DNA from: Setoptus koraiensis
Lineage: Eukaryota > Animalia > Arthropoda
DNA: 64,000 nt
Assembly: GCA_048013815.1 (NCBI GenBank)
Contig: CM106585.1
Coordinates: forward strand, 19,654,001-19,718,000
Reading direction: 5' to 3'
A program made the position numbers and the translations under genes. Below the pieces are notes generated by a model that saw only the letters and a program-made list of their open reading frames with translations, ran no database searches and was not told the DNA's origin. Positions 1 to 64,000 of this stretch are shown piece by piece (the first letter of the stretch is position 1; the number at the start of each line of letters is the position of its first letter).

Positions 1-370
1 TGCAACCGATCGAGCACAACAGTTGATTAGTGACAATTAGTGTCACAACCAATTGAGATTGCTGTGGCTAGCATCGATCAACGATTATGCCACTATCAAT
101 CAATAATGATCAACTGATTGCGTTACCGGTGCAAAGTACATTATATATTATATCATCATTATGCTCTCTCAGCCATTGACAGTGCCAGTAGCTAATAAAT
201 AATCATAATAAGATCATTAGATCACGGCCATCAATCAAACAATCACATCAAACCGACACTTATCAGCAAGTCGCAAGCTTCCACTTAAACCAAATGCCAA
301 TTTCCTGAAACTAAACCAACGGAAGCAACATACAACCTAATGATGATACAAACCCGCAAACGCAAGCCAA

Positions 371-433
371 TATATTGTATATTATATTGTATATCATATT
401 GTATATTATATTGTATATTATATTGTATATTAT
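371..433. repeat. AT-rich 12-bp tandem repeat (TATTGTATATTA)n, about 5 copies
   Basis: Read directly; the minus-strand ORF shows it as NIQY x5. Confidence 0.85.
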
Positions 434-845
434 ACCACAGCAAATTGCTTTCATTGGCGGCTGATATACTTTGCAGAAAAAGTTCGCAAGTTTCTGTGAA
501 AATCACATATACTGTGCGCAGTATATTGGCATCCAATATGACGATTAACATTCACATTTATATTCGAAATGTGGAGATATGAATTGCAGAAATGCGTGCG
601 CCTAAACTAGTGTCGATCGGACACACCTTCATGCGCTTTTTGTGCAAACTGATCGATTGTTTGGACGGATGTGTTTGTGATTAAAAGCATATATAAGCTC
701 ATTTCTTATTTATCGACAGCTAAGCAGGCGAGCCGTGACACTCAACTGTGGCACCAACTGGCCCAATGGCACATTCAAATCTAAATCAATTGAAGCACTT
801 ATACGGATTTTGCAAAATGGGTTATTATATTTTTTTGCTTCGAAG

Positions 846-1071
846 CTTTGCCCAGCCGACTCCAGATGTCGTTCGAAGTACTTCAAAATTGCCTGCCGAA
901 GCACTGAACTTTTGGCATCAACTTGAGTTCCAATTCGGAACTTCCAAAGAATATCATCAAGCGAAGATATTGGAAAGAGAAAGAAAGCAATCGATTGTCG
1001 GCACAACCGCAACAGTCATGCCAACAGCGTCACGCCTGAAACGAAGCCATCGAAGGGCAACAAATAAATAA
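846..1071 (+). CDS. Possible terminal coding exon of an upstream gene outside the window (product unrecognised)
   Basis: Polypyrimidine tract plus AG at 844-845; open frame FAQPTPDVV...RRATNK to TAA at 1069-1071, overlapped by repeated AATAAA at about 1063-1078. No family recognised, and a competing minus-strand ORF (710-1012) covers the same DNA. Confidence 0.2.
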
Positions 1072-3511
1072 ATAAATACCGAATAATAATATTAATTAAT
1101 ATGTGGCATGATGTACATGATCTGCAGCAAGCGTAATCTGCAAGCAATCGCGTTAATCCCGTCAAGTGACTCGCCAAGCAACTCGCCGAGTGATTCGCGG
1201 ATCAGCGTTGTTTTGATTGACAAAGTCACCACAAGTCAGTGATTTGTCAGTGCAGTCATGTGGCAAGGTCATGCGCCCCAATGTGTTAATTAATACTGTT
1301 AATTTGCCCGGCGAGAATGGGCTGGCTAGACGGGGCGCTGGCTGCCCTGGCAAGCGTCAGTGTGGCCGGCCTGCGACCATTGCTGGCCCGATTGTTCGCG
1401 TTGTTTGTGTTGTTTGGACTGTTGTGATTTGTTGGCACAGGTGAGCCGAGGTGGTGATTTGGTGCGTCAAAGTCGGGAGAGTTATTGTTGTCATTACCAT
1501 GAATGTCAATTGTTGAATGCGACCAAGTGTGGGCGCGTTGGCGATGAATTGTCGGCGCGTTGCGTGCGTTTATTTTCATTATTTTCAAAATTGATTGGCG
1601 CCGCGCCGGGCGCCCATCGGTGAGCGGCGAGGCCAGCGCCGCCGGACAGCCCGACAGCCCGACAGCCCGACAGCCAAACAACACTAAAACGGCTCATGTT
1701 TGCAAATAAACAAATCTGAAAATGTGTAAATGAACAGCAACAAACAAAGCGAACAACAAACAGATGAGTCACACGGCGATATTTGGCTGCATATTTGACT
1801 GGATATTTGACTGGATGTTTGACTGGATGGAGTGCAGTGCGAGACGCATTATTGTGTTATTGTTTGGCCGCGGCGAGCGCCGGCAAATGAACGATGACCA
1901 GACCTATAAATTAAGTGTCACATTAATCACTTGCCGCGGTTATTAATCAAGAGCAAACAGAGAGCGAGGGCCATTGAGAGAAATAATAAACGCGAATGGC
2001 ATTTTCTCACACATCACGCCTCATGTGCAACTCGGCGTCGTTACGCAACGCACTCGCGCAATTTGTTTGCTCGGGCTGACCGCGGCCCGACTGCGCCCGG
2101 CCGGCCAATGGTCGCGCTGGCGCAAATGGTGCTCGCCGCGGCCTCAAGTGGTCGCAGCCCGACAGCTGAATGGCTGCGCTGGCGGGCCCCCCGATTGGCC
2201 GCTGTTGCCGGTGCGGCGTCGCTCGTTATGGCCGCGTCTCGCTTATGGCCGCGTCTCGCAATGGCCGGACGGGGCGCGGAGTGGCGGCCGGCAGCGCGAG
2301 CTCACGGGCGAGCTCGGGCGTCGTGTCATGCGATACAACGGCAAGTTTGTGCGACGTGCCCGAGCGGCCACAGCGGCCCGAACGACCGGCAACAACTGCT
2401 GATTGTTGTTGCCATTGTTGTGATTTTATTGCCAGCGGTGGCCATTATCACTGTCACTGTTGTCGCTGTTACGGCCGGTCAGTGGTCGGTGTCCAGCGGC
2501 GGGCACACCCTCGCTTCCTCTGCGAACGGCGAGCGGCGAGCGGTGAGCGGCCAAGGGAGACGGACGACTTTTACACCTGATACACTCATTACGACACGCT
2601 CGCTGCGAGACTCATTACGAGACTCGTTACGCAACTCGCATTACGAGGCTCGTTGCGATGCTCGCATTACGACGCGCTCATTGCGACACCCTCATCAGCG
2701 AGCGGCTCGTGCTGTCCGCCGGGCCGGCCCGCGAACGAGCGACGCCACGTGTGGTCCGGGCGTCGGCGCGGTTGTTGCGTCATCTGTTGCTCCCGTCGAC
2801 TCGGCACTCTCGACTCGACAGTGTCGAGGCTCCAGTTGACGCCGACTAGCGGCCGCACCGCAATTCACATTCGCAACTCACAAGACGGCGCACGGGGCGC
2901 AGCACGCGCTGTTTTGCGGAAAAACTTTTGCCCGACACCAAAACTTTTGCCCGACAGCGAAACGACGCTGGCCCGCATTGGAGCGCGGCATTGTTGTGTG
3001 GTGGTCGTCGGATGTGGTCGCCATTGTTTCGCCCATCGATTGTCTCGCGTCCGACGCGATAATTTGCGCTCGACAACAGGCGATAGACGGCGCGCACTCG
3101 ACAAACGACCGCAAACTGGCCAGCGCAAACGAAGCCAATCGAAGCGCTTCGATTGGCGAATCCGAGGCGAATTTGCCGGACGCCAATTTGCATTTGCGCC
3201 GAAAGTGGTGCCGAAAGTGGCGCTGGTGTCGCTCGAGGGTGTCGTTAAACGATCAAACGAGAGGAGCGAGCTCACATTTGGCAGCCATTTATGCAAAGTC
3301 ACACTGTTTGGTTGTTGCTGTTGGTTGTTGCTGTTTACGAACAGTTGTAAATAGTTGTCAATGGCGCAACAGGGCAAATAGAAGCCAAATCGAATCTGTT
3401 CCGACGAGCGCAATAAACAAACAAACCATCGTCTCGTCGGGCCACGCCGAGCAAACAATGATGATAATACGTCAACTGGAGTGACCCCCGCTGACGCGCT
3501 ACAAGCGCTCA

Positions 3512-3601
3512 CATTAGCGGCCATCGGCGGGCATCGGCGGGCATCGGCGGGCATCGGCGGACATCGGCGGATATCAGCGGATTTCGGTGGGCATTAGTGG
3601 A
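3512..3601. repeat. 10-bp tandem array, unit about CATCGGCGG(G/A), 9 copies
   Basis: Units start at 3512, 3522 ... 3592. Confidence 0.9.
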
Positions 3602-4440
3602 TATTAGTCGAGCAGTCGATATCCACGACCGATATCCACTAATGTGTGACGCACGGTGGTGGCCAAGATCGCAGCGGCCACGAATAGCCGCCAGCAGCCG
3701 TGAATAGCCGCCTATGAATAGCACAAACAGATTTGTTTATCATCATTGTTTGCTGTTGTTGGCGCACAACAGCGACACTGATTCCACCAGGTGAGCCCAT
3801 TGCGACTTGACCCACAGCCGAGTCCGCTCGCCCCGTCGTTGCTGTTGCTGTCGTTGTTGTTGCCGTCGTTGTTGCCCTTGTTGTGTCGCCGGCGACGCCG
3901 CGCCGCGTTTCCTGTTTGCGCTCGCATTTCGGCACGTCTTCGGCGCTGGCCGCTCCGGCGTCCACTTTTCTTCATCTTGACCACCGACGCGTCCATCGCA
4001 AGCCAACGCTCGGCGGCTCTCTGGTGCGGCGCTCGCCCGCGCCGCCTGGCCGTGCCCGACGACGATCGAGAACGGCGACTTGTGTCCGCGGAGTCCATTC
4101 AACTGGCCGCATCGACCGGCCGCATCAACTGGTGGCCGACTGCGCTAAAACCGGCGTCCGATTGCGCTCGCAACTGGCCGCGCACAGGGGGCCCTCGCCT
4201 AGAGGGACCACATCCGCTTCTCGTCTGTTTTATTGCATGTTAGTGGCCGCTTGGCGCGTTCGTGTGCCCCTGTCCGTCGCGCACTGTTGGCCGCAAGTTG
4301 CGGCGAGATTGCCCGCGATGCGCCGACGCTTGTAATGTGATTACAGCCTGTAATTTACTGTAAATTATTTGCGGGCGTCACAGTGATGGGCGAAACGAGA
4401 GTGAAATCTGGCTATATCCGCCCGAATCCGGCCACATATC

Positions 4441-4520
4441 TGGCGGTGTACGGCGGTGTCCGGCGATGTCCGCAGATATCCGCAGATATCCGCAGACATC
4501 CGCAGATATCCGCAGATATA
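4441..4520. repeat. 10-bp tandem array, unit about CGCAGATATC, 8 copies
   Basis: Read directly; the unit is the near reverse complement of the 3512-3601 unit. Confidence 0.9.
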
Positions 4521-4984
4521 TGGCGAGCGTCACGAGCGTTGGCCGGCCGGCTGGCTGCGGGCTGCCAATGTCGCAGTTTCGCGAGTTGTGTCTGGCGAGT
4601 TGCGCCCGGACGGAGTGCGCACCTCCGACCGGCAGCCGCCGATAGATCGGATTGTGTGCCGGGCCGGAGTCGGGCCGGATCAGGGCCGACAATGCTCTGC
4701 TGGCAACGTGCTGGCCGGCTGGCCAACTGGACCATTGATGCCGAATCGATTCGCCGGCTCGGGCCGCCAGTCGGCGTTGTTTTACGAGCCGTCGTTAGCG
4801 TTGGCTGTTCGCTCGACATGCTCGCTTTATCCGGCTTTATCCGCGTTCTCACAACTGGCCGCTCGCAGCCTGTGAGAATCGCTGGCAACAAGATCGCTGG
4901 CGACAACACGACAATGTGGGGCCAGTTGTAAAATGGTGAAACGATTGTGAAACGATGACACTGCAAACTGGCGGCGCTGTTAAA

Positions 4985-5055
4985 TGATATCGCTGTCGAA
5001 TGATATCGCTGTCGAATGATATCGCTGCGGAATGATAACGCCGTAGAATGATAAA
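4985..5055. repeat. 15-16-bp tandem array (AATGATATCGCTGTCG-like), about 5 copies, decaying 3'
   Basis: Read directly. Confidence 0.8.
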
Positions 5056-8000
5056 ATGCCCGCAACGGAGTCGCTCCATGTTACAATTCATTCGCGAACT
5101 GACCACTTTGGCCACCAGCAATTAGTGTCCGCGTGCGATTATCGCCGACCGGCTAATTGCCGGATCGGCGCGATCGTTGCTATCGCTGCGGCCGGCAACG
5201 ACGGGCCGCAACAATCGCAACAACCGAGCGGCGGCAACGGGCGCTTTTTTGCAGCGACCAGCCGCGAGCGGACAATGTAGATAGTGCGAGGCGGAGCGGA
5301 TTTGCGGCGAGCAACAGGCGCGCGGCCAGTCGAGCCGCCGGTTCGTTAACCCGTGGCGGCCACTCAGCGACCGGCCATTTCCGATCGGAAGTCGGCTTGT
5401 TGTGGGCCGTTAGCTGGTCGAGTTGCACATTTCGCTTGCGAGCAACGGGCCGCCGCCGGACAAAGAGTTGCCCCTCGCCTGGTCCGGTTGCTCGCCCTTT
5501 CGTGCGCTTTGTTGGGCCCGCTGGGTTGTTGGCTCGTCGGGTTGCCGGGTTGCTCTGTTGTCGCGGGCGCGCCATTGGGCCCGGCGTGCGCCAGCAGCAG
5601 CCCAACTTGAGCACAATCGATGCACAGTTCACGGTCGCAAATTTTTCTCAATGGTCGCCCGTGCTGGTCAATGACCGGCCGCCGGTGCCAGTGACACTAG
5701 CCACTGACAGGGCCACTGACAGGGCCCGCTATTGGGCAGCTATTTGACAGCGCCGCCGCCGCTGCCGCGTTGCAGTATGACAGCGCTCAGCTGACAGTGT
5801 CGAGTGCGACGGTATTGCCGCCAGCAGCGCCGCTGAACAGTATGAAAGTGCCAGTTACTCGAGTAACGGTGCTGTCATTATTGATTCAAAACAGCGTGCG
5901 TGTGTGTGTTTGCGTGGGTTCATTCAACTCTGGCCCGTTCGTCGGTGATCCGCTGCCGTAATCTGTTTGTAATCAAGTACGGCTGCCCAGAGGCGCCAGC
6001 AACAACAACACCAACACCGACGACAACAACACCAACGACAGCAGCAACAGGAACAACAACAACAACGACAGCAACAACGACGGCGACAACAACGACAACT
6101 CATCTGCACGGGCCGCGCAGCAAAAGTGCCAGCACGCGGCGGCCTCACATCCGAGACGGACATGCCAGCGCATCGCACTCGCACGCGGGCCCCCCGACTC
6201 TTACGTCTCTGAAACGGCCCACACCCGACTGCGCCCTCAACTGCGCCCGCGACCGCCCTCCAGCGCGCCGGCCCGTCAAGTTGACGGCGTCAACCGGCCC
6301 CACGGGCTGATGGGCGCCGTGTAGTTGGTGGCACTGGCCACCATGAGGTGCCCGCGCCGGCCCGACGAGTGACACAATCGCGGGCTAACTCGTTCAACTG
6401 CAGCGGCTCGCTCTTTCGCAACAGCAGCGCCAACAACAACCAAAACAGCAACTAGAACAGCGACCAAAACAGCCACTAAAACAGCCACCGAAACAGCGAC
6501 AACAACAACCGAAACAACAACCAAAGCAGCGTCAGCACGGGCGGCAGCGAGCGCCGACGAACCGGCGGCAAAGCGATCGCACAACAACAAGCACCAGTTG
6601 TTATGTCACCTGCCCGTCAGTTGGCGCCGGTGGCGTTCACTGGTAGCATGTGCCGCGGCCGATGAACTGCCCGCGACAGCGCCCGCTAGTGGTGCCCGCG
6701 ACAGCGCCAGTGCTCGAGCCGACACTGTCGCTACCGCTAGTGGTGCCCGCTCACAGACAGTTGTGCCCGTGGGCCCGCGTTGGGGCCCCGCCGCCTGTTA
6801 CAGGCGGCCTGTTGACTCAGCAGCGTCGGCGCGACTGTGCCGGTCGGACTGTGCGGGTTCGACCGTGCTGGCTGTAGCGGGTTGGGGAGCCGCACGGGCG
6901 CACTGCGGGCCGCGACTGCGAGGCCCCTGTCGGTGGCGAATTGCGAGCGCCGGCCCAAGTCAATGACCAGCGTGTTTGCACATGTTAATGGGCACAATAC
7001 GGGCATATGTTGCGAGCATGGGCCCGTTACAAACGATAATTTGTTAGCCGAGTAACGGGTCGATGGCCCCGCTGCGAGCGGCCGTTGGGCCGGTTGGGCA
7101 ACACTGCCGACCGCTGTCATTGCGCCGGCCGCTGTGACTGGGCCGGCTTGGATGTTGCACTATTATCGAGGCTATTATCGCTGGCACGAGCGCATAACGG
7201 GCCGATCAGTTTGGTCAGCGGCCGCAGCGCAAACGAGCAAATGTCAGCTCGGGTGTTTGCGCGCACGGAGCACGCCAGCGGGCCGGCCCGAACAGTTGTG
7301 GCGCCGTCGCGACCCGCGTGTTTGCATACGCGCATTAATGTAGCCGCGCCAGAATGCGGCCCGCATTTAGCCCGGCATGCGAGCGCGCTGGCAAACATAT
7401 CAATACACACGCAAATATCGAGCCTGTCGTCGGTCGCTTGCGTCGCCTCCAAACCCATCAAGTGGCGCCCCTATGTGCGAGAGCACGCATCGCGAGCGTC
7501 GCGCCTCGAGTGAGTCGCCGCGGCCGGCGGCCAGTCGAGAAGCCGAGAATGGTCGACATATGCCACCACGCGGCGCCCACAGCGGATCCCCGACAACGCG
7601 AATCCATATCCACAGCCCTGTCCGCAGCCCTGTCCGCAGCAGATCCCTATCGGACGAAGCTGGGGCCCTCTATCATCCGGCTCCGGCGTAATCTTGGCTA
7701 ATCTAGACTAATCTGGGCAACGCTCGGTGCAGCATGCCGGCACAGTGGCGCAGGCCGCGCCAAAGCGACAATCGCAAACGATTGTCATCAAATGATTGCG
7801 AGCAAATGAATGGCCGATGAGCGCAGATTGTGATTTTATCTTTGGATTTATCCATTATTCACACGATGCGGCGATAAAGCGACCAAAGCAAAAAACTATA
7901 AACTGGCCACTGTCGCATACACGAGATATACCAACAAATAGCCTGTGTATGTTTGTGTGAGAACGGAAACTTTTATGCGTTTTTCGCCGGCCGAGTCGCC

Positions 8001-8800
8001 GGCCGAGTCGCTGCCCGAGTCGCCGGGCCGGCCAGACAGGCGACAACGATCAGATATAAGTGCAAAGAGAAATATCGCATCGCAAGCCATTAATAATAAT
8101 GTGGCAGCAACAGGTTTGCGCAAGCGGCCAATTGCGCGTTGAATTACTTAAAATGCGAGCCATAATGTGAGTTGTGGCGCTAGTAGTCATGTTGTTGTTT
8201 GTTGATGTCGTTGTTGACGTTGTTGCCGGTGCTGGCCATTATGTCATGGGCTGGACATAGCAGAGCAGTGACGCAACGAGGCTGGGTGCAAGCGGTGCGC
8301 CGGTGCACAGGTTGCGCACAGGAACAAACATTGTCGCGCCAACCAGGTAACTTAATTGATGCGCGAATCAATTATGGAGCGCCGAGCCCGGCAACTTGTT
8401 GCTCGCATTGTGCCAGCTCGCCATCGTTGACCGGCCCGCCGTTGTCGCCGCCGCACCAACAGGGTGGCGCTGCGGAGGTTCCCACACGATTGTGGCCGCG
8501 CTGAGCAAACACGCCGAGTCGCCAAAGCGCAATGGCGCAATGGCGCAAAGCCATCCGAAGCTGGTCAGAAATAAAAGTCAAGTGCCCAGCCGAAGGATCT
8601 GTGAATGGACGCTGCAGCGGGCATTGTTGTCGCTGTTGTGCGACAAACACTGTTGGATGCGCCGTGTCCACAATGACAACATTGTTGCTTCGGCCGCTGC
8701 GACGCGCCAACAGGTGAGTGCGCCAAATGTGCTCATCGCAGGCCACGGCTAATTAATTAGGCGCCCTGATTGAGCGTCATGGTCAGCCGTCGCCTTGCGC

Positions 8801-8890
8801 CATTGCTAGCCATTGCGAGCCATTGCCGACCATTGCGAGCCACTGCCAACCATTGCGAGCCACTGCCAACCATTGCGAGCCACTGCCGAC
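8801..8890. repeat. 10-bp tandem array CATTGCGAGC alternating with CA(C/T)TGCC(A/G)AC (20-bp higher-order), 9 units
   Basis: Units at exact 10-bp period from 8801. Confidence 0.9.
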
Positions 8891-9244
8891 AGTTGAAACA
8901 GTCGAAAACAGTCGGCCGACATTTTATATATTTATTATTCACGGCTGGCTTGGGAACAAAACAGCTGGCCGACATGACGTAACACTGGCGACAGGGCGCA
9001 ACAAGCTGCCAAATAAAACCAAACGTAAATAACGTCAAGCAAACACAACTAATGACGCTGGCGCTTGACGGGACAAATAACATGTGATGTCGATGAAGCT
9101 CGCTGCAGCATCAACAAATGAAACAGAATCAAAACTAACACCGGATTACGTAATTATCGAGGGCCGATAAATTATCGGCGATAATCGCGCCGAGTGTGTG
9201 GCAACATGGCGCTGTCATCTGTGCCAACTGTATCTGACAGCTAC

Positions 9245-9343
9245 TACTATTCACTCAATAGTATTCACTCAATAGTATTCACTCAATGGTATTCACTCGA
9301 TACTATTCACACAATACTATTCACTGGATAGTGAATAGTATTG
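9245..9343. repeat. 14-bp tandem array (TATTCAC core x6) ending in an inverted copy
   Basis: TATTCAC at 9248, 9262, 9276, 9290, 9304, 9318; perfect 14-bp stem 9312-9325/9330-9343. Confidence 0.9.
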
Positions 9344-11250
9344 AGGCAGCACAATAATGAACAATGTTGGCATTGATGAAAATGCGCTTGCGTAATGCAA
9401 GTAATTGCATTGCGTCACAACTGCACTCGGCAGGCCTGAATGGCGTCCGAACGAAAATGCAAATTGCGAAAAGCAAAACGCGAACAACAAGTTCAAGTTC
9501 AATGTCAATAATGCAACAGGTGACAGCGCGCTTGTGTGTGTGTCGACTGGACGCCGTTGAGCAACTGGAGCAACTCCGTTCGACTGGCTCAATTTGCATA
9601 CTAACACTGACAATGGCTGCCCATTCAGGCCCCATCTCACGCACGCCTCTCACCTGACGCTCAGGTGACCTGAGCGATCTCGTTTGTGCGTCGGCTCGCC
9701 GAGCGGCCACCCGAACGAGCGGCCGACCGGCCGGTGAGCCGATAATTGGCCGCTGATCGACAGGCGAAATGGGCCGAGCAAACCGAGCGAGCCGCCAACT
9801 GGCACCATTGACAATTGAGAGTCGACCTCAATTGGCAGCATCACCTTGATCACGCCAAGCTGGTCACGCGCAACAATTGCGCAACCATGTCAATCGCCGC
9901 CAACGCGATTTGACTTGTGAGCGATTCAGCCGAGTCGAGGTCGTGCGACCGGCTCGAGCTGGCCGCACTCTGGCCAGTGGAGCGTCGACGCTTCGCTTGG
10001 CCGAGCGAGCGCCAACAATATTTCCACTTGTCCACAATGGCACTAAATCGATCAAATTTACTGGGTGCCGTATGCGCGGCGAGCATCACGGCGGCGAATC
10101 TCCAAGAATCTCGCAATAGGCAATCTACATTGTAGAATGCACATAGTAGAATCGGCATTGTAGAATGCGCATTGTGGAATCTCCGAGAATTTCCAATTTC
10201 TGAATGGTTCGAGCCATCGTTTGATTTGTGAATGATTCAGCAGTGTCGAGGTCGTGCGACGGCACCGAGCGATCCGAAGCGACGGCCCGACCCGATTCAG
10301 TTCACCAACCCGCGTCGCAGCGACAATGACGACGGGCCGACATATGACTCATGTGATCATCATATCACCATTGTGATATGAGGGCTCGCACGGTCCACGC
10401 GACACGGGGCTGGCGGTGGCGACCGTGAGCGACAAATATTAATTAATCGACGCAATCACGGCAATCGGTCGAACCGTTTGACTCGAACGTGCATGTCGGC
10501 GCGACGCATCACGCCGGCGGCGCATGCGATCAAACGCGGCCGGACGCGGCCGGACGCGAGCTCGGTCAGCTAGCGAGCGCCCGCTCCTGGCCGCAGTTAC
10601 TGCAGCGTGGGCACCTCACTGCAATCCACACGGCAGTGCGGACACTGCAGTGCGGACACTGCAGATTGCGCAGTACGCAGAGACCGGGTCGAGCCAAAAA
10701 CACAAATTATCTCGGAGTTGTGGCCGTTGAGACGGCCGAGACAGATAAATTATTATCAATGATAATCTCAGATTATCCGCTGGTGCGCTCAACTGACACA
10801 GTCGTTCTGCAAGGCCCATTCATGGCCCCGATTCACAGACCGATCGGGTGCACGAATGGCCGCTGTTGGTGCAGCGGCGGCGACCGCGACGGCCCGACAG
10901 CCATATGTCAGCGGCAGCAAATTTGAATGGCCGGTTGTTTTTTGCTGTTGGCCGTCGGCGAATGGCCGTTCGCGAATCGCTCATGTTGCAGGGAGTCGCT
11001 CGTGTTGCAACGAGCCGACAATAATTGACAATAATTTTTTGTCTCGTCGCTGTTGCGCCAACCGGCGACCGGCGAGCGACAGCAACAACGACAGCGACGA
11101 CAACGACGACGACGACAGCGACGACATCAACGAGCCACACTCTGGGCACGGGCCGGCGACAAACGAGCGCAAATGCGCACCACAGTGAACCGAATTATCG
11201 CGATGATGGCCGGTCTTTGCGCGGTCTGCCATTCGCACTTGCCGTCCGCC

Positions 11251-11341
11251 GTCCGGCCCGTCCGCAAACGGGCCGCTCCGCAAACGGGCCGCTCCGCAAA
11301 CGAGCCGCTGCGCCGACTGGCCGCCCCGCAAACGGGCCGCT
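11251..11341. repeat. 15-bp GC-rich array (CCGCAAACGGGCCGC), about 5 units, some diverged
   Basis: Read directly. Confidence 0.8.
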
Positions 11342-14300
11342 CACCCGCGGGCCACAACGGCGCGCTCGGCAGGCGACCATTAGTCATCTGGCCAGACTCA
11401 CGCCGACGGGCGACAGTGACGACAGCGAGCGCATTTGCATATCACTCCAAATGTTGGCATAATAATACGCATAACGCACAACATAAATAACGCAGCTAGT
11501 TGGCAGACGGTCAAATTGTCACAGCGAGCACACGAGCGGCCCCAACGGGCCGCTCGTGCCGCCCCGAGGGGGCGCTGGCGTCGCGCGCGCCAGCGCATCT
11601 GGCCCGCACATGGGCGCGGGCGCTTCCGCTTCGGCTCACACTGGTCACTTGTTACTTGTCAGCCTGTGCCGGTGCTACATGGCTTTATGGCACACAATAT
11701 ATAGACGGCCAAAGATGCTCGTTGGCGGCCCATGTAGGCGTGCACCATTATATTATCATGTTTGTCATTATGTTGTTGTGGCTTATGTGTAATTGTGGCA
11801 AACAAGCTGAATGGGAGCTCAATGTGGCGACCATTCACTAACCGGCCGCGCCGCGCCGACTGCAATCAGTGCACGCTTGACCACTAACGGGCGAACATTA
11901 CTTGTTATGGCCGTTTGTTGCTGTTGCTGTCGTTGTTGTCGTTGTTGCTGTTGTTGTCGTTTTGGCCGTCGTTGTTGTCGCCGAAACGACGACAACAGTT
12001 AATGCGAGCGACGCGCAAACCGCAAGCTAACGACCCGCGCCCAGCGACATTAAAAAAGCCAAAACACGGCCCGTGATTAGGCCAGCAAACGATGCCCGCT
12101 TATCCGTTATCTGTCCAAGCAGCTCCGAACGACTGCGAACGAATACGAGCGACTGCGAACGAATCCGACCGGCTCCCAGTGACTCCGAACGACTCCGAAT
12201 GGCTCCAAATCACGCTCTACGGGCGCCGGGCCTCCCCGCGCGGGTCGCGCCCACCGTCCGCTGACATAAGCGGTCAGCGGGTCCCGTCCGCTACGGTCTA
12301 TGCGCCAACAGCATAAACCGTAACAGCTGAGCGCCCGGTCTGGCCGACGAGCCCGCGTCCGAACCGTCAACCGGCGCGGCCATACGGGCACATCCAAAGC
12401 GGCCGTCCATCTAAGCTCAAAAAATCATGTATTCAGGCATTTTCGAATTTGCGGCCGAATGTCGGCCAAATTCGCATTGGCATAAATTGGCATAAATTGG
12501 CATAAATCGAGACCAGTTCGGACGGATCGAGACCAATTGGGCTGGATCGAGACAACAGTGCAGAGATTGGGACGGCGCACACAGGCGAGCCATCGTTGCG
12601 ACCAATCACGACGCTGACAAGCTCGCCTCACCTGGCCGCCAGTCGACAGCATCTGCTCGGCTGGCACCAATTGTGCAGCACAACAATGGGCACACACACA
12701 CACACACCAATCAGCACGCTTCATTGGTGTGTGCAGCTTGTGCCAATCAGCGGCGCATCTTGGCGCATTAATTGATGCCTTGCAGCGGGTTGCGGCATTG
12801 GCGCAGCGATACTTGTCAGAGCCGATTAATTTAATAATAGCACTGACCACAGCTATCACTACCATTATCGCCGGCACAGATTGCAGCTTGCGCTTGTGCT
12901 GCAACAAGCAGTTGTGCGCGGTGCAGTTGTTAGTTGTTGCACAGACACACAACATCTGCTCGCCGTCGTTTACGTGCACTGGTCAGCGTTAACTGGTCAG
13001 CGTTTACTGGTCAGCGTTTACTGGTCGGCGGGCCGCCGGCACGTGCAGCGGCCGAGCGCATAAAGCGGCAGGCAACGGAACACGGATTGTCCGGTTGAGC
13101 AACCGACCAACGGGGCAACGGTGAGCTGAGTTGATAAGTTTAATTAGTCGCTCACCGGCGCACGCTGCTCGTGCGCAACCTGGTCCGCTGGCCGGCCAGC
13201 CACGCCCGTGCCGGCCGGCCGGCCGGCCTGCTGGGCGCATCGGGCGCAGCGTACGCGCACGTATGGCCAGTTGATGGCCGATAAACGGCGAGCCAGCTGA
13301 ATCATCGCGGCCATTATAGCGGCCGAACGGCCGTAGATGGGGAGGGATCATGAACGGTGGCGGGCGGCGTGCCAACTGGAGCGGCGCAGCGACGACTATT
13401 TTTAAACAGTCCGTATGACTGTCCAACTCGCTCAGCTTGCACTGCGCCCAACTGACCGCTCCGAGCGCCGCCGACTGACCGCTCCGAGCGCCCGACTGAC
13501 CGCTGGTCGGCGCCGGTGAACGAATCAGCGCGAACGAATCAGTGTGAACGAATCAGCTCAGTGCGCGACCGGCCGCCGGAAGTCGGAACAAGCGGCACAA
13601 GAATAGCAACACACGCGCACAACAAGTGACACACACACCGCGCTGACCAGCGGTGGCCACTTCCGGGGCAGTGTAAGCCGTTGCGTGCGACGCACACACT
13701 GTGCATTGTGTGCTGCGCACACAGTGTGTGCCGTGACCAGGGGCAAAGGTGACCGTGCCAGAAGCACTTTCACTATGTCCGCTGTCAATGGGCGCTGTCA
13801 TTGGGCTGTCGTTCGGCGCTGTCGTTCGGCGCTGTCGTTGGCTGGCGTCATTTGGTGCTGTCATTTGGTCCATTTGAGCCACCGCTCCAACTGACCACAC
13901 TCAACAGCTGACCGCGGGCCGGCTCAGCTGCTGACCGGAGCTGCACCGGGGCTGCACCGCGCTGCGCAGTGACCACAATCGCCGGAACCGGGCCCGCGGA
14001 AGCCTGGTGCGCTGACGCGGCCGTCGGTGTTGTGCGTGCCAGATGAGCTCGCGCCGACAAGTGCCGGCTCATCGGCTGCTCGTCAGATTTGCGCCCTCAG
14101 TTGCCGGCCCGTCACCGACCGATCGTCGCCGACCGATCGCCGGCCCGTCGTCGCCCGATTGCAGGCCCGTCGCTGCCAAATGCGAATTCGTCACAATTTG
14201 ATGCCACTTAATGAACAGTATTCATCGATCATATGGGCCACCGACTGATTGGGGCCGCGTTGCGCAGCGAGGGGCGTGTTGCGCGTGTGCCGGCATGTGA

Positions 14301-16696
14301 CAGTCGGAGCCCGACTGTCTGGCCGGCCACTTGGTCGCCAGTGGCGCCCACCCGACTGTTTGGGCTCGCTCGTGTTTGGGCTCACCCGTGTTTGGGCCCG
14401 CTCGGGTTCGGGCTCGCCGCGCAATCTCGTCCGCCAAAGACGCGCCTCGTCGAGGGCGCACTCACTCCGAGTGAGTGACTCGCACGCGCCACGCGCCACC
14501 ACGTGCCCAGTTAACCGGCCAGACGCGCCAGCAAAGTAGCGCTCTGGGCAGCTGCATTTTCGGCGTTTTCGGCGTTTTCCGCGTTTTCCGCGTTTTCCGC
14601 GTTTTCGGCTGGTTGCGAGCGCTACGACAGCGAGCGGCCGGCTCGAGGCCCCGCCCGACCGTGGCTAGTGAGCGGCCCGCTCGCAAACAGCGGCCAAGTC
14701 GCCATAGGTGGCGACGCTGGCGGCATCGTCGCTGGCCGGAGCCAGCAACCACTATTCCATGTATCACTTTATCGACAAGCGAGCGATATGTTACTACGCC
14801 GCTTACGTCATGACATGTTACCAGGCCGCTTACGTCATGACATGTTACATCGTGTGGCCAACATGGCGCGAGCGAGCAATTAGCGTCTGCAATAATGGGA
14901 AAAGCCATTGCGCGATCAACAGCTGATGCCGGTGCTCGCAGCCTGATTCGTGAGCTGTCAAATTGACAGTGTCAATGTGCCGAGTGACCGCTGGCGCGCG
15001 ATAACAGTGCTCAGGTAACAGTTCGTGTCGGCGGCGCCGACAACACCGGTCAATGCCGGTTACGACTAATGGGCCAATCTGCGCAATGTGCCGCCGTTGA
15101 TCGAGCGGCGGGCCCGCCGCCGCCGAGGGGCGCTAGCACTCAGTGGAGCGCGCCGGCGAAAGTGAATTCCTTTGTGCCGGTGGCCGGTGTGGCCCGCTCC
15201 ACAGACGACAGCAACAAGTACCGTTGCGAGCCCGCGGCCGAACGGCACCTCTTAACGGCACAATGATGGCAAAATAATGACCACGCAACAACTGCCGCGT
15301 GCGGCTGCTGGTCAGCGGCGGCCCGTTAGTTGGGCCGCTCGCGCCACTTGCGTCAGTTGCGCCGGGACGCAACACATGTCGCCAGTGGCGCTCGCAAGTG
15401 GTGCACGGCGGCGCACCCTGGCACCGGCCGCAACTGTTGCTCATTAATGTTTATAAATAGCACCTTTCGCGGCCGCCGCACCATAATGAACAGCGACGGC
15501 ACCGGCACGCACATGGTGCGAGCGGCACGAGCTGCCCGGCGCACCGGTGCAACAGTTTGGCCGGTGGCTCGAGACTGCTGCACCTTTGCATTGCTGCACC
15601 GCACGCGGTTGAGTCGCTCTTGGTGCCAGCACCAAGTTGGTGCTGGCAGCTCGCAGCGTCTGACACATCAGCTGACATTGGCTGACAGTAGCTCGCACCG
15701 TGCGCCAGTCATCAGCTGATACAATACGGTAAACGCCGTTTACTAACAACGGTGCTGCTGCAGTTAGCCCAAATCTGGCGTGCGCAATTGCGCACCGTGC
15801 GGCACGCGCCAACGCTGCTGCACCAAGGTGGCCGCTGCAGCATATCGGTCCTCTGATATTATCCTGGTATCGGCCCAATCGGCTGATATTATCCTGCTAT
15901 CGGCCCCATCGGCTGTCGTTATGTGAGCCTGTCGTTATGTGGCTCGAAAAAACAGCCACTGGCACCGCTACTGTTGGCTGCCCACTGTCACGAGCCGGTT
16001 GCACCAGACACACGAGTCGTGTGCGGTGCAACATGTGCCAGTTGCAGCGCCGGCATATGTTGCCGGCACGTTGGTGATCTATTTTTAAATTAATCAGGTT
16101 GGCGCCCGTTTTTTTCTCCCTCTCTCCTGTCTCATCTGTAACAGATGAGATCTGTTTGCGCCATTGTCGCGGGCTGCCGGCACGCGCTCCACTTCTGGGC
16201 CCCCGTGTCGCACAGGCGGTTACTGTAACTGCGCCCGCCGCACACAGCAGCGCAGTTATAAAAAAAAAAACAAAATAAAAATAATCACGACCAAGCCGAA
16301 ATGGGGCCAACTCGTGTCACGTCCAACTAGCCGGCGCTGGCGCCAACTCAGCGCCGGCACCACGGCACGACATATGTGCATTTGATGCGTCCATTTGTTT
16401 GCTCGCGTTTGTCGGGCGCGTCTGGGCGGCGCGGCCTCGATCGCCGGACTGCCGGCGCTGACGGGCGCGCTGCCAGCCAAGTCCGGTCGTCCGCCAGCGA
16501 CATGTTGTAAACGCCCACAACATTGTCGGCTCGGCGGCGTGCTGTTGGCGGGCCGGCCAAGACGCCGCAACGGGCCGTCAGTGTCCGCAGGGCGCCCTCT
16601 GGAGCTACCTGAGCGAGCGCGCCGTTTTTTACCATTCGCACACTTTATGCCCTCTCAGCGCAAACTTTGCGCACTCTTCACGCAAACCTTACACAC

Positions 16697-16770
16697 ACTA
16701 CGCCAACTTTGCACAAACTACGCCAACTTTGCACAAACTAGGCAAACTTTGCACAAAGTTTGCACAAACT
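16697..16770. repeat. 20-bp tandem array (ACTACGCCAACTTTGCACAA) x3 plus partial
   Basis: ACTA starts at 16697, 16717, 16737. Confidence 0.85.
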
Positions 16771-17486
16771 GTGCGCACGGTTCGCCGGCGATAATGCGAT
16801 GCGCGCACAGATTATGCTATGGATATTATTATTATGGATATTGTCGCGAGTGGCGAGCGTAAGCGGGTTGCTGTCGGGCCGGCGCAGCAGCATCAGCGGC
16901 GCCCAAAGACAACATCGACGGCAATATGGGCCACACAGTTTAAGAAAGTGACAGATGTTGAATCATCATTGTCACGAGCGCTCTGGCAGCCGGGCAGGCA
17001 AAAAACGCAAATCTAATTCAGTGCGCTCTCCATGCTGTTGCCGTTTATGGCCCGTCCTTCAAATGATCGATCTGCAAATGGAGCGTTCCCCTATTTTCGG
17101 CCGATGCGCGCCGATATATACATCGGCGATGGATATATCGCCGATGGATATATGTGCATCGGCGCGGGCTACCTGGCGGCCATTAGCGCCGGCACGGTAC
17201 GGGCCGCTCGAGGGCTTTGTTCATGGAGATGCTGGCGCAAGATGTGACTGTTCCGATTTGTGCCAGATTTAACTCTCTTGCGGAGCGCGATACAAGACGC
17301 TCGGCCCACTTGGCGCTGCTTGCGCCTCAGTTCGGCCGATGACGACAGAAGGCGACTCTCGCCGCTGCTCTAATTTATCTGTCACACTGTCCGGCCAGCA
17401 TCCATTGGGTGATGCTGTCGCCGTGCAGCCGCATATAGCCTCACGTGGCCACATATAGCAACACTGCACATAACAACACGACATGT

Positions 17487-17592
17487 ACCAGCGACGACAG
17501 CGACAGCGACAACAGCGACAACAGCGACAACAGTGACAAATCCTAAAACAGCGACAACAGTGACAAATCCTGAAACAGCGACAACAGCGACA
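17487..17592. repeat. Compound 9/27-bp array (ACAGCGACA; ACAGTGACAAATCCT)
   Basis: Read directly. Confidence 0.8.
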
Positions 17593-17896
17593 TATTGCTG
17601 CTCCAGTTTGGCGGCGCGGCCAGTTGGCCGCGCGACAAACTCGGCGTCCACTGGTCACAGCGACTGGCGCGCTCACAGCGACTCGCGCAGCAACAGATTG
17701 GCGAGTGTCGCGTGCCCGTTGGGGCCCATTCAGACAAATCCAATTCAGGGCGAACTGCAATTCAAAACAAAAAAAACTGCAATTCAAGACGAAAACGAAC
17801 GGGCCTCGCATCGCGCGCCCTTCGGCGGCCGCAGACTGACCGAGTGGCGGAGCGGGCCCGCCGCTCAGTGTCAGCGGGCGCCGTCTTGCCGGCCCA

Positions 17897-17958
17897 CCGA
17901 CAATCGATCGTGCGCACCGACAATCGATCGTGCGCACCGACAATCGATGGTGCGCACC
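17897..17958. repeat. 20-bp tandem array (CCGACAATCGATCGTGCGCA) x3
   Basis: Read directly. Confidence 0.9.
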
Positions 17959-20900
17959 AAATTGGCACAGAGTGAGCTGGCCACGGGCCGGGCTTGGCCG
18001 CGCGGCCGCCAGGCGTCGCGCGCACGACGGGCCGCCGGCCGGGGTGTTTATTTTGTACTTTATTTTGTACTTTATCTCGCGTTTTGTTCTTGGCACGATC
18101 GCATTTTATTGGCTGCGGCCGCGACAAAACGCCGGCGATCGCCGCGGCCGGGCCGGCCCAACGTGCGAGCGTGTTTAAATTGACAGTCGCTCGAATTGAC
18201 AGTCGCCCGAGCTGACAGTTGCCGGAATTAACAGAGTGGCGCGCGGGCCGCCGAGAGGAGAGGAGTGGCGCTGGCGAGCAAACACCGTCCACGGACACTC
18301 CTCGGGCCTGGCCCGTTGGCCGTGGCTGCCCGGCTGCCCGGCTGACGGGCCGACTGGCTGGCGAGCAAACAAAAGTAAATTAACGTCCAGCGCGCACGTT
18401 AATCTAGCAACAGCGGCGGCACTAACTAACTGGCCGGTGGCCGGTCGGCGCGTTGACAAACTCGCCAGCTAACAAACTGGCCAAACCGACGGACTGACCA
18501 GCGCGCACTTGTGTGTCCGGCGTCGCGAATTCCAGCCGCTACCGCCTGGCGCGGTTGTGATCGGGCCACAAGTTGTGCGACTCACAACCGCGGACAGAGC
18601 GACAGAGCGCCAGATCAGGTGACGCGCAGCGATTTGGGTAGGTCCATAATGAGGATAATTTGACAAGAGAATGAGCGGCCTGCTCATTACAGTAATGGAT
18701 GCTGGTGCTCCATTGATCGATCATGAGCGTCAGTTTATCATCTGTCAACGGGCACCGCTGACAAGCGAGCGCCGTTAGTGGCCCGAGACGAACGGTGCGT
18801 CTGTTTGTCCGGCGCGTTTGTTTGTTTGGCTGGCCGTGGTTGCGGTGGCTTGATGAAGCCGGATGAAGCGCGGAATGAAGCGCGGAATGAAGCGCGGAAT
18901 GAGATAGCCGGCAACAGTTTAGGCCGCTCGTTTGCGCTCATCCGCGGGTGATGATGATCCGCGGGCACCGGCGCAGTTTAATTCATTTGCATCTTGGGCT
19001 GCCGCGCTCACACAATGATATGCGCGCGTGTGTTTGCTCAATAGGTGCGCCTCGCCCGTGCGCCGCTGCGGGCCGCATTGTGTCCCGTTAAGTAGCTAGT
19101 TAATCTCTCCTTTGTTGCTGCTGCTGCTATCTCTCATTTTATAATGCTGGCCATAGCAATGCTATGATGGTAATACTGTGATAGTGAGCTGCCGGGAATG
19201 CGCAGGTAGACGCGGCCTGCGTGGTGCGGGCCGGTGCACCGGCATCACAGTAACCGCCATCACAGTAACCGTCATTACAGTGACCGTCAGGTTGCAGCCC
19301 GGCGCACGATGCGGCACAATGAGATTGCAATACGCGATCATTGTATTACAATCTCAGATCTGTGCGTGTGTGTGTGCTCAGCGCGCAGTGACAACAAACA
19401 AATGAACTGCAACACTAATAGAGCACTAAACAGTTATAATGGCCAGCCCGTCAGCAAATAGCTCACCTGGTGACACTGGCTGACAGCGAGTGTTTGCTGA
19501 CCGTCGCCTGTCAGCTCGCCGACTCGCGCGCTCACCTGACGCGCACTGACAAATGTTTGAATGGACACTGACAGTCAGCTGACAGCACAACCGGCGGCGC
19601 CGTGCCCACCGAGCGCGGCCCTCGCCGGCCGCCGCTGGCCATTGGCGGGGCCGGTGCGGACGTCCGTGCGACCGGGCGACAGGGCGAGAGCCGCCGAGAG
19701 TCGCGAAAAGTTTCCGAGAATCGCCAGTCGCCGCGCAGCGAGAACGCAGCGCAGGCAGGCAGCGCAGGCAGGCAGGCCGATCCACGCACGGCCGTCGGGC
19801 CGACGGCGGCGGCTATGATCGATCACCGGTCTTCGCGCGGTGCGGCGTGCGGGCGGATGTGCTCGGCTCGAGCCGCCTGAGCTGGCCGGCGCGGCCCGCG
19901 AGGCGCTGCGCGACCGAGCGCAAGCGCAACGGGCGCCATCCGTCATTGTGGCTGCTCGCTCATTTGAATGAATTTGATTAGCGCCGACTCGCCCATGTGA
20001 TCGATGGCCCCAGAAACGCAGCAGCGCACACTCGTACCTGGCCGCGTCGCCACCACTTATTACTCATTATCGGCGGGCCGCGTCGTTGGCCGTATCACTT
20101 TGCAATATCAATTTAGCATTCGTCGGCTGGATATCATTTGGCAGCGCCGAGTCGGCACTCGTCGGGTATCGCCGGCCGGATCACTTGGCAGCGCCGAGTC
20201 GGCACTCATCGGGCTGTATCGCTGTACCGCTGGATGTGCGCCGATGGCCGGCCAGACTGCGCCGGGCGCTCATCTGCATACGGCGACGCGCTGCGCCATG
20301 GTGGCGCAATCAGCGCCGGCTCATCGGGCTCATCGAGCCCCGATGGGCCGACGGGCGCACGAACGGGCAACAAACGGCCGCTAACGAGCGCGCAGATTTA
20401 TATCATATATCACAATGGCCACTCGACAGCGGTGACTGATTGATGAACAGCGACCGGCGGACTCGGCACCGATTCGTCTTGTTTCACTTTAATGAATAAA
20501 CTTTGCCATATATAATGTATGTGTAAACTGTTGGCCGCCTGTCGCCCGCCTGTTGCCGTCCCGCGGCGCGCCGCCAGGTAGCGCCCGCGCGGGTTGCCCA
20601 TTGATAAACGCGACTAGATGGCGCAAAACGCGACTCGATGGCACACACAGCGCAGGGGTGATGTATGGCCGGTAGGTGCGCGACCCGGCCGACCGGCGAA
20701 CAGGCGAACGGGGTTACCCGGCGCTGGCGACCGACCGGGCCACCAGTGCGCCAGTGCACAAAAAAAGCCAGTCGGCGAACGAGCAAGTCGGCGAATGAGC
20801 CAGTCGACGCATGAGCCGGTCGGCCGATGAGCCAGTCGGCCCGATCGGCATAATCGGGTTCGCCGCAACGACCCGCACAGGCGAAAAGGGTTCTGTCGGC

Positions 20901-21924
20901 GGCCGGCTGGCGTGCGTTCAGCTGGCGGCCGCTCGCCTAATTCTGGCGCTGGCCCAAACAGCGATAACAGCCAGCAGATTGGAGGGCCCAAAGGGAACAC
21001 AACAGGCCCCGTTGAGCAGGCAGCGCTGAACAGAGCGACAGATGAGCATCTGCGCATCTGCTCGCTGACAGTTGGGTCGTTGGGTTGCTGGCACCACTGA
21101 CCAACTGACTCACAAACGGCCCGTCCGTTGCTGCCGCGTCCGTGCCACTGGCTGCCACACTGCGACTGTGAGCACGTCAATATTCACGTGCCGAGTCGAC
21201 GCCGCACTGGACGCTCAACGAACGCCTCACGCAGCCGCGGGCACCATTGCAAAAAATCAGCCAGAGCCATCGATTATCGTCTCGGCCGGAAGTGGCAAAG
21301 TGACGCGCGCGTCGCACGGCCAGCGAGCGATACAACGCGGCTCGTCGGGGGCAAGCCGGCCGGGGCTCCAAAGGGCTGACCGGCCGCTTGGCCGGTTTGT
21401 GAATGGCCGCCGGGTTGACCAGTCGGCCAGTTGGCTGGCTCGTGGTGCCGCGCACACTGTTGCGCCGTGGCGCTGTTGCACCGCGCACCGCGGATACCGG
21501 CACTGTGCCACAGTGAGTCACTGTCAGCGACTGTGGCCAGCAGTTGTCGGTGCAATATTGTGCCGGCGCACAAACGGAGGCGCACGCAAATAGCAGTTGT
21601 GCTATTTATGGGAAGTGCACCATCTGGCGCCAACTTGTTGCCGGGCCCCGCGCGGCCGCCCCGCTCCACGGAGTGCGCCGAGGTTGCGCTCAAACTGCGC
21701 TCAAACTGCGCTCAAACTGCGCTCAAACTGGGGTCCCCGTTGCAGGGCCCGTGGCAGTGGGGCGCAGAGCGAGCAGGATGTCGCTCAAAGGGGCAACTTG
21801 TTGCTGTGTCAACACGCTCACTTTTGGGGCGCACGCTGCCCCGCGAGCCGGCGCAAGATGCTGCAGCGACCGCTGACCGGTGCACCGGCGCTGGCCGAAC
21901 ATTCGTATGCCCATAAATACACAC

Positions 21925-22030
21925 CAGCAAAAGTACGTGTAGCAGTAGTACGTGTAGCAGTAGTACGTGTAGTAGTAGCATATGCACCAGTAGTGCATGC
22001 AGCAGTAGTACAAGCAGCAGTAGTGTATGC
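21925..22030. repeat. 15-bp tandem array (CAGTAGTACGTGTAG-like), about 7 copies
   Basis: Read directly; gives the YYCYT/VVRVA shadow ORFs. Confidence 0.85.
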
Positions 22031-25000
22031 ACGGTGCAGCCGGAGTGGTGCCCTTTAAACTTTGATTCGGTGGCTGGTCGCGCGGACATCGGTTGACACT
22101 GGTGCACGCACACTGGCGGTGCAACGGCCCAAATCATGGGAACCAAATTGGAGCGGCCAGTGACTGGCAGCGAAATATTGAAGGCAGGCTATCAATAATG
22201 ATGGGAAAGATGATACGGCGACAGTGGCAGATGAGCAGTGCCGGCCAGCGTCTTCGATTCCATCGGGCCGGCCATCGGAGCGGCCAGTGAGCCGGTGCGC
22301 CGGCCGCTTTCTTGGGAGGCACCGCGACGCGACACGACACAACACTGCGCGACGCGACACGACACAACACTGGCCACGGCAACAAAGCAAAACAAAACCC
22401 CAGCCAGAACGACAAAAGCAGTTCACGCAAACGACTGACGCTTGATGACGGCTGCGCGCATTGTGCGCCCGGTCTCAACGCCGCGCCGCGCACCAGCACC
22501 GATGGGCGCACCGCGATAACTCAGCGCACCGCGCATCATCGGGCACCGTTCGCACGACCTTCACCTTGGCCACCTTTCGCCCGGCAGCGTACGCGATTTT
22601 GCACGCGTTTCGCTGCCCTCTTGGACGCGTCGCATCTTGGGGCGCATCTCGTGCGCTGAGCAGCTACCTGTGCTGCAACGCGCTGCTCAAAATGGCTCTT
22701 GACGCAGTTGCAGGGGCACAGTTACACTCTCACGAGTATCACCGCCGATGTCATACGGCTCGCATATGATGCCACTGCGCGCGGAGGTTCCCACATGGGC
22801 CGCACCAGCTCCATTGTGCGCCCGTCTTGCACGGGCCGAGCGGCTGCGATCGTTGGGGCGACGTCAGGCGACGGGCCCGCTTCGGGTTGACATCACAATG
22901 GGCTGGTCAATGGGCTGCTCGTGGTGGCCAGTGGCCCCAGTGAGCACGATGATGGGAGTCAGCTGTCGGCCGCCGACCGGCCGGACGGGCGGCCAGCTCG
23001 GCGGCGGCTTGCTGACGCGCGCTGAGTGTTTTTGGGGCCGCCTCTGGCCTCTGGGCCAAAAAACTCGCACCAAAAGACTCGCACCAAAAGACTCGCACCA
23101 AAAGACCCGCAGGCCGCCGGGCAGAAAGGGATCCGTCGCCACCTGAGTGTTGTGGCCGCGAGCGGCGCGACGGTCGGCCGACGGCTCTCGGTGGTGGTGA
23201 GCTGAGCCGCTCGCTGGCTCTGCAGCCAACATATCGTGGTGGCGCTAATGACAGGCCAAACAGAAGCAACAGATGCCGAGATCGCCTGCCGGCCAGACAG
23301 ATGCGCCGCTGAACGCGCGACATGAATGAGAAATAACTGCCAACATACATATAATATAATAGCAGCGTAAACGTGAATGAACGTGACGATCGCGCTGCGC
23401 GTCCACGCCGCCGCCAAGCTGACCGATGGCCAGTGGCTGTCGCGTCGTGCCGATGCGGCTGCTGCTGCTGGTGCCCGTGCCACGGGCAAGATGACTGCCG
23501 ACTGCCGGCGCAACCTGGCACAGCGACACCCGACAGCAGCAGCGGCGGCCCGGCTACGTGCCACCAGTAGCCGCACGTTGTGCCGTGTGTGTGTGTGTGT
23601 GTGAACTAAATGAGTGGACGGAGATAATCAGTGTTGGCAGCACTGCTGGCCGCTGGCCGGGATAAGAATCAGCGCCAGCAGCGGATAAGAATAAGAAGCG
23701 GCTCACGAGCGACTGCGTGTGATGCTGCACTCTCAATTGCGACCGGCACAACCACCGCTGGACACCGCTCAGGTGGCAGCAGCCGTTGCAGTTGCAGTTG
23801 TTTTTGTTGTGTTACCTTCGCACAATAACTGCTGCCACAGTGACAGCTGCTGGTTGTTGTTGTTGTTGTTGCTGGTCAGCAGTGCATCGCTATGCGTGCA
23901 CACTGTATCACGGTGAGAACGGCAACAACAGCAACAACAGCAACAACAACCTAATGATACGTGCGCACCAGCGGCGCAGTTCGATCAAACTGATTAACAA
24001 GCGGCGTCATTTGCCAGCGGCCAGCTTGTTTGCCGGCGCTGCACGTACAGGATATACACGACGGCGGCAGCGGCGGCTATATTTAGCCGCTTGCATGCAC
24101 TACTTTCTCAGCCGCTGGCCAGGTCGTGTCAGTGCGCTGGTCAGGCCCAATTTGAGCCGGCCAGGTCGACAGTGGCCGCCACGGACGGCACAGGATACAG
24201 TGGCCAAAAAACATCCTGTGCCCCCGACTGCACGACCGGGCCATTGGAGGGGCCCGCGCGGCCGGCAACTCGTTGCTCTCTGTTCCGCCGGGCACACGCA
24301 ACAGATGATCGCCGGCGCTCGGGAGGCTCGCTTGGGGAGCTGCGCAGCGAAGGTTCTTCGGGCAGCGCGAATCGGGCTGCCCGAATCGGACTGGCGCGGC
24401 GGCCACTCGCACCAACTGGTGGCATCGCTCGGACTGGTGGCATCGCTCGGACTGGCGGCGTCGGGCCGGACCGGGGGCATCAATGGGCGAGAGCAAACAA
24501 GCGCGGCGACAAATGGTGGCAACAGCAGAAGGCCGTGAGGTTGCGAGCGGCAAGTACGTGTCGTATGATGCTGGCCATCAATAGATTTTGCAAAAAGTGA
24601 ATAAGGAGCAGCGAGCAGGAAATGAGTTTCTCAGCCGTGGCCATTGTCGACGGCGGGCACCATTAACAGCGAGCGTCACACATAGCGTACAGTACAGTCA
24701 CTGTACTACAGTGCGTATAGGCCTGCATCGGCTGTGTGCCTTTTGGCTGTTTTGCTTTTTTAGCCGCGTCTGCCCGATGCTGCTCGCTGTTTGCCGTTTG
24801 CGGGCCCTCGCAGGCAGATGGCGCCTCGCGCGTTGCTCACCCTCCTCACACTGATAACACTGCTCACAAGTTGTGAGTCGCAACTCCTCACACTGCTCGC
24901 AACTCGAATGGCAACCGTGGTCAGCGGCCAATGGCAGTCCCGTGTCGGCCCACCGCGCCGGCCGGCCCGAGCGTGGACATTTGTGTGAGCCGCTTGAGAC

Positions 25001-25479
25001 GCGGGCGCACAGCGACGCTCACTGTGCGCCCGCGTCGTCTCAAACGAGCGTGGCAGCCATTGGGCCGCATTGGAAGATTCGATTTTGGGCGATGCTGCTG
25101 ATGGCTGCTAAAAATCGAACAATCCTATCCAAACCAATCGAACTGAATCGCCCATCTGTGCTTATATTGTTCTGCTCTCTCATGGTGTGTGCGTGTGTCC
25201 GTTCGTCCGTATGTTCATCTCATTGTGCGTGTGTATCAAGCAGCGCTAAATCTTGTGTGACGAGCGCTGTGTGTGCCACTCTGCAGACTCTCAGTGGACT
25301 CCACTGAGTGGAGGACGCATCCCGAGGGGCGAGCGGCGGCGCGGCCCCCTCGCAGCACTCGCAGCACTATAAGCGTATGCAGAGGGAGAACTTTTTTCTC
25401 CGTTTTCTTCTTTTTTTCTTGCTCGCATGTTTGTCCATTATTCTATTATTGTCCCCTCTCGGCCAAAAGTTCTCCAAAA

Positions 25480-25481
<2 letters not shown>

Positions 25482-25513
<32 letters not shown>
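25482..25513. repeat. (AC)16 microsatellite upstream of Delta
   Basis: Read directly. Confidence 0.95.
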
Positions 25514-25515
<2 letters not shown>

Positions 25516-25659
25516 GCAAATTGTACGCATAGGTTCGCACATTCGATTTTGCATGTAGATTCGCCAGCAGCAGCAGCACCATGATGGCACGTAGGGGCGC
25601 GCATGCGCACGGGCGCTAACGAACAAATGAGAATGGACGCATATAGAATGGAGCTCACC

Positions 25660-25666
25660 ATCAGTT
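25660..25666 (+). promoter_or_regulatory. Candidate arthropod initiator (ATCAGTT) for Delta
   Basis: Matches TCA(G/T)T(C/T) about 450 bp before the signal-peptide ATG; no canonical TATA or DPE at the expected spacing. Confidence 0.25.
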
Positions 25667-25747
25667 CGATTTTGGACACTGTACACGTAGCACGTTAACG
25701 TCGCCCTTCAGCAGCAGACACAATTAACAATCGACGAGCCGATTGAG

Positions 25748-25817
25748 AAAATCACACAAAATCACACAGAATCACACAGAATCACACAGAATCACACAGA
25801 ATCACACTAAATCACAA
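25748..25817. repeat. 10-bp array with AATCACA x7 in the Delta promoter/5' UTR
   Basis: AATCACA at 25750, 25760 ... 25810. Confidence 0.95.
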
Positions 25818-26110
25818 ATCGTACCCACGACGTACTAATTAATAAGAATACTAATTAAGCGAGCGACCCACAGCAGCGACATTGAACCAGTTGACGGCAA
25901 ACCACCAAAAATGATGATACAATCACGCAAGACCCTAGTGATCCAAAACTACGACCAGCTACTACAAAACAACCAACCACAACAATGATTGAATCACCGC
26001 TAATCACAGCACAGCAGCAACAGGCAACATTGCAGGCATTTCTAAAACCATCGACCAACAAGATGAACAGAAACCACACAACAACAGATAGAAATAGAAA
26101 TATTATCATT

Positions 26111-29100
26111 ATGCCCAAAGTGTCCCAAATTAAAAAATTAGCTGTTGCAATTGTGGCCCTGGCCGTGCTAGCCAGCCTCACATACGCACACGCGTCGGCC
26201 GTGTTCGAGGTCAACATTGTGTCGCTTATGGACTCCGTTAACAGGGACGTTCGCGACCATTGTTGCCCGCCGCACCAACAACAACAACTAACAGCAACAA
26301 CAGCCAATAATGTCACAACGCACACAGTGGTGTCCAATAGTCGTCACTCAATTCAAATCAGGCACCACAATCATCAGCTGCAAGCCGCCGACAACAACAG
26401 GCCCGCCTGCCAAGACAAATGCCAATTAATGATAAGAATATGTGTTAAATACTATCAGACCCATATAGACCCAAATCAGTGCACGTTTGGCGAAATCAAG
26501 GGCCGAGTGCTGCATGTGCACGGCCTGGCCAACAATCCAAATCAGCAACAGCAATCAAATCAATTCTACAACAACAATAGAAACAGCAACAGGCAACACT
26601 ACCATCATACCAGCCAACAAAATAGTCAAGATTCTTCATCGTATAATCCTCATCATCATGCATTCAGATCATCCAATACCATAGCATTCAATCAGCCTAT
26701 ACAATTTCCATTTAATTTCTCCTGGCCGGTAAGTGTCCGCTACTACTGCATCATATAATATTGCAATGTTATAATATTATAATATGCTGCTAATGCAATA
26801 TAAATTCACACTGGCACCCACAGTGAGATATTTAGAGTGATAACGCGCACTCTTATGCAATCAGGCATATTGGCATATTGTTCGCCACAATGTGCCCAAT
26901 ATCTTGTGCAAAAATGTAACATGTTGCACGCAATCTATTATATATTATATTATTGCCTGTCCCTGTGTGACCAGCACAAGACAAAAGAACTCACAATTCG
27001 CTGGATTACTGATTTACTGGATCAACCAATCAATCAATCAGTAGACAAAGCGTTGATCCGATAGATATAGCCGTCACTCTCTGGCCGCTTCATCTTCAGC
27101 TCGATCTCGTGCTCCGTCTTATGCTTGAGCCCAAGCTCGACCTTATCACTCTATTAATATCCCATGCCATATCTTATCTTTACATTTACAGGGCTCCTTT
27201 TCGCTTATTATTGACGCTTGGCGTGAGTGGCCCACGCAATCTCAGCTACTTACATCTCAAGTGATCCAACATTCAATGCATGGATGGCTAAATATTAAAC
27301 ATGATTGGACTAGCAATGAACATAAGACAGACTTGGCCAAACTAAATTACGCTTACCGTGTTACTTGTCAGCCAAACTATTACGGCGAACAATGCGCCAT
27401 ATTGTGTAGACCTCGCGACGATGCCTATGGACATTATGCCTGCTCTACAAACGGTGAAATAGTTTGCTCACCTGGATGGCACGGTCACTATTGTTCAGAG
27501 CCTGCTTGTTTGCCTGGTTGTCACAAGGTTCAGGGCAACTGCTCTAGGCCAAACGAATGCGATTGCCGATACGGCTGGCACGGACCATTCTGCGATCAAT
27601 GTGTTCGTTATCCCGGTTGCGTTCATGGGTCCTGTCGCAAACCCCACGAATGCATCTGCGAAGAGGGCTGGGGAGGTCTTTTGTGTAACGAAGGTAAGTC
27701 AATACAAACAATTCAATAATTAATGGATTTGCATATGAGCATTTAATATCATTCACAATATACTAACTGCCTATTTGTTTGCTTGCCTCTTATCAACTAT
27801 GTAGATTTGAACTACTGCACTAATCATAGGCCATGCAAGAATGGTGCCACTTGCTCAAATATATTCGATGTCAATGGAACTGGCTCATACAAATGTACTT
27901 GCCCGCCAGGATTTGTTGGCAAGAATTGTGAGAAGAGAATCCAAAGTAAATGTAGCGATTCGCCTTGTATCAATGGTGGCGAATGTTATGAGCTCGTCAA
28001 CAAGGAACTACATTGCTCATGTCCAACTGGTTTTGCTGGAAGACACTGTGAGACCTCTGTTCAGAAATCATCAGAGCCGTCTATGCTTCCTTATGCAGGC
28101 AACACTCTAGAACAACAACAACAACAGCAACAAGTGGTAGCTCAACAGATGAAGAAAGTAAGTGAAAAAGCTTTACCATCTCATCACAATAGCTCAATGT
28201 ATGCATTATCACCAACGACAGTAGCGCCACCTATCATGGCCAGTGTGTCATCGTGTATGCCAAATCCATGCAGAAATGGTGGCACTTGCATTGACCAAGA
28301 CAACACTTTTGTATGTGCTTGTGCCGTACCATACGATGGAATCATATGTGACACTCAATCAGAAAGATTGAGCCCCATTATACCTCAGAATCCAAGAACG
28401 ACAACGCCAACACCCAAGACATCGTCCTATCTAAATGTCATGCCACCAATAAGAGTTGCGACATCACAGCAAACGAGCTCAAACAACAATTATCCAACGT
28501 CCAATCAACGAACAAAGACAACAACAACATCGTCTGAGCTTGTTGATACGTCAGAGCAACAAAATTTTGATGCTTTTGAGCAGCCATCGACAACAACAGC
28601 GAGCAGTATTGATAATGCTCATATAAATATGCAGCCATTGACTACGCAAACAAACAACGTAAACAAACGCCCGACAAGCATTCATGCAAATAGATTCTCT
28701 AACTATCCACATCCGCAGCCGTCGTATTCTATGCACGCAAAAGATGCTAATAGCTCATTTGTCAATACGTTATTTACTATGCAAAATATGTTCTTCGCAA
28801 CTATTGTAATATCGTTGATAGTATTACTATTTAAGAAACGAGATATTATAATAGATAGACTGAACAAGTTGCACTCTAATGATGATGAAGCCCAATTGGA
28901 GAACCATCGAAATCTTCACAAGACATCTAATCGTCATAATCAGACATTGCCATCAGATATTGATGATTCAGAAAGTGATTCGCCGCATGCGCACACAGGT
29001 CAGCAAGTTGATAATGGCATATTTCCATTCTGGGAATCTCATCATGCCCAAGAGAACGGACATGATTATGGCTACAGAGTGATACAGAGAGGTCATCATC

Positions 29101-30161
29101 AAGTGCCATCATCAAATAAGCGACGAGGCGACGCTGACCATCATCAACAAAAGCAACATGGCAATCTAATCAAAAGTAGGTCTTATTGTGCAAATATAAA
29201 CAACAACACTAACAGTGGTGCAACGACAACAACGCCAAGCAATGGCAATGAGAAATCATTGCATCGCAAATCAAGCCACTATCAGCAACAAGTGTCTAAT
29301 TCGGTAAACAATATCAACAATGACATACAAACCATCAGCGCCACATTGGAGGCACAGAACAACAATAACGCAAACCACTATGGCCAAACTGTATCGCCTG
29401 GCAATGCTGTTTCGAACAAAGGCAAGAAATCTCATCGATCATCAAAGAGTCGCAACTACACACAACAACAGCCACAGCAGCAACAACAGCGACAACAACA
29501 GCCCGACTCCCTATATCAATCATCGAGGAGTTTGCATGGTGGCTCAGGTAATTCCCATCACTTGTACGCAGCAGCTAGTCATCAGACAATATATCCACAA
29601 TATCATTACATACAGCATGTAGTGCCTTTGCCAATGCCATTACAAAATCCAATTGATGGCGGAGTGTATGGAGTGGATGAGGTTGATTATCATCCTATTT
29701 ATAGGCCTGTAACAACAACACCATATGGATCTCATTATCAGACCAATTCTCATTATGGCACTTTAGGCCATCCACACCACCCCACCTATCAAGCGGCCGC
29801 TATACATCATCATCCACCTGATCTCGTACAGATGATTCCTACCGCTACTAGACCAGTCGGACCTATAATGTCCACTGGACAGTCTGGCCCTGTTCATGGT
29901 CACCCTGTTTGTCCGCCACCCCCATATGAGTTGCATCATCCGTCGTCTCAACCACAACAGCAACAGCAGCAGCAACAACAACAACAGCAGCAACAACAAA
30001 TTGTAACTGATACATCGGATTGCGACGAACAATCAACAACTCAATCAACTATTGATGCTCATGATAATCAGCATGAACGTTCGTCATCAAATCAATCCGA
30101 TTATGAGCTGTCCATCGAGAATAATACCTCAGCTAATCAAATCTACCAGAGTAGAAACTGA
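26111..30161 (+). CDS. Dl: Delta (DSL-family Notch ligand); join(26111..26728,27192..27693,27805..30161)
   Basis: Signal peptide MPKVSQ...AHAS; C2/MNNL (AVFEVNIVS..HCC..CQLMIRICVKYYQ..CTFG..FNQPIQFPFNFSWP|GSFSLIIDAW); DSL (YRVTCQPNYYGEQCAILCRPRDDAYGHYAC); EGF repeats incl. DLNYCTNHRPCKNGATC; TM before KKR; juxtamembrane DDEAQLENHRN. GT-AG introns 26729-27191 and 27694-27804 restore the frame. An upstream in-frame ATG at 25985 is an alternative start. Confidence 0.95.
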
Positions 30162-30800
30162 GCAGTGGTGCCGTTATTTATTAGTTATTTTATGATCTCA
30201 AGCATTTAGAATAGTTGTTGTTGTTGCACTGAAGGAGTCCAACCCGATGTTGTTATTACTAATGGAAAAAATTGACATAGCCATACAAAAGTAGACATGT
30301 TTTAGCCTGTGATTGAATTAGAGTAATATATCCACGAAGTAAAAAGAAATGATGGATCATCTTATTTGTTGTTGTTGATGTTACCCGAGTCCCTCTCTCA
30401 CCTGAAAGGAGTAATATTGGATATTATGCAATTAGTTGACATAATATGCTAATGTGAAGAGAATCCATTTGGTTGGTCGGCACCACCTAGAGTAGAAAAG
30501 CCAAATCAAGAAATATCAACGATGAAACAACTAGAAACTACATAGTGTCATCACGTTTGGTCTGGGCAGACATGATGATTGATGCATAATTGTGTGTCAT
30601 ACACTTGTCGTCATCGTCGTCTGCCTTAGATGCTGTTAGTTTCTATTTTAGAGAATGTTGGCTCTCAGAATTTAGACTCTATCGCAAGAATCTATCATTA
30701 CGCTGCTTTTAAAGAGATAGCACGCTTTGTAAAAAGGATATATTATTTTTATTATTATTATATTGTATATATTGCATCACATTCACTGACACACAATCAA

Positions 30801-30810
30801 AATAAATAAA
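30801..30810 (+). terminator. Candidate Delta polyadenylation signals (AATAAATAAA)
   Basis: Tandem AATAAA about 640 nt after the stop, at the end of an AT-rich 3' UTR-like tract. Confidence 0.45.
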
Positions 30811-31342
30811 CAAGTAGAAATCTAAACTAGTGTAGAGTTTGCATACATTCATTGTTATGGTAGCGACTATCTATTTGACTCTCGCTATCTTTGCTATATT
30901 TTCTCGCCACCACAATGCAACCTTTGTGGCATACTTTTAGTGTCCATCTGAGGGTGTTTATGCAATCGGATCTGACTGTTAGCCGGATAACAGTTGGAAG
31001 TGGCAATCCTCTAACTGTGCTACATATTTAGATTGATGGCCGTGAATATCAAAATCTTTTCCCTGGTGGTGTCCAAGTGTAAATAGAGAGGAAAGGGCCG
31101 ATTGTCATTGCAACGTAAGAAGAAGGAACAACAACCAGGCTTCATACAACGATGACAGTTGTATGGAGCCTTGTGAGAAGCCGTCAAGAAGCGCATTGTT
31201 GGGCGCCCATACATGGCTGATTATGTTGGTCAGTGTGTCTAGCCAGCCTAGGCAACGGACTCACAACGAGCATGAAGTTTGTTTGATGGTGGTATCATCA
31301 TTGTGTGCTTAACAATTGCGAGCGAGCCCTAGCTGAGCCTCT

Positions 31343-31370
31343 GAGAGAGAGAGAGAGAGAGAGAGAGAGA
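31343..31370. repeat. (GA)14 tract about 210 bp upstream of the membrane-protein gene (GAGA-type element)
   Basis: Read directly. Confidence 0.9.
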
Positions 31371-31577
31371 TCAGATGAGCTAGTGAGATCCGCCGAGACT
31401 TTCCAGTGATGCATTTGCATCTCATAATGGCCATATCAACATGGAGATAATCCTGCAATTAATCGGTGTATATGTGTATGTTTATTTAAACTAATTTAAG
31501 CTAATTTGAGCTAGTTCAAGCTAATTCAGCAATCAGTTTCAGTCGGCGAGATAGAGGAAGCTCAATCATCATTCACA

Positions 31578-33341
31578 ATGGCCATCACCCCCATAGCCTC
31601 AATGCTGGCGCTCACTTTTCTCATTAGTGGCGGTCTCATAAAGCTACAATCGTCGCTGGCGCCCGCGTTGATAGCCACAATAAAGAAACAGGCCCTAATT
31701 AACCAGCAATTGCGTAACAACGAGCAGTTAATAAAGTTGTACCAGCAGCATCAACTGTTGCAGCAGCCGCAGCAGTCTATCTACGCTTCTGACACAGCCA
31801 ATCAATTGCAGCAACTTTTTTCGGCGGCGCAAGCGCCTCTAGTGGCGTCACCACTGATGAGTTCGGCGGCATCAATGCCGGTATCCAATCACCAACAACA
31901 ACAACAACAGCAGCAGCAGCAGCAACACCAAAAGCAACAGTCACAATCGGGTAGCACCACCGTTAGGCCGGCACGGCCGAGCATAACCTTCACACCGCCA
32001 GCCACAACCAGTACACCAGAGATTGCACAACAGCAGTACCAACAGCAGCAGCAACAGCAACAACAGCAGCAGCAACAACAACAACAACAACAACAACAGC
32101 AGCAGCAACAACAGCAGCAACAGCAACAACAACAGCAGCAACAGGTGAGGCCGGCCCTCAATCAGCGACACGATCTCACTAGCCAGACGTTGCCTGCGAC
32201 GTGGCGCGATGGCCGCCAATCGAACCGGCTCACGCTGACCAATGGAACGAGCAACGAGTCGAAATTGTTCAAGATGGTCGGTCGGTTCCGGCGTTCGACG
32301 GCACCCGTTTCAAATGTAGCGAGACCCAAAAAAGAGCAATACGTCCAGTTTGTGCACGTCGACGATCTGGCCGATCACTACTCAGGCGGCGCCAGCGGCA
32401 ACGTGACCGGCTCAGTGTACCAATCGGCAGTTAACCAGGCGCAGACGAGGGCCCCGTCGGTGTGGTCGTGGCTATCTCATCAGCAAGGCGCCAGCAACAA
32501 CATCAACAGAGATGCGCCCGCTAAAGAGGGCAAACAGCGGGACGGCCTGGAGGCCAGTTCTTCGCGTTTGTCGCCGTCCTGGTTGAGCGCTTCGGCGTCG
32601 TCGCTTGCCAGCATAGCGTGGCCGTGGTCGTCGGAAAAGAGTGGCTCGTCGTCTTATTATCCGTCGTCATCTGGTTCGCGCTACAGTTCTAGCTACAATG
32701 GCATGCCTTCGCAATATTACATAAGCAGTAACGGTGATGATTATCAGCAACAGGACTATTATGTGCCTGCATCAACAAAGTATTACAGCGACACCAGTGG
32801 CAACAATCAATTGATGATGCGCAACGGGCTAATAAACGAACGATTCGACGATCATCATCACGAACACGAAATGGCCCATCATGCCGAAGAGAAGGAATTG
32901 AGCTACGTGTTTCCCATATTGTTGGCAGTGTTGATATTGGGCGCACTATTTATACCGTTCATATCGTTGTTCTTTTTCCTGTTGATGTCGGCATTCAATT
33001 GCAACTCGGGCGCAAATTCGGGTTTCGGTCAGATAACGCCAATAATAGGCAGGAGGCGGCGCAAGCGTTCGCTATTGGATCTAGACGATCGGCACAAGCG
33101 CGACTACAATTACACCGGCGGCCAGCCGGCTGTACATGATGATTTTAAGGGCGAAAGTGCGGACACAAACAGCCTAGTGAGCGCCTCTCTATCCAGCATC
33201 TACTGGCAACAGCTCGAGCCAAACATAATGCGCTATCTCGACAAATTGGACACGGCCCTGGAGCGCTGGCACGAGCGCCTGGCCGCCAACAACGGCAACA
33301 ACGACACCAATAATAGCGCTAACAATGGCACTAATTACTAG
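31578..33341 (+). CDS. Uncharacterised single-exon secreted/membrane protein (587 aa) with poly-Q, furin sites and one long hydrophobic segment
   Basis: ATG-initiated 587-codon ORF with hydrophobic N-terminus, Q35 run, RFRR, Ser/Tyr-rich region, HHHEHEMAHH, TM LSYVFPILLAVLILGALFIPFISLFFFLL, then GRRRRKRS. Base composition resembles the other genes, not the flanking desert. Confidence 0.85.
   Translation: MAITPIASMLALTFLISGGLIKLQSSLAPALIATIKKQALINQQLRNNEQLIKLYQQHQLLQQPQQSIYASDTANQLQQLFSAAQAPLVASPLMSSAASMPVSNHQQQQQQQQQQQHQKQQSQSGSTTVRPARPSITFTPPATTSTPEIAQQQYQQQQQQQQQQQQQQQQQQQQQQQQQQQQQQQQQQQVRPALNQRHDLTSQTLPATWRDGRQSNRLTLTNGTSNESKLFKMVGRFRRSTAPVSNVARPKKEQYVQFVHVDDLADHYSGGASGNVTGSVYQSAVNQAQTRAPSVWSWLSHQQGASNNINRDAPAKEGKQRDGLEASSSRLSPSWLSASASSLASIAWPWSSEKSGSSSYYPSSSGSRYSSSYNGMPSQYYISSNGDDYQQQDYYVPASTKYYSDTSGNNQLMMRNGLINERFDDHHHEHEMAHHAEEKELSYVFPILLAVLILGALFIPFISLFFFLLMSAFNCNSGANSGFGQITPIIGRRRRKRSLLDLDDRHKRDYNYTGGQPAVHDDFKGESADTNSLVSASLSSIYWQQLEPNIMRYLDKLDTALERWHERLAANNGNNDTNNSANNGTNY
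32040..32144 (+). repeat. Mixed CAA/CAG repeat encoding 35 consecutive Gln
   Basis: 105 nt of CAR codons. Confidence 0.95.
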
Positions 33342-36300
33342 CATCATCGGGCGGCTAATTACCGACATTATCGGGCATTAAGGGCGCGAGTCGGCTGACA
33401 ATTGCGCCGACGAGCCATCAGTTTGTCGAGCTATCAATTAGCGCTGCACAAACAAACTTATTATTGCAAACGCGCCATAACAAGCCGATAATAGCTGGTT
33501 CGCATTCGTTTGCGGGCCGCCGAGACAATGGCCAACTGGCGGCCGCGGTCGTGTTGCCTCGGCGGCTGTTCTGTTAATTGATAAACCGACTAATTGGCTC
33601 GAGCGGCATCAGCGATGGTGTCGCGGGGGGGGGGGATAATGTGGCGATTAAATTATAAATAAAAGACTGGCGCTCATCACGCTGGAGCTCATATTCAGAT
33701 TTGGTGTCGCCGTAAAACCGCAGTCACTGTGTTGTGTTTTGTTGTGTCGTGTTAGACGCGTCTCAGCCAGCCAATATCCAATATCCGATGCGGGCCAACC
33801 CATGCCCTTGCGGCCACCAAACGACTAAATGAGCCGGCGCAAATAAAATAATAAATAACACTGACATAGCTGTTGTCGTCGTCCGCTAATTAATTAGTCT
33901 CGTTGCTCGGCCGGCGCGCCGACGCGCCGACAAGACAAACAAGATGACTTACACGCTTGTGTGTGTGTGTGTGCCATATGAGCTCGGCAATTGTAATAAT
34001 TGCATGACAGATAATTCCAATCGCTGACTCTTGTTGTCGCTGGCCTGTGCCGCGACAACAAGAATGAGCGCTGCATGTCACGACAAGATCGCGCAGATAG
34101 CGCACAAGCGCCGCCCGACACAATGGGCCGGCGATAAAATGATTTACAAGCGGCACTCTCGTTATTGGCCGCCGTCGGTCACCGCTGGTCACTTTGAGCC
34201 GGCCGACAGCGCCGGCCAGTGCACGCCAGCGAGCTAGGTGGTCCGCTGCCGTCGTCGTTGTTGTCGTGCTCGTCGTTGTTGTCGTTGTCGGCGTTGTCGT
34301 TGTTGTCGTGCTCGTCGTTGTTGTCGTTGTTGTCGTCGCTGGCGTGCTCGTTGGCCAATAAATAACAGGCCGACTTGTTTGGCTACTGGCCGCTGGCCAG
34401 CCTCGGCCAGCAACAGGCCGGCGATCGGCCAGCGATTGGCCGCAATCACGAGGCAATCACAAGGCAATCGCACGGCAATCGCACGGCAATCGCACGGCAA
34501 TCGCGCGGCAATCGGACGGCAAACAAGCGAGTCGGTGCATTGCCCAAATTCAATTGGCAGCTCATAATGCTAATCGCAGCGCATCGTGTAATGGCGGTCG
34601 TGAAAGTGTCGCCGCGGCTCACCTGTCGGGCTCGGCTGTTGGCTCGGGACAAACGATGGGAATGATTTTATTTTCATACTTGGCCGGCGTTGGTGCCGTA
34701 CACGGCACAGCCGCTCGTTGTCGTTGCTCGCCAGCGGCCAACAATGTCACGCCGGCCCAGCCGTGGAATGCCGGCCGCCGCTGGCGCATGTTTACATTAA
34801 GTGTGTGAAAATTACAACAAATCAATATACTGGCCATAATGGCCAGATAATGCCGACCGGCCAGATAATTCCCGAGTTTCCGCGTTCCTGCGCCGGCCGC
34901 CGTAATTGCTGGCAGCGCTTTGTGCAACCTTGAAAGTGAGCCGCCCGTCCAATTCACCTTTCGGCCGCTTTCGCCACCGATTCACCTGTCCCTTGGCTGT
35001 CCGCTGGCTGTCCGCTGGCCGTCCACTAGCTTTGTCGCTGACTGTCCGCTCGGTGTCGCGGCCCGCCGCGACACCGGGCACCGGCCGGTTGCGCCACAAC
35101 GACGGCCGGGCGAGCGGGCACAACAATGAGCGCGTGCTGGCGCACTCGCTCATCGGTGGCGCTGTTTGATTTAGCCATTGCGATTGATCGAGCGCCGCCG
35201 CTACCGGCTACCGAGCCGCGGAGGCGAGCGGCCCGAGCGCCGCAAACAAGTGGCTCGACGCAATCGCTCGCCGGCGCTTCTCACAGGCGACGGCTTTGTC
35301 GTCGAGCGTGTCACGACATGTCGTGACTCTCGTTGCCCGATAATCTTGTTTGGATCGGCGCGAAATCAAACGAGTGCCACATGAATCGTGTGACATGATT
35401 CCTGTGACATGACTCATGTGACACGAAGGCAGAGTGATCCCGCGACGGGCGCACTCTGCGCTCACTCTGCCGCGGCTCGGCCCTGTCGCCGGGCCGCGCC
35501 GGCCCGGCCAGTGAGCGGCCGCCGGCAGCGGACGGCGGCCGGCGCGTCGAGCGACGGACACGCCGTGAGGACGCGAGTGGCGGCGACACTCCCAGAACGG
35601 AGGCGAAAGTGTGATTATGTTTGTTCTGTCGCTGTCGCTGTTGTTGGCGCTGTTGTTGGCGTTGGCGAGCACGAGCTGCTATGACATGAGCGCACACAAA
35701 CCGATGCAAAGTCGTGCGAAAGCATGCAAACCGGCAGCGATATGCCTGTGCCGCTACGGGCACAGGTATGGCGGGACGACGGGCCCGCGGTGACACCGAG
35801 TGGACAGCCAGCGGACAGCCAGCGGACAGCGAGCGCCAGCGACAGCGCCACAGCAAACGGATCGGCACACACCCAGGCCGGGATGATGATGAATATAGTG
35901 TGAATAATTGGCATTCCAACAATTGGCTGCTGTTTGGCTTGCGAGTGTGTTTGCTGTGGGCCAGTTTGTGTGTGTGTGCGCTGGCCATTTGTCATGCGAC
36001 TTGACCATTGGCTGCTCATTTTGTCGGTGATTTCGCGGGCCGGCGGTGTGATCGACGCTGACAGGCCGATCGCTTGTGCATTTGCCAATCGCACGGCACA
36101 CACGCTAACGATGCGCGATGGGAAGATGGGAAATATGAATATGAATAACCGATGACGATAATGGCCCGACAGCGCGCCTAATGAATGGCCGCCGGCTCGT
36201 CATTAGCCAGTGGCCAGTGTCATTGTTTGTCGACAAACAAACTGTCTGGACAAAGTGGCCGGCCGAGGCCGAAGCCGAAGCATGTCCGATGGAATGACGA

Positions 36301-39300
36301 CAATGTGTCACCGTGCTGACTTGTGTGAGATCGCTCGCTCACGGCCGCCGGGCCCATTGACAAGTGGCCGTCAGCTGTTGGCGTTCTCACACTGGCCACT
36401 CGCACTGCCCGCTGACACTGCGACTGACACTGCGACTGACACTGCGACTGACACTGCCCACTGACACTGCGACGCGCCGTCAGCGCAACGTGCTGTCAGT
36501 GCGACGTGCAAGCGGGCGCTGCCGGCCACTGCGCGCCGCCACTCGCTGACGGTCAGTGCGCGCTGGCGTTGCGACCACAGCGAGTGGCGCGCATCATCAT
36601 TATTAACTTGATTGATAATTAAACGTGCTCGCACGGCCACTGTCCAGCTACTGGACAGCCCAGCGACACAGTGACTGGCATTGTCAATGAGCGGACACTC
36701 GTGTGCGCTCGTGGTGCGCTCGCGGTGCGCGGCCGCGCTCGGCCAAAAGTCAATCAATCAATTACGGCCGCTCGGCTGGCGCGCTGGTGCGTGTGCGAGC
36801 GGCCGCGAGTTTGCTTCTCGTGCACTTGTTGTGAGCGGCGCGGCCGGTCGATCGCCGACCGCGGCTCCCGTCCGCCGATTCCCGATTGCGGTCGCCGGTC
36901 CGCGATCGCGGTCGCCGGTCTGCCACTCGGGCCGAGCGGCCCGACCAGTGAGAGTCGCGCCTGGTACCCGGCGGATCAATCATCGCGTCAGCCGTCGCTG
37001 ATGGACGCGTCCGCTCGCAACTGCCACTGCCACTGCAATCGGCGAGTGCGAATGCGAATGCGAGAGCGAATTTGAATGAATTCGCTGAGAATCGTTCGCT
37101 GAGAATCGTTCGCGTTCGGCGAGTTATTGGCGTTCGGCGAGCAGTTGATGCATCAATTCGAACCGGTCGAACTAGCCAACAGCCAGTAGCCAATAGCCAA
37201 TAGCCACCGTCCAACAAACCAACCAACAGCAGTCGACCGGCCACAACTGTCCACTGTCGGGCTAGTACTGCTGCCGCGACAATCGCGCCGAGCGTCGCCG
37301 CGCCGATCGATTGGCTCGTTGGCATCGGTGGCCGATGCGGCCATCGACTGGCCACTCGTGTGCGCTCGTTGTGCGCGCTGGCCAGTGGTCAGCTCGAGTG
37401 GGCGCGCATGACACGCCTCAGGTCACTTGTTGGCAGCGAGTTGCCGGCCACAGGCGAGTAGCTGGCGATGGGCGAGTAGCTGCTGGCCACTGGCCACTAG
37501 CCACAAGGCGATAGGCGACGGTTGGCGCCACAGCGGGCACTTGTTGGCTCGTTACGACACGCCACGACCGAGCTGCCGAGCGTCGCCGTGCCCGCAACTG
37601 TCGCCACAGTTAGCCCGACTGGACATGCGACGCACAATACGACGCGATGCTCGGCATAATGCGATGTATAGCCCGATATAGCGCAATGTGGCGCGACATG
37701 TCGAGCGCGGCCGGCCGGATGTGAGCCGGGCCGACAAGTGGCAGCGCCGATCGGCAGCGGAGCGTCGCCGATCGATCCGATCGACATTGAACTTTTCGCG
37801 CTACTGAGCAGCGCCAAAATTTCAATTATCGCGCTTCCAGTCTCTTGATATCTCAACGGCGCTGACCAACGCCGAACCTGTCGACTCACCTGTCAGTATA
37901 TTACTCGCGATTGTCAGTGTGTTACGCTGACTCGCAATTGTCAGTCGCACTGACAATCGTGATTGCACGACAACGCTGACGAATCGCGATCGTTGGCTCG
38001 AGCGCGATCTCAGGTGCGATCTCAACAGCGAGTGGCCGCCGCAGCCGGTTGCACAATGCGGCCGCCCATGTCATGTGCGCCAGTGCGGCCAGTGCGGCCA
38101 CTGTGCCACAGCCAATAGACTGCAATCAGCTGACCGGCCAACGGACCGCTCACAGGTCCGAATCGGAACGATGTCACTGTCAGCTGACCGCCTGCCTGTC
38201 AGCTGACTATCGGCTGACCGCCTCAGTGACAGCCAATAGTCAGTGACAGCCAATAGTCAGTGACTATTGGCTGTTGGACGGTGTCCATTAGACTCTAATG
38301 ATTGGAGAGCAGTGTGACGCTCAGCGGCACACTGCGCCACATTCAGCGCAAAGTCGGACAGTTGCGCGCCGCGACAGGTGTAGCTGTTGCAACATATCAC
38401 GTCAACTACATAGTGTATACAACGTTGGCCAGCGGCCAGTGGCTAGTTAGCGTGAAAGTGGCCCAGTTCATTGATGTTTTGCATCATCAACAAGTGCCAA
38501 TCAGTCGGTGCGCCGACTGGAGCGGGCCGGATGTGGCCGGTGCGGCCGCACGCCAGCGTGAGCGCTGGCCCGATTCAGTCGGGCCGTGATGCCCGGCTGA
38601 CACTCATCAGCTGAGCAGCGGCAGCCGGGCGATGCGAGCCGCTCGTCGCCGGCCACTCGCTGCCGGCCGCTCTCGTTGCCGGCCAAAGCGCAAGGCGATC
38701 TCCAGGCAGCGCCAGTGGTCAGTGGCTAATGACGCCAGAGGCCGCATAGTGGCCGCACTGGCCGCCGGACACGGCGCGCGATGACGGTTGCAGCGCCAGC
38801 AGAAACAATGAACATCGCCTGTTAGAATGTTGCAGTCGTCGGGCACATTTCAGCAGTGTCATGGGGGCACATTTCAGTTTATGGCCGACAAATTTTGTAG
38901 TTGACAACTCGCAAATTACAGTTTGCGGCCGCGCCGAGCCGCGAGCGCGTGTTGCGAGCGCACGGGCGACAGCGAGGGGCGGATGTTGCCGTGCGCATGT
39001 TGCGGTCACTCGCAACTCGCCTGCGCAGCCTAATTAAGCGCACTGTTGCGTCATGCGCGGCCCATTGTCCGGTCCGGTCCTGTTCTGTCGACCGGCCATT
39101 GTGCAACCGGCGGCGCTGACGGCCAGCTGTACAAGTGACCCGACGAGAGTGACCAGATTGCGAGCGCGACCCCCTCCGTCTGAACGAGCCACTGTTTTCG
39201 CGAACAAATAGTGTGTGCAAAAACACTGACTTTGCACTGGTGCAAAGTGACCAGAGCAAAGTGACCGGCGCAAGAGACCGGTGCACGGTGACCAGTGCAC

Positions 39301-39910
39301 AGTGACCAGTGATGCTGCATGCAAAATATGCACGACGAGCGACAAAGCGACAGGTAGCGATGGGCGTCGACCGCAGGCTAACGGTCAACTGTTGCGTGCC
39401 GTGTCATTACATCGTGTGTGTGTGTGTGTCGCAATACATAACATAACATACAAGTTGCATAACATGACACAATGGAGCGCGTTGAGCCAGGCGCGTGAGA
39501 CGGGCCAATCTGAACGCACAACAGACCGGCGGCGACCCGTTGGCGCGGCCTCGGGTCCCGCACTTCGAGCGCGCCGTGCGTGCCCACATTCGGCCGAAAT
39601 CGATTGTGACAGACGCACATGTCGGGATGTACCTGTGCGCACCTGTCCGTGACCGTGTTTGCAGCGTGCGACCCGCTTTATGGCCGTCGCGTACGGTCTG
39701 TCTCGTGCGCCGGTCGCTGCGGCCGCTCAAGTGGGCAGCCCGCGCGAGTGAGCCGAATGGCCAGATGCCGAGTGGACACTGGCGCAGGCACAGTCGGCCT
39801 AGTGACGGTCGGCCGAGCGACAGTTGGCCGGAAACGGGCTGTTGTGCCGGTTATTATGCTGTGGCACTCATCAGGTGCACTCAATTAACTCGTTCGGCGC
39901 GCAGCTGATA

Positions 39911-39960
39911 CATGACAGATCGACATGACAGATCGACATGACAGATCGACATGACAGATC
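39911..39960. repeat. 13-bp tandem array (CATGACAGATCGA) x4
   Basis: TGACAG at 39913, 39926, 39939, 39952. Confidence 0.95.
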
Positions 39961-40686
39961 GGGCCGCGGATCGGGCGCACGACAGATGGAGCGCACAGAT
40001 TATCTGTGCATCTATCAAGGGCGAGACGCTCGGAGATGCGAGCCGCAGATAGGACAACTGTCAAAAAGACTCGAACGCTGGCCGAGCGCGGGCTATCGGT
40101 CGCTGTTGCCGTCGTCGAGTTATTACAGCCACTGGCCAGCCCCGATATAAGCACGGGATAATTGCAAACGTGTCAACTAATGCCGTTTGTCGTCGTGTGT
40201 CGCCCGATCGTTTACGACTGTCGTCGCGGCTCATCTGCATGCAATATACGCATAATATAAGGCTCTAATTGATCGATCGGCGGTCTGGCGAAATTCCCAA
40301 TTCGGGCCCGATTGTCGCCGCTCACAAGTGTCGTCGCGCACAATTGTCGGCATCGGTCTGAATCGGGCACGCTGGCCGGCGATCGCGACTCGCAACAGGT
40401 CCCAAAGTTTGGGCTGCTCGGCCGACAGTCGGAGCCGCGGGCGCAATCGCCCGCCAGTTGCCCGTCTCGTAACTCGCTCGTCACTCGCTCGTCATTCGCT
40501 CTTCACTCGCGCCACGAAGCCCGGCGAGACCGCGAGTTCGGGCCCGACTGTCCGCTCGCAGGTTGCCAGTCGCAACTTTGCGTTTTTTACCCGCGCGCCG
40601 CTCAACAGGCGACACTCACAATTGTCAATGTCGGACACTGCTGCCCGTAGTCGCTCGCTGCCTCTGCCACCATCTGTGATGCTTGT

Positions 40687-40836
40687 GTGCACCGTGGTGC
40701 ACCGTACGTGGTGCATCATTCGTAGTGGCACATCATACGTAGTGGTGCACCCTACATGGTGGTGCACCGTACGTAGTGGTGCACCCTACATGGTGGTGCA
40801 CCGTACGTGGTGATGCACCGTACGTGGTGGTGCACG
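40687..40836. repeat. 17-bp minisatellite (GGTGCACC core) with A/B alternation (34-bp higher-order repeat)
   Basis: Core at 40744, 40761, 40778, 40795, 40812, 40829; A=AGTGGTGCACCCTACAT, B=GGTGGTGCACCGTACGT. Confidence 0.9.
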
Positions 40837-41853
40837 TAGCGCAAGGCACAGTGTCTGGCGGTGGTGCCGCCGTGCGAGGTGTCGTGCGTGTGCGTGTGTG
40901 CCATGGGCGAGTCATGAGAATTGGGGCAAGGAACTTTGCTGGTTCGCGCTGGCCAACTGGCGTGTTTGCTAATTATTTGAGCTTGCGACGCTCAGGGGGA
41001 AAGCGCCAGGCCATTAGCAGTGGCCACTCTATTTGTCCTTCTTTGTTCTTTTGCGTTCGCACATCTTCTGCCCTTCGAACGCTTCTCTGGCTGCCCCGCT
41101 TCTTCTTCCCCCTCCGCCGCTTCTTCTGCCTTCTGCCCCCTTCCAGCGCTCGTTCCAGCGCTCGTTCCAGCGCTCGTTCTAGCGCTCGTTCGAACGCTTC
41201 GCGAAGCCACCACTTTCAGAGCTGCTCGGGAGCTGCCCTGTCGCTGTCGCTGTCTCGGAGGCAATTGCAGACGGGCCGATAGAAGGAGAGAGTGTGTGAA
41301 CTGCCGCATCACCTTGCAGTCGGCTGGCCGCTGCCCGAGTTGCAATCACATTATACTGGCCAGCACTAGGCTGCCCAGCGTTATACCGACCGGCGTTATA
41401 CTGACCAGCGTTATACTGACCAGCGTTACACTGCCGCCCACTGGACACGGGTTAGACCCAAAACAATCTACTTGTGCTCGTATTTGTGCTAGAATTGGCG
41501 CATGCTCGCCGGCACAAGTGAACCCAAGTGTTGTGAGCCGGACAATATCCGAGCGAGCGGACGACTCCAGTTGGCACAATCTCACAACGACAACAACGAC
41601 AACGACAACAACAAGCACCAGCTGTCGCTCTGATAACAACAATAACACTGCTGCTCACCGGTTGAAACAATCAATGTTTGCCAGCGCAAACGGGCACCAG
41701 GTGACCATCGGCACACAACCACTGCCACTGCCACCACCACGGTACCAGTCTGCTGGCACAACTCTTCTTCTCACGCCCTCGCTTTCGCCTCAGTACCTGG
41801 TCGCTAGACGGCGCTGCTTGCATGCTGATGGGCCTCAATCCGCTGGCTGTGCC

Positions 41854-41913
41854 GGCTCGCGATGGCTCGCGATGGCTCGCGATGGCTCGCGATGGCTTGC
41901 GATGGCTTGCGAT
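41854..41913. repeat. 10-bp tandem array (GGCTCGCGAT) x6
   Basis: Read directly. Confidence 0.9.
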
Positions 41914-43667
41914 AGCGCCACAACAATAGATGGTCATCAATATATAGATCGGCCTGTTGCTCGGTGAGGCTCGCCAATCGAGCGGCCGACCGAGCCGAAC
42001 GAGCCGAACGAACGGGCCGAACGACCGAGCGACCGAACGGGCCGAACGAGCGGCCAGCCGAGCAACGCGAACCCGCAAAATGGCCGGCGACTCGGGGGCC
42101 GTCACGAGCAGCAAAGGGCAACAATTGTCGGCTGCGGGAGCCGAAAAACGCAAAAGCTGGTGCTGCGCCCAGAAATGAACGGGCCGCGTTTGAGGTAACT
42201 CGCATCAAATTGACTTGACTCGGGTGAGACCATTTGACACAGTTGCTGCGGGTCACGCTCACCGCGACCCAGATAGTTAAGTGTAACCAGTCGGCGGCAG
42301 TTGGCGGATTATTTGTGTTTATTGTGTGTCCGTAACGTCCGTGCGACTTGGTCGTCGCATTTGCCGGCCCTTGCAACAACCTTTGTGTCAGCTCTCAATA
42401 AAACTGTCTTGTTCTGTCTTTTATCGCTCACCGAATCACAAAGGGTGCGCCCCAGACTGGGTTAGAGAGCGACACCAGCGAGACAAAGTGAAATGCATCA
42501 GTCAATTTAACTTTATCTGCCATCAGCGAGCAAAGTCAGGTGAGTTCCTATGGCGCTGTTGATTATATGACTACATTATTTTAGTGTGTGTATATGTGTG
42601 TCGCTGCAGAGAGCGAGACACAAATCCAAATGTGTCACAGTTGATTTAGTTGATTAACATTTTTTAAATAAAACACCAAATGTACATGTGTGTCTCACGT
42701 GCAATAATCGTATCAACTCACCGGGCTCACAAACGGTAAACAATCCCGGGTTCCAACTCGCCGAATCCCAATAACAATGTGGCCACGGGCAAACAATTGA
42801 CGCCATCTATCAACCAGTGGACCAGTTAGTCCAGTGACAGAGGTAGTACCTCGATCATGACGCAAACCTATGCACCAGAATTCCCTCAAGTAAAACAATT
42901 GCTATTTACTGCCTTTGCTAGATTGATTGTAACTAATTGGAACAACTGCAAATGGGTTACGAGCGAAGATGTTTGCGAGCTGACATTAAAATGTCAACTA
43001 ACAACAAGTGGTGATAAAACACTTTCCAAAGACTGGTTAACATAACAAAATGTTTGCTTGCGGCATCACAATAGTTTCCTTAACTAACATGATGACAGCG
43101 CCCCTCTTATGTTTTAGAACAACGGTGCAATATTATAACGGAATTATTGACGGAATAAAACAGATAATAAATGGCACAAGACAAACAACCGTTATTCGTG
43201 AGTCACATGATATAGTGCCGTTACATACCAGTGACGTGAGGTGATGTGAATGATGTTTCCATGTATGAATATATAACGTAATTAGATCAATTAATACGAC
43301 ACGCAAATTATGCAAATGACTTGCCCGAATTGCGCTTGCCAACGGGAAGCGTCTTATCACCAGTTAGTGCTTGTTTTATCAGTATGGATTGAGGTGATAT
43401 AAATGCAAGGTTGAGCCAATATTTGCATTGTTGCCAGTGATGGGTGACCCAGTTCGCTGTCCTTCTTATATGAGGAAGCACAATAGTCAACGTTTTTCTG
43501 CCTCACTATATAAAGAAGCCACAATGGGTTGAAGCAACCATCATTCAATGCGAGCCGATCAACTCGACTAAACATCACCAGAGCATAAGCAGCAAACAAA
43601 AGTTTTAAATATATTATTAAGTTATTGTCAAATCAGTGATTCATAGTAACTATCAAAATCAACTAAC

Positions 43668-43913
43668 ATGAAGACAGGATTGAAGTTCATCGCTATCGCA
43701 CTAGTGGCTATGGTTATCTTGGCTGAAATATCCGAGGCCTGCGACAATGGTAATGGTAATGGCAATGGTGGTGGTGGTGGTGGCAATGGCAACAACAACA
43801 ATGCAAACAGATCCAGAGGTAGAGCTCGAAGATCAAGACGCGTTAGAAGAAGCTTCTGGAATAGTAACAATGAGCTCACCAAAAAACCAGACCTAGACCA
43901 CAAGCATACCTAG
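43668..43913 (+). CDS. Orphan small secreted peptide precursor (81 aa)
   Basis: AACATG start; textbook signal peptide (MKTGLK, hydrophobic core, SEA|C); Gly/Asn linker; Arg-rich RARRSRRVRR; TATATAAA at 43507 and AATAAA at 44035-44040. Confidence 0.8.
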   Translation: MKTGLKFIAIALVAMVILAEISEACDNGNGNGNGGGGGGNGNNNNANRSRGRARRSRRVRRSFWNSNNELTKKPDLDHKHT

Positions 43914-44247
43914 TGAGCCTCCACTGGTGGATGGACAGTTGGAACATCTTAACAAAGACGACATTTTGATTAATACGAGACAATGATAATATATTCAGAT
44001 TGTATCCGTTTTTTTGATCAATCTTGACGATAATAATAAATTTTACACTCTAGCCGCTCATTCGTGAATGCGCGAAAAACTAATTTGTTTCTATTTTTAT
44101 TCATTCATATTTACACATTTAATTACCTTATAAATACATTCATCTCAATCTATGCTTAATAGTCTGTCATGTTCATATCAAATTTTCCGTGAGTATATAT
44201 CTGATTCAAGTGAAAACGTCATAAGATGGATTTCCAGCAATCAGTTG

Positions 44248-47200
44248 TCATCGACATGAATTGAAAACCATTTTAGTTATCTTAAGAAATTCACTCATAG
44301 TATTGCCAATAATTTCGTCATTTGAGTCCGATTGAACGGTACTGTTCTTTGTGTGGACAAACCAGTCGAAATACTTCTGCCAGACACTTCTCCAATTTCT
44401 TAGGGCGATAGCATCATCCTTGGTCATTCTAAATGATAGTAAAGAATTCCTATCCAAAGTCATCACCACCATATTGCCACTGTTTGCCTCGTTCGAGTTA
44501 GAACTTTTATAATCCTGCAATGTTATATCGGTACCACCAAATAATAGCAGACTGTGGGGCTGCACTACAGAGCCATCTCTGACCACAATCAAGCCTGTCT
44601 CTTGATCCATACGACTATTTAGATAGGTGATAAAATTAGGTCTCCTCTCTTCTGTAGGTTCAAATTGTGAATTGTAATCACTATCATCATCACTTTCATC
44701 TTTACCAGACGCTTCGATTTTGTCTTTTCCCATGGCAATATTTTTCACGATTGATTCTCCAGCTAATCTAACTCGCTGATTTGATTTACTATCCATTGGC
44801 GATATCTTGTTTGGGTAGGAACGACCATTCTTAACCAAACCACGCATTATTCGCACAATCTTGGGATAAAAACCTTGTACAAGTGATGATACAACTATTA
44901 CATTTTCATCCATGTTCATGTTGGGTAAACTGTCAACCGAGTACCATTCATAGGTATTAGTGAAGTTGGCTGCAACTAACATACGAGCGTATAGATTTCT
45001 ACACTCCTGAATGTTGGCCATGGCACTTCTATTGAGATGATTTTCTTCGACAAAATATTCACCCTCAAGCCGGCTCATTGCGGCTGAATCATAATGCTTC
45101 AATAGACTTGCCAAAGCAATGTGATCTGACATGTTGTTGGCGCTCTCTTTGTTTGGTTTTTGACCTAGGGCCTCCAAGAGAAATTTCCTCTTAATGTCCC
45201 TCAATTGCTGCTTATCGATCTGCATGGACAAAAATGGATCTTGTGTCGAACTTAGCATAGCACTAGCGTTCAAAATCGGATAGAGACATCTCAGTGCGGC
45301 TGCCAGTACTAATGCTACGGATAGTCTAGGATGAGTTGTGAAACCAGATATTCGCTTTCCTAATACTGTGAGATTCTCTTCTTGATTTAGAACCCTGAGT
45401 GATATGAGTTCCTCCAAAGCACTGTTTATGGCGCTAGAGCTTGGATGTTGAATGGCCTGAGATAAGAATGTGACCGATTTCTCATTTGGACAATGGCACT
45501 TGACTTCCATTATGACAGATTCTAATGGTATTCTCAAGAGCTCTGGCTTGGGAAAATCTTGAAACTTAGCCTCGTCTTCTCTTCTATATAATCGGAAACA
45601 TTCACCAGGACAAGTACGTCCAGCTCGACCAGATCGTTGCTTGGCATTTGCTTTAGAGATCCATCTTGTTCCGAAAGTCGACATATTAAGATCCTGGTCG
45701 TAATCAATGGAGTTACACAGACCACAGTCGATCACATAGGCTACATCGTTTATTGTAATTGACGTCTCGGCTATGTTTGTGGCAAGAACAACCTTGCGTT
45801 CGAATTCCCCTACCCTACCAAAAATCAATCTCTGTTCGCTGAGTGGTAACTTTGAATGAGCTAAATACACCTTCAATTTGTTGCGAGTTTTCCTATCAGG
45901 CAGTGACTCGAGTTCTTTTTGTAAAGCTTTCATCTCTTTCCATCCAGGCATAAAGCATAATATAGAACCTGAGTCTCTGGTTACATCTATATGTTGGACC
46001 AATTGCACAATCAGATCCAAATTGAGACGTGGATTTCTAGATGGGGCATTATTACAGTTGATATTGATAGCATCTGCAATATCTTCCAGATATAAGTTCT
46101 GAACCGGAAAGCAACGTCCTGGTACTGAAATGATGGGACAATTATCGAAATATTGTGAAAATAACGACGCATCCATGGAAGCGCTCATAAATATCACTCT
46201 TAAATCTCTTCTTCTCGCCAAAAGTCTTTTTATGAGTATCAATAAGAAATCTGTAGTGCAGTCACGTTCGTGTACCTCATCTATGACTAAGTGAGTAATT
46301 CCCTTGAGGTCTGCATTTCTGTGTAACTTTCGTAGTAGCATACCAGTTGTGAAGAACATGATAGCATTTATATCTCTATTGGGCAATTTCGCATCAAATC
46401 TTACTTGATGACCCACACTGTGTCCCGCACCGGATTCACCAAGTTCTGCTGCAACACGCTCTGCAAGAGATATAGCTGAAATTCGTCTGGGCTGTGTTAC
46501 TGCTACATTGACATAGCCTTGACTGTTGGATTCGTCAGCAACAAAGTTTTCCAATATAAATTGAGGTACCTGAGTAGATTTTCCACAACCGGTGTCTCCA
46601 GCTATAACTATCGTACGATAACTTTTGAGACTGGACATTATCTGTGATTTTAATGACCTTGTTGGAAGACGATCTTGTGATGACATCATATCGTAAAAAT
46701 GATCATCAGTGTCAATCTTTTTTTCCTTTTTTTCAAAGACTATTTTTAATTGATTCCAAGAGTTTCGAATTTTCAAATCATTAGGTTCTGTGTATGGACG
46801 AGATGTGAATATGTCTATGATGGCGTTGGCGGGCAGTTTAGTAAATGTTTCGCTACCAGTATTCGCACACTCTTCGAACTCAACACCTTCGTCCAGTGCC
46901 AAATGTTTTCCTTCTATATCCCCTGCTTCAAGGCAGTCATAAGACTTTCTCGCAGCCGCTACCTGATAGTCAATTAGATTATCTATGCATTCATCATATT
47001 TTGATATGAAGGACATCATTTGCTGTTTCAAGCTCATTGGTATTGGGTTCACTAAAACAGGACCTCTTGTTTGGTCCAAATTAGAATCGCCACTAATCTG
47101 TACTCTTAGGTTAGAATCAATGGAGTTGCTAGTTCTCAGATGATGTATGGCAGCCAAGGCTGCAAGATTCTTGGCGTCTTTTTTGTTTAACGCCTTGGCT

Positions 47201-48162
47201 GTATAAGATCTTTGCTGTGGCCAATTCATTGTGAGCCAACAAACCCAGACATCTTTGTTCACTGCCTTATAATCAGTTTTAAGATCCTCAACTTTCTTGA
47301 ATTGATTTTTACACATAGTGATGATTTGATTCAAGTACATGGCAGCTTTTCCAGGACTGACAAGCTCATTGTAGATAGCGGGTGTGATATCTAGAAGTTT
47401 GATATCATCTAAAGTTATATTGTCACATTTTAAGTTTCTCAAGAATTCTTGGACCTCCCTTTCCTGTGCTTGCCTCTTGAGTTCTTGCTCTTCTTTTCTA
47501 GATCTACTAGACATAGCTTGCGATGACTGATTGTATCTAGGTGGACCAGGTCTATTGCTATGGTTGTTGCTATTCCTGAATCCCGAGTTTGTATGCATGT
47601 GTCTTTGTGAGTCTCTGTTATTACTGAAGTTATTGTTATGAACTGGTGCTGAGACAGGCTGTTGAGATAACTGTGCCGACGACGATTGCGGCTGATATCT
47701 GGCGGAAAGCGTTTGATTAGGAGGTGGTGGCTGCCTGAAATGATCATTTCTTGGCTGATTATTATAGTTCGGCCTTCTGTTTTGTTGTTGATAAAACTGT
47801 TGTTGGTGTTGCTGGTTATGGTACTGTGGTCTATTATTTCTTTGTTGATAATATTGTTGGCGTCCATATGTTTGCTGGTTGTTCATCGAGTGTTCATCCA
47901 CATAGGGATCAGCGCGTGACTGTGACTGACCATAGTAGTTGTTTCGGTTGTTGTTGTTTGTATTTCCTTTTTGTGGTTCCATGTTTAATTTGTTTAATAT
48001 TCTCTTGAAAGATGATCTAATTTTGAGTATGATAATTCGTGATGATGATAGATTATATTTGCCAATTGCATCCGCCTTGATAATAATGGAATGATATCTA
48101 CTAGTGAGTATGTTACTATAAAGAGAAAATCTCGAATGCAAATGGTTGAACAGACTGATCAT
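44248..48162 (-). CDS. DHX30: DHX30-like DEAH/RHA RNA helicase, intronless (alternative start ATG at 47982)
   Basis: GDTGCGKSTQVPQ (motif I), TQPRRISAIS, DEVHE (II), SAS (III), LATNIAETSITI, QRSGRAGR (VI), HA2 region; N-terminal dsRBD-like WLTMNWP...KKDAKNLAALAA typical of DHX30. The subfamily call (vs DHX36/29/57) is less certain than the family call. Confidence 0.8.
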   Translation of the reverse strand: MISLFNHLHSRFSLYSNILTSRYHSIIIKADAIGKYNLSSSRIIILKIRSSFKRILNKLNMEPQKGNTNNNNRNNYYGQSQSRADPYVDEHSMNNQQTYGRQQYYQQRNNRPQYHNQQHQQQFYQQQNRRPNYNNQPRNDHFRQPPPPNQTLSARYQPQSSSAQLSQQPVSAPVHNNNFSNNRDSQRHMHTNSGFRNSNNHSNRPGPPRYNQSSQAMSSRSRKEEQELKRQAQEREVQEFLRNLKCDNITLDDIKLLDITPAIYNELVSPGKAAMYLNQIITMCKNQFKKVEDLKTDYKAVNKDVWVCWLTMNWPQQRSYTAKALNKKDAKNLAALAAIHHLRTSNSIDSNLRVQISGDSNLDQTRGPVLVNPIPMSLKQQMMSFISKYDECIDNLIDYQVAAARKSYDCLEAGDIEGKHLALDEGVEFEECANTGSETFTKLPANAIIDIFTSRPYTEPNDLKIRNSWNQLKIVFEKKEKKIDTDDHFYDMMSSQDRLPTRSLKSQIMSSLKSYRTIVIAGDTGCGKSTQVPQFILENFVADESNSQGYVNVAVTQPRRISAISLAERVAAELGESGAGHSVGHQVRFDAKLPNRDINAIMFFTTGMLLRKLHRNADLKGITHLVIDEVHERDCTTDFLLILIKRLLARRRDLRVIFMSASMDASLFSQYFDNCPIISVPGRCFPVQNLYLEDIADAININCNNAPSRNPRLNLDLIVQLVQHIDVTRDSGSILCFMPGWKEMKALQKELESLPDRKTRNKLKVYLAHSKLPLSEQRLIFGRVGEFERKVVLATNIAETSITINDVAYVIDCGLCNSIDYDQDLNMSTFGTRWISKANAKQRSGRAGRTCPGECFRLYRREDEAKFQDFPKPELLRIPLESVIMEVKCHCPNEKSVTFLSQAIQHPSSSAINSALEELISLRVLNQEENLTVLGKRISGFTTHPRLSVALVLAAALRCLYPILNASAMLSSTQDPFLSMQIDKQQLRDIKRKFLLEALGQKPNKESANNMSDHIALASLLKHYDSAAMSRLEGEYFVEENHLNRSAMANIQECRNLYARMLVAANFTNTYEWYSVDSLPNMNMDENVIVVSSLVQGFYPKIVRIMRGLVKNGRSYPNKISPMDSKSNQRVRLAGESIVKNIAMGKDKIEASGKDESDDDSDYNSQFEPTEERRPNFITYLNSRMDQETGLIVVRDGSVVQPHSLLLFGGTDITLQDYKSSNSNEANSGNMVVMTLDRNSLLSFRMTKDDAIALRNWRSVWQKYFDWFVHTKNSTVQSDSNDEIIGNTMSEFLKITKMVFNSCR

Positions 48163-49861
48163 ATCCCAGTGAGCCAATGTGAGGATGAATATAAATCTAT
48201 TGCAATTTGTTGTGTGTCTATCCTTGATTTTACTACAGAATAATAATAATAATAATGATAAATGTATGCTATATCAATAATTGAACCTAATAAACAGCAG
48301 TATCGATTGGTGTGTATAACTAGTTACAGTGGTAATAATGGTATAGCGTATGCTAATTTTTATTGTTGATGGTGACAGTTGTATAAATAATAATGGTGAT
48401 GGTCTTGTTAATGTTATAATTGCAGCTAGACTCGTAGGTCGATCTACCAAAAAGAAACATATGTAATAGTGGCGTCGACGGGTATGGTAAATGTATTTTA
48501 AGCATTATCCATTGGCTTCTCAGTTCACCTGGTGAGCAAAGGCAATGTGCTCTTGTGTTCCTCAAGTAATGCATGAGCACCTCCGTCGACTATATAGGCG
48601 GCGCTCCACCACCACTGTTCTGTAATCGGGCGACACTCCACATTGAATGGAGTCCATTCGATCCTGTGCAGTGGATATTCATAAATAGTTCCGCGCGTGA
48701 ATATATTACCGTTGAAAGATATTCCGTGGATTCACTGGATTGCGCATCGTCCGTTTGCAAAATTAATGCACCGCCTGCATTACTTTTGCACGGCCAAGTT
48801 GGTTGTTCGTCGTTGCAAAAGCAGCTCTGTTGACCCTCGCATCTATTGCCCGCTATCCACCTGGCCCTTGTCCATTGCCCACTGGCAGAATGGGCATGCC
48901 CACATGGGTAAGCTCTCTCTACCCGCAGCGAAAATAACAACAACAAAAAGCATTATTATCAATGTTTCACAGAGGCTATGGCCGGATCAAAACACATTGC
49001 CGAATCCACAACAGCATCACCATTGCCGACGCCAGACAGTGTTTGCTTGTGTGTGTTTGCTTGTGAGTAAGTGTGTGTGTGCCTGAATGTTGTCGAGTTA
49101 TGTAATGTTACATGTTATATAATGATCAGAAAATATAGGGTGGCCGCCCAACAGCTAACACTGCTGGTTCCATTGAATAACGCAAGAATTATTGTAGTTC
49201 CTTTTTCTGTCTGTAGAGCTCGCATTGGCTAACAGTACACACAGTTATTGCCGTACAGGTGCTCTCTCTACCAATCGAGTTGGTAACTAATCTCGGTGTA
49301 ACAATTGTCCTGGGAGCACAGCAAAGCTGAGCAGAAACAATTTAGATACAAGTTGTGCATTATCCAAAGCACTCAGGTGTAAATATCATTACATGATTCA
49401 CAATCGAATCATCAAGCACAGTAGCATTCTGTGGCACAAAGCTTGATTTCGTTCAGCACAACCATAGAACTTTTGCAGCGTGGAAGGCTGTCTAGAACAG
49501 AAAGTGTAACGCTAGCTTTCAAGGGGCCACCCTGCAATTTCCGAAGATATACAATATCACAACAAAACAGATAGATGAAATGATTCTAGATAGTACCATT
49601 TATGTTTCACGATAATGATCATCTATCATCAACCACACAAACTAGAGATTATTCAGCCGATGACCATCCTAGAAAATTCTGACAAAATAATAGGCTAACG
49701 CAGCAACAAACTTGGGTGCCTTACAACACATCAAAACGGGACAGTTTTTTTCTCCTGGATAACTGCCACAAATATCAATCAACTCACCTGGTCTTACTGC
49801 TTTATCGTCGCCATAATATTGTATTAATCTTCATCGTGTCGTTAAGCAACTTGCATCAAAG

Positions 49862-50707
49862 ATGCTTGAACCTATAAGACACATATTGTCTCAGCAGAGA
49901 ATCATTTTGGCTAGCAACTCTCCGCGACGACAGGAGATTCTGAAAATGGTTGGTCTCAACTTCGAGACAATACCTTCAGCTTTTGAGGAGAACCTAGATA
50001 AGTATTCATTCTCACATCCATGCGAGTATGTCAAAGAGAATGCCAAACAAAAAGCAATCGAAGTGTGGAATCGTCTTTCCAGTGCCTCGAAGAAACAGCA
50101 ATCCGATTCGACTCAAGTACCGGATAACAATAAATGTCCTGACTTAGTCATTGGCGCGGACACTGTGGTTACATTGGAGGGCGAAATTATTGAGAAGCCC
50201 AAAGATGCCGAAGACGCTTATGAGATGCTAAGAAAATTGAGTGGACAAAAGCACACTGTATTCACTGGCGTTGCCTTAGTAACCAAGACAAAACAATTTC
50301 CACAAATCAAACACCCCAGTTCTCAACCAACCAGCCTGGAATCTCATCATCCACTTCAGTGTAGTGCCGACAAGTCCAAGGCACTATTATTAGAGTCAAA
50401 CGAAGGAGCACATTCACTAACTACCGATTTCACCAAGACGGTATCTGGCGCACTATCGGGAGATCAACAAGATTATTTAGTAACTACATTCCACGAGTCT
50501 ACAGATGTTGTTATGACTGAAATGACTGATGATATCATACGTGGTTATATTGCGACAGGAGAACCATTTGATAAAGCGGGAGCCTATGCAATCCAGAGCA
50601 ACGGGGCCACCATAGTAGAACAGATAAAGGGTGACTATTACAATGTCGTGGGCATCCCACTGCATCGATTGTGTCGCGAGCTTTACATATTGCATTATGA
50701 TCTTTAG
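49862..50707 (+). CDS. Maf-family nucleoside triphosphate pyrophosphatase (dTTP/UTP, YhdE type; homologous to the ASMTL N-terminal domain)
   Basis: IILASNSPRRQEIL, IGADTVV, EKP, LSGQKHTVFTGV, GEPFDKAGAYAIQ. Confidence 0.93.
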   Translation: MLEPIRHILSQQRIILASNSPRRQEILKMVGLNFETIPSAFEENLDKYSFSHPCEYVKENAKQKAIEVWNRLSSASKKQQSDSTQVPDNNKCPDLVIGADTVVTLEGEIIEKPKDAEDAYEMLRKLSGQKHTVFTGVALVTKTKQFPQIKHPSSQPTSLESHHPLQCSADKSKALLLESNEGAHSLTTDFTKTVSGALSGDQQDYLVTTFHESTDVVMTEMTDDIIRGYIATGEPFDKAGAYAIQSNGATIVEQIKGDYYNVVGIPLHRLCRELYILHYDL

Positions 50708-51239
50708 AATATTCCGACGATGACTTGATAGGACAATTAATATAGTTTGTGATATATCGCCACCAAACTTCATATACAATTACCATGTATGTCATGATTT
50801 CGATCAAATCAAAAATAGGTTTGCGACGACGAACTACAACGGGGTACTATCATATGTAGCACTCTTATGCATCTCTATCGAAGACGAACATCCTAATCAT
50901 GACTGCTTGCCTACATCAGAATGCATCCAAAATAGAAACTAACTGTCAACGCATTGATATCATACTTGTAGTATGGGATATATAATTTGGTATTTATTGA
51001 TAACGCATTAGATTGTATAATATTATTTTCTATAACTTGCAATAGAACAAGTATATGTGAATACAAGAATACATTGTATGGATCAGTATATAGCAGCTGT
51101 ACGTCAATAAAGACCGTGGAATCTCTCGGCATTCAATATTATTGTCAAAGAAAGTAGAAAATCCAATTATCCATGAGATCAGCCGGAACATCTGACAAAG
51201 ATTGCCTATTAAAATCAGCCAATTTTTTGTTCCTCTCTT

Positions 51240-53594
51240 CTAGGCTCGTCGCAGGTAGTTTCCCAAAGAGGGCACTGAGTTTTTCTTAAAATCATTCTGT
51301 AGCGGTTGATAGTCAACTATCACATATCTATCACATAGGAACATTGGCTCTAGGCAGACGGGTAGCTCAGTTCTGTCACAATCAAACATCAAACAGTAGT
51401 CGAAAGTGCGCCGCTCTAAAAACGGTGCTTGGCCCACGTTGTAATATGTTGTTACGATTATCTTACAGGAGTCGAACTTTTCAAAACTTTTGTCATACTT
51501 AGCTTTTACGAGCTCATGCTTCTCTTTATGATCATCATTAATTTCTATTTGATGCGACAGATTGTATTGCTCAAGATCTAATTGGTTATGTCCAAGGATT
51601 GAAAAGTCAATTTTTTCCGTGTCCATAAGTTTGATGATTGAGCTCACCGAGCCGAATTCTTGTGCAACCATTAAAACTGTGCGATTTAAGTGAAGTACTA
51701 CTTTCACAAAAGCTGTTAAAGCAGGTGATATCTTACTTTCATCACTAAGAACTTTCTCATTTAATACATAATAATCATCTGATACAGCGGCACGTATGAC
51801 AAACTTCTTTTGTTCAAAGTCCAGCTGACTCGTGATGTGATTTGTACTCCTCACTAATTTTCCGCCTAAATCTAGAGATAATTTGAGATCTTTTTTCCCC
51901 TCATCTTCAGGTATGAGTATTTGTCTGAGATGATCGTAACGCCAATCAATGGGGTACATCAGTCTTAATATATTTGTCAAACGTTGATTGTTTTTCCGTG
52001 CGCTTTGAATGAAATCAATTCTATAAACTATGTTTGGATCGGTTTTGGGTAGAGAGTTGTCGACTGATAATTTGACGCTTGTTTCATCACTATATATTAT
52101 AAAACCAGTTGTCTTGGCAACATTGATATTCTGTGAGGTCAAGTCTCGATTGGCATCATCGTCGATGCTTATTGCCACTCTCTTCCTTGATAAATTCTCA
52201 GTTTTCAAGGGTCCCAGACTGTCCCTGTACCTGGGATGACGCTCAAATATCACATAACTGTCTTGGCTGATGCCCAAGCCTTCATCATTTTCATCATCTG
52301 GTAGCTTGTCACTCCTAATACTTAGCTTGGAAATGCCTGAACCTTGACTCTCCGCTTGTGAAGAGTCGTAGGTCCAGAATGTGTTAGAACTCTTCACACG
52401 TTCTTGAGATTTATTTGAGTCCTCACTTAGTACGTTGAACCAATACTTGAAAAATTTAAGTTGTGCCTCGTTCAGGTGACCAATAGCAACAGGTGCTAAT
52501 TTTTTCATCACACTGGATGATGTGAGGGCTTCAGGTTTGAATGTCTGGGACATGAGAACGCATTCTAGTAGGCGTTCACATCTTGAGCAATCTCTCAATA
52601 CTTCTTTGAAGTCAGGTCCTAGAGTCAAATCTGTATGATGCTCGATCAGTTTATTTCTCAATATCATGAGGTCACGTTTGTGATTTTGGTTAACATCTAT
52701 TCCATGCAACGCCGGCCCATCCTTTAGATAAACAAGTAATCCTTTATCTGTTGGGCCGTGTCTGTCCTCAATCATTAAACTATATAAACTTACTTGACCA
52801 ACGTGAGAGCTAGCAAAGTACTGATTGCCGGTCTTCAGTTCAAGAGGTAATATTTTAGTGTGAGTTTCACCAGACTTATGAATTTTCACGACACCTGTAA
52901 GATCAATTTTCCCTTTAAGTCCATATTTAGTCGCCCATATTGTCTCTTCGATATCTAAAATTTCTTCTACTTTCACCTGCGTATTGTTGTCGTTGCTGAG
53001 AGGGTGCATTGGTCCGATAAGGAGGTATTTCTTTAGCCAGCCACTAATATTTGGTATGTATTCTTTTGACAACTTCAACAAAGTATTGAGGTCCAGTTCA
53101 AGCGAATAACATTGCTGGATCGTAATAAAATTGTTGACATTGGTAAGTAATACTTGGTACAAAATGTTCTCATCAATAATTTTGCGTTCGCATGCATATT
53201 GAAATAACTCGTGGACAATGTTGCCTATTGTCATGGCCTGATTGGTGCTTGTCCAACCATTGAACATATTCCCTAGCCATGTTTTTCTGCCACAATATAG
53301 AGATGAGACGACAAAGGTACATGGCATCAGCTCATCTGGATCTATCACTAAAAGTCCGCTCCCATTTGTTACATTAAAAACGCTAGTTATTGGGTCATAT
53401 TCTGCCCCTATCAAATGAATAATAGTGCTAGGTTTCACTTCTGTGTTAGTCCAAAGTCCTGAAAGATTCACGACACATTCCGATGGTCTCTGATTGTCGA
53501 GAGATTCAGTTCTCAGTTGTAATACTCTTGTTACCTTGAGGAATTCTATACTGACAACGCGAAGTCTCCTAGAAAGGGGGGCTTTTGGGGCCAT
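51240..53594 (-). CDS. DNA2: DNA2 nuclease with degenerate, truncated helicase; intronless
   Basis: YCGRK plus CSRCERLLEC Fe-S ligands, GNIVHELFQ, ETIWATKYGLKGKID, PLELKTG, QVSLY; the C-terminal region is recognisably DNA2 helicase 1A but lacks the Walker motifs. Confidence 0.92.
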   Translation of the reverse strand: MAPKAPLSRRLRVVSIEFLKVTRVLQLRTESLDNQRPSECVVNLSGLWTNTEVKPSTIIHLIGAEYDPITSVFNVTNGSGLLVIDPDELMPCTFVVSSLYCGRKTWLGNMFNGWTSTNQAMTIGNIVHELFQYACERKIIDENILYQVLLTNVNNFITIQQCYSLELDLNTLLKLSKEYIPNISGWLKKYLLIGPMHPLSNDNNTQVKVEEILDIEETIWATKYGLKGKIDLTGVVKIHKSGETHTKILPLELKTGNQYFASSHVGQVSLYSLMIEDRHGPTDKGLLVYLKDGPALHGIDVNQNHKRDLMILRNKLIEHHTDLTLGPDFKEVLRDCSRCERLLECVLMSQTFKPEALTSSSVMKKLAPVAIGHLNEAQLKFFKYWFNVLSEDSNKSQERVKSSNTFWTYDSSQAESQGSGISKLSIRSDKLPDDENDEGLGISQDSYVIFERHPRYRDSLGPLKTENLSRKRVAISIDDDANRDLTSQNINVAKTTGFIIYSDETSVKLSVDNSLPKTDPNIVYRIDFIQSARKNNQRLTNILRLMYPIDWRYDHLRQILIPEDEGKKDLKLSLDLGGKLVRSTNHITSQLDFEQKKFVIRAAVSDDYYVLNEKVLSDESKISPALTAFVKVVLHLNRTVLMVAQEFGSVSSIIKLMDTEKIDFSILGHNQLDLEQYNLSHQIEINDDHKEKHELVKAKYDKSFEKFDSCKIIVTTYYNVGQAPFLERRTFDYCLMFDCDRTELPVCLEPMFLCDRYVIVDYQPLQNDFKKNSVPSLGNYLRRA

Positions 53595-54060
53595 TTTATC
53601 TCAATTTCAAACCAGAAGAGCCTATAGCATAGTCATGCCGTCAAAAAAAAAGAACAGTTTTAGAAGGTCTTGAATCGACCAGTAGGAGGCGCGATCGTGC
53701 GTGTAGCTCTTGCTCACGAAACACACACACACGCACAAACTTACACCGAAAGAGAGAAAGAGAGAAAATTCATGTTGTACGTGAATGAAGCGTCATCAAA
53801 GGCGCGCAATCGAACAAGTCATTGGCAGCCACTTGGTTTTGGAACACCGTGTACAATCTCGTAGTCTGCCTGTCTGTGCAATTGTTCAAGTGTTTCACAT
53901 CAGTGCTGTCGTCGGACTGCATATCTACCTTTGAACCCTAGACACCAAAGTGGATATCTTTTTTCTCTTTTAATTTGATAAAATTTCTATTTATTATTAG
54001 GTTTGATATTTATAATTCGGACCTCGGACACTATTTAATGATCTATTATTTTTGATTACA
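53595..54060. promoter_or_regulatory. Probable bidirectional promoter shared by DNA2 and BRPF1
   Basis: Divergent ATGs 466 bp apart; CA/GA tracts in between. Confidence 0.55.
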
Positions 54061-55668
54061 ATGTCAAATTACACCAATGACATAGATATTACTGCCAGAT
54101 TGCCCATCATAATCTATGCGTCGGGAAAGAACAATCAGCACAACGGTTTTGAAACCAACAACAACAATAATAATAATATTAATAATAACAATATCAATGC
54201 TAACGGCAGCAACAATATTAACAACAGCAACAGTAACTCTAAATCAAACGATTGCAACAATCACACCGTCGGCTCGGCCAGTCTACCAGATCCATCTTTT
54301 CGTCTTATCGAGGGCTACAAAAACAGAATAAGAGCCATCGGAAAGAAGAATAACAAGAAAAGAAGAAAGACAGAAAAACCCGTGGGAGGCTACTTTCGTT
54401 ACACAGAGCCAACCGCGGAAGAACTCTTAGAACTAATTGAATATGATATGGATGAGGAAGATACTCAATGGCTAGAATTAATGAACAATAAACGCACGGC
54501 AGCTGGCCAAAGGAAGGTCACCGCAGCAGAATTTGAACAAATAATGGATAGACTAGAGAAGGAATCCTTCTTCAAAACAAACGGCAATACTGCTCCTCTT
54601 GTAGATGATGATGCCGTTTGTGCAATTTGCAACGATGGCGGATGTGAGAATGCTAATGCAATTATATTCTGTGATATGTGCAATCTTGCTGTACACCAAG
54701 AATGTTATGGTGTACCCTACATACCTGATGGTCAATGGCTTTGTCGTAGATGTCTACAATCGCCATCTAGGAATGTTGATTGTGTATTGTGTCCAAACAA
54801 AGGAGGAGCTTTTAAACAGACCGACGACAACAAATGGGCCCATGTTATATGTGCATTGTGGGTGCCAGAGGTCTGCTTTGCCAATACAGTTTTCCTTGAA
54901 CCAATTGATAGCATTAATCAAATACCGCAAGCTAGATGGAAATTGGTTTGTTATATATGTAAACAGAAAAAAGCTGGCGCTTGTATACAATGTCACAAGC
55001 CAAACTGTTATGTACCATTCCATGTGACTTGCGCTCAACAAGCAGGTCTTTACATGAAAATTCAAGCTTTCAAATACCCGACCCCATCCGGTATGATTAC
55101 CGATGTAAAAAAAGAAGCTTATTGTGACGCTCACACACCAAAAAAAGATCACAAACCTGGATCGGGGATGTATTCCAGTTGTGACTCAGACGAGGAACCA
55201 GATGAACGACAACTCAAAAAGTATAAGGCAAAAAAAGAGAAAATGCGAAAAGCAAGAAAGATACTCGCAGAAAAACGTGCAGGCGCATCAAACCCAATAT
55301 CAATACCAAAGATTCCAGAAGAAAAATTGCCCGAAATAGCCAACTTCTTGAAGGGACCTGATAATCTGGACAAGTTAGATTTCATGCGCAACGTCTTAGG
55401 TTATTGGGAAATGAAAAGAAAAACAAGAAACGGCGTACCCTTACTTAGAAGACTTCAAATCTCGTACACCAGCAAGAGTGAGGCCGTTAGGAGCGAACCA
55501 GATACCGACGGACGACTTTTAACGTTACGATATGACTTGGAAAAAGTGCGTCTCTTGATAGAGCTTATAAAGAAGAGAGAGCGCTTGAAGAAAGATATTC
55601 TTGACTTTGAGAAAAGAATTGTAACGTCTGAGTTAAAAGAAATAGATTCACATGATGCAAAAAGTTAA
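54061..55668 (+). CDS. BRPF1: BRPF/peregrin-family MYST acetyltransferase scaffold (EPC-PZP-EPC II), C-terminally short; intronless
   Basis: [11 protein letters not shown]1 [30 protein letters not shown], Zn-knuckle/PHD2 [71 protein letters not shown]. Confidence 0.92.
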
Positions 55669-55699
55669 CATATTCTTTAAGTGTTATTCAAAAACTCCT

Positions 55700-56269
55700 T
55701 TAATTTAGCTTTCTTGCAGCAGCTTTGACTTGTGCTGCGATACGGTCTAGATCACGGACACCGTCCTTCGAGAGTTTTCGACCTCCGTTGGCATCCTTCT
55801 CTATCCATTTGATCTCTTCTAAGGACTGTAACGCTTTCCTGGCCACAGATGAGCTAGATCTGCAGAAATGTGATGGGCGAACACCGCGTCTGTAACGACC
55901 ACCGTAGATCTTTGTGATTGCTCCAACACCGACAGGCGCCCTGTAGTATAGATGACGGGCTATTGAAGCGCAACGCGTGTAATACCAGTCAGCGTCATAT
56001 GGTGCTAGTTCCTTGAAGGTGGCTGTTTTGACGGTGTCTACCCACTCAGGCACTGGAAGTTTGCCAGTTCTATGTTTTAGGGGATGTAAAAAAAAATAGG
56101 ATTAGCAATGTGAAATTGAGGGCTTGAAGATTGCCTAGTGAGGCACGAGTTGATGTTGCGGTTGTATTTACTTTTTAAGGTAGGCAGCTAGAGCCCTGAC
56201 GAGGTCGTCTTGTCGCACATCCTTCACTCCGACGGATTTAACGTTTGAGTTGATCTTAACTTTTACCAT
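55700..56269 (-). CDS. RPS19: 40S ribosomal protein eS19; join complement(56172..56269,55700..56069), 155 aa
   Basis: [12 protein letters not shown]|[50 protein letters not shown]; GT-AG intron 56070-56171 restores the frame. Confidence 0.97.
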
Positions 56270-57369
56270 TTTTTAGTTTGGGTAAGATTACAAAATGGAT
56301 TCCTTGAATATCTTGTTATCTGATTAATGGTCCTAGACAAACAGGCCTGTTCGGTTATTAATAGTGTTAAGGCTTCCTCAGTGGGTCCAAAAGTATATCG
56401 GTGACAATAATGAATGAGTATGGTGGTATAATGTAGGATTCGTAATTAAATTCTGGAGGAATTGTTGTCGAAATAAGACCTAAAGAAACATGTGCTGTAG
56501 TGATTAACGCTGAGAGCCAGGCATTCCCTTGACTGCTAGCACAATTGTCCATCCGGCATCGAGTCGATAATGCGCATGCGTGAATATAAGCGCCGAATTC
56601 AAAGATCTTTACAAAAAAAAAAATGTATTGCGCTGAGACCATCAGTAGGATAATGTGGGGCTGTGGTACACTTTATAATGAACAGGCGCCACCTGCGACA
56701 ATAGTGTGTGTTCAATCAAATCGACTGATTCTCAATTTTTCTACCTTGACTTCTATTGGGAGCTTGCACTTGTGCAGTCAGTTTTGCCCCTTCGAAAGCA
56801 AACTTGCCCAGGTGCAAGTCGATAGATGCTCAAGCTCGAACACTGACCAAATTAATCATTCACGGACAATGCCTAAGCAATACCAAGTTAATTCTCGTGG
56901 ACATTATTTATCTCAGCCGTTGGACACAGTTGTCTACATGTAAATAAAAACGGTTTGGTCATCTAGGATTCGAGTGATTCAACTTTTGCACAACTTCGCA
57001 CTATTGTTGGCTGACTGTGTTATTATTAACAGCAGCTATAGCACACACACACACACATATACAGACAAACACACTGACGACTACGACTGGCACTTTCGGG
57101 ATCAATGTTTATCCGACTATTCAAATCCATTGGAACAATTCATCTGCATCAACTTGCTCAATGAAAAGATTTTGCAACGAATCTTGAATTTACCGCAAAT
57201 TTGCACAGATTTGCAATATCTCGCACATCGTTGTTTGTATCTCATGAAAACAAAATATCGCCCTATAGAATTCAAAATTATCATCATTACTATTGTACAA
57301 TATTTGTCAAAACATAGTCACATCATACACACACCTACACATTAGTTACCAAGATAGTGAATAATCAAA

Positions 57370-59449
57370 ATGTATACCGACGACGAGGATGATCAAATCA
57401 TCGGTTTGGACATAAATATTAAAGAGGATGATACCGAGGATGAATACACATATGAAGTGCTTACTTCTGATCAAATAGTAGAGGACATGGTATCATCCAT
57501 AAGAGATGTCAATACAGTTGTTCAATTATCACCTACTATAACTAGGCTCCTATTAAATCATTTCAAATGGGATAAAGAACGTCTCTATGAAAGGTGAGAT
57601 GGCAAACATACAGCAGAGGCAATATTTACATTGAATAGAACAACATTTCACTTTATACTAATTCATTCTATTTTTCTTGATCCTCCAATACCATCGTTCT
57701 CTCTTTCTCAGGTACTACGATGGAAGCAAAGATCGTCTATTCAAAGAAGCACAAATTTTGGATCCAAACTTGTTAGCACTCCGTAAACAGAGTCAAGGAG
57801 AAAAGCCTATTGAGTGTTGCATCATTTGTTGCAGTGATAAATCAAGTCTGACTATGACAGGGCTAGGTTGCGGTCATAGATTCTGTAAAGATTGTTGGAT
57901 TAAGTATCTAACTACCAAGATAATGGAAGAAGGTCAATCTGGCCGAATTACATGTGCAGCACATGATTGCGATATTCTTGTTGACGACCAAACTGTCATG
58001 ACTCTCATATCAGACACTAAAGTCAAGCTAAGATACCAACACCTGATAACAAATAGTTTTGTAGAGGTAAATGCAGCACACAAAGAAGATCTGGTCTTAT
58101 CTGCTAATTTAACAAGGTACCGAATTCTAATACAATGCCCTATATATTTTCTCTTTAAATCATCAGTGTAACAAGTTCCTCAGATGGTGCCCTAGACCAG
58201 AATGCTCCCATGCCATTAAGGTTGATTACATTGATATCCGACCAGTAAAATGTTCCTGCGGTACAATATTCTGGTAAGTATCGAATTATTACCGGCTGTG
58301 ACTCAACAGCAATCAGTTGTCTTATTATTAACCTCATATTTTTATTTTATTTAATCAGTTTTCCATGCGGTGATAATTGGCATGAGCCTGTACAATGTGA
58401 TCTATTACGAAAATGGAAGAAGAAATGCGATGATGATAGCGAAACCTCTAACTGGATTGTTGCCAACACCAAAGAATGCCCCAGATGCCATGTGACCATC
58501 GAAAAAGATGGAGGTTGTAATCATATGATATGTAAGAATCTTGATTGCAGAACTGAGTTCTGTTGGGTTTGTCTGGGATTCTGGGAACAACATGGATCAT
58601 CTTGGTAAGTAGAACTTTTTCATCATTCTATTGCACGCACTCAAGAACTTAAAAAGCGGTCTTAATTAATCAATGTAAACATTCAATATTTTATTAACCA
58701 GGTTCTCTTGCAACCGATACGACGAATCCGATGCGAAGGCAGCTCGAGATGCCCAAGAAAGATCTCGAGCATTATTACAACGCTATTTATTCTATTGCAA
58801 AAGATACATGAATCACATGGCAAGTTTGAAACTAGAAAGTAAACTTTATGCCACTGTTAAGGGAAAAATGCTTGAAATGCAACAACACAATATGAGTTGG
58901 ATAGAAGTACAATTCTTGAATAGAGCTGTAGACGTTCTATCTCAATGTAGGCAAACCCTCATGTATACTTACGTATTTGCCTATTACCTAGCCAAAAACA
59001 ACCAATCCATCATTTTTGAAAATAATCAACGTGATCTAGAAAACGCCACCGAGACTTTATCAGAATATCTGGAAAGAGATTTCACGACAGATACGATTAA
59101 AGATATTAAGCAAAAAGTACAAGATAAATATAGGTGAGTGTGTTATACGATTCCGCTTCATGGCTTGCATCATGTGATGATCATGTTGTCAAATGACATT
59201 GGGCGTATTTCACTCCATGAGTACGTCATTCCACTAGGTATGGCGCAACTCTAAATGCTTCAATACCTCTACAGAAGATGGAATGAGATCGACGAAAAAT
59301 CGTCTTAAATATCTTGATTTTTTCCAAATCAATAATAATTAATATTTCCTTCTTTTCATTGTTTCAGGTATTGCGAAAGTCGTCGAAGAATTCTGATGGA
59401 GCACGTCCATGAAGGTTATGACCATGACTTATGGAGATTCACGCAATAA
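57370..59449 (+). CDS. ARIH1: Ariadne-1 RBR E3 ubiquitin ligase; join(57370..57593,57712..58066,58167..58273,58359..58604,58702..59133,59368..59449)
   Basis: Acidic N-terminus; RING1 [15 protein letters not shown]; [28 protein letters not shown]; RING2 [27 protein letters not shown]; Ariadne domain [21 protein letters not shown]; five GT-AG introns keep the frame. Confidence 0.96.
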
Positions 59450-60667
59450 AATGTGAAATACATACATCATTTTGAATGAAAATATATCTGTTTGTACTAA
59501 GTTCTTACAGCTGCCATACTTTCTAAAGAAAAGCTACTAAAGATTTTATTGATCAAAGCATATTACCGGTTGTGGATTGATCAAACCTTACAAAAATATG
59601 ATAAGTAAGATACTGTTTGTATTTTGTTTGGAATGAGACATTCTAAATATTCTATATATTAAATGAATAAGAGTAAAATGTCAGAAGCGATTGTTCTTTC
59701 TTTTTGATATGAGTCCGATCCTGAATTCAATTTGAAGAAGAGGTGCACTGTTAATCAAGCGTAAACTATACCGCAGCACGAAAGCGTTCTATGGTTGGTT
59801 CGATTAGAAGTGTTCGCAGAAGGCAGAGAGTTCTGTCAAGTTTTGGGATGAACCTTAAGTAGGTCTTTGATAGAAATGATTGATTTAAATCTCCCGGCCA
59901 GCATGTAGTATCGCTTATTGGGACGAACAGTTGTTGTTTACCTCATCAAGAACGGTTATTCACTGATGCAAAAGAAACCCGATCCGTAACCTTTGCATGA
60001 CATGTAATCTAACAAAATCACCTAGTCTCAACAATGTCTAGAATCTAGTCTGTCTAGATAAGATGCTGCCACTGGTGCGACGAAATGATTTCAAGTGATT
60101 AGTACGATGTTGAGTGAACGTCATTTGAAAAATTAAGGCGAGGAATCCGTTAAATGCCTTTTGGCGCTATAACAAACAGGTGTGTGTGTGTGCCATAGAG
60201 TGTGGCTATTGTCACTAACTGGAATGTGTCAAAACAACAAGAATTCTAATTTTAGTTACAAGTCCCACAATTAGGTGGCTACAGTAGGTGAATAGACTTG
60301 GACAAGTGAAATACAAATCAAGTATCAGCACCACCTGTTGGCTGTTTGTTGGCTCCATTAATGAACCTGTTATGGTTTGACACCGCGCTCATCAGATGAT
60401 AACGGCTCACAGTTGAGTCTCTCCGATGTGTAAACTCTTTTCTCTCTAATGAACGGCCATGTTTGTTATTGATGGATTATAAAGAAACACGGGATGGGTC
60501 AGCAAACAAACTGCATCCGTTATAATATTCTCACAAACGAAATGACCATACTAGCAGGAATTTAGATGTACTATTCGTTCTATTAAAGTAGCTGGCAACT
60601 TACTAATAAATCAATAATCGAATAGGTTTTGTAATATAATAATATTAGTAATATAATAATTGTAACC

Positions 60668-63658
60668 ATGTCACTAACTCCTCCGCCGCCCACATTTGAT
60701 CAATCAATCAACAATAACAACATTGATAATCCGGATAATAATATTTTGGAATCGTCATTGTCATCTTTGCCGGTTTATGGTCACACAATTATTGCATCTA
60801 TTTGTAGATGGGACGAACAAAAATTGCCAGTTTTAGCGAAAGTAACGGCAACATTCTTTAGTGAAACAGAAGAAGAGTTAAATGTTGATATTGATGATAT
60901 TGTAATGATTGAAGAGAAATTAGATCATTACTGGCTCATAGGACATTGTGATGGACTTAAAGGCAAACTACCAAAATCAGTTTGTTACGCAATAGATGAT
61001 AAGCTTGATATTATACCATGGAAATATATTCTAGATGAGAATCTATCGTTGTACGCTTGTGTGGCTTCTTTTCAGGCTCAAGATATGGAAAATGATATTA
61101 GCTTCGAGCGTGGTGATATATTGATGAGCAACAAACAAGTCAATGAACACTGGATGTTCGGTAAACGTTGTTTTAATTCGCGAATCTCTTACAATTCACA
61201 ACCTAGCAACACTGTGTTAGAAACGGAGAGATTAGGCACATTTCCAGTGAATCATTGTTGGCTCCTGGATCATAATAAAGTTATCGAGATCTGCCAAAGA
61301 GCATCAACAGCAGCAATCTCACAATCGCCACAAACTATTGATACTGCTGTTGCGCTATCAACAACGACACCGACACCAGCTATTGCCACAACTAATAATC
61401 ACAGTAGAAGGTCCTCAATTCTGTCGGAATCTCAGCAATCGGCATCTGGCAGCTCAGTCAACTTTCCAGCATTGTTGACCAGATCCAGTAGCAAACAACT
61501 GCCCACGTTAACAGCAACAACAACTAACACACCGATGACCTCTTCCCCTGTACCGTCTGCCTCGATGAGCAGTGGCAGCAGTAAGAAAAGTGACAAAAAA
61601 TTGGAACATCGCTCTACTATTATCATGGAATTGGTTCAATCGGAAAGAGATTATCTTAGTGATCTCAAAACAACAAGAGATTTATTCTACTCTGATCGAC
61701 ATAATGCTCAATTGTTAGGTATTGATATAAGTGAGGCATTTGGAAACATTGATGAAGTGATTGATTTGGGTGAGGATCTACTGAGAAGCTTGGAACTGCA
61801 TAATATGAGCAAATTCGATCACGACAAGTGCGTTGGACGATGCTTTAAAGAGGTGATAGAAAGATTTCAAAAAGTTTATGGAGACTACTGTAAGAATCAT
61901 GATGTTACCATTTGGAATAAATTTGCTGATAAAGACACACGCACTAAATATTACTTGAAAGGAAAATTAGAGGAACTACAAGCTAAGACCAATTGCTACG
62001 ACATACCAACAATTCTCATTAAACCAGTGCAACGATTGGCAAAATACCCCCTGTTACTTAATGAACTATCTAAAGCCACAGACGACTCTCATCCGGATAA
62101 GCGGGACTTAGAAGAAGCGTTCAAACTGGTTACGGAAGCAGCGACAAGTATAAATGAACTGAGGAATAGATCGGAAATTAATTCATCCAATTACCACAAC
62201 AACAGTAGACAGCAACAGCAGCGGAGATCAATATTGTCAATGCCAGGTGATATTGGTGAAATAGCAATCAATTCAGACAAGCAAAACAAAGGCTGGCTAT
62301 CGTCGAGATTCAGCCTTCATACGGTGAAGAAAAAGACGGCTCGTTTGTCCACTAGAATAACTGCTAGTTTGGGCTTAGTTTCTCTAACTCGTGACGAAGA
62401 ATTTGAGAGGCTCCATGAAACGTTCAAATTGATAGAGAAAACCATCAAAACATTTCTGAAAGATTTGATTCAATTCGTGGACCATTTTGAACATTTTCTT
62501 CTTTCATTGCAGCAGGCTTCAGAGAACATTGCCTCGTTTTACAGGGATCAATCGTGTCAGAGAGAATTGGAAGAATTGAAAAAGAACACTAAAGCGTGTA
62601 TGAATGACCACTTTCACGAGTTCAGGCGTGTCGTCGATAGGCAAGTGATCAATGTGATAAGTCAACTGTTACAAAAATTTCAATCGCCAAAACAATTGGT
62701 CAGCAAGAGAGCTGACAAATTGTTAGATTACGACACCAAAACTAAAAAAATGGAATCTTGCAAGGATGTGGAGAAAAGACTTTTATTGCGCGAGCAACAA
62801 ATTATAGCCAAGGACCTATATGAAACATTGAATAGACAATTAATAGACCAACTGCCACTATTCAATACCTATGCAGTAGATATACTCAGAAATTGCATTC
62901 TGGTATTCTTAAAATGTCGCCGTACTTTGATATCGCGTTATGCTAGACAATCGAGTTCTCTATTGGACACACCATTGATGATGGGGACATGCATTCAAGA
63001 CTTACATAATGAAAATTTTATTGAAGCATTTAAGGCTAACTGTGATGTGGCTCGTTCTGGTAGGAGTTCGGCCCAATCAACATTTGAGAGTTCCGAGGCC
63101 GACAGTGGAAGCCGTTGCGCTTCTGGCGCTCTAGATGGAAATTTTGGTCCATTCAATGCACCCACCTCTGCTAGTACTCCGCTTAAAATGACGTCAGGCA
63201 TGCTGAATCACATGGCCAATCAACAGTCTGGCGCTAGTAGAAACTTAAATCTACCTTACGACACAGTGGATATTGTGAGACCTCTATCTGTGGCGAGCGA
63301 GCTCAGCGCTGAATTCGATCCACTGAGACCGACATCTGTTGCCTCATCTCAAGGCACAAAGTCAGGCGGCGGACATATGTCGCCTGGGTCCTCTTCAGAT
63401 GCTAATGTCGCGCCATCAACATCAACAACAACAAATGTTGATGGATCACAACAGAAGCTGTATGTCGCATCGTGGCCCTATAAGGCATTGGGACCCAATC
63501 AACTGGATATGAATTGTAATGAAACACTGAGGTTGGTTAAAGATTGTGACGAGCGTGGCAACAAGGAATGGTCGCTGGTGCAAACCACCAACGGTCGATC
63601 AGGTTATGTTCCATCCTCTTACATAAGGCTGGTAGATGGTCAACAGCAAACACCATGA
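60668..63658 (+). CDS. DNMBP: Dynamin-binding protein/Tuba (SH3-SH3-DH-BAR-SH3 Cdc42 GEF); intronless
   Basis: Two N-terminal SH3-like repeats; DH (IMELVQSERDYLSDL..LIKPVQRLAKYPLLLNEL); BAR (KKKTARLS..TRDEEFE..KRADKLLDYD..YETLNRQLIDQLP) in place of PH; C-terminal SH3 (EW..GYVPSSYI). Confidence 0.92.
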   Translation: MSLTPPPPTFDQSINNNNIDNPDNNILESSLSSLPVYGHTIIASICRWDEQKLPVLAKVTATFFSETEEELNVDIDDIVMIEEKLDHYWLIGHCDGLKGKLPKSVCYAIDDKLDIIPWKYILDENLSLYACVASFQAQDMENDISFERGDILMSNKQVNEHWMFGKRCFNSRISYNSQPSNTVLETERLGTFPVNHCWLLDHNKVIEICQRASTAAISQSPQTIDTAVALSTTTPTPAIATTNNHSRRSSILSESQQSASGSSVNFPALLTRSSSKQLPTLTATTTNTPMTSSPVPSASMSSGSSKKSDKKLEHRSTIIMELVQSERDYLSDLKTTRDLFYSDRHNAQLLGIDISEAFGNIDEVIDLGEDLLRSLELHNMSKFDHDKCVGRCFKEVIERFQKVYGDYCKNHDVTIWNKFADKDTRTKYYLKGKLEELQAKTNCYDIPTILIKPVQRLAKYPLLLNELSKATDDSHPDKRDLEEAFKLVTEAATSINELRNRSEINSSNYHNNSRQQQQRRSILSMPGDIGEIAINSDKQNKGWLSSRFSLHTVKKKTARLSTRITASLGLVSLTRDEEFERLHETFKLIEKTIKTFLKDLIQFVDHFEHFLLSLQQASENIASFYRDQSCQRELEELKKNTKACMNDHFHEFRRVVDRQVINVISQLLQKFQSPKQLVSKRADKLLDYDTKTKKMESCKDVEKRLLLREQQIIAKDLYETLNRQLIDQLPLFNTYAVDILRNCILVFLKCRRTLISRYARQSSSLLDTPLMMGTCIQDLHNENFIEAFKANCDVARSGRSSAQSTFESSEADSGSRCASGALDGNFGPFNAPTSASTPLKMTSGMLNHMANQQSGASRNLNLPYDTVDIVRPLSVASELSAEFDPLRPTSVASSQGTKSGGGHMSPGSSSDANVAPSTSTTTNVDGSQQKLYVASWPYKALGPNQLDMNCNETLRLVKDCDERGNKEWSLVQTTNGRSGYVPSSYIRLVDGQQQTP

Positions 63659-64000
63659 GTTACACTTTGACCGATAGTAACTCATTTGAAGATAATTACA
63701 GTTATAATGATTCGTTGTTGTGATACAAGCACTCATTCGATGGATAGTCTCTATTATTATTAAAATGCCCATAACGATGCGCACAATTTATAACTTCGCC
63801 TACGATTACACAGATTGTCTTGCCGGAACACAGTTTATCTAGATTATTGTATTATCACTTTCACATTTGTCCATGTCTGATATCATTGTCTCTAGCATGT
63901 GGTTACAAGTGACGAACATACGTGTGTTCCTCTGTTACAGGCACGTCCAAATAAATTGTCACAATTCTATACTCATAAGTCTGAAAACCGCACAGTAAAA

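What the first reader, a model, noticed from the sequence alone, without database searches (positions are those of the whole stretch)
51240..51827. DNA2 with an intact nuclease but a dead, truncated helicase (nuclease-only DNA2)
Seen: nuclease motifs (KGKID, ELKTG, QxxxY) and all four Fe-S cysteines are intact. The segment that should hold Walker A reads DYYVLNEKVLSDESKIS with no GxxGxGKT, and the Walker B region reads FDYCLMFDCDR. The ORF stops about 30 codons later, so the whole second RecA domain is missing, and no helicase-like exon lies between 51240 and the convergent Maf gene. Known: DNA2 normally has GMPGTGKT and DEASQ plus a full SF1 motor (recalled from memory), and the nuclease rather than the helicase is the essential activity. 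Inference: this lineage keeps DNA2 as a flap/resection nuclease with a pseudo-helicase scaffold.
Basis: partly seen in the sequence, partly recalled or inferred. Interest (0 to 1): 0.78.

Follow-up and report, generated by a model that had tools for sequence, protein, structure and literature searches.

The report
Motor-less DNA2 nuclease in gall mites
This mite's copy of DNA2, normally a DNA-cutting enzyme fused to an ATP-driven motor, keeps an intact cutting half but has only a dead, half-length remnant of the motor, and the same stripped-down form is kept by natural selection across a whole group of related mites.

Summary
Window 51240-53594 (-) is one uninterrupted 784-codon ORF and a genuine DNA2 orthologue. 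The PD-(D/E)XK catalytic residues and all four Fe-S cysteines are intact. The stalk/beta-barrel and a folded helicase-1A-like domain are present. Walker A, motif Ia, Walker B and motif III are destroyed, and the ORF stops at the 1A/2A boundary.

No 2A (AAA_12) coding sequence exists anywhere in the 64-kb window. Contigs from two independent studies reproduce the stop codon exactly.

This is not decay. dN/dS against an 85%-identical relative is 0.09 overall and 0.12 in the pseudo-helicase. Eight further sequence clusters (33-85% identical) share the same truncation and their own conserved replacement motifs (YYxLNE, DCD).

An exhaustive search and a tree place this clade inside acariform-mite DNA2. 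The closest full-length relatives come from Panonychus, Dinothrombium and Leptotrombidium. At least one other mite lineage lost 2A independently, at a syntenic, orthologous locus.

I read it as an ATP-independent flap/resection nuclease in which 1A survives as the tunnel-extending scaffold.

Not shown: expression, enzymatic activity, and the absence of a second DNA2 elsewhere in the genome. No earlier scan note and no paper I found describes this.

The parts
51240..53594 (-). Complete single-exon ORF of the short DNA2 (784 codons plus a TAG stop at 51240-51242)
   Evidence: Same architecture in relatives.
53340..53573 (-). N-terminal OB-fold domain (about residues 8-85). In mouse Dna2 this domain is the Rpa70AB-binding domain. 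Boundaries are approximate.
   Evidence: AF2 model: beta strands 8-84, pLDDT about 90. Aligned to the mouse OB region. Role taken from PMC4716839.
52515..53339 (-). PD-(D/E)XK nuclease domain with its Fe-S cluster (about residues 86-360). Catalytic residues H128, D231, E252, K254. Cysteines C101, C336, C339, C345.
   Evidence: Pfam Dna2/Cas4. These residues are invariant in 30 sequences. They align with mouse His164/Asp278/Glu299/Lys301.
51825..52514 (-). Stalk helices and beta-barrel (about residues 361-590). Boundaries are approximate.
   Evidence: AF2 secondary structure. Foldseek also matches Ighmbp2/Upf1 barrel plus 1A.
51243..51824 (-). Pseudo-helicase domain 1A (residues 591-784). RecA-like fold with no ATPase motifs. 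It ends after the helix SLGNYLR.
   Evidence: dN/dS 0.118. Clade-invariant residues listed.
51726..51773 (-). Relic of the Walker A/P-loop (residues 608-623, YYVLNEKVLSDESKIS). The YYxLNE part is invariant in the six closest sequences.
51372..51404 (-). Relic of Walker B (residues 731-741, FDYCLMFDCDR). Canonical D-E has become F-D, and the DCD triplet is invariant in the six closest sequences.
50708..51239 (.). Spacer between the DNA2 stop and the convergent Maf stop. It holds no 2A-like coding remnant. There is an AATAAA at 50998-50993 (- strand), 241 nt after the stop.
49862..50707 (+). Convergent Maf gene, which bounds the locus. The same DNA2-Maf arrangement is found in the 85%-identical relative L005.

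Best explanation
This is the mite's DNA2 orthologue, and it has lost its motor.

Kept: the OB domain, the Fe-S PD-(D/E)XK nuclease 'doughnut', the stalk/beta-barrel, and a folded helicase-1A domain. In mouse Dna2 these parts together build the tunnel through which ssDNA threads.

Lost: the whole helicase-2A domain, which in mouse Dna2 hangs over the tunnel mouth and supplies motifs IV-VI, and every ATP-binding or hydrolysis motif of 1A.

Inferred consequence: the protein cannot bind or hydrolyse ATP or translocate. It most likely acts as an ATP-independent, RPA-guided ssDNA flap/end-resection endonuclease. Domain 1A would serve as a structural extension of the DNA tunnel and a residual phosphate-binding surface. 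Unwinding would be left to partner helicases, and lower ssDNA affinity for long flaps is expected.

Shown here: the architecture, residue conservation, purifying selection, lineage-wide distribution, and an independent recurrence of the truncation in another mite lineage.

Inferred only: nuclease activity, absence of ATPase activity, the scaffold role of 1A, and expression.
For: 1. DNA2 identity and intact nuclease: Pfam Dna2 at 146 bits; phmmer to mouse Dna2 at 3.5e-60; catalytic H128/D231/E252/K254 and C101/C336/C339/C345 invariant.

2. Motor loss: no AAA_11 or AAA_12 hit at E<=1. The motif table shows Walker A, Ia, II and III all degenerate. There is no 2A homology at E<=1 in the window or in 8 related loci with up to 10 kb of flank, with a positive control at 1e-12 to 1e-44.

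3. Not an artefact: contigs from independent studies are identical across the stop. In a relative, the convergent neighbouring gene starts 220 nt after the stop.

4. Maintained by selection: dN/dS is 0.089 overall, 0.064 in the nuclease and 0.118 in pseudo-1A, at dS about 0.9. The replacement motifs YYxLNE and DCD are invariant across sequences only 35-38% identical overall.

5. Fold: the AF2 model has pLDDT 78 and pTM 0.73. Foldseek to Dna2 5EAN gives TM 0.78 normalised by the query and 0.60 by the target, which is Dna2 minus 2A.

6. Orthology and lineage: the sequence sits in a 100/100 clade of 9 short sequences, nested in a 100/100 acariform clade that also holds full-length Panonychus, Dinothrombium and Leptotrombidium DNA2. 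No full-length sequence nests among the short ones in a 188-sequence tree.

7. Recurrence: P0062/P0205 (short) is sister to P0061 (full length) at 98/97 support. The two share a convergent TPR neighbour that is 52% identical. The AU test rejects a single origin of all short forms (p=0.005).

8. Mechanistic plausibility from PMC4716839 and PMC8069077: the barrel and 1A extend the tunnel while 2A lies outside it; the helicase domain mainly augments DNA affinity; the ATPase is dispensable for viability in yeast, whereas the nuclease is essential.
Against: - There is no direct evidence of transcription or protein. No run is on record as RNA, and only the patchy gene-limited coverage in run X7 hints at RNA.
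- The rest of this genome could not be searched for a second, canonical DNA2.
- Nuclease activity is inferred from residues only.
- Losing 2A removes three of the five protein-contacted phosphate-binding pockets of the helicase half (three on 2A, two on 1A; PMC4716839), so activity on long flaps may be seriously impaired.
- The strongly conserved new motifs in pseudo-1A could mean a new function rather than a mere scaffold.
- The eriophyoid identity of the genome rests on earlier scan notes plus indirect evidence.
Confidence: 0.75

Rival explanations
1. Specialised or decaying paralogue: the genome also carries a canonical nuclease-helicase DNA2 elsewhere, and this short copy is a duplicate that is free to lose its motor.
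For: The rest of the assembly could not be searched with the tools at hand. Two full-length sequences of unknown origin (P0067, P0079) are sister to the clade of 13 short sequences. In principle they could be paralogues from the same organisms.
Against: - dN/dS of 0.09-0.12 excludes decay.
- The exhaustive search of 1.84 billion representatives, which includes Logan assemblies of the same kind of samples, gives 15 short but only about 9 full-length acariform clusters. None of the full-length ones nests within the short clades.
- The unnamed full-length hits whose samples were checked come from other samples than the short ones.
- In the parallel lineage, the short and full-length genes occupy the same syntenic locus in different species, so they are orthologues, not paralogues.
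- No other note in this genome's 2390 scan notes mentions DNA2. This is weak evidence.
Confidence: 0.1
2. Gene-model or assembly artefact: the stop is an error, or a spliced downstream exon supplies RecA2.
For: The related proteins came from ORF-style gene calls on contigs, which would cut a gene at an intron.
Against: - Two independent studies' contigs are identical through the stop.
- No 2A-like sequence at E<=1 is found in 64 kb of the window or in up to 10 kb flanks of 8 related loci, while the control detects 2A across an intron.
- The 1A ATPase motifs are destroyed anyway.
- The stop position at the domain boundary is shared by sequences 35% identical.
- Convergent genes follow closely after the stop.
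Confidence: 0.03
3. Neofunctionalised pseudo-helicase: domain 1A is kept because it has become a binding module for a new partner or ligand, for example a helicase recruited in trans or a regulator, and not only because it props up the DNA tunnel. This can coexist with the main explanation.
For: - The replacement motifs YYxLNE and DCD, plus R756, D761 and LGxxLR, are invariant across sequences that are otherwise only 35-38% identical.
- The stem leading to the clade is long, 1.29 substitutions per site, which fits a burst of change followed by constraint.
- Another scan note reports a dead UPF1-type half-helicase reused as a tail on F-box proteins in the same genome (unchecked).
Against: No partner or ligand is known. 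In the independently truncated lineages (P0062, P0064, P0065), 1A keeps canonical motifs Ia, II and III to varying degrees and not the new ones. The common denominator of the short forms is therefore the fold, not the new motifs.
Confidence: 0.15

Closest known systems
Canonical eukaryotic DNA2 nuclease-helicase (mouse Dna2, PDB 5EAN/5EAW/5EAX; yeast Dna2)
   Same: Orthologous by phylogeny. Shares the OB domain, the Fe-S PD-(D/E)XK nuclease with all catalytic and cluster residues, the stalk/beta-barrel and the 1A fold. TM 0.78 over the whole query.
   Different: No 2A domain and no Walker A, Ia, Walker B or III motifs, about 260 residues shorter. It therefore cannot be an ATPase or translocase. 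Known DNA2s are described as bifunctional. Yeast helicase-dead point mutants are laboratory alleles that keep the domain (PMC8069077).
Bacterial AddB (AddAB helicase-nuclease)
   Same: A Fe-S-stapled RecB-family nuclease fused to a catalytically dead SF1 helicase-like module that is kept for DNA handling. The Dna2 nuclease superposes on the AddB nuclease (PMC4716839). This is a functional analogy, partly recalled from general knowledge.
   Different: As recalled from general knowledge and not tested here: AddB keeps both RecA-like lobes, has the helicase-like part at the N-terminus, works as a heterodimer with the AddA motor, and reads Chi. There is no common descent of the degenerate state.
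Stand-alone Fe-S PD-(D/E)XK nucleases (Cas4, EXO5/MGME1-like)
   Same: Motor-less nucleases with a Fe-S cluster or tunnel. The Pfam Cas4 model hits the nuclease core, and Foldseek finds Cas4 and MGME1 as weak matches.
   Different: They lack the OB domain, the stalk/barrel and the 1A-like domain. The mite protein is clearly derived from a full DNA2 and not from these families.
Other truncated mite DNA2s found here (P0062/P0205, P0064, P0065, P0069, P0070, P0115)
   Same: Same breakpoint just after motif III, and Walker A lost. All are acariform by phylogeny.
   Different: They show a graded state. P0062 still has motifs Ia, DEASQ and GDPxQL, with AAA_11 at 1e-22. P0064 and P0065 are intermediate. 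P0069 and P0070 give no AAA_11 hit. The window's clade has no AAA_11 signal and has its own replacement motifs. P0062 arose independently.

Membership tests
DNA2 (nuclease-helicase) | Dna2-type PD-(D/E)XK nuclease domain with catalytic His/Asp/Glu/Lys | tested here: met
   Pfam PF08696 at 146 bits against a cut-off of 22.4. H128, D231, E252 and K254 align with mouse H164, D278, E299 and K301 and are invariant.
DNA2 (nuclease-helicase) | Four-cysteine Fe-S cluster stapling the nuclease extensions | tested here: met
   C101, C336, C339 and C345 are invariant in 30 sequences. Actual cluster binding cannot be tested here.
DNA2 (nuclease-helicase) | OB, stalk/beta-barrel and 1A arranged around a DNA tunnel | tested here: met
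   AF2 model (pLDDT 78). Foldseek to 5EAN: E 5e-51, TM 0.78 by query. This rests on a predicted model only.
DNA2 (nuclease-helicase) | SF1B helicase domain 1A with Walker A (GxxGxGKT), motif Ia, Walker B (DExx) and motif III | tested here: not met
   The sequence reads NEKVLSDESKIS, QEFGSVSS, FDCD and VDYQPLQ at the four positions. No AAA_11 hit at E<=1.
DNA2 (nuclease-helicase) | Helicase domain 2A (AAA_12, motifs IV-VI) | tested here: not met
   The ORF ends 23 residues after the motif III aspartate. There is no tblastn hit at E<=1 in the 64-kb window, with the control positive.
DNA2 (nuclease-helicase) | Descent from the DNA2 lineage (orthology) | tested here: met
   Nested in the 100/100 acariform DNA2 clade. 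The DNA2-Maf synteny is shared with L005.
DNA2 (nuclease-helicase) | ssDNA-dependent ATPase / 5'-3' translocase and RPA-stimulated flap endonuclease activities | not testable with these tools
   Needs recombinant protein.
AddB-like 'dead helicase plus Fe-S nuclease' (functional analogy only) | Both RecA-like lobes retained, and partnership with an active motor subunit | tested here: not met
   Only one lobe (1A) is present. No partner is known.

The most novel reading that the evidence does not exclude
Acariform mites have dispensed with the DNA2 motor repeatedly: at least two independent truncations at the same 1A/2A boundary, followed by stepwise erosion of the 1A motifs. This defines a natural 'minimal DNA2' made of OB, Fe-S nuclease, barrel and a 1A scaffold that suffices for animal life. 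In the gall-mite clade, the scaffold has additionally been rebuilt around new invariant motifs (YYxLNE, DCD) that may mark a new interaction.
Probability: 0.55. Interest if true: 0.7.

Novelty: new variant of a known kind. Interest (0 to 1): 0.62.

Why it matters
DNA2 is treated as a universally bifunctional, essential nuclease-helicase. What its motor is for is still debated: Okazaki flap processing, fork recovery, or acceleration of resection.

A whole animal lineage, plus at least one independent one, keeps the nuclease under strong selection after deleting 2A and killing the ATPase. That is a natural separation-of-function experiment, and it makes three points.

- The motor is dispensable in a metazoan.
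- The 1A domain is needed for something other than ATP hydrolysis. This fits the structural view that it extends the DNA tunnel.
- It gives a graded evolutionary series (full length, then truncated with motifs, then truncated and degenerate) that can be tested biochemically.

It also fits a pattern in this streamlined genome of repair proteins reduced to parts: earlier scan notes report a scaffold-only REV1 and a rewritten MGMT. The finding raises the question of which helicase or nuclease (RecQ, Pif1, GEN1/Yen1) compensates.

Tried and rejected
1. Remnant of 2A after the stop. One tblastn alignment (P0007) ran 37 codons past the stop to 51129 and looked like a motif IV relic. A targeted search gave nothing significant. 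The first about 150 nt after the stop are not conserved with the 85%-identical relative L005. I rejected it as chance.

2. Naming the organisms behind the unnamed short sequences. Cluster look-ups returned no names or accessions for them. Paper searches for the run and sample accessions found nothing. Walking along the contig of P0003 gave no conserved marker. Only 'acariform mite' is established by the tree. 'Eriophyoid' comes from earlier notes. It is supported indirectly by about 27 unnamed close relatives of the neighbouring DHX30-like gene, whose nearest named hits are acariform mites at 39-40% identity.

3. RNA evidence. No run is on record as RNA and only contigs were available. Run X7 shows gene-limited, uneven coverage (the RPS19 gene deepest, intergenic stretches zero) that looks like RNA, but it could be low-coverage DNA. 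I leave it as inconclusive.

4. Literature. The eriophyoid (PMC7738191, bioRxiv 2026.08.24.746826) and Demodex (PMC9218549) genome papers do not mention DNA2. Searches for a naturally helicase-less DNA2 found none.

5. Conserved spacer between DNA2 and Maf. Rfam found no match. Tandem Repeats Finder found nothing in the GC-rich blocks.

Full report
**What is there**

Window 51240-53594 on the minus strand is a single uninterrupted ORF of 784 codons ending in TAG. Pfam assigns it to Dna2 (PF08696, 146 bits against a cut-off of 22.4), with a Cas4-type hit on the nuclease core. It finds no AAA_11 or AAA_12 even at E<=1.

Against solved structures the only real match is mouse Dna2 (3.5e-60). Residues 31-765 align to residues 72-792 of the 1056-residue chain, so the alignment runs through motif III of helicase domain 1A and then the mite protein ends.

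- The catalytic residues H128, D231, E252 and K254 correspond to mouse His164, Asp278, Glu299 and Lys301 as listed in PMC4716839.
- The four cluster cysteines C101, C336, C339 and C345 are invariant in a 30-sequence alignment.

In the helicase part, every ATPase motif is degenerate.

| Motif | Canonical sequences | This protein |
|---|---|---|
| Walker A | G-PG(T/S)GKT | NEKVLSDESKIS |
| Ia | (S/T)xTHxAVDN | QEFGSVSS |
| Walker B | DEASQ | FDCDR |
| III | GDxxQLPP | VDYQPLQ |

The stop comes 23 residues after the motif III aspartate, just after the helix SLGNYLR, which canonical proteins also have (SLFxRL). The truncation is therefore a clean cut at the 1A/2A boundary.

**Artefact, missing exon or decay?**

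*Assembly.* Contigs of runs from two other studies (X2, X4) are identical to the window over 49800-54149, including the stop.

*Missing exon.* Full-length canonical DNA2 queries match the window only in this gene. The 2A domains of eight canonical DNA2s, four of them from mites, give no tblastn hit at E<=1 anywhere in the 64-kb window. They also give none in eight related loci with up to 10 kb of flank. The same queries find 2A in two canonical control loci at 1e-12 to 1e-44, once across an intron. The spacer to the convergent Maf gene is 532 nt. An apparent read-through similarity just beyond the stop is neither significant nor conserved in the closest relative.

*Decay.* Against the 85%-identical orthologue L005, which also has Maf convergent downstream, dN/dS is 0.089 overall. 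It is 0.064 in the nuclease half and 0.118 in the pseudo-helicase, at dS about 0.9. The pseudo-1A domain is a selected protein domain, not a dying one.

**How widespread**

The word-index search found five relatives of 815-899 aa with only the Dna2 and Cas4 Pfam domains. One is 85% identical and four are 35-38% identical. All of them stop at the same place and lack the ATPase motifs. They share invariant replacement motifs (YYxLNE, FDYC..DCD, R756, D761, LGxxLR). In one of them the convergent neighbouring gene begins 220 nt after the stop.

The exhaustive phmmer search (1257 hits) added more members of this clade (P0058-P0060). It also found further short DNA2s, with a graded loss of motifs.

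| Sequence(s) | State |
|---|---|
| P0062 | Walker A lost, but motifs Ia, DEASQ and GDPxQL kept; AAA_11 at 1e-22 |
| P0064, P0065 | Intermediate |
| P0069, P0070 | No AAA_11 hit (E<=1) |

The closest full-length proteins carry names: Panonychus citri, Dinothrombium tinctorium and Leptotrombidium deliense, with Tachypleus further out.

In an IQ-TREE (LG+C20 PMSF) tree:
- All mite-like sequences form a 100/100 clade.
- The window lies in a 100/100 clade of nine short sequences on a long stem (1.29).
- Thirteen short sequences group together at 90/83 support.
- The short P0062 is instead sister to the full-length P0061 at 98/97.

The AU test rejects one clade for all the short forms (p=0.005). 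P0061 (full length) and P0205 (the P0062 cluster, short) are 43% identical. Both are followed by a convergent TPR gene that is 52% identical between them. They are therefore orthologous loci, and the truncation happened in place.

A 188-sequence FastTree shows no full-length sequence nested in the window's clade. It also shows a further short, degenerate sequence (P0115) next to full-length ones.

The lineage identity 'eriophyoid/gall mite' comes from earlier scan notes. It is indirectly consistent with the neighbouring DHX30-like gene. That gene has about 27 unnamed close relatives (56-96% identical) in Logan and metagenome data, followed by a gap to named acariform mites at 39-40%. DNA2 evolves much faster than this neighbour in the lineage (35-38% against about 64% identity).

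**Structure and mechanism**

An AlphaFold2 model built on the alignment has pLDDT 78 and pTM 0.73. The pseudo-1A folds as an alternating beta/alpha domain at pLDDT 80-90. Foldseek ranks the three mouse Dna2 structures first (E 5e-51). TM is 0.78 normalised by the query and 0.60 by the target, which is what Dna2 minus one domain should give. The barrel-plus-1A assemblies of Ighmbp2, Upf1 and Senataxin follow.

In the mouse structure (PMC4716839):
- The nuclease forms a doughnut.
- The beta-barrel and 1A pack on it and extend the central tunnel.
- 2A hangs over the tunnel mouth, with solvent-exposed phosphate pockets.
- The authors conclude that a major role of the helicase half is to raise DNA affinity.
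- They also state that the ATPase is dispensable for yeast viability and for resection in vitro.

Yeast helicase-dead alleles are viable but sensitive to replication stress and dependent on Yen1 (PMC8069077).

The mite protein has kept exactly the tunnel-forming parts and shed the external one. SF1 ATP sites lie between 1A and 2A and need motifs I, II, V and VI. An ATPase is therefore excluded on two grounds.

My reading is an ATP-independent, probably RPA-guided flap/resection endonuclease (the OB domain is kept). Domain 1A would be scaffold and residual DNA contact. Unwinding would be left to other helicases, and affinity for long ssDNA would be reduced. This is inference: no activity or expression was measured. 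The invariant new motifs leave room for an added function of pseudo-1A.

**What remains open**

- A second, canonical DNA2 elsewhere in this genome could not be searched for. Selection, tree topology, synteny in the parallel lineage, the samples of the unnamed full-length hits and the absence of any other DNA2 note in the scan make it unlikely, but they do not exclude it.
- Transcription is not shown. Run X7 has gene-limited, uneven coverage that would fit RNA, but it is kept as contigs of unknown library type.
- No paper I could find mentions DNA2 in eriophyoid or Demodex genomes or describes a naturally helicase-less DNA2. Tetranychus is listed as having a DNA2 orthologue (PMC13571142).

**Verdict**

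It is a lineage-wide, selected, motor-less DNA2, and 2A was lost recurrently in acariform mites. I class it as a new variant of a known kind, with moderate-to-high interest.

Noticed in passing
window 50732-51090: A block of about 360 nt in the spacer between the convergent DNA2 and Maf genes is 78% identical to the relative L005 (4901-5259). This holds even though synonymous sites of the flanking genes are about 50% different (dS about 0.9). The first 150 nt after the DNA2 stop are not conserved. There is no Rfam match. The block may be overlapping 3' UTRs or a conserved non-coding element.
   Followed up: partly
window 2000-25000 and 33500-42000: Two long blocks of about 60% G+C lie against about 40% elsewhere. 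CpG observed/expected is 1.24. They have no ORF of 300 aa or more, no tandem arrays and no similarity to each other. They flank the Delta-like gene (MNNL plus EGF, 25985-33341). A related contig (L009) is also G+C-rich (54%) around AT-richer genes.
   Followed up: partly
L013:10001-12292 against L016:330-3311: An independent truncation of DNA2 in another, AT-rich (27% G+C) acariform lineage. The 763-aa protein ends 29 residues after an intact GDPxQL motif III and has lost only Walker A. Its 43%-identical, syntenic counterpart is full length with all motifs.
   Followed up: yes
proteins P0064, P0065, P0069, P0070, P0115: Further short DNA2s (738-804 aa) of unknown mites, at intermediate stages of 1A motif erosion. 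P0115 groups with full-length sequences in the FastTree and may be a third independent loss.
   Followed up: partly
proteins P0041 (Hymenolepis weldensis, 755 aa) and P0037 (Elysia marginata, 1148 aa): These named non-mite DNA2 entries carry nuclease-type Pfam domains (Dna2 in both, plus PDDEXK_1 in P0041) but none of the helicase domains. They could be fragmentary gene models or further helicase losses.
   Followed up: no
window 44248-48177 (-): DHX30-like DEAH helicase with intact DEAD/Helicase_C/HA2 domains and a Q/N-rich N-terminal extension of about 230 residues. It has about 27 unnamed close relatives in Logan and metagenome data, and its nearest named hits are acariform mites at 39-40% identity.
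   Followed up: partly
window 54052-55668 (+): BRPF-like protein of 538 aa with EPL1, PHD and zf-HC5HC2H domains only. No bromodomain or PWWP is detected by Pfam. This agrees with a separate first-reader note on this window.
   Followed up: partly
window 49800-55700, run X7: Contigs of run X7 (organism C, a different study) cover only genic stretches at more than 99% identity. Depth is highest on the RPS19 gene and zero in the intergenic stretches. The pattern suggests a (meta)transcriptome that contains this mite.
   Followed up: no
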